A DNA stretch of 64,000 nt from an uncultured virus (IMG/VR IMGVR_UViG_3300025704_000016) (taxonomy: Duplodnaviria; Heunggongvirae; Uroviricota; Caudoviricetes), in IMG/VR virus record IMGVR_UViG_3300025704_000016, positions 1 through 64,000 of that record; one strand, written 5' to 3'. The notes beneath the pieces are model-generated. The model ran no database searches and had not been told where the DNA came from. It was given only the letters and a program-made list of their open reading frames with translations. Positions 1-64,000 of the stretch are shown piece by piece. The position numbers and the translations under genes were made by a program. How positions within the stretch are numbered: position 1 is the first letter of the stretch; each line of letters opens with the position of its first letter.

Positions 1-2
1 AT

Positions 3-3000
3 GATGGTTCTGGCGGTAATTTAACACCAAACTCTTTAGACACTATTGTAAGTAATAGTAAGGAGATCTATAATGATAGCTTATTTCAAAGTTTAGCACA
101 AGATGGTTGGTATGCTGAGTCTCTCTTTCCTGGTCAAAATCAAGTTGATGTGTATCAGTTTCAGAGTGGTAGCTGGGGGAGTTATACGCAATGTCAACCT
201 TCTGCTACAGCTTCAATTACAGTTTATTATAAAGACCCCAATCAATTAGACCCTGGTGCAGCCCCTGATGACACTAATCCTTGTGACCCTAATGTCAGCG
301 CATCCCAGGAAACAATCTACTATGACTCTACTGCCCAAGGTGGAGTAGGCTTTGGTTTAACTCTGGCACAGGTTATACAGTACAACGTAGGCGTTTTTTC
401 TGATTTTGCACTGGTTCAACCACTAGATGACGGTTGGTACGCTGACGATGATTTTCCAGATTCTGTAAATGATGTAAACGTTTATCTTTTTGTAGGAGGC
501 GCTCATTATTCAAATCTAAATACTAGCGGTTATATTATATGCCAAGCAACGGGAGGGACCTCTACAACTAGTGGAAGTTCTGGGACTAGTGGAAGTTCTG
601 GGACTAGTGGAAGTTCTGGGACTGCAGGTGCTTTTTCATTAAAAGTAACCGTAGCGGCAGATGCGCCTTTTTTATGCCAAGATGTCACAGATGATGATCC
701 CGATTCAACAATTCCTTTCTATACTATATACTATTGGACATCTAGTGGTCCTTTAACACTAGCTCAAGTATCCTTATTAAATATACCTATTTTCCCAGAT
801 GAGAATGATGCTGTTAACTACGGCCTTCAGGTTCAGATTGGAGTTACACCAACTTACCAAGGTATTGTTAGTTTTAGTGGTTACTTTAGAGAATTTAATC
901 AGAGAGGTATATTCTATTGGAATTATAATAACTCTAGTGCGCCGAATTCTAAGTGGATTCCCGAGTTACAAGATGAGTGTCCGCCTATTCCAGAACCACA
1001 AGCATGGCCTATAACACTTTACCGTGATAACACTTTGTCTGATTCAGATAGTATTCCAGAATACTGCTGTAGCAATAATTCAACTTCAGCAGTGTGGTAT
1101 TACTGGAGTGTACATCCTTATCCAAATCTATTAGCTTTAGCTAATGCTGGTATTTTACTCTACAATACTGCAACTGCAGCTGAACATGCATTTTGGCCTG
1201 AACTTATCCCATTTGGTATATGGGGAGATGCAACTGGCCTTGGCACTGATAAACTGCTTAAATTTAGATTTAATAATGATGGTCAACTCGCATGGTTCGG
1301 TCTAGACGATAGTGATACGGAGACAGAGAGCCCTAACATCACACAATATTTTAACTGCGCTGATTTTACTCAGCCTGCTGGTAGCCCGAATACCAACATA
1401 CAAAGTACAAGTCCTTTTGCGAACAAAGTATTTTATGCTTTTCATTCATGTGATCCAACAGCGGGCGAACATATTTTACATGTAGTCGACGGGCAGCATT
1501 TTGCTAACGTTGACAACTTTATGAGTGACTTTATAGAAACTCTAGTAAGAACTAACCCTAAGTTGACAACTATTGAAACTGGCGTTATTGGCTGTCAAAC
1601 TTACATGCATACAGTTATTGCAGAGAGCATCGAAGAAGCAGTGCAGCTTTTAAAAGCGGAAGAATCTGCCGGTGTCAAATATTATGATGCTGTACAAGAG
1701 TCTGAGTTAAGTGATTTAGGTATTGGTGACTTTGTAACTCTTAGTATTTACGCAGACTGCTGTGATTGTATACAAAGATTAAACGATAGTAGGTATCAGT
1801 TTGGTGAAACTGGTGTTGTTCAACCAGCTGGCCTAGGGCCTAACTTTGCAGTAGAGAGAAATGCAAAGCTGGATAACGTTGCTAAACCTCTTTTAAGAAC
1901 TAACCCTAAGTTGACAACCAACGTTAAACTTGTTGTTAACTCAAGAGATGAACTATATCTTGATTCGATCAGTGCAACTGATGATTTAGCATCAGCTAAC
2001 TACAAGAAGTTCCCAGTTAACTCAAGAGGATCTTACGCATATGATCTAACTAGATTCTACACTAAGAATAAAACACCACTTGAGATAGTTTACACAACCA
2101 AGAGGAGAGATTCTGACTTCTCTGTTTTCTCTGAGTATGAAAAGCAGATTGAAGAGGATTACCACTACGGTACGACAATGAACTATTCTAAACTATATGA
2201 TGAAGAGTTTAGAATGTTTGCTCCGATCTATGTTGATTTAAACATGCCTAAGAAGTTTGTAATATACAGGATAAACGATCCAAAGGATAGCACTTCTTTT
2301 ACGGACAGCGCGCTGGGCAATGAGGCTAGAATTAAAAAATTAATTGAGAAGTCTGAGATTGTTAAGGTTTTTGATCTGACTAAGAAGAGTAATATTGGTA
2401 AGTATTTAAGAAACTACGTGCAAGATCAAGCCTTTCCAAAGGCTCCTATTACATTCTCGTTCGAAGAGAATGAAAAGACTACATATAACGGTATCGATCT
2501 TGTTAAAGGTGGTTTTACTAAGAAAGCCGAGTACATGTACAATGATTTTGTGCTTAAAGATAAACCAATGGTATCTGCTAATGATTTTATTACTGATGGT
2601 TTTAGAAGAAACTTTATTGCGGCTGCAAACATCATCAACATGGAATTCTTGTTTGATGACCCACATGCAAGCACATATTCAGTTAACCGATATATTGGTC
2701 TTTACGTAGATGACATTGAGACTGGTTCTGGTCGAGTTTCTTCGATCAGCAATGGTGATATTATCTTTAAGTCTGTGAACTCTAACATGAGCTCTACGTT
2801 TGACTATGCGGCAATACCTTCTTATAAGATGTTAACTGAAATGCCAATTTTAGCATATGCTAGAACTGGCGAAAATTACTATAAGCTAGATAATACAAAG
2901 AGCTATGACCATAGTAGACTGGAGCTTAGAGTTCAGGACTCTAGAAATGAGATCCCAACACAGCTGGGTATACAGTACAAAGGTCAAACAATTGACATAA

Positions 3001-6000
3001 AGGCTAATCCTAACAGGGGGTTTGACTTTATCAAAGTTAAAGTTGTCGATATTCCAAACCACAACGATAAAATTGCACTGGCTACAGTAAAGAATGAGTC
3101 TTATAGATTTACTTTTGTTAAATTTGTAGCTAATGTTAACGTTCAGATTGATGATTCAGTTGGTAATACAATAACTTTTAACACTGGTGCTGATATTACT
3201 ACAGCTCTTTCTAACATACAAACCGCATATACAGCTCCATTTGCTGATGTTTACAACCTTGAAATTTTAGACAATGGCTTTATCTTAACCGAGAAGTTAG
3301 CCAATCTACTTAATCTAGCACCAGAAGTTACCACATCGAATGGTAACGTCTTTAATAGAAAGGAGATCTATACAAACGTTGAGATACCAAACAGATCTTA
3401 TTATGCCGCAGATCCAAATACTGCAAGCCCGAATTACTTAACCAAAGGAACTTTCAGCGGACAATACTTTTCTGCTGCTGGTAATACTAGAGATGTTGCT
3501 ATTGCTTTAACTAAGTTAATTAGAGAAAGAGGAGACTTTGATGCATTTAACATTGGTGATGAGATTTATGTAAGTGTTAAGATACCGGGTTATAAAATTA
3601 TGCAGCAAGCATTCTTAGTTAACAGGAATAATACACTACCGTTCTTGGAGTTTGATGCTATTAACGTAGACTCTGATAACGAATTAGAGCTAGGAGATTT
3701 AGCTATCGGTACTTCTGGCAACTGGGATGCGTATTTCTTTAAAGGTGGTAATTTAGAGAATAAGAGTATTTTAGTGACTAAAGAAACTGCTCCAATTATA
3801 AGTGTAGGTGAGTATTTACCAACTGCATATAAGGGGCGTTATAATAGAGTCGTAGATATTGTTCAAGATATTACAGACCCTGCCGGTGATTACTTAAAGG
3901 TTATATTATCTTTGGAGAACTCAGTTAAGGATGGTGAGGTTAGAGTTTTTGTAGATAGAGACTTAACGATGGGTCTATTCTCAGCATACTCAATTTACGA
4001 TATGGACTTTGACTTCCACGATACAGCTAATTCTAATCTTAAAGAATTGAATTACGAGACAACAGACCAGATAGTTTATGAACCTTATAGTGGGGTTAGT
4101 CAAAATACTAGTCCAGGAGCAGGTGACCTAATAAAAACCGATGTTCTAGATGCAGCTTACGAAATTTCACCAGATTTATATTTTGCTAATCTACAGCCTA
4201 TTCTTGGCAACGAAGATATTGATGATGTTGACTTAGAATCAATCGGAAGTGAGTACGATAGGCTTTCTGAAAATGAAATCAAAGAGTTTGCAATAGGGTC
4301 AAGAGTTGTGCCTAATATTAACAAGTGGGTTCTAAGAAATGGAAATACTGTAAGAGAAGAGCCTTATCACTTAAACGCTAATAGTGCTTTTGGTAGAACA
4401 AACTTTGCACCGGACCTTGAAGTTACAGAACGTGATATAAAAGCATTTACTCATGAATGGTTCTATATTGAAAACTTACCAGATTATTTAAGGTTCTGGC
4501 AGATTAACAATACTTTTAGTTACATTAACTTTATTAAAGGGTTTGATCTAACTAAAGACCTATTTAAGAGAGTTGACTACGACTACTTCGATATGTTCAT
4601 GGTCGGCGAAGGTCACGAAATTGATCTTTATAATGAAGATCCACTTGAAAGAGATTCAAGTCTTTTCAATATTAACAGTTATGTAAAATCTAATCTACAT
4701 AAGAAATACACTATCATTGACAATGGTTCTTCTGAAACTTTTGCAAATACTATATTTAAGGGCTTAAATGTGACTCTTAAATCTAGAAAAGAGTTTGTTA
4801 ATAGCGTAGCTTCAGAATTTGTAAAGAATACCGAGTTCAACGGTTATAAGTTTAGTATAATGGTTAAGGTTAACAATCAAGCTTCTAACAATTCAATTGA
4901 TTTTGAGGTTATTCAGAATAAGAAGTTTAAATTTGTAATCTTCTATATTACGTTGAATACGGGTGATGTTTGGGCATCAGATCTAAACAGAAAGCTATTC
5001 TATGAACTTAAACACCAACTTAACTATAACACAGTTACTAATAAATACGTTTATGCTGATATAAACATTTCCGGGGCATTAGACTTAAAGGCTATTAATT
5101 TTAACGGTTTAAGTCCTTATCGAGTTTATGGTATTGACCATGCGGATGGATCAGTTTCTAATTTTGATTCTCAACTATCTAAGAATACTTCAGGTACTTA
5201 TAATAATATTGTAATTGACTTAGGTGCTATTGGTGAATATCAAGTACAAGTCTTCTCAGTAGAATCTGACGGTGAACTTTTCATACAGGGTAGACCAACT
5301 AAAGTTGAAGGATCTGTTAGCGACCTGGACTATTATTTAGATACGGTTGCATTAAATATTGCTGATCTTAAAAACGCAACATATACTTACATCGGTGGTG
5401 GTTTTAACGCACAGCAATTGATACTTAATGAATTAACTGCCGGTAATGTCTCTAAAGTACTTAACAACAACGATGACAGAGTTACTTATACAACTATCGA
5501 GAGTGATGGAACTGTAAATAATAATAGGTTTACTATTAACTTTAATGATGGTAAAGAGGTTGTTAAGAAGGTAGATCTAACCACAGTTGAAGACGTTGAT
5601 AAACCGAAGAGCTATAAATTATTAAGCACTGATGTTACAGCAAAGTTGACTATAAGCGATCCGGTCGCTGCTAAAGAGAAGTATTATGATGATTATAATA
5701 AGTCTAAGAAAACAATAGGCTATAACATCGTAGCTACTAATCCATACTATGCATTCATGGTAAGACACTCAGGTGATTATACTATAGATCTAGAACCTGT
5801 AGTTACCTTTACGGACATTTATACACACTTTAAAACAAATAGAAAGCACTCTACTCTAGATTTACGTGAACAACTATTTGAGACGCCTCTATATAAACAC
5901 AGTCTGACTAGTTCAGCTGAGATTAACGTTGCTAGATCTTACTATAATAAATTCAATAGATGTGGTGTTGCTTTTAACGTTGGTTTTATTAAAGACTCAA

Positions 6001-6845
6001 ACGTGATGAAGGTGGTTCAAGGTGAAGCTATTGTGCCTCAGGCGTCAACACATGATTTAGGTTGGGGTAAAATTAAGAACCATTACTATCATAAGGTTAA
6101 TGAGATTAATCCGAACGGTGTGTTGAAACTGACTAAAGGTGGAGACTTTTTACCTGTTTACCCGGTGATCGATGAGATAGCAATTGACTACAAAGATGTT
6201 AATGTCTTTAAGTCTTCTTGGGAAGATGGATATTACACAAGGTCTCTGGCAGGTGGTAATAAGGTTAACGTTGCGGGTACTTTTGATACTGCAGAAGAAA
6301 GATCTTATCTGGGTTCTACGGTCATGAAACTACAAGATGCTTATTTCTTAACAGAGTTTACAGTTCAGTTTGCAGGCTCGGAAGAAGAGCTAGACGATAT
6401 TTTAAGAACTAATAATAATGAGAATGATGTTGTAATCTACGAAGACGATCAGACACTAATTGCTGACTTCTACATGAATGACGTGGTCTATCAAAAATTA
6501 AGTGATCTCGGTGCTTTAAATACGCTTTCTCAGTTTATTGACCCGGTAAAGTCAATTGGTGATAAGACTACGCTGAGTGATGATATGCAGGACTACGTAA
6601 ACAAGAACTTGATTCAAGCGTTTACAATTGACCAGATTGACCTTTGGGTAAGTAGATTTAAAGGCGCTCAGTCTAATATATTAAGCACTTCAAGTCTTGA
6701 GGGTCTAGATGACGGCGGCTTTACTAGAGATCAGAGCTTTACTTATAGCTTACATGGTGATACACCGCTAAACTTCAGGTTGATATATAACAAAAGACTA
6801 GGCTATTCTTACAATATTAGACCTATGATAAAAATACAGTCCTAA
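3..6845 (+). CDS. Very large virion structural protein (tail/baseplate-associated), 5'-truncated by the window edge
   Basis: The frame of ORF 150..6845 is open back to nt 3 (DGSGGNLTPN...). It is >2280 aa, has Cys-bounded repeated N-terminal modules (DGWYA...VY.F) and a GTSGSS linker, and heads a structural gene cluster. Confidence 0.6.
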   Translation, partial: DGSGGNLTPNSLDTIVSNSKEIYNDSLFQSLAQDGWYAESLFPGQNQVDVYQFQSGSWGSYTQCQPSATASITVYYKDPNQLDPGAAPDDTNPCDPNVSASQETIYYDSTAQGGVGFGLTLAQVIQYNVGVFSDFALVQPLDDGWYADDDFPDSVNDVNVYLFVGGAHYSNLNTSGYIICQATGGTSTTSGSSGTSGSSGTSGSSGTAGAFSLKVTVAADAPFLCQDVTDDDPDSTIPFYTIYYWTSSGPLTLAQVSLLNIPIFPDENDAVNYGLQVQIGVTPTYQGIVSFSGYFREFNQRGIFYWNYNNSSAPNSKWIPELQDECPPIPEPQAWPITLYRDNTLSDSDSIPEYCCSNNSTSAVWYYWSVHPYPNLLALANAGILLYNTATAAEHAFWPELIPFGIWGDATGLGTDKLLKFRFNNDGQLAWFGLDDSDTETESPNITQYFNCADFTQPAGSPNTNIQSTSPFANKVFYAFHSCDPTAGEHILHVVDGQHFANVDNFMSDFIETLVRTNPKLTTIETGVIGCQTYMHTVIAESIEEAVQLLKAEESAGVKYYDAVQESELSDLGIGDFVTLSIYADCCDCIQRLNDSRYQFGETGVVQPAGLGPNFAVERNAKLDNVAKPLLRTNPKLTTNVKLVVNSRDELYLDSISATDDLASANYKKFPVNSRGSYAYDLTRFYTKNKTPLEIVYTTKRRDSDFSVFSEYEKQIEEDYHYGTTMNYSKLYDEEFRMFAPIYVDLNMPKKFVIYRINDPKDSTSFTDSALGNEARIKKLIEKSEIVKVFDLTKKSNIGKYLRNYVQDQAFPKAPITFSFEENEKTTYNGIDLVKGGFTKKAEYMYNDFVLKDKPMVSANDFITDGFRRNFIAAANIINMEFLFDDPHASTYSVNRYIGLYVDDIETGSGRVSSISNGDIIFKSVNSNMSSTFDYAAIPSYKMLTEMPILAYARTGENYYKLDNTKSYDHSRLELRVQDSRNEIPTQLGIQYKGQTIDIKANPNRGFDFIKVKVVDIPNHNDKIALATVKNESYRFTFVKFVANVNVQIDDSVGNTITFNTGADITTALSNIQTAYTAPFADVYNLEILDNGFILTEKLANLLNLAPEVTTSNGNVFNRKEIYTNVEIPNRSYYAADPNTASPNYLTKGTFSGQYFSAAGNTRDVAIALTKLIRERGDFDAFNIGDEIYVSVKIPGYKIMQQAFLVNRNNTLPFLEFDAINVDSDNELELGDLAIGTSGNWDAYFFKGGNLENKSILVTKETAPIISVGEYLPTAYKGRYNRVVDIVQDITDPAGDYLKVILSLENSVKDGEVRVFVDRDLTMGLFSAYSIYDMDFDFHDTANSNLKELNYETTDQIVYEPYSGVSQNTSPGAGDLIKTDVLDAAYEISPDLYFANLQPILGNEDIDDVDLESIGSEYDRLSENEIKEFAIGSRVVPNINKWVLRNGNTVREEPYHLNANSAFGRTNFAPDLEVTERDIKAFTHEWFYIENLPDYLRFWQINNTFSYINFIKGFDLTKDLFKRVDYDYFDMFMVGEGHEIDLYNEDPLERDSSLFNINSYVKSNLHKKYTIIDNGSSETFANTIFKGLNVTLKSRKEFVNSVASEFVKNTEFNGYKFSIMVKVNNQASNNSIDFEVIQNKKFKFVIFYITLNTGDVWASDLNRKLFYELKHQLNYNTVTNKYVYADINISGALDLKAINFNGLSPYRVYGIDHADGSVSNFDSQLSKNTSGTYNNIVIDLGAIGEYQVQVFSVESDGELFIQGRPTKVEGSVSDLDYYLDTVALNIADLKNATYTYIGGGFNAQQLILNELTAGNVSKVLNNNDDRVTYTTIESDGTVNNNRFTINFNDGKEVVKKVDLTTVEDVDKPKSYKLLSTDVTAKLTISDPVAAKEKYYDDYNKSKKTIGYNIVATNPYYAFMVRHSGDYTIDLEPVVTFTDIYTHFKTNRKHSTLDLREQLFETPLYKHSLTSSAEINVARSYYNKFNRCGVAFNVGFIKDSNVMKVVQGEAIVPQASTHDLGWGKIKNHYYHKVNEINPNGVLKLTKGGDFLPVYPVIDEIAIDYKDVNVFKSSWEDGYYTRSLAGGNKVNVAGTFDTAEERSYLGSTVMKLQDAYFLTEFTVQFAGSEEELDDILRTNNNENDVVIYEDDQTLIADFYMNDVVYQKLSDLGALNTLSQFIDPVKSIGDKTTLSDDMQDYVNKNLIQAFTIDQIDLWVSRFKGAQSNILSTSSLEGLDDGGFTRDQSFTYSLHGDTPLNFRLIYNKRLGYSYNIRPMIKIQS
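567..620 (+). repeat. 3 perfect tandem copies of 18-bp ACTAGTGGAAGTTCTGGG (TSGSSG linker)
   Basis: Read directly at 567-584, 585-602, 603-620. Confidence 0.95.
1546..1918 (+). repeat. 25-bp exact direct repeat TAAGAACTAACCCTAAGTTGACAAC (1546-1570 and 1894-1918)
   Basis: Both copies are in frame, encode RTNPKLTT and lie 348 bp apart. Confidence 0.9.
6782..6789 (+). promoter_or_regulatory. Putative late promoter GATATATA
   Basis: Recurrent octamer, here upstream of the 6847 structural gene. Confidence 0.6.
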
Positions 6846-6846
6846 A

Positions 6847-8838
6847 ATGGCAATCAACATAAAAGAAATATTAACTAATGATAGCGATGTAATTAAAGTT
6901 GACAAGACTAATTACAACTTTGATCAGCTTGTTGCTAACGGCGGTGGACCGATCGGGATCAAGGGCCAGAAAGGCGAACTTGGAGGTGTCGGTACAACAG
7001 GAGCAAAGGGTGAAAAGGGTGATGAAGGAGTAAAAGGAGATACTGGAGCAACTGGCGCTGATGTTAACAACTGGGGTAGAATAAGCTACGACAGCGTTAC
7101 AGACGCTGATATATTAAAACCGAAGAGAGATGATAATACTGATGAGCCTGTTTCTATTATTCTAGGTGATGAAGGATATGAAGATGGTGTAACAGATGGT
7201 ATTGACAATCCAACTGCGTGGTTAAATATAGTTTTACCTGATAGTCCAAAATATAGTAATTATGCTAGTTTTTTAAACAGCACTTCTTCTGTTTTAAATC
7301 TTACAAGTTCAACTCAGTCAAGCGTTGATACTTACCAGATTAGCCATGGAACTTCTACAAATAGTGTAGACTTTAAGATAGACATTAAGAATAGTTTATA
7401 CTTAAATGCACCTGATTTAGTGCAGATTACATCTAATACTGCGATTAAGCTTAATGCTTCTAACAACAATATTATATTAGGGCCAGATACTGGTACTTCT
7501 TCAGGTCTAATTGACTTAAGAGCAGATAGTGTTATTGCTAGAGGTAATTTGACTGTTGAAGGTACTACTACTGGTTATATTAAAGTGCCAAATGGTGCTA
7601 CGGCTAATAGACCAACCGGTGCTTATGGTATGATCCGCTACAATACTAATTTAGATGTTGGGCATAGCAGTAATAAAGGTAGTTTAGAGACTTTTGTTCA
7701 GCACCCAGACGGAGATTACTGGAAGCCTTTGGGTAATATGGTAGACGCAGACGGCGATACTTTTATTACAGTAGACTATGACAATAATGATGGAACTGAT
7801 AATGTGATTAGACTTAATGTTGGTTATCTTAGCGGTAGTTCTTACTTAACAGAAGTTGTCGGTACTTTTGGTGAAACTGTAGCTGACGGAGCAACAGATA
7901 TTGATAGAGTATTTAAGTATAACAACGTTATTTATGCAGCTGATGATATTTTAGTGGCAAATGATTCTGGTTTAAGGATTAAGGAAAATGGAGCAACACC
8001 GGGCGGTAGTCAAGTTGCCGCACAGAATAACGGAGCTGCAGCTGCCAATAGAACTTTAGCAGATTACTTTTATAGAGAAAGTGCATTACAATATGACGTT
8101 GATGCATTTACTGACAGTACTCCATTTACTAATACGGTCACTGCTTCAACAACTAGCCACAGATATACAAATCAGGTTATAAAGGCTCTTGGTTGGGATC
8201 CACAGGTTGGAAGTACTCTATCAAGCGCAAACGTAGCTATTATCATTGACTACAATAAAACAAAAATGTCTTATGTTAAAGTTGGGCATATGGTAACGGT
8301 TTGGGGAAGAATCGATTATTTCCCTTATTCAATAGCCAGTACTAACTTAAGTACAGAAACACCAGATATTAATTTTGATGGCACAAGCGGATCATCTGGT
8401 ATTTCTACACCTTCTAGAAGAGCTGCATTTGCAATAGGTAAACCAGCTACTTTCCCATATACTTCTGGTCTTACAGATACTAGAGTTGTATTCCCAATAT
8501 CTGTTAGTTTAACAGCACAAGACGGTACTACATCTGAAGTTAATGTTAGATATTTTGGAGTTATTGAACCAGGTATGAATGTGTTTACAATTATACAAGT
8601 AGATGATAGTACTGGTTTTATACCTAACGAAGCGTCAGAATCAGCCGATTCACACCACGCTAAGCATTTAGATATTGATGATTTAAAAGTAACATCAACT
8701 ACACCAGGTGAAGTTATTACATTAGAGTATAACTTTAGCATGCCTACTGATATAAACTCATATGATCTTGGTTCTAATTCTCTTGCTATTTACACTGAAG
8801 CTGAACTTACACAAAACCAAAACCAAAACCAGACATGA
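6847..8838 (+). CDS. Tail fibre/baseplate-type structural protein with a short collagen-like segment
   Basis: About 13 Gly-X-Y triplets (GPIGIKGQKG...), the VPNGATANRP...GMIRYN fibre motif and beta-rich S/T/D composition. Confidence 0.6.
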   Translation: MAINIKEILTNDSDVIKVDKTNYNFDQLVANGGGPIGIKGQKGELGGVGTTGAKGEKGDEGVKGDTGATGADVNNWGRISYDSVTDADILKPKRDDNTDEPVSIILGDEGYEDGVTDGIDNPTAWLNIVLPDSPKYSNYASFLNSTSSVLNLTSSTQSSVDTYQISHGTSTNSVDFKIDIKNSLYLNAPDLVQITSNTAIKLNASNNNIILGPDTGTSSGLIDLRADSVIARGNLTVEGTTTGYIKVPNGATANRPTGAYGMIRYNTNLDVGHSSNKGSLETFVQHPDGDYWKPLGNMVDADGDTFITVDYDNNDGTDNVIRLNVGYLSGSSYLTEVVGTFGETVADGATDIDRVFKYNNVIYAADDILVANDSGLRIKENGATPGGSQVAAQNNGAAAANRTLADYFYRESALQYDVDAFTDSTPFTNTVTASTTSHRYTNQVIKALGWDPQVGSTLSSANVAIIIDYNKTKMSYVKVGHMVTVWGRIDYFPYSIASTNLSTETPDINFDGTSGSSGISTPSRRAAFAIGKPATFPYTSGLTDTRVVFPISVSLTAQDGTTSEVNVRYFGVIEPGMNVFTIIQVDDSTGFIPNEASESADSHHAKHLDIDDLKVTSTTPGEVITLEYNFSMPTDINSYDLGSNSLAIYTEAELTQNQNQNQT

Positions 8839-9665
8839 TAACATTAACGTACGTGTTAGATAAATTAAAAGCTATTTGGCAAAATAAGCAACTCAGGAAC
8901 TTCTTGATAATTGTTCTTGTTGCTCTATTATTCTTAAAACAATGTAATCAAATCTCTAATCTAAAAAGAGAAGTCGATCAAGTTGAAGAAACTGCAGATA
9001 GAAACTTTAATAATTACAAGGCAGCTCAAGATACAGTTAGACTTTTAGAACTTAAAAATGGTAAGCAAGCTGCTACGATTAAGAGTTATGAGTTTGATAT
9101 TGCTAACCTAGAAGAAGAACAACATGGTTTAATAGCTAAGTACCGGGGTGTTTTAGATATTAATAAGGACTTGAACAAGGTTAACACTCTTCTTTCGGCA
9201 GATATTAAGATTAAAGATAGTTTGCTAGCTGCTATTTCTGTAGAAAGAATAGACTCAATTACTGATAAAGTAACGTTTGATAGATTTGATGACTTTGGTC
9301 ATGGCAATACTAGGAATTTAGCCGGTAGTATGTTTGTTTATAGGGATGGAGATAATCTACTGTACAGGGACGCTATCTTTTCAATTCAACAGGAAATGAG
9401 CCTTTATGCTGCGATTGAAGATGCTGATGGAGATAGCCAAGATGAGATTAAGATTACAACGGACTATCCTGGCCTTATAATAACTGACATTGAAAATATA
9501 AACCTGATAAATAGTAAGTTGAACCAGAAGTATGAGAAGAAATCTGGCTGGTCTATAGGCTTAGGCGTTGGGTATGGAGTAAATTTAAACAATAACCAAG
9601 TAATTAGCTATGGCCCTAGTCTAGGCATAGGTCTTTTCTGGTCACCTAAATGGTTAAGATTTTAA
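8835..9665 (+). CDS. Membrane-anchored coiled-coil protein with C-terminal amphipathic beta hairpin; possible spanin-like lysis protein
   Basis: N-terminal TM (FLIIVLVALLFLKQC), coiled coil, and C-terminal GWSIGLGVGYG...GPSLGIGLFW. Confidence 0.45.
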   Translation: MITLTYVLDKLKAIWQNKQLRNFLIIVLVALLFLKQCNQISNLKREVDQVEETADRNFNNYKAAQDTVRLLELKNGKQAATIKSYEFDIANLEEEQHGLIAKYRGVLDINKDLNKVNTLLSADIKIKDSLLAAISVERIDSITDKVTFDRFDDFGHGNTRNLAGSMFVYRDGDNLLYRDAIFSIQQEMSLYAAIEDADGDSQDEIKITTDYPGLIITDIENINLINSKLNQKYEKKSGWSIGLGVGYGVNLNNNQVISYGPSLGIGLFWSPKWLRF

Positions 9666-9666
9666 T

Positions 9667-11733
9667 ATGGCACAATCATCAAGATATTTTAGAATAGACG
9701 ACGACGTACTTTTAGAGTTCATCTATCACGATCAATCTAACCCAAACGCGTATGAGATTGACGTAGACGATAATGGCTCTGAGGTTATGTTCTTGGACAC
9801 GGACCAAGGCAATCCATTTGCTCAAAGACACCTGATCTCTGAATTAGGTGGCGACGTTGTCAACTTCGATGTAACTGATGATGGAGCCTACATTGCAGTT
9901 GAAGGATTTGCCGCTAGAACTCTACTATTACAGAACGGTAAGACTTATAAATTTAACGTAAGCGCTCTTGCAGTACCTACAGACTTTGATATTGAAGGTA
10001 CATTAGGTATAAAAAGTTACGATGCAGTAGCTGAAGTTTTAACTTTTGCACCAAACACAGACGGTCAAACTACTTATACTTATCCAAACAGAGTTGGTGG
10101 TAAAATTACAGTTGACCGTAGAGCTAATCCACTCTTCTCAAACCCAGATGAAGATACTGGCAATGACATTAATCAGACTTTAGGTCGCTTTCATGCCGTC
10201 CAACATGAAGACGATAAAACAAAGTATGCTCTGATTGGTTATGACTCAACTGGAGTCTACGATAAGTACAATTACATAAACAACTCAACAGTTTGGCAAG
10301 GATCAAACTCAGGCGAGCTGGTGACCAACCAGGCGGCGAATACTCTTGCTATCAATTATATCAAGTACGATACAATTAGACTACATTTAAGAAGTGGCTA
10401 TTCTTTCGCTGCCCGAGGCTATGTGGGTTTCTTGTTTGAAGTAACTGCCGATAGAACTTCTGGCGTGAAGAACTATCTAACACAGTTAGTCTACTTGAAT
10501 CAGAGTAACTACGAGTACGCTAATCCAAAGCCTTTTATTCTAGGTGAGACTCTCTACTCTAAGTTTATTGAAGTAAAGGTACCAACTCTAGTACAGCAGA
10601 ATCAAGAGTTCTTAGATAGATTCTACGGTGACGGTACTCAATTCTCATCTGACGTTTCACAGACCTCTAACTATGGTATTAATTTTAAACTGATCGATAC
10701 GCTTTCAGCTGAAGCTGGTTTTGATTATATTTATACTGGCGAAGAGAATAAGTTTACAATCTCAAGAGAGGATGAATTCCAAGACTTTACAGTTGTTGTT
10801 GAAGATGCTCTTGATGGAGACTACTTTAAGATCTATGGAGAGAAAGACAATTCTGCTTCTAACTTTGAGGGCTATATCCTGAATAGAATTCAGACTAGCC
10901 AAGATGATATTACAGTCTTCTTTGACATTGAAGTTTTTGAGCAAGTTGGTGTTTCTAATATTAAGACAGCAACTGCCGGTTTTATGCAATATGAAGATTT
11001 TGATACTCCAGTTGTATATCGACCAGTTATTCAAAATGCAAATACAGCGGTTAATTTCTCAATCGACGTAACGATGAGAATTTACAACACAACGGATAAT
11101 ACTCAAATCGTAAAGAGAGCGAGTTTAACAGTACCACAGGCTGCTAAATACGGTAAGACTCTACAGAAGTTAACTATTAGCTCTGCAAACAAGCTAACTG
11201 AGATCTACAACATTCTGCCGAATACAACACCAAATAGGATTATTCAGGATATTCTGACTAATGCTCTACCTAGAAGTACAAAACAGGTTATTGCTCTGGT
11301 TGAAAGACATAACGTTGTAACTTCAACAGCTCCGGTTCAAGCAGTACCGAGCTTATCAGATCCAAATACGTTTGAGATTGAAGATGTCGAGGCAGTTGAC
11401 TACGTGAATAACGGCCAGTCTGTTATAACTATCCCGCCTTTTACAACTTATGTTAAGTTTAAATTTGCTAAGAAGAAAGGCGATGATCTGGAATATATCT
11501 CACTAAATAATATTGAAAACGTTGTCCTAACTGTTGGTAGAGGTGAAAAGGCTCTTAAGTTTAACCACTATCCACATAAAGACATTGAGATGATCGACGG
11601 TGAAGTTCTATTTAAGATTGATGAAGGAAATGCTAAGATCATTAATGGCCGTAACAGAGGTAGATTCTACATATCTCTGGATAACGGTAACGAAGAAACT
11701 ATGTTAACAACAGGAAGATATAGAGCAGGCTAA
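9667..11733 (+). CDS. Putative virion structural protein (baseplate-region hypothetical)
   Basis: 688-aa beta-rich ORF tightly coupled to its structural neighbours. Confidence 0.5.
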   Translation: MAQSSRYFRIDDDVLLEFIYHDQSNPNAYEIDVDDNGSEVMFLDTDQGNPFAQRHLISELGGDVVNFDVTDDGAYIAVEGFAARTLLLQNGKTYKFNVSALAVPTDFDIEGTLGIKSYDAVAEVLTFAPNTDGQTTYTYPNRVGGKITVDRRANPLFSNPDEDTGNDINQTLGRFHAVQHEDDKTKYALIGYDSTGVYDKYNYINNSTVWQGSNSGELVTNQAANTLAINYIKYDTIRLHLRSGYSFAARGYVGFLFEVTADRTSGVKNYLTQLVYLNQSNYEYANPKPFILGETLYSKFIEVKVPTLVQQNQEFLDRFYGDGTQFSSDVSQTSNYGINFKLIDTLSAEAGFDYIYTGEENKFTISREDEFQDFTVVVEDALDGDYFKIYGEKDNSASNFEGYILNRIQTSQDDITVFFDIEVFEQVGVSNIKTATAGFMQYEDFDTPVVYRPVIQNANTAVNFSIDVTMRIYNTTDNTQIVKRASLTVPQAAKYGKTLQKLTISSANKLTEIYNILPNTTPNRIIQDILTNALPRSTKQVIALVERHNVVTSTAPVQAVPSLSDPNTFEIEDVEAVDYVNNGQSVITIPPFTTYVKFKFAKKKGDDLEYISLNNIENVVLTVGRGEKALKFNHYPHKDIEMIDGEVLFKIDEGNAKIINGRNRGRFYISLDNGNEETMLTTGRYRAG

Positions 11734-12284
11734 TGATATTAAACAGTAGAAATAACTTATTTGACTTTCGTTTTCCAAGAAAGTTTGTTCCAGAAGAAGT
11801 TGCTGAAAAGTATAAGCCTTATCTGAATAAAATTCCAGGTGGTCTTTTGGCAGAGCCAGTAGACTTTGTGAACTATTCAATTCAAGGTTTAAACATACCT
11901 GGTGTAAGTTTTGATCCAACAACACAGGCTGATAACGACGGTACAACACGCTATCACAGAGGTGCAATACCAATACAGAATACGGTTAATAGGCAGTTTA
12001 CAGTGACCTTTCAACTGTTGGATGGATATATAAACTACTGGATTATGATGGACACCTTGCTTTATTATTATGCAAGGACGACATCAGAACCATATATAGA
12101 TCCGATGACCTTAAGGATATTGGACTCGGAAGGAAGCAGTGTGGCTTATATGCAATTTGAGCATGTGATTATGAATTCAATTAATGACCTAAGCTTAAGC
12201 ATGGCGGATAACGTTGCTGAATTCAGCACATTTGAAGTAACATTTTACTACAATAAATTAAACCTAAGACTAGAAATAGACTAA
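11733..12284 (+). CDS. T4 gp3/gp19-like tail tube or tail completion protein
   Basis: YSIQGLNIPGVSF...FTVTFQLLDGYINY...FSTFEVTFYY resembles the gp3/tail-tube fold pattern. Confidence 0.55.
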   Translation: MILNSRNNLFDFRFPRKFVPEEVAEKYKPYLNKIPGGLLAEPVDFVNYSIQGLNIPGVSFDPTTQADNDGTTRYHRGAIPIQNTVNRQFTVTFQLLDGYINYWIMMDTLLYYYARTTSEPYIDPMTLRILDSEGSSVAYMQFEHVIMNSINDLSLSMADNVAEFSTFEVTFYYNKLNLRLEID

Positions 12285-12290
12285 CATAAA

Positions 12291-12659
12291 ATGAAGACAT
12301 TTGACAAATACTTAGTTGAAGAACATGTAACAGAAACTGACATGGCACTAATTAAAGAGGGCCTACAAGAAGAATGGACACCAGAACTAGAGGCCCAAGT
12401 AGATGCCGCTATTGATGAATTCATGAAAAAATATTCAGATGCTGAAGGTAATTTGAGTATTGAAGCCCTTAACGAGGAGATTACAAACGAGGGTTTATTA
12501 GGCTCTATTATCGGTGGTTTAACTGGATTTGCATTAGGTAAGTCAGTTGGTAAGATGCTTGCCAAAGTACTTGGTGTTCAGAAGGGTGTATTATATGATC
12601 TATTAACTTCAAGACTAGTAGGTGCTGCTTTAGGCGCTAGTCTTGGTAAAAGATTCTAA
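12291..12659 (+). CDS. Small putative internal virion protein with capsid-targeting-like N-terminus and Gly-rich hydrophobic C-terminus
   Basis: Starts MKTFDKYLVEE; glycine-zipper-like GLLGSIIGGLTGFALG. Confidence 0.5.
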   Translation: MKTFDKYLVEEHVTETDMALIKEGLQEEWTPELEAQVDAAIDEFMKKYSDAEGNLSIEALNEEITNEGLLGSIIGGLTGFALGKSVGKMLAKVLGVQKGVLYDLLTSRLVGAALGASLGKRF

Positions 12660-13313
12660 ATGAACTATATCGCAGTTGACTTCTCCTTAAACTCTCCGGG
12701 TATTTGCTTATATAACGATAAGAGTAAGAAGTATAAATTTATTGGTTACATTAAGCCGAAGACAGGCACAAAGAAAGAACAAGCCTTACAAGAAGAATTA
12801 GGCATGTTGCAAGATGTAACGATGGTGACTCAGCCAGATTTTACAAATGATGAAAACTATTCGGGCTCTGAACTTGCAAAAGTAAAGCGCTACGATCGAA
12901 TGGCTGATGAAATAATTAATCTCATTCTACAAGAGTCCTTTCCAGGCGACTCATTTACTATTGCATTCGAAGGAACTTCATACGGCTCAAAGATGGGCAC
13001 TAACAATATGATCGATATGGCAGCCGGCGCAGCAATCTTAAAACTAAAGATGTTGAAAGTTCTACAGCCGGAAGATTTGCTAACGGTCGCTCCGACGACA
13101 ATTAAGAAATTCGCTGGTAAAGGTAATATGAATAAGTCTCAAGTGTTCGAGGCTTTCGTTGCTAATTCAATAGATGACAAGTCTCTGCTTAAGAGTCCAT
13201 TCTACGCTCGGATTAAAGAGCTAGACTGTGGGAAAAAGGTGCCTAAACCTGTTGATGACCTCGTCGACGCTTTCTTTCTTGCAGCCATGATCTCTGCTCC
13301 AACTCTAACCTAA
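12660..13313 (+). CDS. RuvC-like Holliday junction resolvase
   Basis: IAVDFSLNSPG, AFEG, VAPTTIKKFAGKGN..K and DDLVDAF motifs. Confidence 0.8.
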   Translation: MNYIAVDFSLNSPGICLYNDKSKKYKFIGYIKPKTGTKKEQALQEELGMLQDVTMVTQPDFTNDENYSGSELAKVKRYDRMADEIINLILQESFPGDSFTIAFEGTSYGSKMGTNNMIDMAAGAAILKLKMLKVLQPEDLLTVAPTTIKKFAGKGNMNKSQVFEAFVANSIDDKSLLKSPFYARIKELDCGKKVPKPVDDLVDAFFLAAMISAPTLT

Positions 13314-13403
13314 CCTTATCTCTCCCCGAAAAGACATTTATTATATGCAAGCCCTGGGGATTTGTTCCAAAAAGGTTCAAAAAAACTTCAACTTTTTTCA
13401 GTT

Positions 13404-13430
13404 GAAACAATCTGTTAGCTAGATATATAA
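13404..13430 (+). promoter_or_regulatory. Overlapping GAAAC-N17-TATAA and GATATATA (13422-13429) promoter motifs
   Basis: Both recurrent motifs are present upstream of ORF 13434. Confidence 0.55.
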
Positions 13431-13433
13431 TAC

Positions 13434-13652
13434 ATGCAAGCAGATTATACTATGACGAGTAGATGTTTATGCACGGCAGAATATTTCCAGCTTAATAGCA
13501 TTCTAACAAATATGGTGTTACACGGTTCGATCTCAAACGATGATCGCGAAGAACTACTACACAAAGCGAAGTTGCTAAAGACTGAGGATGGTAAGTGGAA
13601 AGATTCAAACGGAGACATATTAACTCTCAACTCGACTGAAACAATAGTCTAA
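13434..13652 (+). CDS. Hypothetical protein
   Basis: 72-aa ORF downstream of the promoter motifs; start codon uncertain. Confidence 0.5.
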   Translation: MQADYTMTSRCLCTAEYFQLNSILTNMVLHGSISNDDREELLHKAKLLKTEDGKWKDSNGDILTLNSTETIV

Positions 13653-13664
13653 TTGCAACTATAA
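13638..13664 (+). promoter_or_regulatory. GAAAC-N17-TATAA promoter for the ssb/primase operon
   Basis: Exact 17-nt spacer, shared with five other sites. Confidence 0.6.
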
Positions 13665-13717
13665 GGTTTGAAAGTAATTTCAAGGAATTAAACATTTAAA
13701 AAGTAAATTAAAGTAAA

Positions 13718-14641
13718 ATGAGCGACAATTTTGACATTTTCAATTTGGGCGTAGAAGACGTAGAAACGCATCAGCCCGCAGCAAACACTTCAGCAAATGA
13801 AGTCTACAAACCATCAGCCGACGATGGCAAAGATGGAACTTACAAAGCACTAATCCGCTTTGTTCCTAACCCAGAGAATCCACGCAACTCTCTTATTCAA
13901 AAGTACGTACACTGGTTGACTAATTCATCTGGTGAAGGTAAACTGGTAGACTCTCCAAGTTCAATTGGTGAGAAATGCCCGATTGCAGACGTATTCTGGA
14001 AATTGCGTAAAAGTGATTCTGCAGTTGATCGTAAAGCTTCAGAAAAATTGAAGCGTCGTCAACAGTACTACGCGTTGATTAAGATCATTAAAGATCCACA
14101 AAACCCAGACTTAGACGGTACTTACAAAGTCTTTAAGTTCGGTTACAAAATCAAAGAGAAGATTGACGCTGAGTTGAAGCCAGACTTCGGTGAGCCAACA
14201 CAAGTATTTGACCTATTTGAAGGTAAGAACTTTGAGTTGATTATCACTCGTCAAGGTGAATACAACAACTACGACAAATCTAAATTCTCTTCAAGTCAGT
14301 CAGCTATTATCTTAGGCGATGCTCCGGCAGAACGTAACAAAGAGAACATGGCTACTATTAAAGAAGAGCTAGAAGACGCACCTTCGCTTGCTACGTATGA
14401 CTATCAAGCGTGGGACGAAACAACTCGTGCTTTCGTAAACGACGTCCTTAGAATGTATCTAAATCCAGGTGATTCTATCTCTGAAATCTCTAGCCCAGCA
14501 CCAAAGAAAAGTGCAGCTAAGGCAGAGCCTAAGAAAGAAGAACCAGTAGCAGTTGAAGCAGAAGCAGCTAGCGCAAGCAGCTCTTCTAGCGTGAACGCAG
14601 ATGATGATTTAGATTCTTTCTTGAATGACCTCGACATCTAA
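13718..14641 (+). CDS. gp32: Single-stranded DNA-binding protein (T4 gp32-like)
   Basis: ALIRFVP, KVFKFGYKIKEKI, FDLFEGKNF, NYDKSKF motifs and an acidic DDDLDSFLNDL tail. Confidence 0.9.
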   Translation: MSDNFDIFNLGVEDVETHQPAANTSANEVYKPSADDGKDGTYKALIRFVPNPENPRNSLIQKYVHWLTNSSGEGKLVDSPSSIGEKCPIADVFWKLRKSDSAVDRKASEKLKRRQQYYALIKIIKDPQNPDLDGTYKVFKFGYKIKEKIDAELKPDFGEPTQVFDLFEGKNFELIITRQGEYNNYDKSKFSSSQSAIILGDAPAERNKENMATIKEELEDAPSLATYDYQAWDETTRAFVNDVLRMYLNPGDSISEISSPAPKKSAAKAEPKKEEPVAVEAEAASASSSSSVNADDDLDSFLNDLDI

Positions 14642-15695
14642 ACTTACTGATGACTTAAAGGACAGAATAAAAAGTACTCTTAAAGAAATAGCAGTACAAG
14701 AACATTCTGCACCTAATAAGCAAATGCTAAAAGACATGCCAGGACGAATAGTCTTGGCATGTCCTTATTGTGGTGACTCGCATACTGATGACACAAAGAA
14801 ACGTGGCAACTTATATTGGGACACTTTACAGTATCACTGTTATAACTGTGGACATCATACGAATATCCACACAATGGCCAAGGACTTTCAGGTTCGGATG
14901 GGCCAGAGCCAAGACACATTTAACGTTATTGACTATATTCAGAGCAATAAGATGAAGGTGAAGCAGTCAGATGCTTTGCAACACAACATCTTAAAGAAGC
15001 TAAACGATATTGCAATTACAGTTGATGAGTTTAAGAAATTTGCACATGCGGAAGAGGTTCAACCTGGCGACTGGATCTGGTTTAAACTAAAAGAAAGACT
15101 CTTACATAATAGAGCCGAAGAGTTTCTCTACTCACCTAAGACCTATAAGCTCTGGATCCTAAACTTTGGCGCTAACGGTAATATCATTGGCGTACAGAGT
15201 AGAAGAATGAAAGGCTACGGTCAACGTTATTTGACCTACGATATTGGTAAGCTCTATGAAGAGATGAAGAAAGAGCATGGTCTGACTGAAGATGAACTGG
15301 CTCGAGTTAACAAGGCATCTACACTTTTCGGTATAATGCAACTTAATTTCCAAAGAGACGTTACAATGTTTGAAGGTCCTCTTGACGCCAAGTTCATGAG
15401 CAACTCACTTGCACTTGCAACTGCTGGTAGATCGACAGAAGAGTTTGATGAAATGGCAACTGTCAGATATATGTTTGACAACGATAAAACAGGTAAGAAG
15501 AAGATGATTGAGAAGCTTAAGAAGGGCAGACCAGTCTTTATGTGGCAGAAATTCTTACAAGATTTTAAGCTAGATAAATATGATATAAAGGATCTAAATG
15601 ATCTGATGTTGAAATGTTACGAGCTTAAAAACGACGCACATAAGAAGATTAACGATTATTTCACATCAAGTCAATTAGACCTATGGTACATATAG
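14625..15695 (+). CDS. gp61: DNA primase (T4 gp61-like)
   Basis: Zn finger CPYCGDS...HCYNCG and TOPRIM motifs FEGPLDA, FDND, KDLND. Confidence 0.9.
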   Translation: MTSTSKLTDDLKDRIKSTLKEIAVQEHSAPNKQMLKDMPGRIVLACPYCGDSHTDDTKKRGNLYWDTLQYHCYNCGHHTNIHTMAKDFQVRMGQSQDTFNVIDYIQSNKMKVKQSDALQHNILKKLNDIAITVDEFKKFAHAEEVQPGDWIWFKLKERLLHNRAEEFLYSPKTYKLWILNFGANGNIIGVQSRRMKGYGQRYLTYDIGKLYEEMKKEHGLTEDELARVNKASTLFGIMQLNFQRDVTMFEGPLDAKFMSNSLALATAGRSTEEFDEMATVRYMFDNDKTGKKKMIEKLKKGRPVFMWQKFLQDFKLDKYDIKDLNDLMLKCYELKNDAHKKINDYFTSSQLDLWYI

Positions 15696-15898
15696 ATGAA
15701 TTAATGATTGACAACGAATTAGACGATTTTTATAGAGACCGCGACCGATTCAAAGGTCATAAGCTCTTAATTGACTTTGAGCAAATTGAGCTTAAGTTTA
15801 CACCAAAGGATTTTAGTGCCGGCAAGCCAAAGATGAAGAAGAAACAGACGGCTGCCAAGTACATAAAACCTAGTAGAGACAAAGGTTCTCTATTTTAA
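15683..15898 (+). CDS. Hypothetical protein
   Basis: 71-aa ORF filling the gap within the operon. Confidence 0.6.
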   Translation: MVHIDELMIDNELDDFYRDRDRFKGHKLLIDFEQIELKFTPKDFSAGKPKMKKKQTAAKYIKPSRDKGSLF

Positions 15899-15909
15899 AG
15901 ATATATTGA

Positions 15910-16332
15910 ATGAGCAAAGAAAAGATACTAGAGCTTGACAAAAAATTAAGCACCCAACGCACCAACTGGTCTAATAAGATTAAAGAACTTGCCAAAGGCC
16001 TAAAGAACATTAATCAACTAGAAGATGTAATATCGGAAGTGTTATCTACAAGACAGATCTTGATAGACAACATGGCCTATATCAACATGAAGGTAAAAGA
16101 GCAGAAAGCCACAATTGGCTCTAGATACAGAGAGGCATATATAAGATACTACGAATACGACTATAAACTAGGCGAGAAGCAGAAAGAACGCTTTATTGAG
16201 ACTGATCTCAGAGATGAGAACATGATTCTTTCACACCTAGAAAATCAACTTGAATTTTTGAAAGAGTCGGTTAAGACTCTAGATAATATGGGCTTTGCTA
16301 TTAGAAATAGGCTAGCTCTAAAAGATCTATAA
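15910..16332 (+). CDS. uvsY: UvsY-like recombination mediator
   Basis: Helical 140-aa protein ending FLKESVKTLDNMGFAIRNRL, immediately upstream of uvsW as in T4-like phages. Confidence 0.65.
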   Translation: MSKEKILELDKKLSTQRTNWSNKIKELAKGLKNINQLEDVISEVLSTRQILIDNMAYINMKVKEQKATIGSRYREAYIRYYEYDYKLGEKQKERFIETDLRDENMILSHLENQLEFLKESVKTLDNMGFAIRNRLALKDL

Positions 16333-16337
16333 TAAGA

Positions 16338-17852
16338 GTGGAACTTACACTAACGGAAAATAAACAGCTATTACGAATTGACTCGGCTACAGACATGGAG
16401 CTCGAGCAACTCAACATATCCTTAAATAAGAGGATTGAATCATGGCGTTTTAACCCGTTGGTAAAGAAAGGTCTTTGGGATGGCTACATCTCATATATTA
16501 AAGACGATACGTGGATCCCGTCAGGCCTATGGCGTGAAGTTATGTTGATTGCTAAAGATTATAACTATGATCTAAAACTGAACGGCATCACTGAACTATT
16601 TGACCGCAACATTCAACAAGAGGCTTTTGAAGAATGGGCGTTAGACTTTTTTGATGGTCACCCAGACGGTATCTCACCTAGAGACTATCAGATGGACGCA
16701 GCTTTTAACATCCTAAAATTTAGGCGCTGTTTAGCAGAGCTGGCTACATCAGCCGGTAAGACCTTAATCTCATTCTTGACTGTGGCTTATACGTTAGAGA
16801 AGCAGAAGGCCGAGAAGATACTCTTTATTGTACCTAACGTTTCGCTTGTAGTTCAAGCATCTGAAGACTTCTTAGATTATAACTGGCAAAACAGAGTTAG
16901 TATTAAAGTACAGCAGATCTACAGTGGCCAGAAGATTAGAGCTGGGCGTAATGTTGTGATCGGCACATACCAGTCGCTTGTTAAGAAGAAGGCTGAGTAC
17001 TTCGATCAGTTTGATGCAGTTATCATTGACGAGACACATAAAGCTAAGTCACAGTCCATTAAAACCATTCTATCTAAGTGTAAGAATGCAGACTATAGAT
17101 TCGGACTATCAGGTACGATCCCTAAACCAGGTTCATTGGACCGATTAACCTTAATGTCACATACAGGCCCTGTAATTACAGAGGTGACTGCCAATTACCT
17201 ACAGAATGAAGGTCACATTGCTAAATGTAATGTAAAGGTAATTAAGATGGACTATGCTACTGAGTCTACAAAAGAGGCTTTTAGAGAGATGGCATTCAAT
17301 AAATATGAAAGCAAAGATGTCTTTAAATTTGAACAAAATTACGTTATCAATTCGCCAGGTAGGCTCAACTTTATTTGTAACGTTATTTCCAGAATACCAC
17401 GCAATTCCCTTGTACTTTTCCACCGCATTGAACATGGTCAGCGTATTTATGAGAAATTGCGCCAAGAGAGTGACAAACGGGTCTACTATGTCGACGGCGG
17501 TACCGATAAAGATATTCGCGAAGAATACAAGAAGAAGATGGAGGCGGGTGAAGAAGTGGTGATTGTAGCCTCTTATGGTACATTTTCGACCGGTATTTCA
17601 ATTAAAAAGATCCATAACATATTCTTTACAGAGTCGTTTAAGTCTGAAGTTATCATTCGCCAGTCGATTGGTCGAGGGCTTAGACAACACTCTTCAAAAG
17701 ACTCAGTTAACATTATAGATTTTGTAGATGATATTAGTCTGCCGGACTGGGATAACTACCTGATTCGACATGCTAAAGCTAGACAGAAAATCTACAAGGA
17801 ACAGAAGTTCAAGTACGATATTAAAAACGTCACTTTTGAAGGTGATATATAA
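16338..17852 (+). CDS. uvsW: SF2 DNA helicase UvsW
   Basis: PRDYQ, ATSAGKT, DETH, SGT, TFSTGISIK, QSIGRGLR. Confidence 0.93.
   Translation: MELTLTENKQLLRIDSATDMELEQLNISLNKRIESWRFNPLVKKGLWDGYISYIKDDTWIPSGLWREVMLIAKDYNYDLKLNGITELFDRNIQQEAFEEWALDFFDGHPDGISPRDYQMDAAFNILKFRRCLAELATSAGKTLISFLTVAYTLEKQKAEKILFIVPNVSLVVQASEDFLDYNWQNRVSIKVQQIYSGQKIRAGRNVVIGTYQSLVKKKAEYFDQFDAVIIDETHKAKSQSIKTILSKCKNADYRFGLSGTIPKPGSLDRLTLMSHTGPVITEVTANYLQNEGHIAKCNVKVIKMDYATESTKEAFREMAFNKYESKDVFKFEQNYVINSPGRLNFICNVISRIPRNSLVLFHRIEHGQRIYEKLRQESDKRVYYVDGGTDKDIREEYKKKMEAGEEVVIVASYGTFSTGISIKKIHNIFFTESFKSEVIIRQSIGRGLRQHSSKDSVNIIDFVDDISLPDWDNYLIRHAKARQKIYKEQKFKYDIKNVTFEGDI
17844..17851 (+). promoter_or_regulatory. Putative late promoter GATATATA
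   Basis: Upstream of the cluster of genes with capsid-targeting-like motifs. Confidence 0.65.
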
Positions 17853-17889
17853 TACTGTAATAACAAATTTAAAAACAAAGAAACATATA

Positions 17890-19455
17890 ATGGAACGATT
17901 AGTAACATTTGAACAATTTGCTGAGCAAAAGGCAAAAAAAGATCAGGTTCAACTTGAGGAAGAGTTGAATGCAAAAAGGGAAGCTTCAGCAAATAGCTTT
18001 AAGGACTTATTATCTGAATTCGGTGTAACTTCAATGAGTGAATTATCTGAAGAAGATAAGCCTAAATTTAACGAGAGATTAGGTACTTTAACAGAATCTG
18101 CACTATTGCTAGAAGGCACAAGATCTCAAGTAGGGAAGATCGATAAGAAAGGTAGGATTACATCGGTCTATGTACACTATGATGGTTATCCAGACCACAT
18201 GGTACCAATGATTAAGAACTACGACAAGAAAGGTGTTGACCAACTAGTTAAACTAGGTAAGTCTGGTATCTCATATTTAGACAAGAATATCGGTAAAAAG
18301 CAAGACTTTAATAGTCCAGTAAGGGGAACCACTCTATTCTACGGTAGAGATCGCGGAGAGAACAAAGATATGACTACTACATGGACCAACGCAGCTGACA
18401 TTAAAGGTTACTTTAAAGAAGTTGCTAACGACGGTGGAGCTGAATACGTTTATCTATATGATGAACGAGATGGAAAGTGGTACATGGGAGATACTTATGG
18501 TAGCCCTGTATTACAAGTAGTTGAATCAGTAAACGAGGCTGTTATTGCAATCAGTGGTAAGAGAACAGCCAAGAAAGTAGCTTTAAGACTAACCAGATTA
18601 TTTGATACCAAGTTAACAGCTCTTGCTGCGGATAAAGTAACAATGCTAGGCTTCTTGAAAGAGTTATATTTCTATGCAATGGAAGACGCTAACTTTTCAC
18701 GCGAGGCCAATGTGACAATGAACATGATTAAGGGTAAGATTAGCCCGCTAGAAGTTAAAGTAGAAGGCTTGGATGGTGAAGTTATTAGAATTTCAGCTAA
18801 GACGATAAAAACTATAGCAGACAAATACTACTCAGATCTTGCAAATGCAGGTGATTGGTCAGGTATTGGTATTACTGAAGGTTTTGCAATGTACTTAGAT
18901 CAAATCGGAGAGTCTAACATGGCACAAGCACTTCTTGACTCTTTTAATGCACAGTTTGAAGGTGAAGAGAAAAGAGTTTCTAGAACTGAAAAGCTTTATG
19001 AATTATCACAGAGATTAGAATCTACCAATGAGGCTAAAGAATCAGTAAACGAAGCTAAATACGATAAGAAGAAGCTTTTAAAGTTAATCAAGAATCATGA
19101 TGATGCTGAAATCCTAGTTAATGGAAAATGGTACATCATCTATAATCCAGATAACGGTAATGACGAAAACACAGATATGTGGAATGACGATTCAGTATTT
19201 GCATTAGATCAAGATGGTGAAGAGTTTGAAATCAATTACAAAGATATTGAGCATTTTAAAGAGTCTGTTGAAGTAAACGAGACTGAAATTAAATCTGATG
19301 ATGAATTCAAAGAATATGCATTCACAATACTTCAAAAAGCATTCGGAGCAGACTTTGATGAAGCAAAAGCGCAAGAAGTTGTTGATGGTATCTTAGGTAA
19401 AGTTGATGGCGATTATGGTAAGGCTGCAGGTATTTTGCAAAGCTCACTTGGCTAA
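17890..19455 (+). CDS. Modular putative internal head protein (true start likely MERLVTFEQF at 17890)
   Basis: The ORF-track start overlaps uvsW, whereas ATG 17890 follows the late promoter and an A-rich leader. Contains a TRS..G...SVYVHYDGYP phage domain and repeated ESVNEA linkers. Confidence 0.6.
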   Translation: MERLVTFEQFAEQKAKKDQVQLEEELNAKREASANSFKDLLSEFGVTSMSELSEEDKPKFNERLGTLTESALLLEGTRSQVGKIDKKGRITSVYVHYDGYPDHMVPMIKNYDKKGVDQLVKLGKSGISYLDKNIGKKQDFNSPVRGTTLFYGRDRGENKDMTTTWTNAADIKGYFKEVANDGGAEYVYLYDERDGKWYMGDTYGSPVLQVVESVNEAVIAISGKRTAKKVALRLTRLFDTKLTALAADKVTMLGFLKELYFYAMEDANFSREANVTMNMIKGKISPLEVKVEGLDGEVIRISAKTIKTIADKYYSDLANAGDWSGIGITEGFAMYLDQIGESNMAQALLDSFNAQFEGEEKRVSRTEKLYELSQRLESTNEAKESVNEAKYDKKKLLKLIKNHDDAEILVNGKWYIIYNPDNGNDENTDMWNDDSVFALDQDGEEFEINYKDIEHFKESVEVNETEIKSDDEFKEYAFTILQKAFGADFDEAKAQEVVDGILGKVDGDYGKAAGILQSSLG

Positions 19456-19476
19456 TCAATAAAAAGAACTACAACA

Positions 19477-20760
19477 ATGAGAAAATTACTTTCATATCAA
19501 GAATTTTTAGTTGAGAAAGCATCTGCTCCGGTAGATGCAAATCTCATTCTAGAGGGCGGTGCAGCTGGTCATATGTCGCATCCGTTCGACGAAAAAGAAT
19601 TGACATTTGGTGACTTTAAAAAGATCGTTGAGTTTGGCTTAAGAGGCGAACTTAACTTTGAAGAAGAAGTTACCGAAAAGACCGACGGACAAAACTTATT
19701 TGCAACTGTAATGGATGGTGAGGTTAAATTTGCCAGAGGTATTAATGATATGAGGAATCCAATGGATCTAAAAACTTTTAAACAAAAGTTTGAAGCACAT
19801 AAAAGTCCACTAGTAAGAGATACTTTTCAATTCGCAGCAGAAGATTTAGCAAATTCATTAAATAAGCTACCAGCAAAAGACTTAGAGGTTTTTAATAATG
19901 GTAAGAGTTTTATGAATATGGAGCTAATCTACTCGAAGAACCCAAATGTAATTTATTACGACAGGGATGTTATTCAATTCCATGGTATTAAACATACTGA
20001 TGGTGATGGTAATGAAATAGGAGATGAAACAAAATACGCAGCATCAATTGCAAAGGTTCTTAAAGACCTTAAACTTGATATGGGTAAAACATTTTCAATT
20101 ATCCCACCACAAATCATTAAAATGGGTAAGGATATTGACTTCGATGCAAACAAAGCTAAATTCCTTAAACAAATTGAAGATCTACGTAAACAGTACAACT
20201 TAACAGATGCTGATGAAGTTTCTATGTATCATGAAATGTGGTGGAGAGAAACTATCGATAAGAACTTTCCGGATCTAACACAAGATCACAAAGAAGGACT
20301 TTTATTAAGATGGGCGTATGATGATAAGAAGACTCTTAATATAAGAAGTCTTGATAAAGAGTTAGGTAAAGATAAAGCTGCTCTAATTAAAAAGTTTGAC
20401 AAAGAAGATGTAAAGAAAAAACAAAAAGAGAACATGAGACCTTTTGAAGATTTATTTCTTGAACTAGGTAGTGTTATCTTAAAGAACGCATCTAACTTTG
20501 TGGCTGCTAATCCAGCTGCAGAAATGCAGAGACTACAAAAGCAATTAAAAGATGAAGCGGAAGCAGTTAGAAAAAGCGGTGATGTTTCGGACATTGAAAA
20601 AGTTGCTAAAGAACTTGAAAGACTTGAAAGAATCGGAGGTATCGAATCAATTATACCAACAGAGGGTATTGTCTTTAGATACAAAGGCAAGACTATGAAG
20701 CTAACAGGAACATTCGCTGCAGTTAACCAGCTTATGGGTTTTATAAAATACGGTAGATAA
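19477..20760 (+). CDS. DUF6267-like protein with RNA-ligase/nucleotidyltransferase-type motifs
   Basis: LEGGAAGHMSHPFD, TEKTDGQN (KxDG motif I), EGIVF and MKLTG; CTS-like start MRKLLSYQEFLVE. Confidence 0.6.
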   Translation: MRKLLSYQEFLVEKASAPVDANLILEGGAAGHMSHPFDEKELTFGDFKKIVEFGLRGELNFEEEVTEKTDGQNLFATVMDGEVKFARGINDMRNPMDLKTFKQKFEAHKSPLVRDTFQFAAEDLANSLNKLPAKDLEVFNNGKSFMNMELIYSKNPNVIYYDRDVIQFHGIKHTDGDGNEIGDETKYAASIAKVLKDLKLDMGKTFSIIPPQIIKMGKDIDFDANKAKFLKQIEDLRKQYNLTDADEVSMYHEMWWRETIDKNFPDLTQDHKEGLLLRWAYDDKKTLNIRSLDKELGKDKAALIKKFDKEDVKKKQKENMRPFEDLFLELGSVILKNASNFVAANPAAEMQRLQKQLKDEAEAVRKSGDVSDIEKVAKELERLERIGGIESIIPTEGIVFRYKGKTMKLTGTFAAVNQLMGFIKYGR

Positions 20761-20770
20761 AACATAACAC

Positions 20771-22615
20771 ATGGCATTACAGAACCTTAAGACATATTTT
20801 GAGTCGACTAACAGAAACGACTTCATGCAACTTCTAGAAAACACATGCGTTGTTTCTGAGAAGATTCAAGCATCCTCATTCCACGTTAGAAAAACTAACA
20901 GCGGTTTTGAGTATTATAAGAGCGGTTCTAAGGACGCAATGAACAAAGTTGATAGAACTATTGTAAAGTACTATGAAAATGCCATCAAGTACTTTAAATC
21001 AATTTCTGGTGACATTGCTGAACAGATGCCAACTGACTGGAAGTTTGGCTTTGATTATATGGTTGATAAGAAGACTGTAGACATTGAATACGACAAGCTA
21101 CCAAAGAACCACCTGATCTTAACACATATTCAGGTGATGAGTCCTAGCAATCCTACTGAAATCAAGAAGGTGATTAGAGACCCAAACATTCTTTACAAGT
21201 GGGCAGACATTTTAAACGTACAGAGACCGCAGGTTATTTTCCAAGGTAAATTGTCAGACTACCAGAAAGAAGAGTTGGTTAAACTTTTAGAAATGAGCGA
21301 AACTCAATTCAAGAAAGAGTTTACAGACGCTTCTTTTACTAGAAAGATCTATAATATCTTTAATAAAGGCTTGAACTCAACAGGTCTTAATCTAGATTTA
21401 GAAAAAGACATTGACTCTTTAATCTTAAACTTCTTTGACGGTAAGTCAGTTAAGAACTTTAAGCTTGAGAGATTTGACAAGGCTGAAAGAGAAAGCCGCA
21501 ATCCATCTGACATGTATCAGATCTCAATCTTAGATCTAGTAGAATACATCTCACAATACGATATTCCTAGCATTGAACTTAAAGAAGATGATACCGACAT
21601 AAGGTACATCGAACTTATTTCAATCCTATTTAACTCATATGTAGAAAAGCACGCAACAAAATATATTGGTGCTAGCTTTGACTCAGCAGACTTTGCACAA
21701 GGCGAAGAGTTTGCACTCAATACTACATTTATTAAAAACGAAAAGACACTATCACTGGTTCAGAAAGATGTTCTAGCAGAGCTTTACAAGATTGCGCTGG
21801 GTTCATTTAGAAAGAAGAGAACTAAAGAGACTGATATTATCAACGCTGCTTTAATGGAGCAGATCAACGAGATCGTTGCTAAGATTGAAGCTCTAGTGAT
21901 GGGCGAAACAAACGAAGGCGACGTTATGAACTTCAACACCTATCTAAAGACACAGAATTTACAAACACAAGTAAGCCCAATTACTGAAGCATTAACTGTT
22001 AAATATGCTGAACAAGGCAAGAAGCCTGTTAACATGTTCGTGGGTAGATTTCAACCATTTACGCTTGGACATGCTAAAGTGATTGAGACGATTAGTAAGC
22101 AGAATGGATTCCCAGTAGTTATTTTTCTAGTAAAGGCAAAAGCTAAAAAGAAAGAAGATGCTTTTAAGAGACCTTATGATGAAGATCTACAGATTGAGAT
22201 GCTAAACAAATTAAAGTCAAAGTACCCAATTAAGGATGTATATGTAATTGAAGGTTCTGCTGGAATTGATAAAATGTTTAACGCAATGAGAGGAGATGGA
22301 TATGAACCAGTCCTTTGGGGAACAGGAACCGACAGGATGAAAAACTATGGATTTCAAGTAAACAATCAACAATACAGAGAGGATCTAGGAGTTAGAGCAG
22401 ACTTTGGCCTGTTTGAGATTCCAAGAACCGGCAAGAATATTTCAGCAACACAAGTTAGAGAAGCAATGCTAGCAGACGATGAGACGCTTTTTAAGAAGCT
22501 TACACCAAAAGAGATACATTCTATGTATGGTGATTTAAAAGACAAACTAGAGGCCTCAATGGCAACTAACGAGTCAACCATTATGACCTTCGATCAATTT
22601 ACAAAGAATATATAA
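20771..22615 (+). CDS. Fusion of a degenerate ligase-like N-domain and a C-terminal HIGH-family cytidylyl/nucleotidyltransferase
   Basis: VSEKIQAS in the N-part; FVGRFQPFTLGH, GTDR and ISATQVRE in the C-part. Confidence 0.7.
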   Translation: MALQNLKTYFESTNRNDFMQLLENTCVVSEKIQASSFHVRKTNSGFEYYKSGSKDAMNKVDRTIVKYYENAIKYFKSISGDIAEQMPTDWKFGFDYMVDKKTVDIEYDKLPKNHLILTHIQVMSPSNPTEIKKVIRDPNILYKWADILNVQRPQVIFQGKLSDYQKEELVKLLEMSETQFKKEFTDASFTRKIYNIFNKGLNSTGLNLDLEKDIDSLILNFFDGKSVKNFKLERFDKAERESRNPSDMYQISILDLVEYISQYDIPSIELKEDDTDIRYIELISILFNSYVEKHATKYIGASFDSADFAQGEEFALNTTFIKNEKTLSLVQKDVLAELYKIALGSFRKKRTKETDIINAALMEQINEIVAKIEALVMGETNEGDVMNFNTYLKTQNLQTQVSPITEALTVKYAEQGKKPVNMFVGRFQPFTLGHAKVIETISKQNGFPVVIFLVKAKAKKKEDAFKRPYDEDLQIEMLNKLKSKYPIKDVYVIEGSAGIDKMFNAMRGDGYEPVLWGTGTDRMKNYGFQVNNQQYREDLGVRADFGLFEIPRTGKNISATQVREAMLADDETLFKKLTPKEIHSMYGDLKDKLEASMATNESTIMTFDQFTKNI

Positions 22616-22634
22616 AAAAACAAAAGATAAAGAA

Positions 22635-24992
22635 ATGGCAACAGTAACAATGGACGCAATGGACCCTAAATCAAAAGGTCTAGCCAAACTACTTAAGAAG
22701 AATAAAGTAAAGATGGAGATCTTAACGATGAGAGGCCCTTCAGGCTGGCCTGAAGTTGAACTAACTGGTAAGAGAGAAGATCTTGAAACAGTTTTAGCCG
22801 ACGGTGAATATGGTTGGGATGACCCAGAATTAGCTGAGTATATTGAAGAAAGTGCTGATGTTAATGAGGCCAAGATCACTCTAAAGAGACGTTACACTGA
22901 GAATCACCCAGCGATTACAGTTGGTAAAGCAGCTCGTATCAGAAATAAAATGCTCGAAGCAATTGCTGACGGAGCCCTTACTGAAGAAGAGTTTAACAAT
23001 ATCTTAAGCGAATACTCTGCAAACGCAAAACAGTGGATGAAGAGAAACGCTAGATTCTTTAACGTATCTGAAGAAGGTATTGCACTTTCTAAGTTTGGTA
23101 AGAAAGCGCTTTCTGCAGTTGTAGTTAACGAAGAAGAATCAGTTACGGAATCAGAAGCTGTAAACATTTTAAACGATCTTTTAGATGAGAGAGGCGGAGA
23201 CATGGGAGAATTACATGGAATGGAAATGGAAGATGCATTAGATACAGTCGAAGCATACGGACATAAAGGTTCTAAAGCAAAAAAGATTGCACAGGAATTA
23301 CATTCTTTATGTAACGAATCAGTAGTTACTGAAGCTAAATTCGTAAAAGATTTTAATAGAGATGTTTTAAACGCGAAAACAAAAGAAGAAGTTTTGGAGC
23401 TTTATCCAAACGCTGAATTCTTTATCGGTAAATCAGATCATTTCTTTGGAGAGTTTGATGAAAATTTATTCTTTAAAGCATACTATACAAAAGGACAAAA
23501 AGAATTTGAAATCAAATCAGTTTATTCTGAAAAAGGAAGCAACTATGTTCATTTATACAATGAATCGTTAGTTTCTGAAAACTACGAGGTTATCTTTAGT
23601 GATGGTATGTCACAAATGAAAAAGTTTAGAAGCGAAGCGCAAGCTCTTGACTTCATGAAGAAAACTATTGCTTCTAACAAGAAATTAAGAGACATTGCGG
23701 TTTACAAACCAGGTATGTATTCAACTACTCAAACTGAATTAGTTGTTAAATTCTGGGGAGATGGTTCTTATTTAGATAATGTTTCTAAGAAGGATCCAGA
23801 ATTAGCTGCTAAGAAATTAGAGGAATCGGTAATAAATGATTTTATCGAGGAAGGTAATGCTTTCGGTGCAGCAAGAGCTAAAGCAATCGCTGATGGCAAG
23901 AAAGAGTTTACAGTGGGTGGTGAAACTTACCCAGTTGAAGATGTTGACAAAGAGGACAAAGAGAATGCTGAAGAATTTAAAGGTGAATCTTTTATCATCG
24001 AGTCTTTCTCTAAGTTTGTAGAAAGCCTTAACGAGTCTAAAATGCTTACAGAAGCATTCAAGTCAATGAAGCTTGCACAACTGCTAACACCTAAGAAGAA
24101 AACAAACTGGGATAAAGGTCTTGCTCAAGAGTTCTATAACTACACTCAAGTTAAACTAGATAAGGTTGAAGACCACGACCTGTTAGAAATAGATCCACAG
24201 ACTGCTTACAAGCAAAAAGGTGGTACTAAAGTAAAGTTCTTCTTAATCGACAACGAAAAGCAGAGTCCTTACACTGACGATAACTCTGACGGTAGAATCC
24301 AACCAGGACTAATTGCAGTCTTAAACGGTAACAATGATTTTATGGGAGCTGTTTATAAAAGATTTAGCAATGAAAAAGGTAGAACCTTAACTAAAACTGA
24401 TAAAGCGGATTCACTTGGTGTTGACAAGAGAAGAAAGGGCTACGGCGCTACTGGACTTTCAAGTGCTAAGAGAATTGCTGACTTTGCAGATAGAGCAATC
24501 GTAATTGACGTTGACATCTTAAGACAGAGATATTCAGCTCAACAACAAAAAGATTCAAGAACTGCTGCTAAGAAAGGAGCTATTGCATTTAAGACTGACA
24601 AAGAGTTTAAAGCTGAGAATATCGCAAGATATAACGAGATCTTAGCTAATAAGGCTGCAGCACTGCCACTTGATAAAATGGTTAAAGGTGCAATCGACAA
24701 ACTCGCTGATCAGATTAAAGAAGGTGTAGCTAAAGGCGAAAAAGGACGTTACGGCGACATTATCATTGGTAAAAACTCAAAAGGCAATGAAGCTAAAATG
24801 AGAGATGCTTCTAACCACATGAGCAATATCCTAGATGACTATGGCAGATATGTACAATATATTGCTGATGGTGAAAAGGAGAAAGAAGACTGGGGTAAAG
24901 AAAACTCATACTACGCTAGAGAGGCAAAAACATATGCTAAGAACATTAAAGACAAGATCAACCAGATTGATACCTTTGATTATGCTTGGTAA
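22635..24992 (+). CDS. Large modular putative internal head (poly)protein
   Basis: Short domains separated by ES(V/L)xE-like linkers; GNAFGAARAKAIADGKKEFTVGG motif; AATATATA variant upstream at 22607. Confidence 0.55.
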   Translation: MATVTMDAMDPKSKGLAKLLKKNKVKMEILTMRGPSGWPEVELTGKREDLETVLADGEYGWDDPELAEYIEESADVNEAKITLKRRYTENHPAITVGKAARIRNKMLEAIADGALTEEEFNNILSEYSANAKQWMKRNARFFNVSEEGIALSKFGKKALSAVVVNEEESVTESEAVNILNDLLDERGGDMGELHGMEMEDALDTVEAYGHKGSKAKKIAQELHSLCNESVVTEAKFVKDFNRDVLNAKTKEEVLELYPNAEFFIGKSDHFFGEFDENLFFKAYYTKGQKEFEIKSVYSEKGSNYVHLYNESLVSENYEVIFSDGMSQMKKFRSEAQALDFMKKTIASNKKLRDIAVYKPGMYSTTQTELVVKFWGDGSYLDNVSKKDPELAAKKLEESVINDFIEEGNAFGAARAKAIADGKKEFTVGGETYPVEDVDKEDKENAEEFKGESFIIESFSKFVESLNESKMLTEAFKSMKLAQLLTPKKKTNWDKGLAQEFYNYTQVKLDKVEDHDLLEIDPQTAYKQKGGTKVKFFLIDNEKQSPYTDDNSDGRIQPGLIAVLNGNNDFMGAVYKRFSNEKGRTLTKTDKADSLGVDKRRKGYGATGLSSAKRIADFADRAIVIDVDILRQRYSAQQQKDSRTAAKKGAIAFKTDKEFKAENIARYNEILANKAAALPLDKMVKGAIDKLADQIKEGVAKGEKGRYGDIIIGKNSKGNEAKMRDASNHMSNILDDYGRYVQYIADGEKEKEDWGKENSYYAREAKTYAKNIKDKINQIDTFDYAW

Positions 24993-25105
24993 ATTTAAAA
25001 AAGTATTCTTTGAGTATTGGATTAAACCGTGGTACTCATTGTGATTATACTATAATAATGTGCATATAATGCGCATATAAAATTATTAAATAAATCTAAC
25101 AAAAA

Positions 25106-25585
25106 ATGAAACATGTAAAATTATTCGAACAATTTCTAAATGAGGATGTTAAAGTTAAAGGTAATATCTCAGAAGAAACAGCTAATGAATTGCTTGATTT
25201 TCTAAAACGGGCTATCGGTAAAAAATTAAACTGGAAAGAATTTTCAAAATGGCATGGTGGAGCTGCTCAATTAGGTAAAAAATCACCAGCACAAAAAAAG
25301 TTCTTAGAAGCCAATTATGAATGCGAGATTACAGATGTTACAATGCGCTACTTACCTAAGTATAAAAATGCTGTGTATTCAGTGTCATATCTACAAAATG
25401 CAAAATGGCATGGCTCCCAGTGGGACGAAGAGCCACTTAAATTATATAAAGATGATCCTAATTGGACACCAGAGGAAGGCGATACTAAAGATAGGTCTTT
25501 AGAAAAAGGTCTTGAAAGGTACCATGACGAAAGGCAATGGGACAGATTTTCAGATATAACTAGAATAGGTCGATTCGGTGTTTAA
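25106..25585 (+). CDS. Hypothetical protein with CTS-like N-terminus
   Basis: Starts MKHVKLFEQFLNE. Confidence 0.6.
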   Translation: MKHVKLFEQFLNEDVKVKGNISEETANELLDFLKRAIGKKLNWKEFSKWHGGAAQLGKKSPAQKKFLEANYECEITDVTMRYLPKYKNAVYSVSYLQNAKWHGSQWDEEPLKLYKDDPNWTPEEGDTKDRSLEKGLERYHDERQWDRFSDITRIGRFGV

Positions 25586-25616
25586 ATAAAATTAAATAAA
25601 CATATAGGACTTTAAT

Positions 25617-26342
25617 ATGCCAAGTACTTCAAAAGCACAACAGAGATTAATGGGAATGGCTTACGCTTATAAAAAAGGTGAGCTTGATGCCAAAGAGGCT
25701 AGCCAGGAGGTAAAAGACCTAGCAGACTCAATGACTCTTAAGCAGCTTAAAAAGTATGCAAGCACAAAACATGAAGGCTTACCAGACAAAGTGGACGACA
25801 ATCTTCAACCAGGAGATGTTGGTGGAATGGGACCAGTCAAATTCCCAACTGCAACTGAATATGGCTCTGGTGATGTACCAGCAGGCCAAGGCGATGCAGA
25901 AGATGAATATAAAAAGAAACGTAGAAAAATGAAACACTTAAAGAACTTTGAATCCTTTCTTAATTCAGGATCTGAAAACGCAGTTTATGAAAAAATAAAA
26001 TTCGGATCTTACTACTTTAATAAAGGACAATTTAGTGAATTCGATCTACCTGCTAAAGGAGAAACTGCATATGCTTTGATTGCACATAATACCGTTGAGG
26101 TTAACAAACAATCCATGTATTTAAGATCTGAAGGAGATATGAACATTGGTGCTGGATTTAGACCTACGGTACTTGCCGTTGCTGAAGATGAAGCATCGAT
26201 TAAAGCAGCATATGATACACAACTAAAAGTTGGAGGAACTGGTGCAAATCTTTCTTTCTCATATGGGACTATTACAGTTAAGGGTAATAATGTACCATTT
26301 ACAGAGATTGGCGGCCATTTGGCAAAAGGAAATATAAAATAA
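25617..26342 (+). CDS. DUF3008-like N-terminal domain plus a second module beginning at an internal MKHLKNFESFL
   Basis: MPSTSKAQQRLMGMA...SMT.KQLK.YASTKHEGLP matches the DUF3008 pattern. Confidence 0.55.
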   Translation: MPSTSKAQQRLMGMAYAYKKGELDAKEASQEVKDLADSMTLKQLKKYASTKHEGLPDKVDDNLQPGDVGGMGPVKFPTATEYGSGDVPAGQGDAEDEYKKKRRKMKHLKNFESFLNSGSENAVYEKIKFGSYYFNKGQFSEFDLPAKGETAYALIAHNTVEVNKQSMYLRSEGDMNIGAGFRPTVLAVAEDEASIKAAYDTQLKVGGTGANLSFSYGTITVKGNNVPFTEIGGHLAKGNIK

Positions 26343-26345
26343 AAA

Positions 26346-26393
26346 ATGAAACATCTAAAGAACTTTGAATCATTTTTAGCAGACTTCAAGTAA
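26346..26393 (+). CDS. 15-aa micro-ORF MKHLKNFESFLADFK
   Basis: ATG 3 nt after the upstream stop; near-copy of 25929-25961; followed by a terminator. Confidence 0.4.
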   Translation: MKHLKNFESFLADFK

Positions 26394-26421
26394 GATTGTT
26401 AACAACTTTTACAAAATAATT

Positions 26422-26452
26422 AGCCTGAGATTTTTTAGTCTCAGGCTTTTTT
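26422..26452 (+). terminator. Intrinsic terminator
   Basis: AGCCTGAGA/TCTCAGGCT stem followed by a T run. Confidence 0.8.
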
Positions 26453-26469
26453 ATTATATTTACACTGTA
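26448..26469 (+). promoter_or_regulatory. Putative host-RNAP (early) promoter, Bacteroidota -7-like
   Basis: TTTTTATTATATTTACACTGTA, 20/22 identical to 58532-58553. Confidence 0.55.
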
Positions 26470-26487
26470 ATTAAAACAAAGAACAAC

Positions 26488-26760
26488 ATGAACTACAAGA
26501 ATTTTAACCGCCACGAAGTTTTTAACTGCGAAGATTTAGACAATGTTCGAGAAGCTATTAAAAATCTGGGCGAAAAAGAGAAGCCATTTACTTCTATCGA
26601 AAACAGTCTTTGGGGACTCTATGACGGTTACCTTTACGAAGGTCTCGATGAAAAACTTTACCAAATCTTAGACTTTAAGGTTTTTTGTAACCTTACTAAG
26701 ACTCTTAAGAAGATTGAAGATCATATTAAAGCTAACGAAGAATCAGTTACATTAGTCTAA
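26488..26760 (+). CDS. Hypothetical protein (putative early gene)
   Basis: 90-aa ORF with A-rich leader downstream of the early-type promoter. Confidence 0.65.
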   Translation: MNYKNFNRHEVFNCEDLDNVREAIKNLGEKEKPFTSIENSLWGLYDGYLYEGLDEKLYQILDFKVFCNLTKTLKKIEDHIKANEESVTLV

Positions 26761-26778
26761 CCTTTAAATTATAAAATC

Positions 26779-27096
26779 ATGCAAGTAGCAGATCAAATGC
26801 AAGCAGTACGCAAATTAGTAGAGGGCTATTATAAAGACTCATTAGTATGGGACTACACAATGCCACCAATGACATCTGACCAAGGTCAACATATAATCCA
26901 GATTGGTACATCCATACTCTGTACAAAATGGGGCATTGGTTATTCAGGAGGTAGCTTTGTACAAGCTGTGGTTGACAATGACCTAATGGCAGCTGTGGGC
27001 AGAGCAGATGGCACAAACATTAAGATGCTGCCTTTCTACTGCAAGTTAATCTATAACGTCGGTATGCCAATGGAGCTTGCTGAGCTTCAAAAGTAA
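26779..27096 (+). CDS. Conserved phage hypothetical (GGSFVQAVVDNDL..A..RAD..N motif)
   Basis: The motif is familiar from small phage proteins; function unknown. Confidence 0.6.
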   Translation: MQVADQMQAVRKLVEGYYKDSLVWDYTMPPMTSDQGQHIIQIGTSILCTKWGIGYSGGSFVQAVVDNDLMAAVGRADGTNIKMLPFYCKLIYNVGMPMELAELQK

Positions 27097-27113
27097 ACAA
27101 ACCACGTAGAACC

Positions 27114-27150
27114 AAGCGGGGCAACGTCAGAGCGCGTTGCCCCGCTTTTT
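27114..27150 (+). terminator. Strong intrinsic terminator
   Basis: 13-bp stem AAGCGGGGCAACG/CGTTGCCCCGCTT plus T tract. Confidence 0.9.
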
Positions 27151-27162
27151 AGTATACATATC

Positions 27163-27189
27163 TAAACAAAGTATAGTCTCACCATATAA
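27163..27189 (+). promoter_or_regulatory. TAAAC-N17-TATAA promoter of the modification/polymerase operon
   Basis: Same bipartite motif as upstream of ssb, clamp, gp55 and clamp loader. Confidence 0.6.
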
Positions 27190-27204
27190 CATCTAAACAA
27201 GAAT

Positions 27205-27537
27205 ATGAGCGATTTAATAGACAACATCTTAGAACAAGCAGACCAAATCATTAACCACAGATCAGAAGAAAAGAACCGCCAATACGGTCCTTTCGAAGAA
27301 GGCATGCGCAGAGCTGCGATGATCTGTTCTGGTATGACTGGTAAGCAATTCACAGGAGCTGACATGTATGCCGCACTTGTTGCTCTTAAACTGAGCAGAC
27401 ATTCATATAATTACAAGCAAGATAACCTACTTGATGCTGCAGCTTATATCGGTGGCCTGGATAACTACATCCAAAAGTACGGCTACAAAGAGACAGAAAA
27501 ACCACTAGAAACAGGCGACGCAGATGCAGGAATTTAA
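27205..27537 (+). CDS. DUF6378-like small all-alpha protein (nucleotide-modification associated)
   Basis: ILEQADQII..R...QYG.F...ALKLSR...DNLLDAAAY pattern. Confidence 0.7.
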   Translation: MSDLIDNILEQADQIINHRSEEKNRQYGPFEEGMRRAAMICSGMTGKQFTGADMYAALVALKLSRHSYNYKQDNLLDAAAYIGGLDNYIQKYGYKETEKPLETGDADAGI

Positions 27538-28603
27538 GTACTTTACAGATTATGAGCAAGACCACTCAATTAAGATTGGTATTGCAGCACTAGTTGGCAA
27601 ATTAAGCCCAAAGGATAGTTCACATAAGTCCGGCTGGGCTTTCATGCTTTGTAATCAACTCTGGCATGCTGGTTTTAAGAATGCTGAAGTTATTACAGAG
27701 GTCAACGTGGATTGGTCAGACTATGACGTAATCCTGATTGAACATGGTATGGAGTTTAAAGGTGCTTTCAATATCTTTGGCGGAGCCAACGATGATCTTT
27801 ATCATCAGCTTAATCGCCTCTTTGTAGAAGGTGTAAGATTCTACAGTCTACACCATGATATGCCAGCTGTTAATGAACTAATTGAGAAACGATTAAAGAC
27901 TGGCTCAGATCTATTTAAGACTCTGGAAACCAGAATTGACGAGGCTAGAGAGATCTGTAGTCAGATCCCAAGAGTAGATCACATCGAGAAGACTGATAAA
28001 CTCTGCTTTGGTGACAGCCACTCTTTCAGTCAGTATTCACCAGGCTTCATGTGCGATCGCAACGACGGTCTAACACTCTTCGGCACTCTAAAGCGTGGCA
28101 TGGAAGAATACGTTTATCCTTGGACTAAAGAACTTAGAGTCTATCTAGGCAACATCGATATTCGCCATCATCTAATGCGCCAAAAAGATCCAGAAAGTGC
28201 ACTCGAAGGCCTAATGCAGAACTACGAAGCTGAACTTCTAAGAATGCAAGAACGTGGCGTTGAGAAGATTGAGATTGTACAAGCACTTCCAATTGAGAAT
28301 GAGAGCAGACCTTTACCGAAGACCGGTTATTATAAAGGCACTCCTTTCGCTGGCTCTTGGCAAGAACGTACCGGTCTAGTTAAGACCTTTAACTGGTATG
28401 TTAATGAGATGGGAGAACGCAATGGCTGGCAAGTGTGGAAACACCCAGAAGTTTATCTAAACAGTTTAGATGAGTTAGACTTCGAAGTTATGGAGAAGCC
28501 TAAATCAGTGCATATTGCCAGAAAATACTATCGCTGGGATCTTGTAGCAGACAAGGCTAATAAAAACCTAGAGAGTAGAGTACAATCAACAGCATTATTT
28601 TAA
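27524..28603 (+). CDS. Protein with C-terminal SGNH/GDSL-like domain (possible acyl-transfer or esterase enzyme)
   Basis: FGDSHS (block I), YLGNIDIR (block III) and KSVHI (block V-like). Confidence 0.45.
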   Translation: MQEFKYFTDYEQDHSIKIGIAALVGKLSPKDSSHKSGWAFMLCNQLWHAGFKNAEVITEVNVDWSDYDVILIEHGMEFKGAFNIFGGANDDLYHQLNRLFVEGVRFYSLHHDMPAVNELIEKRLKTGSDLFKTLETRIDEAREICSQIPRVDHIEKTDKLCFGDSHSFSQYSPGFMCDRNDGLTLFGTLKRGMEEYVYPWTKELRVYLGNIDIRHHLMRQKDPESALEGLMQNYEAELLRMQERGVEKIEIVQALPIENESRPLPKTGYYKGTPFAGSWQERTGLVKTFNWYVNEMGERNGWQVWKHPEVYLNSLDELDFEVMEKPKSVHIARKYYRWDLVADKANKNLESRVQSTALF

Positions 28604-28604
28604 G

Positions 28605-29810
28605 ATGAAGATAAAAACGAACAGATACTACGAGGACTTCCTATACTACTATCAGAAGGCAAAGGATCAGCAGAAGAAATGTAATCTAGGCTCTATTCCG
28701 CACCCAGAAAGCGGTATGGATGATAGCTTAATGGAGCATGTTGAACTCTACGACGTAGTAGAGCGTAAGTTGGCAGGTTTTAGTCAGATCAAGAATGATG
28801 TATTCTATGGCTGGAGCAAAGAACATCCGTATTATGAAAAGATGCAGGCTGGTAATGTCTCAGCTCAGCGTAAAGAAGTTGCTACCAACTGGACTGGCAA
28901 ACAGAAAACATTCGGCATGGCCGAATGGTTCTACGTCTTCTTACTACATGCTGTAACCGGCAGTGGTATTAACTATGCTAAGAAGCCATCAGGCTACCAC
29001 AACTCACTGCTTTTTCATCTACATGAATGTGATACAATTGAAGCTATGTGTGAGGTTGTTAAGACACATCCTAAGCCGTTCTTTACTTCGGTTGGGTATC
29101 AATTTCCAAAGTTCCCGAAGCCGCCTCAGGCTGAAGCCAGTGGCTTTGTGGGCATGGAGGATTACTCTACTCAATTCCAGTATAAAAAAGGTGGCGACTA
29201 CTACCTATGTGAGTTTGCACCAAGACTAGTTCGTGAAATGGCAGACATGTTACAGAAAGAAAACCGTAAGTTCCCACTCAGAGAACTTGGTGAATGGATG
29301 TTTGCATGGAATGAGAAGAATGGCCTGAATGCCTACAGATTCCAGTACGCGGCTTTCTTGGCAGATATTGCAGACTTCTATCCAGAATACATTGAGCTCT
29401 ACAGCCCGTTCTACTATGGCACAAATGCAGTTGAATGTATTAGCTATCTGGCAGATCCGGTAGGTAAGATGAACAAGATTGAATTCTTAGACGAGGTGAT
29501 GCTGCAGATCAACCGAGATACAGGTGGAAGACCATACGACGCAGAAGATGTTGCATGTGATTATATCCGTTGGGTTGAGAACTACGTGCGGCCTGGTGCA
29601 GCATATGACCATCTGGACTATGATAACCTATGGAACTCATCCAATATTAAGGACCATCCATTTGGTAGACAGAAAGCAATGCTGGAACTGGGTATTATCG
29701 AAACCTTTAATGGTATGAAACACCACCCATCAGATGATAAAGTTATTGCCGAGGCCGGTATTACAGTAGAACAGTATAAAAATATGATAAAAAAGCACTA
29801 TGTCGCATAA
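28605..29810 (+). CDS. Divergent aGPT-Pplase-like (amino acid:DNA transferase-like) protein
   Basis: DDSLMEHV.LYDVVER, FQYAAFLADIA...FYYGTNAVECI and DAEDVACDYIRW align by eye with the aGPT-Pplase1 motifs DPIL..Y.FTNV.R, F.AY....DL...GPGA..GL and D.E..LCE..KY; operon context fits. Confidence 0.5.
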   Translation: MKIKTNRYYEDFLYYYQKAKDQQKKCNLGSIPHPESGMDDSLMEHVELYDVVERKLAGFSQIKNDVFYGWSKEHPYYEKMQAGNVSAQRKEVATNWTGKQKTFGMAEWFYVFLLHAVTGSGINYAKKPSGYHNSLLFHLHECDTIEAMCEVVKTHPKPFFTSVGYQFPKFPKPPQAEASGFVGMEDYSTQFQYKKGGDYYLCEFAPRLVREMADMLQKENRKFPLRELGEWMFAWNEKNGLNAYRFQYAAFLADIADFYPEYIELYSPFYYGTNAVECISYLADPVGKMNKIEFLDEVMLQINRDTGGRPYDAEDVACDYIRWVENYVRPGAAYDHLDYDNLWNSSNIKDHPFGRQKAMLELGIIETFNGMKHHPSDDKVIAEAGITVEQYKNMIKKHYVA

Positions 29811-30696
29811 TAAACACACAGGATTATTAATCAACCAGGATTTAAACTTGATGATGCCTAATCGTCAGGCTTGGCTAGATCTAGCCGGTGACTGGCAAGA
29901 TCCGTTTCCAGATCCAATAGTTACAGAGCACAATGGCTTTAATGTAGTTAGAGAGGACATGATGGGCTTTGGTTCTAAGTGCCGTTTTGGTGACATCTTA
30001 GTAAGCACATGTGAAAAAGATACTCTAGTCTATGTACAACCAAGATACGGTTTTGCAGGTATCTCACTTGCATATCTGGCCAAGAAGTATAACAAGAAGT
30101 TAGTTCTATTTAGTCCAAGTCAAAAGGAGATCTCAGACCACCAGGCGATCTGTATTGAACGTGGCGCTGAGATGAAGTTTAAGCGTATTGCAGCAATGCC
30201 AGTCTTAAACGCACATGCTAAAAAATGGGCAGAAGAGAACGATGCTTTCTTTATACCGCTTGGGCTTAAACATGAACTAGTAACTGCAGCAGCTGTTAAA
30301 GTAGCTTATGATCTTGCAGAGAAGCAAGGCTATCCACAAGAGGTTTGGTCGGCTATTTCAACCGGTGTTCTACAAAGATCTTTACAGATTGCATGGCCGG
30401 ATGCAGATTTTCATGGAGTTGCAGTTGCACGTAACATACAGAAAGGCGAAAGAGGTAGAGCTACATTATGGTCACATCCAAAGGCTTTTACGCAGAATGT
30501 TGATGCAGAATTTTACCCTCCCTTTCCATCTGCACTAAACTACGACGCTAAGGCTTGGGAATTCATGCAGAAGCATGCCAGCCCTGGAGCCTGGTTCTGG
30601 AACGTAGGTGGTGACCCAAAGCCAGAAGACTCGATGACCAAAGTAAACACTAATTCTTACAGAGAATGGGGTCAAGTTTTAACCGAAGACGTGTAA
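29800..30696 (+). CDS. PLP-dependent enzyme (fold type II, Trp synthase beta-like) of the phage DNA-hypermodification type
   Basis: VVREDMMGFGSKCR (PLP lysine), GFAGISLAYLA, FIPLGL, AISTG, NYDAKAW, FWNVG. Confidence 0.75.
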   Translation: MSHNKHTGLLINQDLNLMMPNRQAWLDLAGDWQDPFPDPIVTEHNGFNVVREDMMGFGSKCRFGDILVSTCEKDTLVYVQPRYGFAGISLAYLAKKYNKKLVLFSPSQKEISDHQAICIERGAEMKFKRIAAMPVLNAHAKKWAEENDAFFIPLGLKHELVTAAAVKVAYDLAEKQGYPQEVWSAISTGVLQRSLQIAWPDADFHGVAVARNIQKGERGRATLWSHPKAFTQNVDAEFYPPFPSALNYDAKAWEFMQKHASPGAWFWNVGGDPKPEDSMTKVNTNSYREWGQVLTEDV

Positions 30697-30735
30697 ACAA
30701 AAGAGGATTAATCTATAATACTACAAAGAAATAAT

Positions 30736-31200
30736 ATGGCAAACACAGATAATAAATGTTCGGATCTTGACGTGGCAGATTTCCACTCAAATGCAGATGA
30801 CACCTTTGGCTTAATCTTTAACAAGCAGAAAGAATTACAAGAGCGTCTTGGCTTTAATTTTGAAGGCTGGACAATCAAAGAAATCGCTGACTTTTGGATG
30901 GTTAACAAACATGCATTAAGTGACGAACTCAACGAGATGTTTGATGCCCTAGGCGGTATCAACGACGGTATTGGTAACGCAGGCTGGAAGTATTGGAAGC
31001 AAGACAATGCAAAAGCTGCTAACATGAAAATTGAAGATCTATCCGAAGCAGACAAATTAGAACTCTTTTATGAATGGATTGACGGATTACATTTTTACAT
31101 GAACTTTGCAATAGCAATTGGTATGACTAGTAAAGATGTTGTTAATCTATACATGGCGAAGAACGCAGAGAATCACGACAGACAAGAAAGAGGCTACTAA
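30736..31200 (+). CDS. All-alpha dNTP pyrophosphatase (dimeric dUTPase/T4 gp56/MazG-like)
   Basis: QKELQ, DELNEM, WKYWK, EWIDGLHF, YMAKNAENHDRQ..GY. Confidence 0.85.
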   Translation: MANTDNKCSDLDVADFHSNADDTFGLIFNKQKELQERLGFNFEGWTIKEIADFWMVNKHALSDELNEMFDALGGINDGIGNAGWKYWKQDNAKAANMKIEDLSEADKLELFYEWIDGLHFYMNFAIAIGMTSKDVVNLYMAKNAENHDRQERGY

Positions 31201-31220
31201 TTTAAAACAGGATAGAGTAC

Positions 31221-32624
31221 ATGCTATTAGACATTGAGCAGAAAGAAAATGAAGTAATCGTCAGCTACTACGATAAGAAAGGCGAAGTTTCATTTAAACG
31301 CTATCGCGTAGATAACTTTGAGAATTGGACAGTAGCTGAAGATAACGACAGATACAGAGACCAAAACTTTAAAAACTGGGACGGCAGAGCAATCAAACGC
31401 AAACGCTCAAGAACTTACAACAAATTCAGTCTACTCTATTTTATGGACTCTCTGCCTGAAGCAGATAGAGAAGAGATCTTTGCATTCAACATGCCAAGAA
31501 CATACTATGTCGATATTGAGACTGAGATTGTAGATGGCTTTCCAAGACCAGAAGAGGCTAAGAGTCGTATCTTAACTTTTTCGATCATTACACCAGAACG
31601 TAAAGCAATTGTACTTGGTCTAGATGACTTGAATGCAGAACAGATCAAGAAGATTGAAGATGACACTAACGCTCACTTCAAGAACTACGATCAAGACTGG
31701 ACTTTTAGCTACTACAAGTTTAAGAATGAGTATGATATGCTCTATAACTTCTTGCACAAGTTCTTGCCTAAGTTTCCAATGATGACTGGCTGGAACTTTA
31801 TCAACTATGACTGGCAATATATTGTTAATCGCTGTAAGAGGCTACAGATTGATCTAACTGAAGTTGCAATCACAGGAGCACTAGACAAAAAAGACTCAAG
31901 ACCATTACACATGGGTATTCTTGACTATATGCAGCTCTATGATAAGTATGATCGTTCAGTTGCAGTAAAGGAATCTAATAAGCTTGATTTTGTCTCAGGT
32001 GCAGTTCTTAACGTAGCCAAAATTAAATATACAGGCTCACTGCAAGATCTTTACGAAAACAACTTTCAAAAGTATGTTTTCTACAACGTAGTTGACTCGA
32101 TTCTGGTTTATTACATTGATTGCCAGTTAAAGTCAATGGAAGTCCTACTGACCTTATCAACTATTACTAAAATGCCACTCTATAAAGCAGCCAGCCCCGT
32201 TGCAGTAACAGAGTCTTTAATTGCAAGAAAGCTTGCAGAAGACAACGTTAAGATCGGCGTTGAGTATGACAAAGAGGACAGTAAGAAAGACGGTCAGTAT
32301 GAAGGTGCTTTTGTAAAACAACCAATTGTTGGTTATTACTCAGGAGTAAGTGCATTTGACTTTGCATCACTGTACCCATCGGTGATGAGGCAGTTTAATA
32401 TCTCGCCGGATGCTTTCATTGAAATTGTACCGGAAGCTGAAATTGCCGAGCGCAGAAAAGATAATAACGTAATCGTTTGCGAGAACGGAGTTGTCTATAA
32501 AAAGGAAGATTCAATCCTAAAAAAGATCCTCAGCGATCTATATGCACAAAGAAAGGAATACAAGAAGGCTTCATATGCTTATTATGAAAAAGCACATGAA
32601 CTTCAAAAAAAATTTAGGCTCTAA
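31221..32624 (+). CDS. gp43: DNA polymerase B, N-terminal subunit (exonuclease, palm motif A, first finger helix)
   Basis: ExoI DIETE, ExoII GWNFINYD, ExoIII YNVVD and motif A FDFASLYPS; ends after LYAQRKEYKK without motifs B/C. Confidence 0.92.
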   Translation: MLLDIEQKENEVIVSYYDKKGEVSFKRYRVDNFENWTVAEDNDRYRDQNFKNWDGRAIKRKRSRTYNKFSLLYFMDSLPEADREEIFAFNMPRTYYVDIETEIVDGFPRPEEAKSRILTFSIITPERKAIVLGLDDLNAEQIKKIEDDTNAHFKNYDQDWTFSYYKFKNEYDMLYNFLHKFLPKFPMMTGWNFINYDWQYIVNRCKRLQIDLTEVAITGALDKKDSRPLHMGILDYMQLYDKYDRSVAVKESNKLDFVSGAVLNVAKIKYTGSLQDLYENNFQKYVFYNVVDSILVYYIDCQLKSMEVLLTLSTITKMPLYKAASPVAVTESLIARKLAEDNVKIGVEYDKEDSKKDGQYEGAFVKQPIVGYYSGVSAFDFASLYPSVMRQFNISPDAFIEIVPEAEIAERRKDNNVIVCENGVVYKKEDSILKKILSDLYAQRKEYKKASYAYYEKAHELQKKFRL

Positions 32625-32649
32625 TTTAGAAAGAACCAGCAGCCTGTTT

Positions 32650-32657
32650 GATATATA
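32650..32657 (+). promoter_or_regulatory. GATATATA motif
   Basis: In the polA-half/nrdB intergenic region. Confidence 0.5.
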
Positions 32658-32710
32658 AAAAACAAGCAGCGCTGCTAGTGTCTTACTAATAAAAAACGAT
32701 TAATCGGAAC

Positions 32711-32740
32711 AAGGTCTACCCTAATAAGCAGGCCTTTTTT
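32711..32740 (+). terminator. Putative intrinsic terminator
   Basis: AAGGTCT...AGGCCTT stem with a G-U pair, then T6. Confidence 0.55.
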
Positions 32741-32775
32741 AGACTAATCTGCAATTGTAAAAAAACTAGCAAATA

Positions 32776-33783
32776 ATGTCACTATTTAAAGAAAGAATAG
32801 AATTTAAGCCTTTTGAGTACCCGGAGTATTATACCGAGGGTTGGCTGAAACAAGCTCAAGCGTTCTGGTTACACACTGAGATCTCAATGCAAGGAGATGT
32901 GAAAGACTGGAACGAAAGAATGGAAGACCACGAAAAGAACCTGGTAGGCAATATTTTGCTAGGTTTTGCACAAACTGAATGTGCAGTTTCAGATTACTGG
33001 ACTGGTATGGTAACAAAGTGGTTTCCGAAGCATGAAATCAAGCAAATGGCAATGATGTTTGGCTCACAAGAGACTATTCATGCCACTGCATACTCATATC
33101 TAAATGAAACTCTAGGACTAGAGGACTTCACTGCATTCTTACACGAACCAGCAACAGCTGAAAAGTTTGAGCATTTAACCTCAACCGAAGCTGATTGGAC
33201 TCATGACGATCTTGCCGAAAACTCAAATGCAAGAAGACAAGTTGCTAGATCTTTAGCAATCTTTAGTGCCTTTGCAGAAGGCGTTTCACTCTATTCTTCA
33301 TTTGCGGTACTCTACTCGTTCCAAATGAGAAACTTATTAAAAGGTATTGGTCAGCAAATGAAATGGTCAGTACGTGATGAGTCTCTACACTCTAAAATGG
33401 GTTGTCAACTCTTCAGACACATGACTGATGAATACCCAGATCTAAAAGAACAGGTTAAAGACGATGTTGTTAGAGCTGCTCAACTAATGGTTGAAATGGA
33501 GCACAAATTCATCGATAAGATGTTTGAAATGGGTAATCTTGAAAACCTTAAGAAAGAAGATCTTAAGAACTTTATTACCAAAAGAGCCAATGAAAAAATT
33601 GCAGAACTTGGTTACACAGAAGGCCCCTTCATGGAATATGATGAAGAGAGCGCTAGTCAACTAGACTGGTTCTACCATCTAACCGGTGGCCACACACATA
33701 CCGACTTCTTTGCAGTTCGACCAACTGACTATTCAAAAGCAGGCGAAGACGAAAACTGGGACGAAGATGACTTATTCGACTAA
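32776..33783 (+). CDS. nrdB: Ribonucleotide reductase class I beta subunit
   Basis: KPFEYP, FWLHTE, AQTE, ETIHATAY, AEGVSLYSSF, RDESLH, DFFA.RPTDY. Confidence 0.95.
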   Translation: MSLFKERIEFKPFEYPEYYTEGWLKQAQAFWLHTEISMQGDVKDWNERMEDHEKNLVGNILLGFAQTECAVSDYWTGMVTKWFPKHEIKQMAMMFGSQETIHATAYSYLNETLGLEDFTAFLHEPATAEKFEHLTSTEADWTHDDLAENSNARRQVARSLAIFSAFAEGVSLYSSFAVLYSFQMRNLLKGIGQQMKWSVRDESLHSKMGCQLFRHMTDEYPDLKEQVKDDVVRAAQLMVEMEHKFIDKMFEMGNLENLKKEDLKNFITKRANEKIAELGYTEGPFMEYDEESASQLDWFYHLTGGHTHTDFFAVRPTDYSKAGEDENWDEDDLFD

Positions 33784-33796
33784 TTAATTATACACG

Positions 33797-35650
33797 ATGT
33801 TTAAAATGTTTAAAAAAGAAGATACAGACCGCACTGAAGTGGTTAATTACGCAGCAGACTTAGGCTGGGAAATCGGAGTAGATTTTCCAACATGGGCTAA
33901 CACTGAAATCTACGTAAAAACAATCAGCAGAGGCTATCTGTTAGAAGGTGAAACACCGAAAGATGCTTACTGGAGAGTTGCAACTACAACTGCTAAAAGA
34001 CTGCAAAAGCCAGAAATGGCAAGCAAGTTCTTTGACTACATCTGGAAAGGCTGGTTAAACCTAGCGTCTCCAGTACTTTCAAACACTGGAACTGAGCGTG
34101 GTCTACCAATCTCTTGTTTTGGGATTGATGTCGCAGACTCAATTGCAGATATTGGCGGTAAGAATCTAGAGATGATGCTCTTAGCAAAACATGGCGGTGG
34201 TGTTGGTATTGGTGTTAACCAGATCAGATCTGCTGGATCTACGATCCGCGGTAATGGAACTTCAGACGGTGTTGTACCTTTTATTAAGATCTATGACTCA
34301 ACTATCCTAGCTACTAATCAAGGAAGTGTAAGACGTGGCGCAGCTTCGGTTAACATTGACATTGAGCATGGTGACTTTTGGGAATGGTTAGAAATACGTG
34401 AACCAAAAGGTGACGTTAATCGCCAGTCTTTAAATATCCACCAGTGTGTGATTGTACCAGACGGTTTTATGCAAAAGGTAGAAGCCGGTGATAAAGAAGC
34501 ACGTAAAAGATGGGCTGCAGTGCTTAGAAAACGTAGAGCAACAGGTGAGCCTTATATCATGTTTAAAGGTAATGTGAACAGTGCAAATCCAGATGCTTAC
34601 AAGAACAATGGTCTAAAGGTTTATATGACCAACATTTGTTCTGAGATTGCACTACATACAGATGAGAACCACTCTTTTGTATGTTGTTTAAGTTCATTGA
34701 ACCTGGCAAAATATGACGAGTGGAAAGACACAGATCTAATCTACACTGCAACATGGTTCTTGGATGGAGTACTTGAAGAATTTATCCAGAAAGCAAAATA
34801 CATGCGTGGTTTTGAGAATAGCGTGAGATCAGCAGAAAAAGGTAGAGCTTTAGGACTTGGAGTCTTGGGCTGGCACACTTACCTGCAAGAGCACAATATT
34901 CCATTCGAAGGCCTAACAGCTCAGTTTGAAACACGTAAGATCTTCTCTCAACTAAAGACTGAAAGTGAGAAGGCAAGCCGAGATCTAGCAAAAGAATACG
35001 GTGAACCTTTATGGTGTGTTGGCACTGGCATGCGCAATACGCACCTGAGAGCCGTTGCGCCAACCGTGAGCAACTCAAAACTTGCTGGTAACTATTCACC
35101 AGGTATTGAGCCTTGGGCTGCTAACGTGTTCACAGAACAAACAGCAAAGGGTACTTTTATTCGTAAGAACCCAACGTTAGAACAAGCTTTAGATCTAATC
35201 GGTAAGAATACAAAAGACACTTGGGATAAGATCCTAGAAGATGGTGGTAGTGTACAAGGTCTAGATTGGATGGATGATTATCACGTACATATCGGTGAGG
35301 CTCTAGATAAAGATTGGGGCACTCCGATCCATAAAGATAAATTGAAAGAAGCGCCAGAAGCAGCCGAAGATCAGTTTATTCCAATGAAAGATGTATACAA
35401 GACCTTTAAAGAAATTAACCAACTTGAGCTGGTAAAACAGGCTGGAGTGAGACAACAATATGTTGACCAAGCAGTCTCTTTGAACTTAGCGTTTCCAATT
35501 GAGGCAACACCTAAGTTTATCAACCAAGTGCACCTAGAAGCTTACAATCAAGGTATTAAGACGCTCTATTACATGAGAACAGAGTCAGTACTGAGAGGCG
35601 ATATTGCAACAAGAGCAATGGATCCAGATTGTATCAGCTGTGATGGATAA
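33797..35650 (+). CDS. nrdA: Ribonucleotide reductase class I alpha subunit (no ATP cone)
   Basis: ASPVLSN, PISCF, GGGVG, TNICSEI, VCCLSSLNL, APT, YYMR and C-terminal CISCDG. Confidence 0.95.
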   Translation: MFKMFKKEDTDRTEVVNYAADLGWEIGVDFPTWANTEIYVKTISRGYLLEGETPKDAYWRVATTTAKRLQKPEMASKFFDYIWKGWLNLASPVLSNTGTERGLPISCFGIDVADSIADIGGKNLEMMLLAKHGGGVGIGVNQIRSAGSTIRGNGTSDGVVPFIKIYDSTILATNQGSVRRGAASVNIDIEHGDFWEWLEIREPKGDVNRQSLNIHQCVIVPDGFMQKVEAGDKEARKRWAAVLRKRRATGEPYIMFKGNVNSANPDAYKNNGLKVYMTNICSEIALHTDENHSFVCCLSSLNLAKYDEWKDTDLIYTATWFLDGVLEEFIQKAKYMRGFENSVRSAEKGRALGLGVLGWHTYLQEHNIPFEGLTAQFETRKIFSQLKTESEKASRDLAKEYGEPLWCVGTGMRNTHLRAVAPTVSNSKLAGNYSPGIEPWAANVFTEQTAKGTFIRKNPTLEQALDLIGKNTKDTWDKILEDGGSVQGLDWMDDYHVHIGEALDKDWGTPIHKDKLKEAPEAAEDQFIPMKDVYKTFKEINQLELVKQAGVRQQYVDQAVSLNLAFPIEATPKFINQVHLEAYNQGIKTLYYMRTESVLRGDIATRAMDPDCISCDG

Positions 35651-35705
35651 GAAATCCGGTGGTATGAAACAGGACCACATTTAGGACCGTTATAGTTAAC
35701 GGGTT

Positions 35706-35742
35706 GGGCAGAGAAAAGTTCGCTACTATCTCTGCCCTTTTT
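35706..35742 (+). terminator. Intrinsic terminator (possibly the 3' end of a structured RNA)
   Basis: GGGCAGAGA/TCTCTGCCC stem plus T5. Confidence 0.8.
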
Positions 35743-35745
35743 ATT

Positions 35746-35772
35746 GAAACTGTTTGCTCTTTTCACATACAA
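35746..35772 (+). promoter_or_regulatory. GAAAC-N17-TACAA promoter upstream of clamp and polymerase C-subunit
   Basis: Variant of the bipartite motif. Confidence 0.5.
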
Positions 35773-35795
35773 TAACTAAACATAAATTAAAAAAT

Positions 35796-36539
35796 ATGAA
35801 GTTAAAAATTGATCGTATTGACCAGCACGCGTTGACCAACTTTATCAATCGCGTTAAGCTAATTGACTCTTTCATCTACATGAAAATCACTAATGGTAGA
35901 ATCGAGTCTTCTGTTTATTTACCGCAGAGAGATGCAGTAAAGAGCCATGTTGTAAACATGGACCAGATTTTCCAGACTAATGAGATTGTACCTAGTGACA
36001 AAGCCCTAAAGATTGCATTCTTCGATGGTGCTAAAGTTATTGAAGCAATCAAACACTTTGAACATGATGCTATTAAAGGTGAAATTGAATTCATCGAGAA
36101 TGATGAAGAATACGTAGCATCTACGTTTAGAATCTACAACGATGAGTTAGAAGTTAAGCTATCTTGTTCAGAACCATCATTGGGCTTTAAAGATCTTACA
36201 AAAGAGCAACAAGAAGCTATCTTCTCAAGAGATAACAGTGCATTCAACTTTGAGATCGATACTCATATGATTAACAAAGTAAAGAACTTGTTTAATCTAG
36301 ACACAGAAGAAACATTTAGTATTAAAGCTAACGGTAAAGGAGTTAATGTTGATGGTAAATCATTTAGCGTTGTGATTAATCCAGAAAGCAAAGGCTCTGG
36401 TAATGCTACAGTCTATAAGAAGTATTTGAACCTGTTAGACAGGGAAGAACAAAACGTGTTCGTATCGAGCTCTAAAGTTGTCTTCCAGTCTAAGGATTCA
36501 GAAACACTATTAACTGTATCAACTTGCCAAACAGCTTAA
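35796..36539 (+). CDS. Sliding clamp (gp45-like), probable
   Basis: About 247 aa with an alternating alpha/beta two-domain pattern, adjacent to the polymerase gene; start refined to MKLKIDR. Confidence 0.55.
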   Translation: MKLKIDRIDQHALTNFINRVKLIDSFIYMKITNGRIESSVYLPQRDAVKSHVVNMDQIFQTNEIVPSDKALKIAFFDGAKVIEAIKHFEHDAIKGEIEFIENDEEYVASTFRIYNDELEVKLSCSEPSLGFKDLTKEQQEAIFSRDNSAFNFEIDTHMINKVKNLFNLDTEETFSIKANGKGVNVDGKSFSVVINPESKGSGNATVYKKYLNLLDREEQNVFVSSSKVVFQSKDSETLLTVSTCQTA

Positions 36540-36542
36540 TAA

Positions 36543-37751
36543 ATGGATATAAAAGAGTTAGAAAATAAACCAATAGATCAATTGACTGATGCTGACGCTA
36601 AGCTGCTTGTAGATCACTACAAGCAGCTTTCAGCAAAGTATACAGCTTATGAGCAGGCGGTTAAGTTAACTCTTAACTCGATCTACGGAGCCTTTGGTAA
36701 CAAATGGTTTCACTTCTTCAATATCGACATTGCAGAGTCAATTACAAAACAGGGCAAGAATGCTATTCTCTACTCAGAGTCAATCTTGAACAAATATGTT
36801 CAAGAATTTTGGCATAAAGACACTGCAATTCACGAGCAATTCGGTATTAAAGTAAAGGGTAAAATAGAGAAGCCAGCTGTAATCTACATCGATACTGACT
36901 CATGTTACGTTCAGTTTCAAGATGTTTATGAGTCTATCATCTGGGAAGATGAAAGTAAGAAGATGTCAATTGACGAGTTTATCTTAGCACTTTATGGCTT
37001 TAGACTTAATAATTATATTGTTAAGTGTATGGAGATGTACGCTGAGAAACGTAATACTGATAACTTCTTAATGTTTGAGCTTGAGACTATTGCATATAAT
37101 GGTATCTGGATGAGCAAGAAGAAGTACATTCAGAATATTGCATGGGACGATAAACTAGAGAAGACCGATCGACATGCGCCTCTGAAAAAGATTAAGACGA
37201 TTGGATATGATACTATTCAATCTTCAACACCAGCATTTGTAAGAGCAAAACTAGTTGAAGCACTTAAAATTATATTTAAGAGTGCTAAAACACCAAGTGC
37301 TGAAGAATTACAAGAACTTGTTCAATTCATGAAGCAGGTCAGAAAAGAGTTCCAGCTTGCAGATATTGACGAGATCTCATTTAACAGAAGGACAAACAAT
37401 ATTGAGAAATATATTGTTGACGACCAGATTGAATTTCAAGTTGGTCTAAAATGTCCGGCCAATGTTAAAGCAGCAGGTTACTACAACTACCTGCTTAATA
37501 TGAACTCTAAATTTAAAACAAAGTATAAAGTAATTGGTAACGGTGAGAAGCTAAAGATCTACAACTGTAAGAGTCCAATCAGTGAAGTTTATGCCTATCT
37601 ACCAGGTGAACATCCTTATGAGTTTGCACCAGAGATAGACTACGACACTCAGTTTGAAAAGGCAATGATTGACCCGTTAAACAGAGTACTTACAGCAATC
37701 GGTCTACAGACACTTGACACTAATCTACTTTATGCATCAGCACTATTTTAA
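36543..37751 (+). CDS. gp43: DNA polymerase B, C-terminal subunit (second finger helix, motifs B/C, thumb)
   Basis: QAVKLTLNSIYGAFGN (B), YIDTDS (C), KKKY, IDYDTQFEK...PL, and a C-terminal clamp-binding-like ALF. Confidence 0.92.
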   Translation: MDIKELENKPIDQLTDADAKLLVDHYKQLSAKYTAYEQAVKLTLNSIYGAFGNKWFHFFNIDIAESITKQGKNAILYSESILNKYVQEFWHKDTAIHEQFGIKVKGKIEKPAVIYIDTDSCYVQFQDVYESIIWEDESKKMSIDEFILALYGFRLNNYIVKCMEMYAEKRNTDNFLMFELETIAYNGIWMSKKKYIQNIAWDDKLEKTDRHAPLKKIKTIGYDTIQSSTPAFVRAKLVEALKIIFKSAKTPSAEELQELVQFMKQVRKEFQLADIDEISFNRRTNNIEKYIVDDQIEFQVGLKCPANVKAAGYYNYLLNMNSKFKTKYKVIGNGEKLKIYNCKSPISEVYAYLPGEHPYEFAPEIDYDTQFEKAMIDPLNRVLTAIGLQTLDTNLLYASALF

Positions 37752-37753
37752 TT

Positions 37754-37945
37754 ATGGACAATTTTTACGAAGTAATCAGACAAATGGCAAAAGACACTCC
37801 TAATGATTCAGAATTAGGCGGTAAAATAAGACACTTGTTTTGCCAGATTGACAAAGAGAACGCTAAAAAGCTAAATGCTCAAAAAGCAGCATCTAATCAG
37901 ATCGATCTTGAGGACATGATAAACGAAGTCAACAATGGAGATTAG
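37754..37945 (+). CDS. Hypothetical protein
   Basis: 63 aa with a PNDSELGGKIR motif; operon-coupled. Confidence 0.6.
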   Translation: MDNFYEVIRQMAKDTPNDSELGGKIRHLFCQIDKENAKKLNAQKAASNQIDLEDMINEVNNGD

Positions 37946-38114
37946 TATGAATAAAGAACAACATGAGTTTGTTCTAAAATATCAAAAGATCTACGATCGA
38001 CTTGCTCAGTTAGAGGGCAGAATGCAGGAACTGCAGGCAGAAAGCCAGGCCTTAATCGAAGAGCTTGAAACATTACGTGAAGAAGAACGTACAAAATTTA
38101 AAACAGAAGAATAA
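37935..38114 (+). CDS. Small coiled-coil hypothetical protein (59 aa, not in the ORF track)
   Basis: MEISMNKEQHEFVLKYQKIYDRLAQLE...KTEE* fills the gap before uvsX. Confidence 0.6.
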   Translation: MEISMNKEQHEFVLKYQKIYDRLAQLEGRMQELQAESQALIEELETLREEERTKFKTEE

Positions 38115-38116
38115 TT

Positions 38117-39238
38117 ATGGCAAAAACTAAGAATAAAGAGTTCAGCTTTGACGATATTAACGCTGAATTAGCAAACTTAAATCCATTAGGTTCAGTAATG
38201 GAACACTCTAGTTTTAGTGAAGTTACAGAGTGGATTGACACTGGTAACTACCACTTAAATGCATGTGTTAGTGGAACTCTATTTGGTGGTTGGCCAAACA
38301 ACAGATCTTGCTCAATTGCAGGACCTTCTGGAACCGGTAAGACATATCTAATTCTAAACTCAATCCATCGTGCGATTGAAATGGGCTACAACATCATATT
38401 TTATGATTCAGAAGCCGCTGTTGATAGAGACCTTATGAAGAAATTCGGTATTGACACTACTAAAGTTAACTATCAGCCGGTAAACACAGTACAAGATTTT
38501 AGAACCTCTATTACTACGATCACATCTAGAATGCAAGAGGCCAAGCGTGCTGGTGCTGAACTACCTAAGATGATGTTTATCTTAGATTCAGCAGGTAACT
38601 TAGCTACGGCCAAAGAGATTGAAGATGCTAAGTCAGGCAGTGACAAGTCTGATATGACACGCTCTAAAGTGCTTAAGTCAATCTTTAGAATTATCATGAC
38701 ACCAATGGCCGACTTAAAGATTCCTTTTATCTTTACTAACCATACATACCAGACACAGAGCTTTATTTCACAGCAAGTTGCCGGTGGTGGTACAGGACCT
38801 GAATATGCAGCATCAATCGTACTCTTTTTAAACAAGGCACAGCTCAAAGAAGGTGGTGAAAAGGCCGGTATTATTGTAACTGCAAAACCAAACAAGAACA
38901 GATTTGCAAAACCAAATCCAATTAAGTTTCATCTACACTTTAGTGAAGGTATGAACAGATACGTAGGTCTAGAGAACTACATTGACTGGGAAGATATTGG
39001 TATTGCACGTGGCAGTATTGAAAAAGGCCAGAAAGTGCCAAAGGCAACGGCTCGTGGCTGGATCTGTAAGCACCTAGAAGAGGTTATACCTAACAACGAA
39101 TTCTTTACCGATAAGGTCTTTACCCAAGAAGTTCTTGAGAAGATTGATAAGAAAATATACGACCTGTTCAACTACAATACAGACGTTCAGTTTGATGTAG
39201 ACGATATTATGGAAAGTACGGTAGAAGATGAGGATTAA
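38117..39238 (+). CDS. uvsX: RecA-like recombinase UvsX
   Basis: IDTGNYHLN, AGPSGTGKT, YDSE, ILDS, TNHTY, GGGTG.EYAAS. Confidence 0.92.
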   Translation: MAKTKNKEFSFDDINAELANLNPLGSVMEHSSFSEVTEWIDTGNYHLNACVSGTLFGGWPNNRSCSIAGPSGTGKTYLILNSIHRAIEMGYNIIFYDSEAAVDRDLMKKFGIDTTKVNYQPVNTVQDFRTSITTITSRMQEAKRAGAELPKMMFILDSAGNLATAKEIEDAKSGSDKSDMTRSKVLKSIFRIIMTPMADLKIPFIFTNHTYQTQSFISQQVAGGGTGPEYAASIVLFLNKAQLKEGGEKAGIIVTAKPNKNRFAKPNPIKFHLHFSEGMNRYVGLENYIDWEDIGIARGSIEKGQKVPKATARGWICKHLEEVIPNNEFFTDKVFTQEVLEKIDKKIYDLFNYNTDVQFDVDDIMESTVEDED

Positions 39239-39527
39239 TGAAGATAAGCTGCCGATTAAATATGTGATTGGTATTGAGAAAGATCTACCGGGCTGGCCAA
39301 CAGGCATGGACATTGTCTATAATGAAATTACAATGTGTGTGCGTAACACAGACAGATATAAAGGTACTTTCACTCTACACGCTTTAAAAACATACCGTTT
39401 CCCAGAAGTAGAAGAAGAACATCTAGTGGCCTCATTAAACGAGGCTGTTACCGATGGTCTACTAGAACAAACTAACCAAGAAGATGGCAAAGAGGCTTAT
39501 AAGATTCTAATGAATCCATTTGAGTAA
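39228..39527 (+). CDS. Hypothetical protein
   Basis: 99-aa coupled ORF. Confidence 0.6.
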   Translation: MRINEDKLPIKYVIGIEKDLPGWPTGMDIVYNEITMCVRNTDRYKGTFTLHALKTYRFPEVEEEHLVASLNEAVTDGLLEQTNQEDGKEAYKILMNPFE

Positions 39528-39550
39528 ACCTCATATAACAATAAAAATAT

Positions 39551-40867
39551 ATGCAATTCGGACAAGACTTTGAGAAGATATTCTTTAGACTATCTTTGGC
39601 CAAGCCAAAATATCTACAGGCTATTAAGACTGACTATTATCAGTCTGAAGAGATTGATATTTTAAGCTATCTTGCAAACAAGTTTTATGTTAAGTTCAAT
39701 GAGACACCATCAAAGGACCAACTAAAACTACTTGCACAGAACAGCAAGCGAGCTAAAGAAAAAGTCACAGACAGCATCTTAGACCTGCTCTTTGACGTTG
39801 ATCTAGATCAGTATGATGATGAGTGGCTAACAGATACTGCAGAGTCTTGGATTAAATGGAAAACATTTAACACATCACTTACTGATACAATTGAGTTTAT
39901 TAAGACAACTCAAGTTACACCAGAGAATACTGAGAGTATTATTCAGAAAGTTAAAGGCTTAATCAACGAACGTAACAACATTACCTTTAACTCAGATCTG
40001 GGTCTAGACTTCTTTAACCCAGAAGATCACGATCAGAAAGAGACTGATAAAGTAAGCTCTGGTTACAACTTTGTTGATAGACTACTTGGTGGTGGTTATG
40101 ACAAAGGCGGTAACTTAATCGTTTATGCTGGTGAACAAAACATTGGTAAATCAATTTATCTAGCTAACGACGCAGCAAGCTTTGTTAAGATGGGCACAAA
40201 CACCGTTGTAATTACAGCGGAAATGGCAGCACATAAGTTTGTAAAACGTATTGGTTCAAACTTACTATCTATTAATATAAGTGAATATGCTGACAAGTCT
40301 AAGAACAGAGACTTAATGAAGCGTAAGCTTGAGACCGTGGGTGATGGCTTTACTCCTCCTGGTCAACTCTTTGTTAAACAAATGCCAACGTCACAAGCAA
40401 CAGTACTTGATATTGAGGCTTATATTAGTCAGATTGAAGAAGAACGTCAGATTAAAATCGGTGCAGTTGTAATTGACTACATAAACATTTTGGCCAACTA
40501 CCGTAACTTAAATACGGAGAATACATATATGAAGATTAAGCAGATTGCAGAGGACTTAAGAGCAATGGGTCAACGCAATGACTGGTTGATCGTAACAGCA
40601 ACTCAGATTACACGAAGCGGTTATAACTCAAGCGACATTACAATGTCCGACATTGCAGAATCAGCTGGTCTATCACACACTGCCGATATTATGTACGGTA
40701 TTATTCAAGATGATCTAATGCGAGCAAATGAAGAATACTGGCTTAAGATCTTAAAGATAAGAGACGGTGAAGGAAAGGGCACTAAATGTAAGTTGAACAT
40801 CAACTGGAACTATATGCGCCTAATAGAAACAGAAGAATTAAGCACATCAAATTTACACGGAATATAA
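39551..40867 (+). CDS. gp41: Replicative DnaB-like helicase (gp41)
   Basis: GEQNIGKS, TAEM, VIDYINI, ATQITRSG, AESAGL..TAD, KIRDG. Confidence 0.92.
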   Translation: MQFGQDFEKIFFRLSLAKPKYLQAIKTDYYQSEEIDILSYLANKFYVKFNETPSKDQLKLLAQNSKRAKEKVTDSILDLLFDVDLDQYDDEWLTDTAESWIKWKTFNTSLTDTIEFIKTTQVTPENTESIIQKVKGLINERNNITFNSDLGLDFFNPEDHDQKETDKVSSGYNFVDRLLGGGYDKGGNLIVYAGEQNIGKSIYLANDAASFVKMGTNTVVITAEMAAHKFVKRIGSNLLSINISEYADKSKNRDLMKRKLETVGDGFTPPGQLFVKQMPTSQATVLDIEAYISQIEEERQIKIGAVVIDYINILANYRNLNTENTYMKIKQIAEDLRAMGQRNDWLIVTATQITRSGYNSSDITMSDIAESAGLSHTADIMYGIIQDDLMRANEEYWLKILKIRDGEGKGTKCKLNINWNYMRLIETEELSTSNLHGI

Positions 40868-41304
40868 TGAATAGAGATAAAATATTTGACAATAACTTTG
40901 ATTCACCGGATTTTGAGATAAATTCAAACATGTCGTTTGAACTCGATTCTAGTTTCAAAGACACCCTAGATGAAGACATCAAGATTCATTATGACATGAT
41001 TGCTAATAAGATCCATAAATTGATCGAGCTTTCACGTTTTAAGCAGTTTAATGATGTTGATGACCTAGGTAGATGTAAGAAGCTGAAGAAGTCAGACATC
41101 AACGATGTATATGGTTACATTGTTGATGAGATGAAAGCTAAATTTAGCAGAATAGACATTTTTAGCGAAATGTGTGTGTACTTCGATATTAAACCTGATA
41201 AGTTTTATAGTTCATTGAGTAACGTCTACAAAGAAGACTTAATTCAAGAACTAGATTTAAGAACTGGTGTTTTAGAGAGAAAAAACATTAACAAGTTATT
41301 TTAA
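40867..41304 (+). CDS. Hypothetical protein; C-terminus reminiscent of T4 gp33 late-transcription coactivator
   Basis: IDIFSEMCVYFDI.PDK...LSNVYKEDLIQE...KLF is loosely gp33-like. Confidence 0.35.
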   Translation: MNRDKIFDNNFDSPDFEINSNMSFELDSSFKDTLDEDIKIHYDMIANKIHKLIELSRFKQFNDVDDLGRCKKLKKSDINDVYGYIVDEMKAKFSRIDIFSEMCVYFDIKPDKFYSSLSNVYKEDLIQELDLRTGVLERKNINKLF

Positions 41305-42420
41305 ATGATTGAGCCTAAAGTAATTGAAGCAGGAGCGAAAAGGGTTTGGGTATTAGGCGATCTTCATTTTGGCGTTAGAGCCAATTCACAAGAGTGGTTA
41401 GCTATCCAAAAGCAGTTTTTCGAAGAATTGTTTATCCCAACATTAAAGAAGCATGTAAAGCCAGGTGATGTTTTAGTCCAGGTTGGTGATACATTTGACA
41501 ACAGACAGAGTATTAATATCAAAGTATTAAACTATGCTGTTGATCTATTTGAGAGACTTGGTGAAATTCTGCCAGTCTACGTTATTGTCGGAAATCATGA
41601 TATTTGGGCAAAGAAAACAAATGAAGTATCATCAATCGATACTTTAAAATGGATTCCAAACGTACAGATCTATAAGGACCCTGAACTTTTAAAATGGTCC
41701 GGTAGAAATATACTACTGATGCCATGGCGTAGAGATACTACGCATGAGACTGAGACACTGGCAGAATACCCACAGTCAGATGTTGTATTCTGTCATTCAG
41801 AAGTTAAAGGCATCTACCTAAACTCTAAAGTACGTAATGAGCATGGTACCGAGACCAATGTTTACAGTAAGTATACTAGAGTCTACAGTGGCCACATACA
41901 CTACAGACAAGAGAAGGATAAACTCTTGATGGTTGGTGTGCCTTACCAGCTAACAAGATCAGACGCTAACAATCCGAAAGGCTTCGACCTGGTTGATTTA
42001 GAAGACATGTCAGAGACCTTCTTTGAAAACCATATATCACCACGTTTTGTTAAATACAACATCACACAACTCTTCGATATAACTCTAGGAAGCTTTAAGA
42101 AGCAGATTAACAATAACTTTGTAGATCTGTTTGTACCAAGCCAAATTGCAAGCACAAGTGCTCTAAGCCATCTGGTTAATAAGATCCAACATGTTAGTCG
42201 TAGATTAGAACCCAACATCTACCAAGAAGAGAACTGGATCGACAAGGATTTTCATGACATCGACAAGATTGAAGAAATGTACAAGGATTATAACATCATG
42301 AATCTATGTAACATGTACGTTGAAGGTATTCAAGAAGACGATGAGTTGAAACAAAAGCTAAAAGATAAGCTAAAACAACTGTACACGCAAGCTGCGTACA
42401 ATTACGAGACTGACGAATGA
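41305..42420 (+). CDS. gp47: Mre11/SbcD-like nuclease (gp47)
   Basis: GDLHFG, GDTFDNR, GNHD, SGHIH. Confidence 0.92.
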   Translation: MIEPKVIEAGAKRVWVLGDLHFGVRANSQEWLAIQKQFFEELFIPTLKKHVKPGDVLVQVGDTFDNRQSINIKVLNYAVDLFERLGEILPVYVIVGNHDIWAKKTNEVSSIDTLKWIPNVQIYKDPELLKWSGRNILLMPWRRDTTHETETLAEYPQSDVVFCHSEVKGIYLNSKVRNEHGTETNVYSKYTRVYSGHIHYRQEKDKLLMVGVPYQLTRSDANNPKGFDLVDLEDMSETFFENHISPRFVKYNITQLFDITLGSFKKQINNNFVDLFVPSQIASTSALSHLVNKIQHVSRRLEPNIYQEENWIDKDFHDIDKIEEMYKDYNIMNLCNMYVEGIQEDDELKQKLKDKLKQLYTQAAYNYETDE

Positions 42421-44087
42421 GAATAGATTACATTGAGTTTAAAAACTTTGCGAGTTACGGTAATCAAAAACAGAGGCTAGAATTCAAAAAAGATGGCTCA
42501 GAGTTATTTTTAACTCTAGGTAAGAATGGTGATGGTAAAACAACTATCGCTAACGCCATTATTTTTGCACTCTACGGTAAGGTTGAAGGTGTAAAGTTAA
42601 GTGATCTGCCAAACAGAATCAACAAAGAACTTTGGGTTAAGGTTGGTATTCAGTGTGGCACGATCAATGTTGAGATTGAGCGCGGTCTTGCACCTACTAA
42701 GTTTAACGTACTAATCAACGGCGTTGAGTTTGACAAAGCAGGCAAGCGCAGCGTCCAAGAGTACTTGGAAGAAGAGGTCTATGGTATACCGTATCACGTC
42801 TTCAAGAATATTATCATTCTTTCAATCAATGACTTTAAGTCTTTCTTGACAATGAATGGCGCCGACAAACGCCAGATTATTGACAGGATGTTTGGCTTTT
42901 CAATCTTAAACGATATGCAGCGCGCAATCAAAGAAGAGCGCAAGTCGGTTAAGATGGACATTGACAACTATGAATCTGAGTTAAATCAGACCATGGAGTC
43001 AATCAAGTCAGTACGCCATAAGCTCAATACGCTGCTTGAAGAATCAAGTGAGAAGAATGCTAGTAAGATTAAAGAGCTAAAAGAGAGTCTGGTTGCCTTG
43101 AACGAAGAGGCTAAAACAATGAAGGTCGATGCAGATCAGATCAGCGAGAACATTACAACCAAGAAGGACGAATATGAAAGCCAAAGAACAGATGCCAGCT
43201 CTTTAAAGCATGAGCTTGACTATCTTAAGAAGAAGCTAGAGTTATATGAAGATGGGCACTGTCCAACTTGTGAAACTAAGCTAGACTCAGAGTGGCATAT
43301 GGAGAAGAAAGATGAGTATGCTACTAAGATTGAAGAGGACACTAAGAAGATCAAGTCAATTAAACTTGAGATGGATGCAATCACTGCGAACGCAACAGAG
43401 CTAAAAGAGTCTAAGAAGAGCATCGATACAAAGATCAACGACATTAAGTATAACATGAAGTCAATGAAGGCAGAACTTGTCAAGATTAAAGAGACTTCAA
43501 GTGGTGATGAGTTTGACCATCTTAAGAGCTTGATTGAACAGTTTGAAGAATCTGAAATTGAGAAATCAAACAAGCGCGATCAGCTAAGCGGCGACTATAA
43601 CTTTATGAGCATTGTTGAGCAAGTCTTAGGTGAAGATGGTGTTAAGAATCTAGCGGTAAAGACAATCTTACCAGGCTTAAATGCGAACATTGCAGCGATG
43701 GCTCAAACAATGCACTTACCTTTCCATATTCGATTTGATGAGAAGTTTAACTGTATTATCAATCACCTTGGTGAAGATATTAACCCGTTAACCTTATCAA
43801 CGGGTGAGCGTAAGAAAGCAGACTTTATTATTATCATAGCTATTATTAAGATCTTGAAGCTAAGGTTCCCACAACTGAACTTACTCTTCTTAGATGAGTT
43901 ATTGAGTTCAGTTGACCACGACGGCGTCTACAATATTCTAAAGATCTTAAACCAGGTTATTAAAGAGAACAAGATTAATACCTTTGTGATTAACCATACG
44001 GTTCTGCCACATGAGATCTTTGATAAGAAGATTCAGATCTACAGAGAGAACGGCTTTTCTAAGTTCGAGATCGGCAGCATAGAATAA
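42417..44087 (+). CDS. gp46: Rad50/SbcC-like ATPase (gp46)
   Basis: KNFASYG, GKNGDGKTT, CPTC hook, LSTGE, LFLDE. Confidence 0.93.
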   Translation: MRIDYIEFKNFASYGNQKQRLEFKKDGSELFLTLGKNGDGKTTIANAIIFALYGKVEGVKLSDLPNRINKELWVKVGIQCGTINVEIERGLAPTKFNVLINGVEFDKAGKRSVQEYLEEEVYGIPYHVFKNIIILSINDFKSFLTMNGADKRQIIDRMFGFSILNDMQRAIKEERKSVKMDIDNYESELNQTMESIKSVRHKLNTLLEESSEKNASKIKELKESLVALNEEAKTMKVDADQISENITTKKDEYESQRTDASSLKHELDYLKKKLELYEDGHCPTCETKLDSEWHMEKKDEYATKIEEDTKKIKSIKLEMDAITANATELKESKKSIDTKINDIKYNMKSMKAELVKIKETSSGDEFDHLKSLIEQFEESEIEKSNKRDQLSGDYNFMSIVEQVLGEDGVKNLAVKTILPGLNANIAAMAQTMHLPFHIRFDEKFNCIINHLGEDINPLTLSTGERKKADFIIIIAIIKILKLRFPQLNLLFLDELLSSVDHDGVYNILKILNQVIKENKINTFVINHTVLPHEIFDKKIQIYRENGFSKFEIGSIE

Positions 44088-44103
44088 CATAATAATTCAG
44101 TAG

Positions 44104-44111
44104 GATATATA
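44104..44111 (+). promoter_or_regulatory. Putative late promoter GATATATA
   Basis: Upstream of the AAA ATPase and gp15-like genes. Confidence 0.65.
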
Positions 44112-44134
44112 CTAAAAAACAAACATATTCTACA

Positions 44135-45487
44135 ATGCACTTTTTAGATTTTAATAGCTTTCTTAACGAAGCGCAAGTAATGAAAACTACGGGCATGTTT
44201 GACGCTAAGTTAGACAAGGCTGCAGATGTTATCATGGCATACTTGAACAAGAAGACTGGCGATGACTACAAGAAATTCCCATACATTTTAGTACACAGAA
44301 TTGATGGTGCTGAAGATCCAGGTATCATGCTCTACTCTAATAAGTCTGACAAGGCTGTTAGAATCGGTGGTCAAAGTAAAGGACCTGGTATTGTAGGTTC
44401 TCTTGCTTTTTACTCAAAGCACTATACTGAAGTTGCTGACTTCATGGTTACTTCAGATCAGTTTCCAATCGTTAAATTAATTGATGAGTTTGTTAGACTG
44501 ATGGATGCTAAATACGTTAAGCAGATTGCAGAATCATATGATGCTCTTAACGAAGCTGCTTCAGACTATGCATTTAGCCAGGCTGAAATCAATGAGATTA
44601 ATAAGCTTCTAGACAAGAAGATGCCGGTAACTAAGATTGCTAAGAAGATGGATATTCCATATAGATCAGTCTTAAAGGTAAAGCGTAATATTTCTTCTGG
44701 TGAAGTTAAATCTAACATGGAAGTTAAAAACGAACAGACTCTTGATGATAAAGTGAAGTTCTTAGAGGAAACCATTGAAGACATCTATCAAATCTCAAGA
44801 AAAGTTGCAGCAGGTGCATTCAACTCACTCTTTATTTCAGGCCGAGCAGGTACTGGTAAAACATACAACGTTGAAAAAGCAATGCAAGATGAAGGTCTTG
44901 AAGAAGGTGAAGACTGGATATTGGTTTCAGGTGCAGCATCACCAATTATGATGTTCAAGAAGTTCTATCAATTTAGAAATAAGACTCTAGTCTTTGATGA
45001 TTGTGACTCGGTATTTAGAGATGAGAATGGCCGTAACATGCTTAAAGCAGCTCTTGATACTAAAGCTGTTAGAAAGATTAGCTGGATGAAGAAGTCTTCA
45101 ATTGTATTTGACCCAAAAGATTTTGAAAATAACCCAGAAGCAGAATTTAACGCGCTAGAAGCAGGTCTTGTACCAAACAAATTTGAATTTGCAGGTCGTG
45201 TAATTTTTATCTCTAACTTAGAGAAAGAGAAAGCAGATCCAGATGGCGCAATTCGTTCTAGATCGATCCTAATTGATGTGGCACCAGATGATGCTACATT
45301 AATGGAGCGTATGAAGAAGTTACTTCCTTATCTAGAACCAACTGATATGCCAGTGAACGAGAAAGAGGAGATCTATGAGTTCATGAAGAATGCAGGTGAT
45401 GTTTCAATGAGAACATTCGTAAAAGCTGCAGGCTTTAAAAGAGCAGGTCTTTCTGACTGGCAAAGAATGGCACAGAGATACTTATAA
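44135..45487 (+). CDS. AAA+ ATPase with HTH-like segment and CTS-like N-terminus
   Basis: GRAGTGKT, LVFDDCD, FISN, AIRSRS; PVTKIAKKMDIPYRSV HTH-like; starts MHFLDFNSFLNE. Confidence 0.75.
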   Translation: MHFLDFNSFLNEAQVMKTTGMFDAKLDKAADVIMAYLNKKTGDDYKKFPYILVHRIDGAEDPGIMLYSNKSDKAVRIGGQSKGPGIVGSLAFYSKHYTEVADFMVTSDQFPIVKLIDEFVRLMDAKYVKQIAESYDALNEAASDYAFSQAEINEINKLLDKKMPVTKIAKKMDIPYRSVLKVKRNISSGEVKSNMEVKNEQTLDDKVKFLEETIEDIYQISRKVAAGAFNSLFISGRAGTGKTYNVEKAMQDEGLEEGEDWILVSGAASPIMMFKKFYQFRNKTLVFDDCDSVFRDENGRNMLKAALDTKAVRKISWMKKSSIVFDPKDFENNPEAEFNALEAGLVPNKFEFAGRVIFISNLEKEKADPDGAIRSRSILIDVAPDDATLMERMKKLLPYLEPTDMPVNEKEEIYEFMKNAGDVSMRTFVKAAGFKRAGLSDWQRMAQRYL

Positions 45488-45490
45488 TAA

Positions 45491-46603
45491 ATGGCAAGTT
45501 ACAATCTAAAATACAACAAGGATGACTCAGTTGTCCGACATATTATCATTGGTCTACTTGCAGATCTTAACAATAAGTTAAGCATCTCAAGGCAGCTGAC
45601 TAATGAGAACAGAGTTGTAGTAGATGTGCCTTTCTATTATGCTGTTTCTGGTGATGAAAACTTCATGCGCGATAACTTTCTTTTCAGTACTTTGAATGGT
45701 GAGAATTGTGACGTAGATCCAACAAAAGCAGATGGCAACTATGACCGCGTACCAAGAGGTATTGTTAATCTAACGTCATTTGCAGTAGATCCTTCAAAGC
45801 TAGTTAACAAACGTAATCTAGGCAATTACAATAGACTTAATCCAGAAGATGGTACATTAGAGTCTTATGTTGCTGAATTTGAAATGATCCCGGTTGTATT
45901 AGGTGTTGATGTTGAAATTTTAGTTTCAAGCCAGCTAGACCTTTTTAAAGTAACTGAGGCTATCATCAAGAAGATGTATAAAGCCAATTCGTACCACGTT
46001 GATGCAGGCCATCTAGAGGACGGTACTTACAGAATTAGTTCTGAGTATGCAATGCCAGATGACTATACAATGGAGAGGCCGATTGAGTACGGCTTTGATG
46101 ATAAAGGTAATCATAAGGTTACTTTTAGTCTAGAGATAAATTCATTCATGCCTTCATTCGACTTTGAAGAAGATGCTTATCAAACACTGACATTCACAAC
46201 AACTGACGGTGGTAACTACATTGGTAATATAGAAGATCCAAATGGAGTATTAACATGTGGAACCACTTCTGTATATTACAGTGAAGACTATTTAAAATTA
46301 TGGCAATGTGGAGGCTCTGGATCTCCAGAATCTGGTGTAGGTTCTGGATCTCCAGAATCTGGATGGACACTTACACATGAGGGTCAAGACGCTATTGACG
46401 AGGCTACTGTTACAGTTTTAACTGAAACACCAACAGACACGATAGAATATGAACGTAGAATATCTAAGCGTAGAAAAGCATCCAACAGAATGTTCACTAT
46501 TGGTAATTCAAGCCTAAACACAATCAACGATAATGAAGACGGTAAATCTGCATTGGGTGATGATTATAGTGTCACTGGTAGAGACCTTCCATTTAACGAG
46601 TAA
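45491..46603 (+). CDS. gp15-like tail sheath stabilizer/terminator with C-terminal extension
   Basis: VVRHIIIGLLADLN...VDVPFYY...RVPRG...P..L.VDV.I...QLD.FK..E.I pattern. Confidence 0.6.
   Translation: MASYNLKYNKDDSVVRHIIIGLLADLNNKLSISRQLTNENRVVVDVPFYYAVSGDENFMRDNFLFSTLNGENCDVDPTKADGNYDRVPRGIVNLTSFAVDPSKLVNKRNLGNYNRLNPEDGTLESYVAEFEMIPVVLGVDVEILVSSQLDLFKVTEAIIKKMYKANSYHVDAGHLEDGTYRISSEYAMPDDYTMERPIEYGFDDKGNHKVTFSLEINSFMPSFDFEEDAYQTLTFTTTDGGNYIGNIEDPNGVLTCGTTSVYYSEDYLKLWQCGGSGSPESGVGSGSPESGWTLTHEGQDAIDEATVTVLTETPTDTIEYERRISKRRKASNRMFTIGNSSLNTINDNEDGKSALGDDYSVTGRDLPFNE
46316..46362 (+). repeat. 20-bp direct repeat TCTGGATCTCCAGAATCTGG (SGSPESG x2)
   Basis: Copies at 46316-46335 and 46343-46362. 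Confidence 0.9.
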
Positions 46604-46611
46604 ATTAGACA

Positions 46612-46619
46612 GATATATA
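46612..46619 (+). promoter_or_regulatory. Putative late promoter GATATATA
   Basis: Upstream of 46645. Confidence 0.65.
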
Positions 46620-46644
46620 ATTAAACAAAAAATCAAAATACGAA

Positions 46645-47817
46645 ATGACTAAATTAAGAAAAGGCATCATTTCGCCAACAGAAAAACAAGGCGTAGGTTA
46701 CATCTTTGAGACTGCCGGCAAACTATTTAAAGTTACTGGTAATATCATTAAAGAAGCAACTGGAGCATCTGAAGAGTTTAACGCTCTATCAAAGGCTCTT
46801 GAGGCTTTCAAGGTAGATGAATCTGGCATTCAGTTTAACTATGACTTAAACAAAAAGTCACAGATCACTGATCTGAACGAGGCGAAATCTAAAAACTACG
46901 ACGAATTAGTTGGTCTACAAGATAAAGCTGAATTCCTTAAGACTGAGTTAAAAGAATCTAAGTTAGCCGGTAAGAAAGCAGCTACTACTGAATTAGAAAA
47001 AGAATTAGCAGAAGTTAATGAAACTATCTTAACGTTAACCAACAGTGGTATTCAAGTAACCTTTAAATACGATGCTAACGAGAATAAGACTTTTATTGGC
47101 AACCGTGAGGTTATCACAGAAGGTGTTACAGAACAAGCTTTTGCATCAGCATTAATTAGATATGAAGATAAAGGTCTTCTGAATCTATTTGAAACGGCTG
47201 CTAAAAACTTCGGTATGTACAACATCCTAGAATTCGTAACTGAGTCTCAACTTGGAGATGTAAAAGTTTCTACAATCCGTACTGAGAATAGAGTATATGC
47301 TTGGAGAATTAACGAGGCAACTAGAATCGGTAAGTTTATTCAAATGGAGCCACAAGAATTAATCAACTACGTTGCTGAAGAAACAGGAGCAGATATTACA
47401 GCTTCAGTTCAAGATCTATTAGATGGTATTAAAGAACAAGTTGAAGATAGAGAGAATGCAGTTGCTTTAAGAAGAGAGATGATCTCATTCTTACAGGATC
47501 AAAAAGGTAGACTTGCAGAAGCAGATAGAAATATACCAGCTATTAAAGAAGCAGATCATTTCTTAAGCTCTGAGATTAAAAGAATCGGTGAAGAGATTGA
47601 ATCTTTAGAGGAAGCAAAATTAGGCAGAGATGACGGCTATCTAGAAGCTACTCTTAAAGTTGATTTTGACGGTCTAACCAAAGGTACTACGGTATTGATA
47701 GATGCAATGGAATATTCTTCAGCTGGAAAAACAGATCTTCTGACTGTTTTTAAAGACGATAAACCATTAAGAATTGAGAAGAGAGCAATTGAACTTCCTA
47801 GTTCAGAATTGACATAA
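46645..47817 (+). CDS. Hypothetical late (likely head-associated) protein
   Basis: 390 aa, coiled-coil, late promoter upstream, several xxE-type sites. Confidence 0.55.
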   Translation: MTKLRKGIISPTEKQGVGYIFETAGKLFKVTGNIIKEATGASEEFNALSKALEAFKVDESGIQFNYDLNKKSQITDLNEAKSKNYDELVGLQDKAEFLKTELKESKLAGKKAATTELEKELAEVNETILTLTNSGIQVTFKYDANENKTFIGNREVITEGVTEQAFASALIRYEDKGLLNLFETAAKNFGMYNILEFVTESQLGDVKVSTIRTENRVYAWRINEATRIGKFIQMEPQELINYVAEETGADITASVQDLLDGIKEQVEDRENAVALRREMISFLQDQKGRLAEADRNIPAIKEADHFLSSEIKRIGEEIESLEEAKLGRDDGYLEATLKVDFDGLTKGTTVLIDAMEYSSAGKTDLLTVFKDDKPLRIEKRAIELPSSELT

Positions 47818-47842
47818 ATCCATTAGACTTTTAATAGTCAAG

Positions 47843-47872
47843 AAGCCCGTTTGGAAACAAATGGGCTTTTTT
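47843..47872 (+). terminator. Intrinsic terminator with GAAA loop, overlapping GAAAC-N17-TATAA (47854-47880)
   Basis: AAGCCCGTTTG-GAAA-CAAATGGGCTT plus T run. Confidence 0.85.
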
Positions 47873-47900
47873 GTTTATAATATACATAAAAATAAAAAGA

Positions 47901-48287
47901 ATGATCCAGGTGGCCAAGAAAAAGAACTATCTCAACAATAAAGACCTTTACAACGAAATTGTAAAGTCAAAGGAAGAAGGTAAACTGACAAGAGACGCTG
48001 AGAAGATGTTAGTGCTTCTTGCAGAACGTGCAATTAGAAAATTAACATATGTAAACGAAGATGATCGAAATGACTGTCTACAGTTTGCCATGTTAGACCT
48101 ACTAAAGTACTGGCAGAACTTTAACCCGAAATACAAGAACGCATTTGCATACTATACTGAGATAGCAAAAAGAGGCTACGCAAAAGGCTGGAATAAAATT
48201 CACCCAACAAAGTATAAGAACACACTGTCAATTGACCGTATTAGTGGAAACGGCTCAGATCACGACGGTGGCATGTTTAACATCTAA
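47901..48287 (+). CDS. gp55: Late sigma factor (T4 gp55-like)
   Basis: NYLNNKDLY, LLAER, NFNP.Y.NAFAYYT.IA; start ATG 47901 or GTG 47910. Confidence 0.8.
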   Translation: MIQVAKKKNYLNNKDLYNEIVKSKEEGKLTRDAEKMLVLLAERAIRKLTYVNEDDRNDCLQFAMLDLLKYWQNFNPKYKNAFAYYTEIAKRGYAKGWNKIHPTKYKNTLSIDRISGNGSDHDGGMFNI

Positions 48288-48760
48288 TGTCGATAAAGAA
48301 CTTAAAGCCAAGTAATAATTCAGGCCACATTCAAGGTTATTTTAAACCTACTAATCCAGACAAATATATTGGCCCCACTCCCATCATCTACAGAAGTTCA
48401 TGGGAGCGCAAGTTCATGATTATGTGTGACACTAGAGACCATGTCCTAAAATGGTCTAGCGAACCTGTTACAATTAAATATTGGTCATCTATAGATAATA
48501 AAGAACATAAATATTATCCAGACTTCTACATGAAGACCAAAACAGAAGAAGGTGAAAAAGAGTTTTTAGTTGAGGTGAAACCAGAAGCTCAGATCAAAAA
48601 GCCAAAGCCACCAACCAAGAATTCAAAGAAGGCTCTTAACTCATATAAGTTTTTGGCAGAGCAATACATAAAAAATAGAGACAAATACGCATATGCTAAA
48701 CAGTGGGCTGAAGCTCGCGGCTGGCGTTTCATTGTACTTACTGAAAAGACTCTAGGTTAA
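48287..48760 (+). CDS. gp4: Head completion nuclease (gp4, TnsA-like)
   Basis: QGYFKPTNPDKY.G, YRSSWE, WSSE, YYPDF, EVKP, N..K...A...F..LTE. Confidence 0.9.
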   Translation: MSIKNLKPSNNSGHIQGYFKPTNPDKYIGPTPIIYRSSWERKFMIMCDTRDHVLKWSSEPVTIKYWSSIDNKEHKYYPDFYMKTKTEEGEKEFLVEVKPEAQIKKPKPPTKNSKKALNSYKFLAEQYIKNRDKYAYAKQWAEARGWRFIVLTEKTLG

Positions 48761-48761
48761 T

Positions 48762-49361
48762 ATGGGCCAGATTAAAAAAGATATAAGGGAATTAAGTAGA
48801 GAAGCTGGTGGTAAAAACGCAGCCAAAAAGGCTGCTGAGTCTTGGTTTTTAGAGAGTAGTAAAAATATCCGCGAAGGTGCGGTTATGAAAACAGGTGCTA
48901 GATTTAGAACCGGTATGATTCATGTTTTTAGATATGACAACCCTAAACATGCAGAAACTTTAGAGTGGTGGGATCGTAATCCAGTAGTACTGGCTCTAGA
49001 TCCAGCTGAAGGTAATGACTTTGGTATAAACCTTAATTTGCTACCCGTAAACTTTAAAGAGGATATGCTTGATATGATTTATGAACGCATGTCAGGGCAA
49101 ATTAAATCAAAGACCTTAGGTAAGAGTGGTAAGGCAACAGCACAGGGTCAGATCCCACTAACATATGTTGGTGCAAAATCATTTTTAGATCAATTTGGCC
49201 TAGGTTTTGCAGTAAGACAATATATTCCAAGCTTGAAATCTAATCAAGCAATTGTTAACTATGAAAACTGGGCTAGAATAGCGCTCTGTGACTTTATTGA
49301 ACTAAACGGGGCTTCAGTAGGTAAAATTAGAGCACAGTTCAAAAACTACCTTAAGAAATGA
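48762..49361 (+). CDS. gp2: DNA end protector (gp2-like)
   Basis: F.YD.PKH..TL.WWD..P.VL, GINLNLLP, VRQY. Confidence 0.8.
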   Translation: MGQIKKDIRELSREAGGKNAAKKAAESWFLESSKNIREGAVMKTGARFRTGMIHVFRYDNPKHAETLEWWDRNPVVLALDPAEGNDFGINLNLLPVNFKEDMLDMIYERMSGQIKSKTLGKSGKATAQGQIPLTYVGAKSFLDQFGLGFAVRQYIPSLKSNQAIVNYENWARIALCDFIELNGASVGKIRAQFKNYLKK

Positions 49362-49369
49362 GATATATA
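49362..49369 (+). promoter_or_regulatory. Putative late promoter GATATATA
   Basis: Upstream of the portal gene. Confidence 0.7.
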
Positions 49370-49391
49370 AAATTGAAAATACTATCATAAT

Positions 49392-50996
49392 ATGGCAGGT
49401 TATACAAATAAAAGAAACGGACCTTTAAGTTACGGTAGCAAACCGTTTAACTTATCGAATACGTTGAAGTCGCTTTCATCATTCGGTATGCGTTATGATG
49501 ACATGGTTCTACGCCAGTCTCAGGCAATAGGCCCAATGGAGGATATGTTTGGCTATGGTCAGATGAATCCAATGGGTATTGACAATGATGACATCTACGG
49601 TGCATTTGCTGCGCTGTCGATGACCGACATTAACCTTAAGAAGAACATTCCGTTCTTTGACCAAGAATATCAACAGAAGAGAGAAGAACTCAGAGCCTTT
49701 TCAATCAATGATGAGATTGAAGATATTCTAGACATTCTTTGCGATGAGACTGTAGTTTATGATGATAAAAACTTTTTCTGTCAACCAGAAATCTTAGGAC
49801 TTGATGTCTCTGAAAAGGTTGAGAAAGACCTTAACAAATATTTTAGACAGATCTACCACTATTTTGGTTTTAACACAGACCAATCAGCTTGGTACTACTT
49901 TAGAAAGTTCTTGATAGACGGTTACCTAGCTTTTGAGATTATTTACAATCCAGATCAAACTGAGATTATTGGTTTCAAAGAGATTGATCCGATTACACTT
50001 ATTCCAGGCTACAACCATGATGATGGTAAAAAAGTTTGGGTACAATTTAAAGACGATCCAACAAAAGAACGTAAACTTTACGATTCGCAGGTTCTTTACA
50101 TATCTTACTCTTCAATTACAACGGCAAGCCGCGTAAGTTATCTAGAACGACTAATCAGAGCATTTAACTTATTAAGAATTATGGAACATACTAGAGTTGT
50201 ATGGGCCGTGACTAATGCTTCGTTTAGAATGAAGTTTATTATTCCAGTTGGAGGTAAGTCTAAGACTCGTGCTAAGCAATCCTTGGCACAACTGATGAAC
50301 TCTTATAAGGAGAATGTTGATTTTGATTGGGAAAGTGCAACACTGCACACAGATGGCCAGCCAATGCTACAGTTCAACAAAGAATACTGGTTACCAAGTA
50401 AAGAGGGTGAAAGCCCAGAGATTGAAACTCTTGGCGGTGATGGACCAGATTTATCAGATACTGAAGCACTTAAGTACTTCTCTGATAAGTTAAAGCACGT
50501 ATCTAAAATTCCTTACTCAAGATTCTTATATGAAGATGGCGGTGGAGATTTTAACCTTGCAGCAGACGGTATGATCCGTGATGAGATCAAGTTTAGCAAG
50601 TTTATCAAACGTTTAAGATCAACGTTCCAAGAGATCTTAGTTAAGCCACTCTATATTCAAATGTGTTTAAAGTACCCGGAGTTTAGTGAAGATCCACAGT
50701 TTAAAACTCAGGTTGCCTTAAGATTCAATGAAGAGAATATGTTTGCTGAATTAAAGCATATGGAAATCATGGAACGTAGACTAGAATTTATTGGTAGTAT
50801 GCGAGATAGCTTAATGACAACAAACCAAGAAACAATGGAAGAAGAGTACTATTTTGACCAGGCATACCTTGTTAAGAAGTACTTAAAACTTACCGACGAT
50901 GAGATTCAAGCCAACGAGTCTGCAAAGGCTAAAGCTAGTATGGAAGATGCTGGAGAAGGCGGTGGCGAAGATGAAACGGGCGGTATGGGATTTTAA
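49392..50996 (+). CDS. gp20: Portal protein (gp20)
   Basis: FRKFLIDG, SYLERLIRAFNLLRIME, EYWLP..EG..PEIETL.G, IPYSRF, IRDEIKFSKFIKRLR. Confidence 0.93.
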   Translation: MAGYTNKRNGPLSYGSKPFNLSNTLKSLSSFGMRYDDMVLRQSQAIGPMEDMFGYGQMNPMGIDNDDIYGAFAALSMTDINLKKNIPFFDQEYQQKREELRAFSINDEIEDILDILCDETVVYDDKNFFCQPEILGLDVSEKVEKDLNKYFRQIYHYFGFNTDQSAWYYFRKFLIDGYLAFEIIYNPDQTEIIGFKEIDPITLIPGYNHDDGKKVWVQFKDDPTKERKLYDSQVLYISYSSITTASRVSYLERLIRAFNLLRIMEHTRVVWAVTNASFRMKFIIPVGGKSKTRAKQSLAQLMNSYKENVDFDWESATLHTDGQPMLQFNKEYWLPSKEGESPEIETLGGDGPDLSDTEALKYFSDKLKHVSKIPYSRFLYEDGGGDFNLAADGMIRDEIKFSKFIKRLRSTFQEILVKPLYIQMCLKYPEFSEDPQFKTQVALRFNEENMFAELKHMEIMERRLEFIGSMRDSLMTTNQETMEEEYYFDQAYLVKKYLKLTDDEIQANESAKAKASMEDAGEGGGEDETGGMGF

Positions 50997-50998
50997 AA

Positions 50999-51006
50999 GA
51001 TATATA
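50999..51006 (+). promoter_or_regulatory. GATATATA motif
   Basis: Immediately before 51011. Confidence 0.55.
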
Positions 51007-51010
51007 AACT

Positions 51011-51373
51011 ATGAAAATTTATAGAACATTCGAATCATTCGTTAAAAAGGTAAACGAAGACGCACTGAAAGCAGGCGAAGAGTCAACTGTATATGTTGAT
51101 GATTATACACTAGACTCAGGTGAGACTATTAAGTCTGCAGAGATACTTGGAGCTATCCAAGCTTATCAAACAGAGAAGGAATTCCAACAATACTTTTTTG
51201 ATGAGTATGGTGAGGGTTCTTTTGCTAGTGGAGAGCTAGATAAGCTAACAAAATTCTTTAATGAGGTTAAAGCTGAAGAGAAAGAAGAAGACGCAGATGT
51301 CGACAAGGAAGAGAAAAAAGATGACGAAGGTGGCGACGAAGGTGGCGCTGATGACCTAGACCTTGACATATAA
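51011..51373 (+). CDS. Small acidic prohead-core-like protein
   Basis: Lies between portal and protease (gp67/68 position); starts MKIYRTFESFV. Confidence 0.55.
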   Translation: MKIYRTFESFVKKVNEDALKAGEESTVYVDDYTLDSGETIKSAEILGAIQAYQTEKEFQQYFFDEYGEGSFASGELDKLTKFFNEVKAEEKEEDADVDKEEKKDDEGGDEGGADDLDLDI

Positions 51374-51397
51374 TAAGATATTTACATAAGCAAAGCT

Positions 51398-51405
51398 GAT
51401 ATATA
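51398..51405 (+). promoter_or_regulatory. Putative late promoter GATATATA
   Basis: Upstream of the prohead protease gene. Confidence 0.7.
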
Positions 51406-51428
51406 TTAAAAATAGAAAAACACATAGA

Positions 51429-53390
51429 ATGAAAAATAGCAAAGATTTATTGATTGTTGAGAGGTCCTCATCGGCACTTACGGTTGATAAGAATGAAAAC
51501 AAAGACTATGTGCTTGAGGGTATTTTTGGTCAAATAGATCAAAAGAACAGAAACAACAGAATCTATACGGAAGATGAATATGTTCCACAGATTGAGGCTC
51601 TTCAAGCAAAAATTAAGTCTTCAAAGCTTTTGGGCGAGTTAGATCACCCAACACAATTCGATACTTCTTTAAAGAACGTGTCACACATAGTAGAAGAACT
51701 TTACTATGATAAAGATACAAAAGAAGTACGTGGTAAGATCAGACTTCTAGACACAGATGCTGGTCGTCAAGCCAAAGCACTAGTCGACGCTGGTGTACCA
51801 CTTCAAATCTCGTCAAGAGCTGCAGGTGCTGTTGAATCTAACGGTAAAGTTAAGATCAAGCAGCTTTTTACTTATGACCTAGTAGCAGATCCCGGTTTCG
51901 AGAACGCTGAGCTAAAAAGAGTAAATGAGTCTTACGGCTTTAGCAACGACGAAGGACTATACATCTACGAGATGGGAGAAGTGGCTAACATTATAGAAAA
52001 CACAGACACACAAATAAAAGAAAATCAAAACATGGCAGAATTCGTAAAGGCTGAAGACTTTAACAAGTACTCACATTATCTTGCTAAAGAGATTAAGGCA
52101 ATTAAGGAGGCTATCGACGCAAAGTCTGATGAAGAAGCAGCTGGCGTTGATGAGAAAATTACTAAAGTGATTGGTCACAGCGACCATATCGCAGAAAGCG
52201 TTAACAAACTTGAAAAGTACGTTAGCTATGTGACTGAAAGGCTAGATGAGTCTATTCAGTACACCGAGCATGTTGCAGAAAAAACAGATCAAGGTATTCA
52301 ATACTCTGAAGCTCTAGCTGAAAAGTTAGACCAGTCTATTCAATACTCTGAACATGTTGCAGAAAAACTAGACGAAGGTATTCAGTATACTGAGCACGTT
52401 GCAGAAGGAGTTGCTAAGTTGAAAGACTTTGCTAACTATCTAGCTGAAGCTCACAATGAAAGCACTGTCTCAGGTGAGAACATCATTGAGTACGTTAACT
52501 ATCTAAAAGAAAACATGCAGTCAATCTCAGAATATGCTGAGTACATTGCTGAATCTATCAACGAAAACTTAGTAGTTGAAGAAGAAGGTGACGTTGAAGG
52601 TGAAGAAGCTGGCGTTGAAGGTGAAGAAGTTGTTAAGAAAGACGAAGCTGAACTTGAAGAAGTTGGAGACAACTCTGAAGAAGGTGACGTAAGTGCTGAC
52701 GGCGAAGAAGCTGGACAAGAAGCAGAAGAAGGTGCTGAAGGTGCTGCTGATGGAGTTGATGCTCCAGAAGAAGTACATTCTGAAGAAGACAAAGGTACTC
52801 AAGAAGAGGCTGATGATGAAATGCCAGAAGACGAAGGCGAAGATGGAGCTTCAGATCCATTAGAAGCTTACAAGAAAGAAGTTTCTTCTAAGTTAGACGC
52901 ACTAGTTGAAAGCGCAACTAAAGCTGAGAATGAGAATCCATCATTCTTTAGAATTGTATCTTCAACAACTCAGTCTAAATACAACGAGCTTAACGAAGCT
53001 GCAAAAACTGAAGTTAGACAAATTGTTTCTAAGAGAGGTTTCATGACAGAATCTGAGATTGTTTCTCTAATCGAAAAATCAAATATGATTGTTGAGTCTA
53101 GACAGGCACAGCCATTCGTACTAGAGGCAATGCCAGCAGAATACGCTGATGTATGGTCAAACCTTTCAGAAGCTAAGCATAATCAAATTTTAGCTCAATC
53201 TAAGTATCATAAACTAGAAACAGAATACCAAGTAAGAAACTTCTGGCAAACTAGAGATCTAAGAGAATCTGCCTCAGTAATGGAGAAGATCGAAATGATT
53301 AAAGAGTCGAAAGAAGTTGAAGAGAACAAAGGCCTTGGATACGATGTAACTGGTTACGCTGAGCAATTCAAGAAGAGATTTAACAAATAA
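51429..53390 (+). CDS. gp21: Prohead protease (gp21-like) fused to a scaffold/core domain
   Basis: LEGIF, KNRNNRIY, GELDHP, VSH, ISSRAAG, YDLVADPGF, followed by about 450 aa of coiled-coil/acidic sequence. Confidence 0.88.
   Translation: MKNSKDLLIVERSSSALTVDKNENKDYVLEGIFGQIDQKNRNNRIYTEDEYVPQIEALQAKIKSSKLLGELDHPTQFDTSLKNVSHIVEELYYDKDTKEVRGKIRLLDTDAGRQAKALVDAGVPLQISSRAAGAVESNGKVKIKQLFTYDLVADPGFENAELKRVNESYGFSNDEGLYIYEMGEVANIIENTDTQIKENQNMAEFVKAEDFNKYSHYLAKEIKAIKEAIDAKSDEEAAGVDEKITKVIGHSDHIAESVNKLEKYVSYVTERLDESIQYTEHVAEKTDQGIQYSEALAEKLDQSIQYSEHVAEKLDEGIQYTEHVAEGVAKLKDFANYLAEAHNESTVSGENIIEYVNYLKENMQSISEYAEYIAESINENLVVEEEGDVEGEEAGVEGEEVVKKDEAELEEVGDNSEEGDVSADGEEAGQEAEEGAEGAADGVDAPEEVHSEEDKGTQEEADDEMPEDEGEDGASDPLEAYKKEVSSKLDALVESATKAENENPSFFRIVSSTTQSKYNELNEAAKTEVRQIVSKRGFMTESEIVSLIEKSNMIVESRQAQPFVLEAMPAEYADVWSNLSEAKHNQILAQSKYHKLETEYQVRNFWQTRDLRESASVMEKIEMIKESKEVEENKGLGYDVTGYAEQFKKRFNK
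52242..52409 (+). repeat. Four 14-aa (42-bp) repeats (L/T)D(E/Q)(S/G)IQY(T/S)EH(V/L)AEK-like
   Basis: Read in the protein and in the DNA. Confidence 0.85.
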
Positions 53391-53414
53391 TCTATCTGTT
53401 CATTCTATAAATTT

Positions 53415-53445
53415 AAGGGGAGAGTGTTAATTCACTCTCCTTTTT
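53415..53445 (+). terminator. Intrinsic terminator
   Basis: GGAGAGTG/CACTCTCC stem plus T5. Confidence 0.8.
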
Positions 53446-53474
53446 AACTCTTGCAAAAAAGCAAAAATTAAGAA

Positions 53475-53482
53475 GATATATA
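53475..53482 (+). promoter_or_regulatory. Putative late promoter of the major capsid gene
   Basis: GATATATA. Confidence 0.75.
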
Positions 53483-53561
53483 AACTGATCGACGAATAGG
53501 GCGAAAGAAGCAGAAAGCCCATCGAATGTCGAATAAACAAATAAAAAAAGATCATTCAAAA

Positions 53562-55037
53562 ATGGCAAATTTAATTAACGAAGCTGAGATCAGAAACACT
53601 TGGGCTCCTATCATTGAGGAAGCTACAGGTATTACTGAATCTAACAAGCTTGCATGGATGTCTGAGTACTGCCACAATCACAAGCTGTACGAAGACGCAA
53701 ACATTATGGCACTTAACCCAGGTATGAACTTAGCTGGTATGGGCGCAGTATCTTTCCCAGCTAACGGTAGCACAGCTAACGTAGGTGGTTCAGGTGCAAA
53801 CGGCTCAGGTGACAAAGCTCCAACATTGCTTCCTTTAGCAATGCAGGTTGCTGCTCAAACTATCGGTCTAGACTTAGTACCAGTAGTACCAATGGCAGGT
53901 CCAATGGGATTACTTTCTTACTTAGACTACACTTACGAAGGTGGTGTTGCTAACGCTATCGCTAACGGTGCTGACGGTACTGTAGCTCCAACTTACGTAA
54001 AAGCTTCAGGTGCTGGAACTGCAGACATCACTGCTACTTCTACAAATGGTGCCTACGAATTCGTAGGAACTTCAAGAATTGACGGTAAGTCAATCTTTAA
54101 AGTAGGTACTATCGTAGATGCAACTGTAGCTGCTGATTTAGAAGCTGCTGGTGCTGATGGTGATTCTGTTGAACTAGTAAAAGCTATGGAAGATCACATC
54201 CCAGGATTTACTGGTGATGCTGATTCAGACGGTAACGCTCTTCCTTTCTCAAGAGAAAAAGGTGAGTCAACTAGAGACAAGCTAATGGGCTTAAGCCTAT
54301 TCAGCAAGTCAGTTGCTGCTGAAACTTTCCAAGTTGCTGCTGGTGTAACTAGAGAGCAAGTACAAGACCTAAAACAATTCGGTGTTGATGCTGTTGCTCA
54401 AGTAGAAGCAGTATTAACTAACGAATTGACTCAGTCTATCAACGACTACATCTTGAAGTCAATGAGAAATCTTGCAGCTACTAACATAACTGAAAACCCA
54501 TTCTCAGCTGCTATCGACCTATCTCCAACTACCAACTATGGTGGTGAGACAAGAGGTGAAGCACACAGAAGAATTTTAACTAACGTTCTTGCTGCTGCTA
54601 ACTTTATCGCTAACAAAGGTAGAAGAGGTGCTGGTAACTTCGCAGTAGTTGATGCTAAAATCGCTTCAGCTCTACAAGGTATCGCAGGTTTCGTACCTAA
54701 CCCAATGGCTAACACGTTCAACCAAGTTGCAGGTGCAATCTACCCAGTAGGTTCTGTAGCAGGTATCAACGTTTACACTGACCCTAGACTTCCTTTCAAC
54801 GGAGGTTACCTAGGTGATTCTGCTGGTACACACAGAATCCTAGTAGGTAGAAAAGGTGACGGTAACTCAGCTGGTCTAGTATTCATGCCTTACCTAATGG
54901 CTGAATCAGTACAAACAATTGCTGAAGGAACTATGGCTCCTAAAGTAGCTGTTAAGTCTAGATTCGCATTGGTTGAAGCTGGATTCCACCCAGAAACTCA
55001 ATACGTTGAGTTCAAAGTTGAAAACGTTGAACTATAA
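53562..55037 (+). CDS. gp23: Major capsid protein (gp23-like)
   Basis: WAPIIE, DLVPVVPMAGPMG, EQVQDLKQ.G.DA, RRGAGNF, FMPYL, P.VAVKSRFAL; start refined to MANLINE. Confidence 0.93.
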   Translation: MANLINEAEIRNTWAPIIEEATGITESNKLAWMSEYCHNHKLYEDANIMALNPGMNLAGMGAVSFPANGSTANVGGSGANGSGDKAPTLLPLAMQVAAQTIGLDLVPVVPMAGPMGLLSYLDYTYEGGVANAIANGADGTVAPTYVKASGAGTADITATSTNGAYEFVGTSRIDGKSIFKVGTIVDATVAADLEAAGADGDSVELVKAMEDHIPGFTGDADSDGNALPFSREKGESTRDKLMGLSLFSKSVAAETFQVAAGVTREQVQDLKQFGVDAVAQVEAVLTNELTQSINDYILKSMRNLAATNITENPFSAAIDLSPTTNYGGETRGEAHRRILTNVLAAANFIANKGRRGAGNFAVVDAKIASALQGIAGFVPNPMANTFNQVAGAIYPVGSVAGINVYTDPRLPFNGGYLGDSAGTHRILVGRKGDGNSAGLVFMPYLMAESVQTIAEGTMAPKVAVKSRFALVEAGFHPETQYVEFKVENVEL

Positions 55038-55066
55038 TCTTTAACTAGATAACACGTTTATATAAG

Positions 55067-55095
55067 AGAGGCTCTCATTTGAGGGCCTCTTTTTT
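55067..55095 (+). terminator. Intrinsic terminator after the MCP gene
   Basis: AGAGGCTCTC-ATTT-GAGGGCCTCT plus T run. Confidence 0.85.
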
Positions 55096-55109
55096 GTTTA
55101 TAGAAGTCT

Positions 55110-55117
55110 GATATATA
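55110..55117 (+). promoter_or_regulatory. Putative late promoter GATATATA
   Basis: Upstream of 55146. Confidence 0.65.
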
Positions 55118-55145
55118 GTCTATAGCTACTTAAAAAATACAAGTT

Positions 55146-56966
55146 ATGATGAAATTTAAAACTAGAATAAAAATGTTTGAAGACTTTGAGGCTACTAAAG
55201 TGGATCAAAGTGTTTCTACTAATGCTACAGTAAAAAAAGAAACTACTGAAGTTACAGTAGATGCTAAACCAAGTAATTCAGATACTTCAAGATCTGAAAT
55301 TATTCAAGATGTAGACAATATCATTGATAATCTAGCAAAGCTTTCAGATAGAATGGAAGAAGAGATCATGATAGAAGTTGACTCCATTATTGAAGAGGCT
55401 CTTCTACAACCTATTTACGAGAATAAGTTTTTTGAAGAGATGATGAAGACTTTTAAGTCTATGAAAAGCTTTGCAAAGCTAACTGTAGCTTGGCCAAAAA
55501 TATATAAGTCTCAATTGAAACAGGAACTTGCTAATCTTGAAGCAGAAACTCAATTTGGGGCACAAAAAAATGAGAAGATTGACCAGCTACTTAAAAAAGT
55601 TGAAGCTAAGTTTGACGCTAAGAAGGCTAAAGTCAAAGATTTAGATATTCCTGGTGAAAAGAAAAGAGAGCAAAGAGCTCAAATTGATGCAGCTTTCTCA
55701 GAACAGAAGGACGCTATTAAAGCAAAAATATCTAAGAAGTTAGATGCTCAACTTGAACAGGTTAAAGCAAAGGGTGCTAAAAAATTACAAGACATTCAAG
55801 CAAAACTTAGTGATTTTGAAAACTCTAATAAAATTGAAGCAGAACTAGTCAATAAAAGATGGACTACAAACAAAGGCGATATAAAAGCCGATTTGGATCA
55901 AAAACATATCATGGACAAAACTGAAGTTCAGCTTAAGTATGATGATTCAGATAATCCTGACTATGCTAAAAAATTAAAAGAAAGAGCTGCTAAAGAAGCT
56001 GCAGAAGAGAATAAGAAGGCTCAAGAGAAGAACGCAGAAAGAGAAGCAGAATTTAAAGAATTAGAGGCGGAATCAGCAAAAAGAGCGGAGGCTGGTTCAG
56101 AAAAAGAGAAGGAAGCTAATGCAAAGCTAAAAGCACTCTATTCTACGTCTAACGTTCTTATCAACGCACTTAAAGGTGCTGATGCTGAAGATCCATCTGA
56201 TGATCAAGTAGAGGCTATTAAGAAAGCAAAGAAAGACTATAATGCCGCTAAAGGTGCAATCTCAGCCAATACATTCATTGACGGTGGTGTTGCTAAAGAA
56301 GAAACAGAAGCACAAGGTATTTTAGACGATATTACTGGTAGTATTGAAAGTGCTCTAGACGAATATAGTGATAAAATGGCACTTGCAGATTCTAAGAAGA
56401 CTAAATCTGAAGAAGCTATTGAAGCTGCAGAAACTGCAGTGGATGATGCTAAAAATGAACTAGACCTAGTTAAGGATAACGGTAGTGAAGAAGACATTAA
56501 AGCAGCTCAAGAAAAACTATGGACTGCACAAATAGCAGAACAAAAAGCTAGAAAAGCTCAAGCTGAAGCTGGTGGTGAAGATGTCTCTAAATTCGATGCT
56601 AAAATCAAAGAATTAGAAGATAATATTAAAGGTGGTTCGGGTGAATCAAAAGACGATGAATCAAAAGAACCTACCCAAGAAGAACTTGACGCAGCAGACA
56701 AAGGTGTTTCAGATGCTAAAGCATCATATGATGAAGTTAAAGATGGTGATGATGAAAAAGCTAAGCTTCAGGCCGAAATTAAAGTTAAACAGGCTCAACA
56801 GAAGAGAGCAAAACTTAAAGACAATGATGAACTTTACCAAGGCTTAGTGGATGATATTGGTGAGCTGATGAAGAAGATACAAGCTCTAGGTGAATCTTTA
56901 GATATTAAAGAAAAACCTGCATTCAAATCAGCATCCATTACCGATAAATTCAGAGTTTTAATGTAA
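55146..56966 (+). CDS. Lys/Glu/Ala-rich coiled-coil protein, putative internal virion protein
   Basis: Starts MMKFKTRIKMFEDFE; long helical repeats. Confidence 0.55.
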   Translation: MMKFKTRIKMFEDFEATKVDQSVSTNATVKKETTEVTVDAKPSNSDTSRSEIIQDVDNIIDNLAKLSDRMEEEIMIEVDSIIEEALLQPIYENKFFEEMMKTFKSMKSFAKLTVAWPKIYKSQLKQELANLEAETQFGAQKNEKIDQLLKKVEAKFDAKKAKVKDLDIPGEKKREQRAQIDAAFSEQKDAIKAKISKKLDAQLEQVKAKGAKKLQDIQAKLSDFENSNKIEAELVNKRWTTNKGDIKADLDQKHIMDKTEVQLKYDDSDNPDYAKKLKERAAKEAAEENKKAQEKNAEREAEFKELEAESAKRAEAGSEKEKEANAKLKALYSTSNVLINALKGADAEDPSDDQVEAIKKAKKDYNAAKGAISANTFIDGGVAKEETEAQGILDDITGSIESALDEYSDKMALADSKKTKSEEAIEAAETAVDDAKNELDLVKDNGSEEDIKAAQEKLWTAQIAEQKARKAQAEAGGEDVSKFDAKIKELEDNIKGGSGESKDDESKEPTQEELDAADKGVSDAKASYDEVKDGDDEKAKLQAEIKVKQAQQKRAKLKDNDELYQGLVDDIGELMKKIQALGESLDIKEKPAFKSASITDKFRVLM

Positions 56967-57476
56967 TCAAAGACGACGCTTAGCATTCTTCTTTGCAAGA
57001 TCTAGGAACTCCTGTCTCTCATTGAGCAGGAGTTCTTTACATTTACGGCGAAACTCAATTGAACTCTTAAGAATCCTGCTGTCGACCATTGGAGCCTTTA
57101 AGACATCATGGTATTCTGGGTGGACAAAGTTCTCAAGATCAAAATTCATAAACTTAGACTTGATTGGTTTGCCGCTGATGGCACATAACCAATTAACTGT
57201 GTTGACACTCTCTTTAAACGTGTTAATGTCCACAGGGCGCTCAGATTGCCAATCAAAGTATGTTTTGTATGCAGTACTATCCTTTGTGCTGACTTTCTGC
57301 ATTCTAAGGACGCAGTGAATAAACTGGTCATCACCAGACCACTTCTTGATATGACGGTTTTCAACCAAGAATCTACGGTGCTTTTTCTGAAGAGGCTTCA
57401 GTTTAATACCATATCGGTTGATTGGATAACTACCACCGGTTCTCTCAATTCTAATGTCAGCGTAAGATCTAGCCAT
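56967..57476 (-). CDS. Hypothetical basic protein (only credible minus-strand gene)
   Basis: Fills an otherwise empty 570-bp gap and abuts the upstream gene's stop; GATAGATA variant upstream on the - strand. Confidence 0.7.
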   Translation of the reverse strand: MARSYADIRIERTGGSYPINRYGIKLKPLQKKHRRFLVENRHIKKWSGDDQFIHCVLRMQKVSTKDSTAYKTYFDWQSERPVDINTFKESVNTVNWLCAISGKPIKSKFMNFDLENFVHPEYHDVLKAPMVDSRILKSSIEFRRKCKELLLNERQEFLDLAKKNAKRRL

Positions 57477-57493
57477 ATATACTATCTATCAGT

Positions 57494-57520
57494 GAAACTA
57501 AGAGGCCAGCTTTCATATAA
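57494..57520 (+). promoter_or_regulatory. GAAAC-N17-TATAA promoter of the clamp loader gene
   Basis: Exact bipartite motif. Confidence 0.6.
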
Positions 57521-57538
57521 GATACAAAAGTAACTTAT

Positions 57539-58495
57539 ATGCAGTCAATAAACCAGCTCTTCACAGAGAAGTATCGTCCAAAAGATTTAAGCGAGTTGAT
57601 CTTACCAGATCGTGTAATGAATAAGTTTAAAGATGGCCTAGTTCAGAATATGCTGTTTGCAGGCAGTCCTGGAACTGGTAAAACATCAGCAGCTAAAGCA
57701 ATCGTCAATCAATTTGAATTGCCTTATCTCTATATTAACGCATCAACAGATACTTCGGTTGACGTGATTAGAACTAGAATCACTGACTTCTGTTCAACGG
57801 TTTCAATTATGGACAAACCGGGCAGCTTTAAAGTTGTAATCCTAGATGAGGTTGACGGTGTATCGGATCAGTTCTTTAAAGCACTGCGTGCAACAATGGA
57901 GATATTTGCAAGTAACAGCCGCTTTATTGCAACATGTAACTACATCAATAAATTACCAGATCCAATCTTAAGCAGATTTGAAGTAATTAACTTTGACTTT
58001 GACAAGGAAGAAGAGGCTGAATTGACTAAGAAATATATCAAGCGTGTTTATAATATCTGTAACCAAGAAGAGATGACAATTGAAAAACCAGCATTAGTTG
58101 AGTTTGTACGTCGTAACTTCCCAGATCTAAGAAGCACCTTGAATAAGCTACAGGGCTATAAAACACAAGGTACAAACCATATTACTGAAGCAGAAGTTAA
58201 ACGCTTCAACTCAGTCTATAAAGATGTTTTTGATCTAATCTTTAACGAGACAGATCCAGCTAAGAACTATCAGCTCTTGGTAAGCAATTACGCTTCAAAG
58301 ACAGATGACATCTTACAGACACTAGGCGATGACTTTGTCGAATATATAAAACAAGAAAGATCTCAAAGCGTAAAACATATACCACAGATCATTATTACAG
58401 TGGCTAAGCACCAAGCACAAAGAGTCCATGTAATCGATCCTGTTGTAACCATGTTAAGCTGTGTATATGAGATCCAGACTATTGTAAGAGAATAA
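57539..58495 (+). CDS. gp44: Clamp loader AAA+ subunit (gp44/RFC small-like)
   Basis: EKYRP, GSPGTGKT, INAS, ILDEVD, TCNY, SRF, FPDLR. Confidence 0.92.
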   Translation: MQSINQLFTEKYRPKDLSELILPDRVMNKFKDGLVQNMLFAGSPGTGKTSAAKAIVNQFELPYLYINASTDTSVDVIRTRITDFCSTVSIMDKPGSFKVVILDEVDGVSDQFFKALRATMEIFASNSRFIATCNYINKLPDPILSRFEVINFDFDKEEEAELTKKYIKRVYNICNQEEMTIEKPALVEFVRRNFPDLRSTLNKLQGYKTQGTNHITEAEVKRFNSVYKDVFDLIFNETDPAKNYQLLVSNYASKTDDILQTLGDDFVEYIKQERSQSVKHIPQIIITVAKHQAQRVHVIDPVVTMLSCVYEIQTIVRE

Positions 58496-58531
58496 CAAGA
58501 TTTTTGTAAAATAATTTTTCAGTGTCAAATA

Positions 58532-58553
58532 TTTTTATTATATTTGTACTGTA
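58532..58553 (+). promoter_or_regulatory. Bacteroidota-type host promoter (TAnnTTTG at 58539-58546)
   Basis: TATATTTG matches the Bacteroidota -7 consensus; near-identical copy at 26448. Confidence 0.6.
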
Positions 58554-58569
58554 CGTAAAAGATAACAAT

Positions 58570-59844
58570 ATGAAGGTGGGAAAACATACACTATTAATAG
58601 ACGGCAACTACTTTGTCTTTAGCCGCCTTTTTGTTCTGCCTAAACCTAAGAGCGGTATGCTTCTAGGTGATGATAAACAAAAAGCACAGTTTATGCGTAA
58701 ACTGTCAATTGACTTTGCATCTGAGATGCGCAAGCTTAAATGTTTTGTGGATGACGTTGTCATTGCAGTTGACTCTAAGTCTTGGCGTAAAGACCTATAC
58801 CCAGAAGCAGAATACAAAGGTACTAGAAAACAAAAGAGTGATGTAGACTGGACTGCAGTTTACTCAATTTATGAAGAATTCCAAAAGATCATGCAAGAGC
58901 ATGGTGTAACAGTACATCAGATCAGCGGTGCTGAAGCAGATGATGTTCTCTTTGGTTGGTCAACAATGCTGAACGATCGCGGCAAAAGCTGTATCGTTTG
59001 GACTGGTGACCGTGACTTAATCCAATTAGTTAATCATTCAACTGCAAACGACGCACATACAATCTGGTACTATAACACTAAGAGAACTCTGTATGCATAT
59101 CCTGGTTTTGTTGAAGACATGGAAAAGTCTGCAGCACAGAAAATGGATAGAGACGACATGTTATTCAACATGGGCGGTCAGCATATGCTTAGAGACGACT
59201 ATCAGACTAGAATCTTAGACTGGGTAAAAGAAAATAAAGTTACAATTGAAGAAGTTGACTGTGATCGTTTTATCTTTACTAAGATGCTTGTAGGTGACAA
59301 GTCGGATAACATCCAGTCAGTTGTGACTTGGCAGAAAGAGATGAAGAATGGTAAGTTGAGAACTTACTCAATTACTGATAAAATGGCTGATAAGATCTAC
59401 GATCAGTTTACAAAAGAACATGCAGATTTTACAATTGACTATCTTTTTTCTACAGAGCACAAAGACGCATTATCCGATATTATCTACAGAGTTGTCGGCC
59501 ACAGTAATACAAACTTGATTAAGGCTAGTCTGACTAAGAATATTGCGTTAATGCTACTACACACTAGAACTATCCCAGATGCAATTCAAAAAGCTATCTT
59601 TGCAGCTATTGAAACTGACTGGGAAGGTGCTTTAAATAACGTGGAAACACTGCTTGAGATGGATAAGATCTTAGCAGGTACCGATTGGCTAGAGAAGAAG
59701 CATAACGCTGGCCCAGATGCATTTGCAGGTATGGACATTCCAGAAGAAGAGCCGGTAAAGCCAATGAAACTGGTCGGTAAAAAGAGCACGGACAGAGAAA
59801 CAAAAACAACACCTAAGACTAAAAACTTAAACAACTTATTCTAA
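58570..59844 (+). CDS. rnh: RNase H / 5'-3' flap exonuclease (T4 rnh-like)
   Basis: LIDGN, SWRKD.YPE.EYKGTRK, EADD, TGDRDLIQL, GDKSDNI; start refined to MKVGKH. Confidence 0.88.
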   Translation: MKVGKHTLLIDGNYFVFSRLFVLPKPKSGMLLGDDKQKAQFMRKLSIDFASEMRKLKCFVDDVVIAVDSKSWRKDLYPEAEYKGTRKQKSDVDWTAVYSIYEEFQKIMQEHGVTVHQISGAEADDVLFGWSTMLNDRGKSCIVWTGDRDLIQLVNHSTANDAHTIWYYNTKRTLYAYPGFVEDMEKSAAQKMDRDDMLFNMGGQHMLRDDYQTRILDWVKENKVTIEEVDCDRFIFTKMLVGDKSDNIQSVVTWQKEMKNGKLRTYSITDKMADKIYDQFTKEHADFTIDYLFSTEHKDALSDIIYRVVGHSNTNLIKASLTKNIALMLLHTRTIPDAIQKAIFAAIETDWEGALNNVETLLEMDKILAGTDWLEKKHNAGPDAFAGMDIPEEEPVKPMKLVGKKSTDRETKTTPKTKNLNNLF

Positions 59845-60020
59845 TGCATACTTTACAAGAAGAGATTACGATACAAGAGATTTTATCCGAAGCTAATGCT
59901 CATGGTTTAAGACTGGAAGTCAAAGAGAGTGCTGAAAAAATATGGAAAGAACGCCCATCCGACACAGAATTTACTTTACTGGATGCTTACCATTTAGCAT
60001 TTTTAGACTGGATAAAATAA
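59844..60020 (+). CDS. Small hypothetical protein (58 aa, not in the ORF track)
   Basis: TAATG overlap with rnh; MHTLQEEITIQEILSEANAHGLRLEV...DWIK*. Confidence 0.6.
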   Translation: MHTLQEEITIQEILSEANAHGLRLEVKESAEKIWKERPSDTEFTLLDAYHLAFLDWIK

Positions 60021-60021
60021 T

Positions 60022-60450
60022 ATGTTAGACGAAACTAAACTATTTGACTTCGTAAAGATCATGTTTACGAAGCGAGATCAATTTTATAAAATTAAGAACC
60101 ACAACAAGAAGCGCCATCACTTTATGATTAATCGCTTCTTTGCTATTAAGTTCCCAAGTAACGCTAATCTCTTTAATCACAACGGGATCAACGGAGCTGC
60201 AGTTGTAGAATCATGGAGCATGGTCGCTATGCGATTTAAGTCTGTGCCCGGCTGGTGGTACACTAAAACTAAAAAGGCTAAGACCACAGCCAAGGATAAA
60301 TATATTCCAAGCGAAGGTGCCGTTAGAATCTATATGGAGAAGAATGAAATTGGCAACAGAGAGTTTAAAGAACTTGAGCAGTTTGCCAAAGAAAGTCTAT
60401 ACGCCGACTTAAAAAAGATTGAAGAGCAGGTTGATGTTTACTCAAAATAA
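60022..60450 (+). CDS. Probable clamp loader subunit (gp62-like)
   Basis: LFDFVKI...FMINRFFA...AN..N pattern; size and context fit. Confidence 0.5.
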   Translation: MLDETKLFDFVKIMFTKRDQFYKIKNHNKKRHHFMINRFFAIKFPSNANLFNHNGINGAAVVESWSMVAMRFKSVPGWWYTKTKKAKTTAKDKYIPSEGAVRIYMEKNEIGNREFKELEQFAKESLYADLKKIEEQVDVYSK

Positions 60451-61084
60451 AGATACATTTTCAGAGATAATAGACATCACACTCTATAAGTATAACTCTA
60501 TTGATCTAAAGATCTGGGGCATCCTCACGCGCCATTATAATTCTAGGAAACTAACAGACGATTCGGTCTTAATCTCATTTAGTGACCTTAACGTAATAAT
60601 CAATAGCTATTTCCATAATGACCTAAACCGGATAGATTCTATCGGTGACTCTTTAATGCACAAAGAAGCCACTTCAATCTATTTTATCAAGAAGATCTTC
60701 GACAACATGGAAAACATACGCTGGGTAAAGATTACTCTCAACAAGAATATGAACTATAAGCGTGTTGTTGAAATCGATCAGATGAAGACTATTAAATTCA
60801 GCATTAAAACACTAAGAGGTACTTTTAGACTATTTGAACACTTCAATGAACATCAGATCTATGTTTTAAATAAGATATTAATCAAAATGGGCGTCTTTAA
60901 ACGAGGTGAACATTTTGTAGTGATTAAGACCCAAGATCTTTTAAACCGAATTGACAACTACTTAAACGAAAACAATACAAACGAGATCTTCACACTCTTA
61001 AACGCAATTATACATTATTTTGAAGTATATGAGGTTGATAACCCAGAAATACTCTTAATCACCGATATTGAGTCTGATATATAA
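60434..61084 (+). CDS. Hypothetical protein
   Basis: ORF likely starts at MFTQNKD, overlapping the previous stop region. Confidence 0.55.
   Translation: MFTQNKDTFSEIIDITLYKYNSIDLKIWGILTRHYNSRKLTDDSVLISFSDLNVIINSYFHNDLNRIDSIGDSLMHKEATSIYFIKKIFDNMENIRWVKITLNKNMNYKRVVEIDQMKTIKFSIKTLRGTFRLFEHFNEHQIYVLNKILIKMGVFKRGEHFVVIKTQDLLNRIDNYLNENNTNEIFTLLNAIIHYFEVYEVDNPEILLITDIESDI
61076..61083 (+). promoter_or_regulatory. Putative late promoter GATATATA
   Basis: Upstream of the neck-like gene. Confidence 0.65.
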
Positions 61085-61107
61085 ACAAAATACAGACTTA
61101 AGCCTCA

Positions 61108-63048
61108 ATGGTAAATAATTTTACAGCAGACCAGATCGGTGATGTAATATATGCAAAGCTAGAAAATCCATACTTAAACGTACAAAGCGTTTTAAGCTGG
61201 ACATCAGTTGTTGGTGTTAGTACACCAAACACTAGTGGCACTCTTAACTTTGTGGCTGCATCTACCACAGTTACTGGCACTAACACGAACTTGAGTTTAA
61301 TCTCAGGAGATCAGTTTATCGTAGGTAATGAATATTATACAGTCGACCAAGTAGTTGACGCGAATACGTTTACAGTTACACAAGCACCGACATTTACAGC
61401 AAGTGGTCTGACTTTCTATTTACCAGAAGACGCAAACAATCTTTTTACATATCAATACCGTTGGTCGCAAGGTGAAGAGGCTGGTGAGATGAGCCAGCTA
61501 CTACCTTTGACAACTAACAATGGACCATATGATCTACTAGGACTTAATTTTGACCCAGATCAACCACTTTGGATTGAACTTAGGCTAGAAGTTGATAGAC
61601 TAAGCAATGTTAACAAGATAACACTACTTTCATTGACTTATGAACTAAGTACTGCTGATGGTACAATTATTAGCTGTCCAGAATTCTGTGGTGAATGCGT
61701 AGACCCATATGCAATGACAGGTTGTGCAAATATCATAGCAGAATGTACAGATGAAATGTGGGACCCATATGCCTTAACTAAACCAACTTCAGTTTACCGT
61801 CAAATTACAGACGTTTCAACTGAAATGTGGGGCCATCCAGTAAAATACTTTAGAGTTGAGCCAGATGATCGTAGTCGTGACGTAATCTTAAAAGAGTATT
61901 CACTCTATAACGTAAAAGAGTCGGCTGAGTTAAAGATCATGGTGCCGGGCAACGAATTTCCAACAAGAGAGTTTAACTATGACATTTTTGGTATGGGCTT
62001 CGATGAGTTTGAAATCCACCTAACCAAGACGCAGTTTGAGACAGCATTCGGTATTGGGCCAAGCCCACGCAGCAGAGACTATCTCTACTTTCCAAAAATG
62101 AACCGTATGTATGAGGTTAGCTCAATTGCATATGCAGATGAGTTTAATCTGGACCTAACTTACTGGAAACTAATGCTGCGCAAATATGAAGAGCGTACTA
62201 GCAATATCCATGAAGATGAAACAGTAGAGCAAGAACTTGATGCACTAACAACTGGCGTAGAAGAAGTCTTTGGCGAAGAGCGCCAAGAAGAGTTTGAGAA
62301 GATAACTAAACCAACACAGTATAAGACTGTTTATGCTGAAGTGAGTGATGGTGTTAGAGCTAGACTGCATAAAAAACTAACGATCTCGGATGCCGAGTTA
62401 AGAAATCAATGGACTGTAGTCTCTAAAAATAATTATGATCTAGACTCTACAGTAGACAAGTCAATGGAGCTTGTAGCATACAATAAAACATCAAGCTTAA
62501 CGGAAGACCAAAACTTAGCAATTACGATCTGGTTTAGACCTAAACTAGTAGATACAACTGAGCAGGTAATTATAGACGGTTTTAACAACAATAAAGGCCT
62601 TAAGATTACAACAAACGGTTCAAGCATAAAGGCTTATATTAATGACGACACGCAGATCTTTGGCAGCGGCTTAAACCTAGAAAATAACGTGTGGTATGGC
62701 CTAGTCTTTAACCTAAGCAATACGTTTAGTCAGACTTCATGTAACTTGTATAGATTAGACCCGAATAGTAACCGACAGGCGCCAAGCAATGCTACTAAAA
62801 CACTAGTCTCTAGACTCAACGAGACTAAAACATTTACGAGCCCATATGTCTGGCCAGCAGTTAAGAACTGGATGCTTATGCCTTCTAAAATGGATGCGAC
62901 TAACATCAGAATCTTCCAGAAGACAATCGGACAAGACCAACACACAAACGTGCTACAACAATATGTTGTTAGAGATTCTCAACTAGCACACGTGATCGAT
63001 AATGCTATTCCTTCAGTTCAGTTAAGAAGGTACAGCCAGTCTAGATAA
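61108..63048 (+). CDS. gp14-like neck protein with N-terminal extension and C-terminal LamG-like domain
   Basis: GHPVKYFR...DVILKEY, FG...DE, P..RDYLYFP...RMYEV; ITIWFRP...WYGLVF (LamG-like). Confidence 0.6.
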   Translation: MVNNFTADQIGDVIYAKLENPYLNVQSVLSWTSVVGVSTPNTSGTLNFVAASTTVTGTNTNLSLISGDQFIVGNEYYTVDQVVDANTFTVTQAPTFTASGLTFYLPEDANNLFTYQYRWSQGEEAGEMSQLLPLTTNNGPYDLLGLNFDPDQPLWIELRLEVDRLSNVNKITLLSLTYELSTADGTIISCPEFCGECVDPYAMTGCANIIAECTDEMWDPYALTKPTSVYRQITDVSTEMWGHPVKYFRVEPDDRSRDVILKEYSLYNVKESAELKIMVPGNEFPTREFNYDIFGMGFDEFEIHLTKTQFETAFGIGPSPRSRDYLYFPKMNRMYEVSSIAYADEFNLDLTYWKLMLRKYEERTSNIHEDETVEQELDALTTGVEEVFGEERQEEFEKITKPTQYKTVYAEVSDGVRARLHKKLTISDAELRNQWTVVSKNNYDLDSTVDKSMELVAYNKTSSLTEDQNLAITIWFRPKLVDTTEQVIIDGFNNNKGLKITTNGSSIKAYINDDTQIFGSGLNLENNVWYGLVFNLSNTFSQTSCNLYRLDPNSNRQAPSNATKTLVSRLNETKTFTSPYVWPAVKNWMLMPSKMDATNIRIFQKTIGQDQHTNVLQQYVVRDSQLAHVIDNAIPSVQLRRYSQSR

Positions 63049-63052
63049 GCTA

Positions 63053-63060
63053 GATATATA
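63053..63060 (+). promoter_or_regulatory. Putative late promoter GATATATA
   Basis: Upstream of the terminase genes. Confidence 0.65.
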
Positions 63061-63079
63061 CTATATAAAAGTATAATTT

Positions 63080-63736
63080 ATGAGCGAAGATAAAAGAAGT
63101 ATATCTGAGCAGGCAGACGAGATTAGACGTGAGTTAGATAATCTAATCGGTGATGAAGAGTCAATTGACGTTGAATCTGATCCAAGAGACCTGCCAGCAA
63201 CACAGAGAAATACACAGTTAATGGCACCAGCCAACTATGGCGATATGAAAGCATCGGCCACTAAGAAGGCCAAGAAGACCATTACAAGCTTGATGAAATT
63301 CTATCTCGATGCAGATATTATCGAGAAGGATGAATATATCCAGGCTAAAAAGAAGATGGATGAGATGACAATGTCATCATTAATCTATCAACTACAAGCC
63401 GGTGAAAGAGCCCTGACTACACTATTACAAACAATCGACCACGGTGAATTGGCACCAAGAATGTTTGAAGTGCTTGCAACTCTGCAGAAATCAATGTTAG
63501 ACATCATCAAATCGCAGACCATGTACCTGATGGCAGCCGAAGAGGCTACCAAAAGAATAGCACGTGATATTGAAATCTATAAGAAAAGAGATGATAAACG
63601 CGAGATTGAAGAAGCCGGTGGTGACAGTAGCAGCAGAAACGTACAGCGTGGAACTAAGGATCTAATGCAGGCCATCCAACAGGGTATTAACCAAGCAGAC
63701 ATTGAAGACATTGAGGACGTAGAAACCGAAGACTAA
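63080..63736 (+). CDS. Probable terminase small subunit
   Basis: Helical, with PRMFEVLATL and GTKDLM; directly precedes the large-subunit-like ORF. Confidence 0.6.
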   Translation: MSEDKRSISEQADEIRRELDNLIGDEESIDVESDPRDLPATQRNTQLMAPANYGDMKASATKKAKKTITSLMKFYLDADIIEKDEYIQAKKKMDEMTMSSLIYQLQAGERALTTLLQTIDHGELAPRMFEVLATLQKSMLDIIKSQTMYLMAAEEATKRIARDIEIYKKRDDKREIEEAGGDSSSRNVQRGTKDLMQAIQQGINQADIEDIEDVETED

Positions 63737-63739
63737 TTT

Positions 63740-64000
63740 ATGAGCGATTACGTAGGAGATAATAAATGGATCCCAAAAGGAGAATCTGATGTAGAATCTG
63801 ACAGAATTGTCTGGTCTACAAAACAGATTAACGATCTTCTTTTAGCTCTTGACCAGGGGTATCGACCTAAGGTTAAGATGCCTTTTTATGAAGGTAAACA
63901 ATTTCTAAGACGTGGTAATGTTGTCTTTGAATATACTGATGCTGAGGTTGCTGAACTAGCAAGGTGTGCCACAGATATTGTCTACTTTGCAGAGAAGTAT
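63740..64000 (+). CDS. Terminase large subunit N-terminus (truncated by the window)
   Basis: Open to the window end; LRRGNVVFEYTDAEVAELARCATDIVYFAEKY resembles the gp17 N-terminus. Confidence 0.7.
   Translation, partial: MSDYVGDNKWIPKGESDVESDRIVWSTKQINDLLLALDQGYRPKVKMPFYEGKQFLRRGNVVFEYTDAEVAELARCATDIVYFAEKY

Follow-up and report, generated by a model that had tools for sequence, protein, structure and literature searches.

The 64,000-nucleotide stretch of DNA analyzed here (the window) derives from an uncultured marine myophage of the T4-like type, and five of its genes (g1–g5, Table 1) are interpreted, with moderate confidence, as a kinase-less cassette for post-replicative DNA hypermodification, acting most likely on 5-hydroxymethylcytosine. 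The DNA of this phage probably holds an undescribed decorated cytosine, whose chemistry and final structure we infer, since the module consisting of g2, g3, and g4, akin to enzyme sets by which other phages attach amino acids to thymine, travels with the hydroxymethylcytosine pathway and an esterase-fold partner takes the place of the DNA kinase. No description of such a route was found in a literature search. The T4-like markers are gp32, UvsW, the gp20 portal, the gp23 capsid, gp44, a split family-B DNA polymerase, and RNR; the full record, 73.6 kb long, represents ~24% of a genome. The core of the original prediction, a hypermodification operon, is retained on the basis of fold, motifs, fusions, and shuffled but conserved linkage, whereas its thymidine framing and its promoter are not.

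Table 1. Features of the locus and their positions in the window.
Feature	Position	Strand	Characteristics
Terminator-like hairpin (intrinsic)	27114..27147	+	14-bp stem, 9 G-C pairs, 6-nt loop, then TTTTT
Two ATCTAAACAA copies	27160-27169, 27191-27200	+	10-nt direct repeat in the 57-nt leader; putative element
g1, DUF6378 protein	27205..27537	+	110 aa; Pfam PF19905
g2, N-domain and SGNH/GDSL-fold C-domain	27524..28603	+	359 aa; AF2 fold
g3, aGPT-Pplase/amino acid:DNA transferase superfamily-like	28605..29810	+	401 aa; fold and motif
g4, fold-type II PLP enzyme, M6 gp52 family	29800..30696	+	298 aa; phrog_7093
g5, T4 gp56 dCTPase/dUTPase ortholog	30736..31200	+	154 aa; dUTPase_2, phrog_173
Split family-B DNA polymerase, N-terminal half	31221..32624	+	Pfam DNA_pol_B_exo1, DNA_pol_B; phrog_2062

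The five ORFs are co-directional and either overlap or are closely spaced, with overlaps of 14 nt (g1/g2) and 11 nt (g3/g4) and gaps of 1 nt (g2/g3) and 39 nt (g4/g5). The N-terminal half of the DNA polymerase starts 20 nt after the end of g5, its C-terminal half being located at 36543–37751; both the tight packing and the position directly upstream of the polymerase are thus as originally described. The strong terminator proposed to precede the operon is also present, as a hairpin directly 3' of the preceding ORF that closes the upstream unit. The bipartite promoter is not confirmed: a scan of positions 27148 to 27205 found no sigma-70-like site on the + strand, and the ATCTAAACAA repeat is the sole feature there. 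Its two copies are the only exact ones in the window, and the element is not enriched elsewhere in it (15 matches with at most one mismatch, compared to 10.9 expected).

The central protein, g3, has no Pfam, NCBIfam, or useful PHROG match; 933 homologues (162 representatives at 50% identity) were found. Its model (pLDDT 82.9) is closest in fold to the helical, HhH-glycosylase-like proteins of the aGPT-Pplase/amino acid:DNA transferase superfamily, in which it would form a new clade. The best VIA match is the glycinyltransferase gp46 of phage PaMx11 (8z2m_A; rmsd 4.3, 207 aa), with a Z-score of 8.4, which by the tool's own caution is no more than a moderate value when the protein is helical; DUF2419 proteins (Z 7.7 and 7.3) and HhH-GPD glycosylases follow. 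The transferase-like assignment is thus borne out by fold and motif only. The top BFVD match (57% identity) bears the name 'Amino acid:DNA transferase domain-containing protein'. Residues H115, T118, G119, S120, G130, N133, G164, F246, D254, G272, E314, and C318 are invariant among 30 diverse members. In PaMx11 gp46, Glu243 and Thr244 are described as binding the metal and Cys247 as the nucleophile (PMC11472151). E314 and C318 have the same spacing as Glu243 and Cys247 and, judged by the aligned ranges (10–333 of the model, 8–264 of the chain), lie within about 2 residues of that pair; on motif spacing and aligned ranges, rather than a residue-level superposition, they appear to resemble the catalytic pair of gp46. 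The Pfam models ADDT and HMUDK_hel match neither g3 nor any of 36 diverse relatives, and profile–profile comparisons with these two models fall short of significance (probability about 1%), the hhalign alignment with HMUDK_hel pairing EDVaCDyIRy with EHTLCEFDKY.

Protein g2, which has no Pfam match and matches phrog_13881 and phrog_17781, consists of an alpha/beta N-domain (residues ~1–150) and a C-domain of the SGNH/GDSL fold (~153–346). The SGNH-like assignment is supported by fold only: among the best 50 VIA matches of the AF2 model (pLDDT 88.5), nearly all are SGNH esterases or acyltransferases (best Z 14.0), and Foldseek yields 56 PDB matches at E<=0.001. The invariant residues form the motifs G163-D-S165-H-S, G209-N210-x-D212, and S328-x-H330. 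In all seven representatives of at least 640 aa, a g2 homologue is N-terminal to a g3 homologue in one ORF, in constant order.

Protein g4 belongs, by profile matching, to the family of gp52 of Pseudomonas phage M6 (nucleobase-amino-acid decarboxylase type). It matches phrog_7093 (1.2e-41), of which M6 gp52 is a full-length member (2.2e-159), and the predicted PLP-enzyme identity is thus sustained, though Pfam PALP stays below its cut-off (22.5 vs 35 bits). For M6 gp52, PLP-dependent decarboxylation of DNA bases that carry an amino acid has been proven biochemically (PMC8989533). In an alignment with cysteine synthases, K60 of g4 pairs with their PLP lysine, and among 48 homologues K60 and an S-T-G loop are conserved at a level of 95% or more. 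Direct BLASTP gives only a weak match between g4 and M6 gp52 (E 0.033); both proteins contain the C-terminal pattern PFP...YD.KAW...FWN[VI]G.

The all-alpha pyrophosphatase identity of g5 is confirmed by Pfam dUTPase_2 (37.5 bits, cut-off 22.9), and sequence similarity identifies the protein as the ortholog of the T4 gp56 dCTPase. A tblastn search returns 1452 phage records, mostly T4-like and annotated as dCTPase/gp56, with T4 itself at 29.5% identity (2e-14), and a 182-aa frame of Aeromonas phage 31 (14001–14387) is 41% identical. The DUF6378 label of g1 likewise holds (PF19905 at 1.3e-10; 41.8 bits, cut-off 27.1): 483 homologues were found, and PF19905 is present in all 120 of the matches listed. 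Protein g1 has no PDB sequence match and no significant hhalign similarity to MazG-type proteins. Its gene precedes g2 in every lineage-B locus that extends far enough and does not occur in the other architectures.

Across viruses, g2, g3, and g4 form a conserved module, as is strongly supported by their linkage. The set comprises 89 loci from close relatives (57–100% identity) rather than independent lineages; at 41 of the 46 with at least 2.5 kb on each side of g3, both g2 and g4 are present, and at three g3 has other partners and neither of these two. The genes are arranged as g2-g3-g4 in this phage's lineage and as g3-(X)-g4-g2 in a second one, where X, found in many loci, is a second aGPT-Pplase-like paralog with no counterpart in this window. 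Neither g1 nor g5 is linked to g3 outside this lineage. Neighborhood conservation, proposed as a check, thus extends to g2, g3, and g4, and g1, linked to them in the phage's own lineage only, is a candidate member of the pathway.

The substrate is likely to be 5-hydroxymethylcytosine, not thymine, because of the gp56 orthology of g5, the gp42-type synthases adjoining the module elsewhere, and two contigs of relatives. In the other lineage, a thymidylate synthase (TS) homologue lies 0.35–0.75 kb upstream of g3 at all 48 loci that extend 1.5 kb or more in that direction, and RSNDVV[FY]GY[RK]ND occurs in 54 of 54 g3-adjacent TS homologues. In E. coli ThyA numbering, this segment retains D169 and carries N177D, a combination given as the signature of a dCMP-specific enzyme and not of a 5-hydroxy-dCMP synthase (PMC13326640); these homologues are thus predicted to be 5-hydroxymethyl-dCMP synthases of the T4 gp42 type. 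The contig of a near-identical relative (G003; 98% identity for g3 and 100% for g4) codes for a TS homologue of 278 aa, which has T4 dCMP hydroxymethylase as its best match in the PDB (5.7e-19) and Asp at both specificity positions, Asp169 being retained, and another relative's contig, G001, encodes a canonical ThyA. The gp42-type gene is known from these sources and is absent from the window and the 73.6-kb record.

The reading favored originally, a decoration of 5-hydroxymethyluracil in DNA by the module along the lines of M6, ViI, PaMx11, PhiW-14, and SP10, would agree with the nearest characterized relatives of g3 and g4, which act on thymidine derivatives. It now seems quite improbable, as the Asp at the N177 position in all module-adjacent TS homologues and in that of G003 marks dCMP specificity, the adjacent pyrophosphatase is the gp56 dCTPase ortholog, and one relative has an ordinary ThyA. 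In addition, the absences noted earlier hold: no dUMP-type hydroxymethylase was seen, Pfam searches of the whole record found no TS homologue (PF00303, PF02511) and no 5-hmdU DNA kinase (PF18748), and no radical-SAM Pfam match was found among the 53 ORFs scanned. PF18748 also gave nothing at E<=1 in four related records and the complete genome of Aeromonas phage 31; the missing kinase is weak evidence, because the records are 24–59% complete and the kinase of PaMx11 itself scores just 18 bits on this model.

A further reading, to which we assign a small probability, limits g3 to an auxiliary role in DNA binding and base flipping, comparable to that of the helical domain in 5-hmU DNA kinases, with g2 as the sole catalyst and a simple ester (e.g., O-acetyl-hmC) or an aminoacyl ester processed by g4 as the product. 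The g2–g3 fusions would then mirror the kinase and helical-domain fusions mentioned for thymidine systems (PMC8989533), such as the 637-aa SP10 5-hmdU DNA kinase; HMUDK_hel gives the sole meaningful-looking hhalign alignment of g3, although at that low probability, in Aeromonas phage 31 a g2 homologue is followed in the same ORF by a C-terminal domain that HMUDK_hel matches weakly (E 0.0036), and paralog X could be the true transferase in many loci. However, g4, an enzyme that requires an amino-acid adduct, is retained in the window although X is missing, and an invariant Glu-x3-Cys motif is unexpected for a purely structural helper. It is unlikely that the module acts before replication, g3 binding free nucleosides or nucleotides like the queuine-salvage DUF2419 enzymes and g2 and g4 tailoring a dCMP derivative that is then polymerized. 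The DUF2419 scores within 1 of the top match and the neighboring nucleotide-metabolism genes (dCTPase, RNR, polymerase) are consistent with this, but the characterized relatives of g3 and g4 (PaMx11 gp46, M6 gp51/gp52, and ViI gp226) all act on DNA polymers, and in Erythrobacter phages g4 homologues lie inside a large 'DNA modification methylase' ORF. That the genes are unrelated early or middle genes with no common pathway, g2 being an esterase for the host envelope or metabolites, is very improbable. Lipids or carbohydrates are indeed the usual substrates of SGNH enzymes, g1 and g5 are not tied to the module elsewhere, and the homologue in Tenacibaculum phage PTm1 consists of the SGNH part only, among RNR genes; the seven independent g2–g3 fusions and the linkage that persists despite changed gene order speak against it.

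For the preferred cassette acting on hydroxymethylcytosine in DNA, g5 and a gp42-type synthase would replace C by hmC in the course of replication, as in T4, the synthase being encoded elsewhere in the genome, since such a gene is seen in G003. The two-component g2–g3 system would then act on flipped-out hmC in DNA, with g3 providing an HhH-type base-flipping scaffold and a gp46-like Glu/Cys active site, at which Cys would attack C6 and an amino-acid nucleophile would capture the exocyclic methylene intermediate. The SGNH Ser/His domain of g2 would stand in for the 5-hmU DNA kinase, most likely turning the hydroxymethyl group into a leaving group by esterification; a late role of g2, as an esterase or acetyltransferase, is equally conceivable. 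Finally, g4, of the M6 gp52/ViI gp226 type, would trim the amino acid so attached, decarboxylation being the simplest option. Because a free alpha-amine is required at this step, the most economical guess is a residue linked through its side chain, e.g., O-linked serine.

Comparison with the thymidine set of M6, consisting of the amino acid:DNA transferase (AADT) gp51, the PLP decarboxylase gp52, the radical-SAM isomerase gp53, the 5-hmdU DNA kinase gp54, and the helical protein gp55, reveals a common PHROG for g4 and gp52, a common fold class and Glu-x3-Cys motif for g3 and gp51-type AADTs, and, in both phages, clustering near RNR and DNA polymerase. In contrast to M6, neither a kinase nor a radical-SAM enzyme is found here and an SGNH-fold partner is present instead, the Pfam ADDT model misses g3, and the associated TS homologue is of the dCMP type, not the dUMP type. 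Salmonella phage ViI makes 5-(2-aminoethoxy)methyl-dU with the serine:DNA transferase gp247, the PLP decarboxylase gp226, and the kinases gp67/gp243. As described in PMC8989533, ViI combines a transferase and a fold-type II PLP decarboxylase with no isomerase, a minimal logic that also fits g3 and g4, although ViI uses hmU after phosphorylation, whereas here the base is probably hmC and no kinase is detected. PaMx11 gp46 (PUGT, 5-phosphomethyl-dU glycinyltransferase), the best structural match of g3, is only 6% identical in sequence, with no profile-level similarity; g3 is about 110 residues longer, and neither the Arg-rich loop nor the FGPW motif of PUGT is identified in it.

Aeromonas phages 44RR2.8t, 31, and 25 are T4 relatives that, according to Petrov et al. 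2010 (PMC2993671), have genes 42 and 56 and no glucosyltransferases, and they encode g2 homologues at 28–34% identity. That of phage 25 stands alone beside different genes, and that of phage 31 forms the N-terminal half of ORF233c (795 aa), whose C-terminal half is missed by g3 profiles. Phage 31 shares the split DNA polymerase, also encodes a second TS homologue, which is gp42-like, and differs in having no g4 homologue. In the hmC pathway of T4 (gp56 dCTPase, gp42 dCMP hydroxymethylase, alpha/beta-glucosyltransferases), g5 corresponds to gp56, and gp42-type synthases adjoin the module in the second lineage and occur in G003. The T4-type glucosyltransferase signature PF09198 is absent from the record (E<=10), and the g2/g3/g4 module would take over the tailoring role, filling the slot of the T-even glucosyltransferases and likely shielding the phage DNA from host nucleases.

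The five adjoining genes g1–g5 are, as the original prediction had described, tightly packed ahead of the DNA polymerase gene: g1 and g2 overlap by 14 nt and g3 and g4 by 11 nt, a single nucleotide separates g2 from g3, and only 20 nt lie between the end of g5 and the N-terminal half of a split family-B DNA polymerase. The strong terminator noted upstream corresponds to a terminator-like, G+C-rich hairpin followed by a T-run, with which the preceding unit ends. The bipartite promoter was not confirmed: the 57-nt leader has no sigma-70-like site on the + strand, and its sole feature is two copies of ATCTAAACAA, which is not enriched in the rest of the window. With the exception of the promoter, the arrangement first reported is real.

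Features of the locus and of its surroundings in the window
Feature	Coordinates	Strand	Length	Assignment
2231-aa ORF	150–6845		2231 aa	open at window start; no Pfam match at E ≤ 0.001
four large ORFs	6847–12284			following the 2231-aa ORF; no matches
614-aa protein	20771–22615		614 aa	C-terminal cytidylyltransferase-like nucleotidyltransferase domain (PF01467, 1.4e-07)
hairpin	27114–27147			terminator-like, 14-bp stem
g1	27205–27537	+	110 aa	DUF6378
g2	27524–28603	+	359 aa	α/β N-domain and SGNH-fold C-domain (predicted model)
g3	28605–29810	+	401 aa	HhH-glycosylase-like fold nearest PaMx11 gp46 (predicted model)
g4	29800–30696	+	298 aa	PLP enzyme, phrog_7093
g5	30736–31200	+	154 aa	ortholog of T4 gp56 dCTPase/dUTPase
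polymerase halves	31221–32624, 36543–37751			family-B DNA polymerase
RNR subunits	32776–35650			both subunits
261-aa ORF	35754–36539		261 aa	family unknown
TnsA-like ORF	48287–48760		157 aa	TnsA-like endonuclease N-terminal domain (PF08722, 3.1e-20)

The source virus record (73.6 kb, with an estimated completeness of 24% of the genome) carries markers of a T4-like myophage, including gp32, UvsW, Mre11/Rad50, the gp20 portal, the gp23 capsid, the clamp loader and RNR. The polymerase halves are ~3.9 kb apart, with both RNR subunits and the 261-aa ORF between them. The polymerase of Aeromonas phage 31 is likewise split (43A/43B), although its halves are adjacent. Elsewhere in the window, the N-terminal 420 residues of the 614-aa protein have no Pfam match, and the TnsA-like ORF, located amid tail and portal genes, could represent a homing or mobile nuclease.

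No curated family recognizes g3, with no match in Pfam (E ≤ 0.1) or NCBIfam and no meaningful one in PHROG. None of 36 diverse relatives matched the ADDT model (PF18724, formerly aGPT-Pplase clade 2) at E ≤ 0.01, with which PaMx11 gp46 and M6 gp51 score 97 and 160 bits, and hhalign of the g3 alignment (A3) against gp46 and gp51 gave a non-significant probability of 0.7%. The family comprises 933 homologues (162 representatives at 50% identity). The transferase-like label originally given to 28605–29810 is supported by the HhH-glycosylase-like fold of the predicted model (pLDDT 82.9), for which the best VIA-align match among 48,161 chains is PaMx11 gp46 (8z2m_A, rmsd 4.3 Å over 207 aa), at a middling Z of 8.4, followed by queuine-salvage DUF2419 proteins (Z 7.7 and 7.3) and HhH-GPD DNA glycosylases. 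The top BFVD match, 57% identical, is called 'Amino acid:DNA transferase domain-containing protein' in UniProt. Foldseek against the PDB returned nothing at E ≤ 0.001, so that VIA-align and BFVD alone were informative, and haemagglutinin rows from the sequence-profile search of the PDB were dismissed as spurious. PaMx11 gp46 (PDB 8z2m) is a 5-phosphomethyl-dU glycinyltransferase in which, according to PMC11472151, Cys247, the proposed nucleophile, holds the flipped base, and a metal is bound by Glu243/Thr244. Twelve positions are invariant in 30 diverse members of the g3 family, among them E314 and C318, which have the spacing of Glu243 and Cys247 and fall close to the corresponding end in the alignment of the structures, a correspondence taken from motif spacing and aligned ranges only.

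The product of g4 matches phrog_7093 (1.2e-41, residues 44–270), of which M6 gp52 is a full-length member (2.2e-159). Its Lys60, located in at least 95%-conserved columns of 48 homologues, is aligned with the Schiff-base lysine that cysteine synthases carry in their 'SVKCR' motif. Both features confirm the assignment as a PLP enzyme, although the match to Pfam PALP (22.5 bits) falls under the 35-bit cut-off. PLP enzymes of fold type II also catalyse β-replacement and elimination. According to PMC8989533, M6 gp52 is a biochemically proven PLP-dependent decarboxylase whose target is an amino acid on the DNA base, and the same activity on a DNA-borne amino acid is known for ViI gp226. In Erythrobacter phage vB_EliS_R6L (L015, KY006853), a g4-like PLP domain (residues 464–691, profile E 1.3e-46) is found inside an open frame of ~870 aa (4735–7350) annotated as 'DNA modification methylase', with a PAPS-reductase-like gene nearby. 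Through this fusion the g4 family is associated with DNA modification beyond the T4-like phages.

The dNTP pyrophosphatase predicted for g5 proved to be the ortholog of T4 gp56: it scores above the cut-off of Pfam dUTPase_2, and tblastn matches, annotated as dCTPase/gp56/NTP-PPase, are present in 1452 phage records, mostly T4-like and including T4 (in 1231 of them the match spans 80% or more of g5). For g1, the sequence-profile search of the PDB gave no match, and the candidacy of DUF6378 as a MazG-like pyrophosphatase was not supported (hhalign probability 0.4–1.4%).

The SGNH-like label of 27524–28603 is supported by the fold of the predicted model (pLDDT 88.5; C-domain at residues ~153–346) and by the conserved Ser and His; no Pfam or NCBIfam match was found for g2. 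Almost all of the top 50 VIA matches are SGNH esterases or acyltransferases (Z from 14.0 down to 9.7), in agreement with 56 Foldseek matches at E ≤ 0.001. Canonical SGNH proteins carry the serine in block I (GDS(L)), Gly and Asn in block III (GxND) and, in block V, a histidine usually accompanied by Asp. Across 29 sequences, including fusions, the g2 motifs G163-D164-S165, G209-N210-x-D212 and S328-x-H330 do not vary, and their conservation in 46 further sequences is 95% or higher; block III thus departs from the consensus as GNxD, and block V has Ser instead of Asp. The sequence-profile search of the PDB with g2 gave a single, spurious row. Resemblance of the N-domain to T4 β-glucosyltransferase was considered and found no support at the sequence level, with no PF09198 match in the record (E ≤ 10) and no usable match in the ESM Atlas. 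In the fused protein P0214, a weak MGDG_synth match located between the g2-like and the g3-like portion was dismissed.

Related viral loci (n = 89: 9 near-identical ones plus the 80 best among 377 confirmed matches) share 57–100% identity to g3 and do not count as independent lineages. They fall into four arrangements. Lineage B, that of the window (17 loci), has the order g1-g2-g3-(X)-g4-g5-polymerase, and lineage A (60 loci) the order [MazG-like]-[thymidylate synthase (TS) homologue]-small ORF-g3-(X)-g4-g2. In lineage C (10 loci), g3 is accompanied by an HhH-GPD protein, X and two other unknown genes, and in lineage D (2 loci) g2-g3 occurs with X and others. In 46 of the loci, g3 is flanked by 2.5 kb or more in either direction; of these, 41 contain both g2 and g4, 2 contain g2 alone, and 3 contain neither. 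Additionally, all seven representatives of at least 640 aa are fusions of a g2-like N-half with a g3-like C-half. The retention of the g2/g3/g4 trio despite its rearranged order, together with these fusions, is the main evidence for joint function. By contrast, g1 and g5 are found beside g3 in lineage B only.

The family X (~332 aa; for example L062:8145–9143, L078:8900–9895 and L096:8709–9713) is absent from the window; it adjoins g3 in roughly half of the lineage A loci and in those of lineages C and D. Its members are mutually related (1e-99 to 1e-184), with no Pfam or PHROG match. By language-model features (ESM Atlas) they are nearest, as a lead only, to clusters with minority HMUDK_hel/ADDT members (score 0.97), and X may be a second aGPT-Pplase-like paralog, reminiscent of thymidine systems, where aGPT-Pplase paralogs come in pairs. 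The protein beside g3 in lineage C (L096:5869–6660, 263 aa) belongs to the HhH-GPD superfamily (Pfam 1e-06). Its homologues, absent from the window, are found 5' of g1 in a sister lineage (L036, L043, L044, L046–L049, L053).

The probable identity of the modified base is suggested by the TS homologues. In lineage A, every one of the 48 loci whose sequence extends 1.5 kb or more 5' of g3 has such a homologue 0.35–0.75 kb 5' of it, and the motif RSNDVV[FY]GY[RK]ND is present in all 54 module-adjacent homologues. PMC13326640 (2026) assigns, in E. coli ThyA numbering, dCMP specificity to N177D, a hydroxymethyl product to L143D/E, and 5-hydroxy-dCMP synthases to D169N. In the module-adjacent homologues D169 is retained and N177D is present, and in the one for which L143 was inspected that position is also Asp (DFMC); these are the residues of a 5-hydroxymethyl-dCMP synthase of the T4 gp42 type. 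No TS homologue is encoded in the window's own 73.6-kb record. The near-identical contig G003 (g3 98% and g4 100% identical) encodes one of 278 aa, whose best PDB match is T4 dCMP hydroxymethylase (5.7e-19) and whose residues (D-F-V-C, R-S-N-D, T-F-D) agree with lineage A at all three gp42-type positions. Thus, the gp42-type synthases and the gp56 ortholog g5 together point to the T4 scheme, in which cytosine is replaced by 5-hydroxymethylcytosine (hmC). The original prediction was right about the kind of system, base hypermodification, and judging from these sequences most likely wrong about the base, which would be hmC rather than thymine or its 5-hydroxymethyluracil form.

Starting from the protein families and their folds, the conserved residues, and the way the genes are fused and linked, we infer a substrate and a series of chemical steps. 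The substrate would be hmC within DNA. The product of g3 would flip the base and use Cys318 as PaMx11 gp46 uses Cys247, while the Ser/His domain of g2 would stand in for the kinase, either making an ester leaving group or transferring or removing an acyl group. In turn, g4 would decarboxylate an amino-acid adduct bearing a free α-amine, which makes O-linked serine, following the logic of ViI, the simplest guess. In its complete form, which we regard as possible but rather unlikely, the proposal is that abundant marine T4-like phages convert all cytosine into an amino-acid-derived 5-substituted cytosine, such as 5-(2-aminoethoxy)methylcytosine, by a kinase-independent route: the SGNH protein would esterify hmC in DNA, perhaps using the amino acid itself, its Cys-dependent partner would swap the ester for an ether or amine, and the PLP enzyme would decarboxylate the product.

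Several other readings compete with this one. Thymine as the target is poorly supported: an ordinary ThyA is encoded by the related contig G001, and the synthases next to the module are of the gp42 type. A 5-hmdU DNA kinase (PF18748) found no match at E ≤ 1 in the fragments G000–G003 or in the complete Aeromonas phage 31, with a weak model that gives the PaMx11 kinase gp49 itself just 18 bits. The kinase thus remained as absent as originally stated, within fragmentary records and with that model, and so did a TS in the own record, whereas G003 and lineage A have supplied the gp42-type synthase. Alternatively, g3 may be only a helper resembling the helical domain of the kinase. Its Cys motif is aligned with that of HMUDK_hel (PF18723, formerly aGPT-Pplase clade 1) by hhalign, at a non-significant probability of 1%; neither g3 nor its 36 relatives have a Pfam match to this model. 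A further rival is that the module works on free nucleotides; the characterized relatives of g3 and g4 act on bases in DNA. The absence of any pathway shared by the five genes is contradicted by the g2-g3 fusions.

To our knowledge, the known cytosine hypermodifications of phages are sugars, and amino-acid or polyamine adducts are known on thymine only, all of them DNA-kinase-dependent. If true, the proposal would provide the first non-sugar cytosine hypermodification built on hmC and the first ester activation of a DNA base. With a kinase-less, hmC-directed system, both the DNA base and the enzyme chemistry would be new, the latter through an SGNH protein and, on the evidence of the predicted model, a new HhH-type transferase clade, both working on DNA. 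No description was found in the literature of an enzyme like the amino acid:DNA transferases acting on hmC, of SGNH proteins in DNA hypermodification, or of SGNH with aGPT-Pplase; that P-loop kinases might phosphorylate TET-made 5hmC has been offered as speculation only (PMC8256090).

The system is widespread and chemically uncharacterised: g3 and g2 are represented by ~930–1040 protein clusters, and 377 viral contigs are known. Metatranscriptome libraries from four studies with marine, estuary or salt marsh labels include contigs that match the region; across these studies they cover most of the region, and one spans g3-g4-g5-polymerase, although they may derive from DNA and thus indicate presence in the libraries, neither transcription nor an operon. 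Considering the size of the family and these sources, the modified base could be common in ocean viromes, where it would affect sequencing chemistry and restriction-based methods. Enzymes of the g2 and g3 types are also possible new tools for DNA modification.

DNA and protein searches of a collection of 50,697 phage records with the whole region and two g3 proteins gave no match, and none of these records is a cultured phage with a recognisable g3. Homologues of g2 are present in 43 phage records, mostly of T4-like Aeromonas phages including 44RR2.8t, 31 and 25, to which Petrov et al. 2010 (PMC2993671) attribute genes 42 and 56 and no glucosyltransferase genes. The module may therefore bear on the old question of the fate of hmC in such relatives of T4 (44RR, 31, 25). 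In Aeromonas phage 31, which has a second, gp42-like TS homologue and no g4, the 795-aa ORF233c is g2-like in its N-half. A g2-g3 fusion was rejected here, as g3 profiles do not recognise the C-half, which matches HMUDK_hel weakly (E 0.0036). In phage 25, the g2 homologue is solitary. These Aeromonas phages are thus partial models only.

Directly 5' of ORF233c, phage 31 (L014) encodes a sodium:solute symporter family protein (4438–5961; PF00474, 7e-53), unusual in a T4-like phage, which might import a substrate. In phage 25 (L105, NC_008208), two genes 5' of the g2 homologue (1776–2840 and 2881–3957) are marked 'not conserved in 44RR2.8t'. The former begins with a GxGxxG dinucleotide-binding motif and may encode a UDP-galactopyranose mutase; if it does, this would hint at a modification based on sugar in phage 25.

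In thymidine systems, the amino acid:DNA transferase acts after the 5-hmdU DNA kinase, on the phosphorylated base, whereas no such kinase was found here, in fragmentary records and with a weak model. In T-even phages, in turn, the corresponding slot belongs to the glucosyltransferases, and it is this slot that the g2/g3/g4 module would occupy here.
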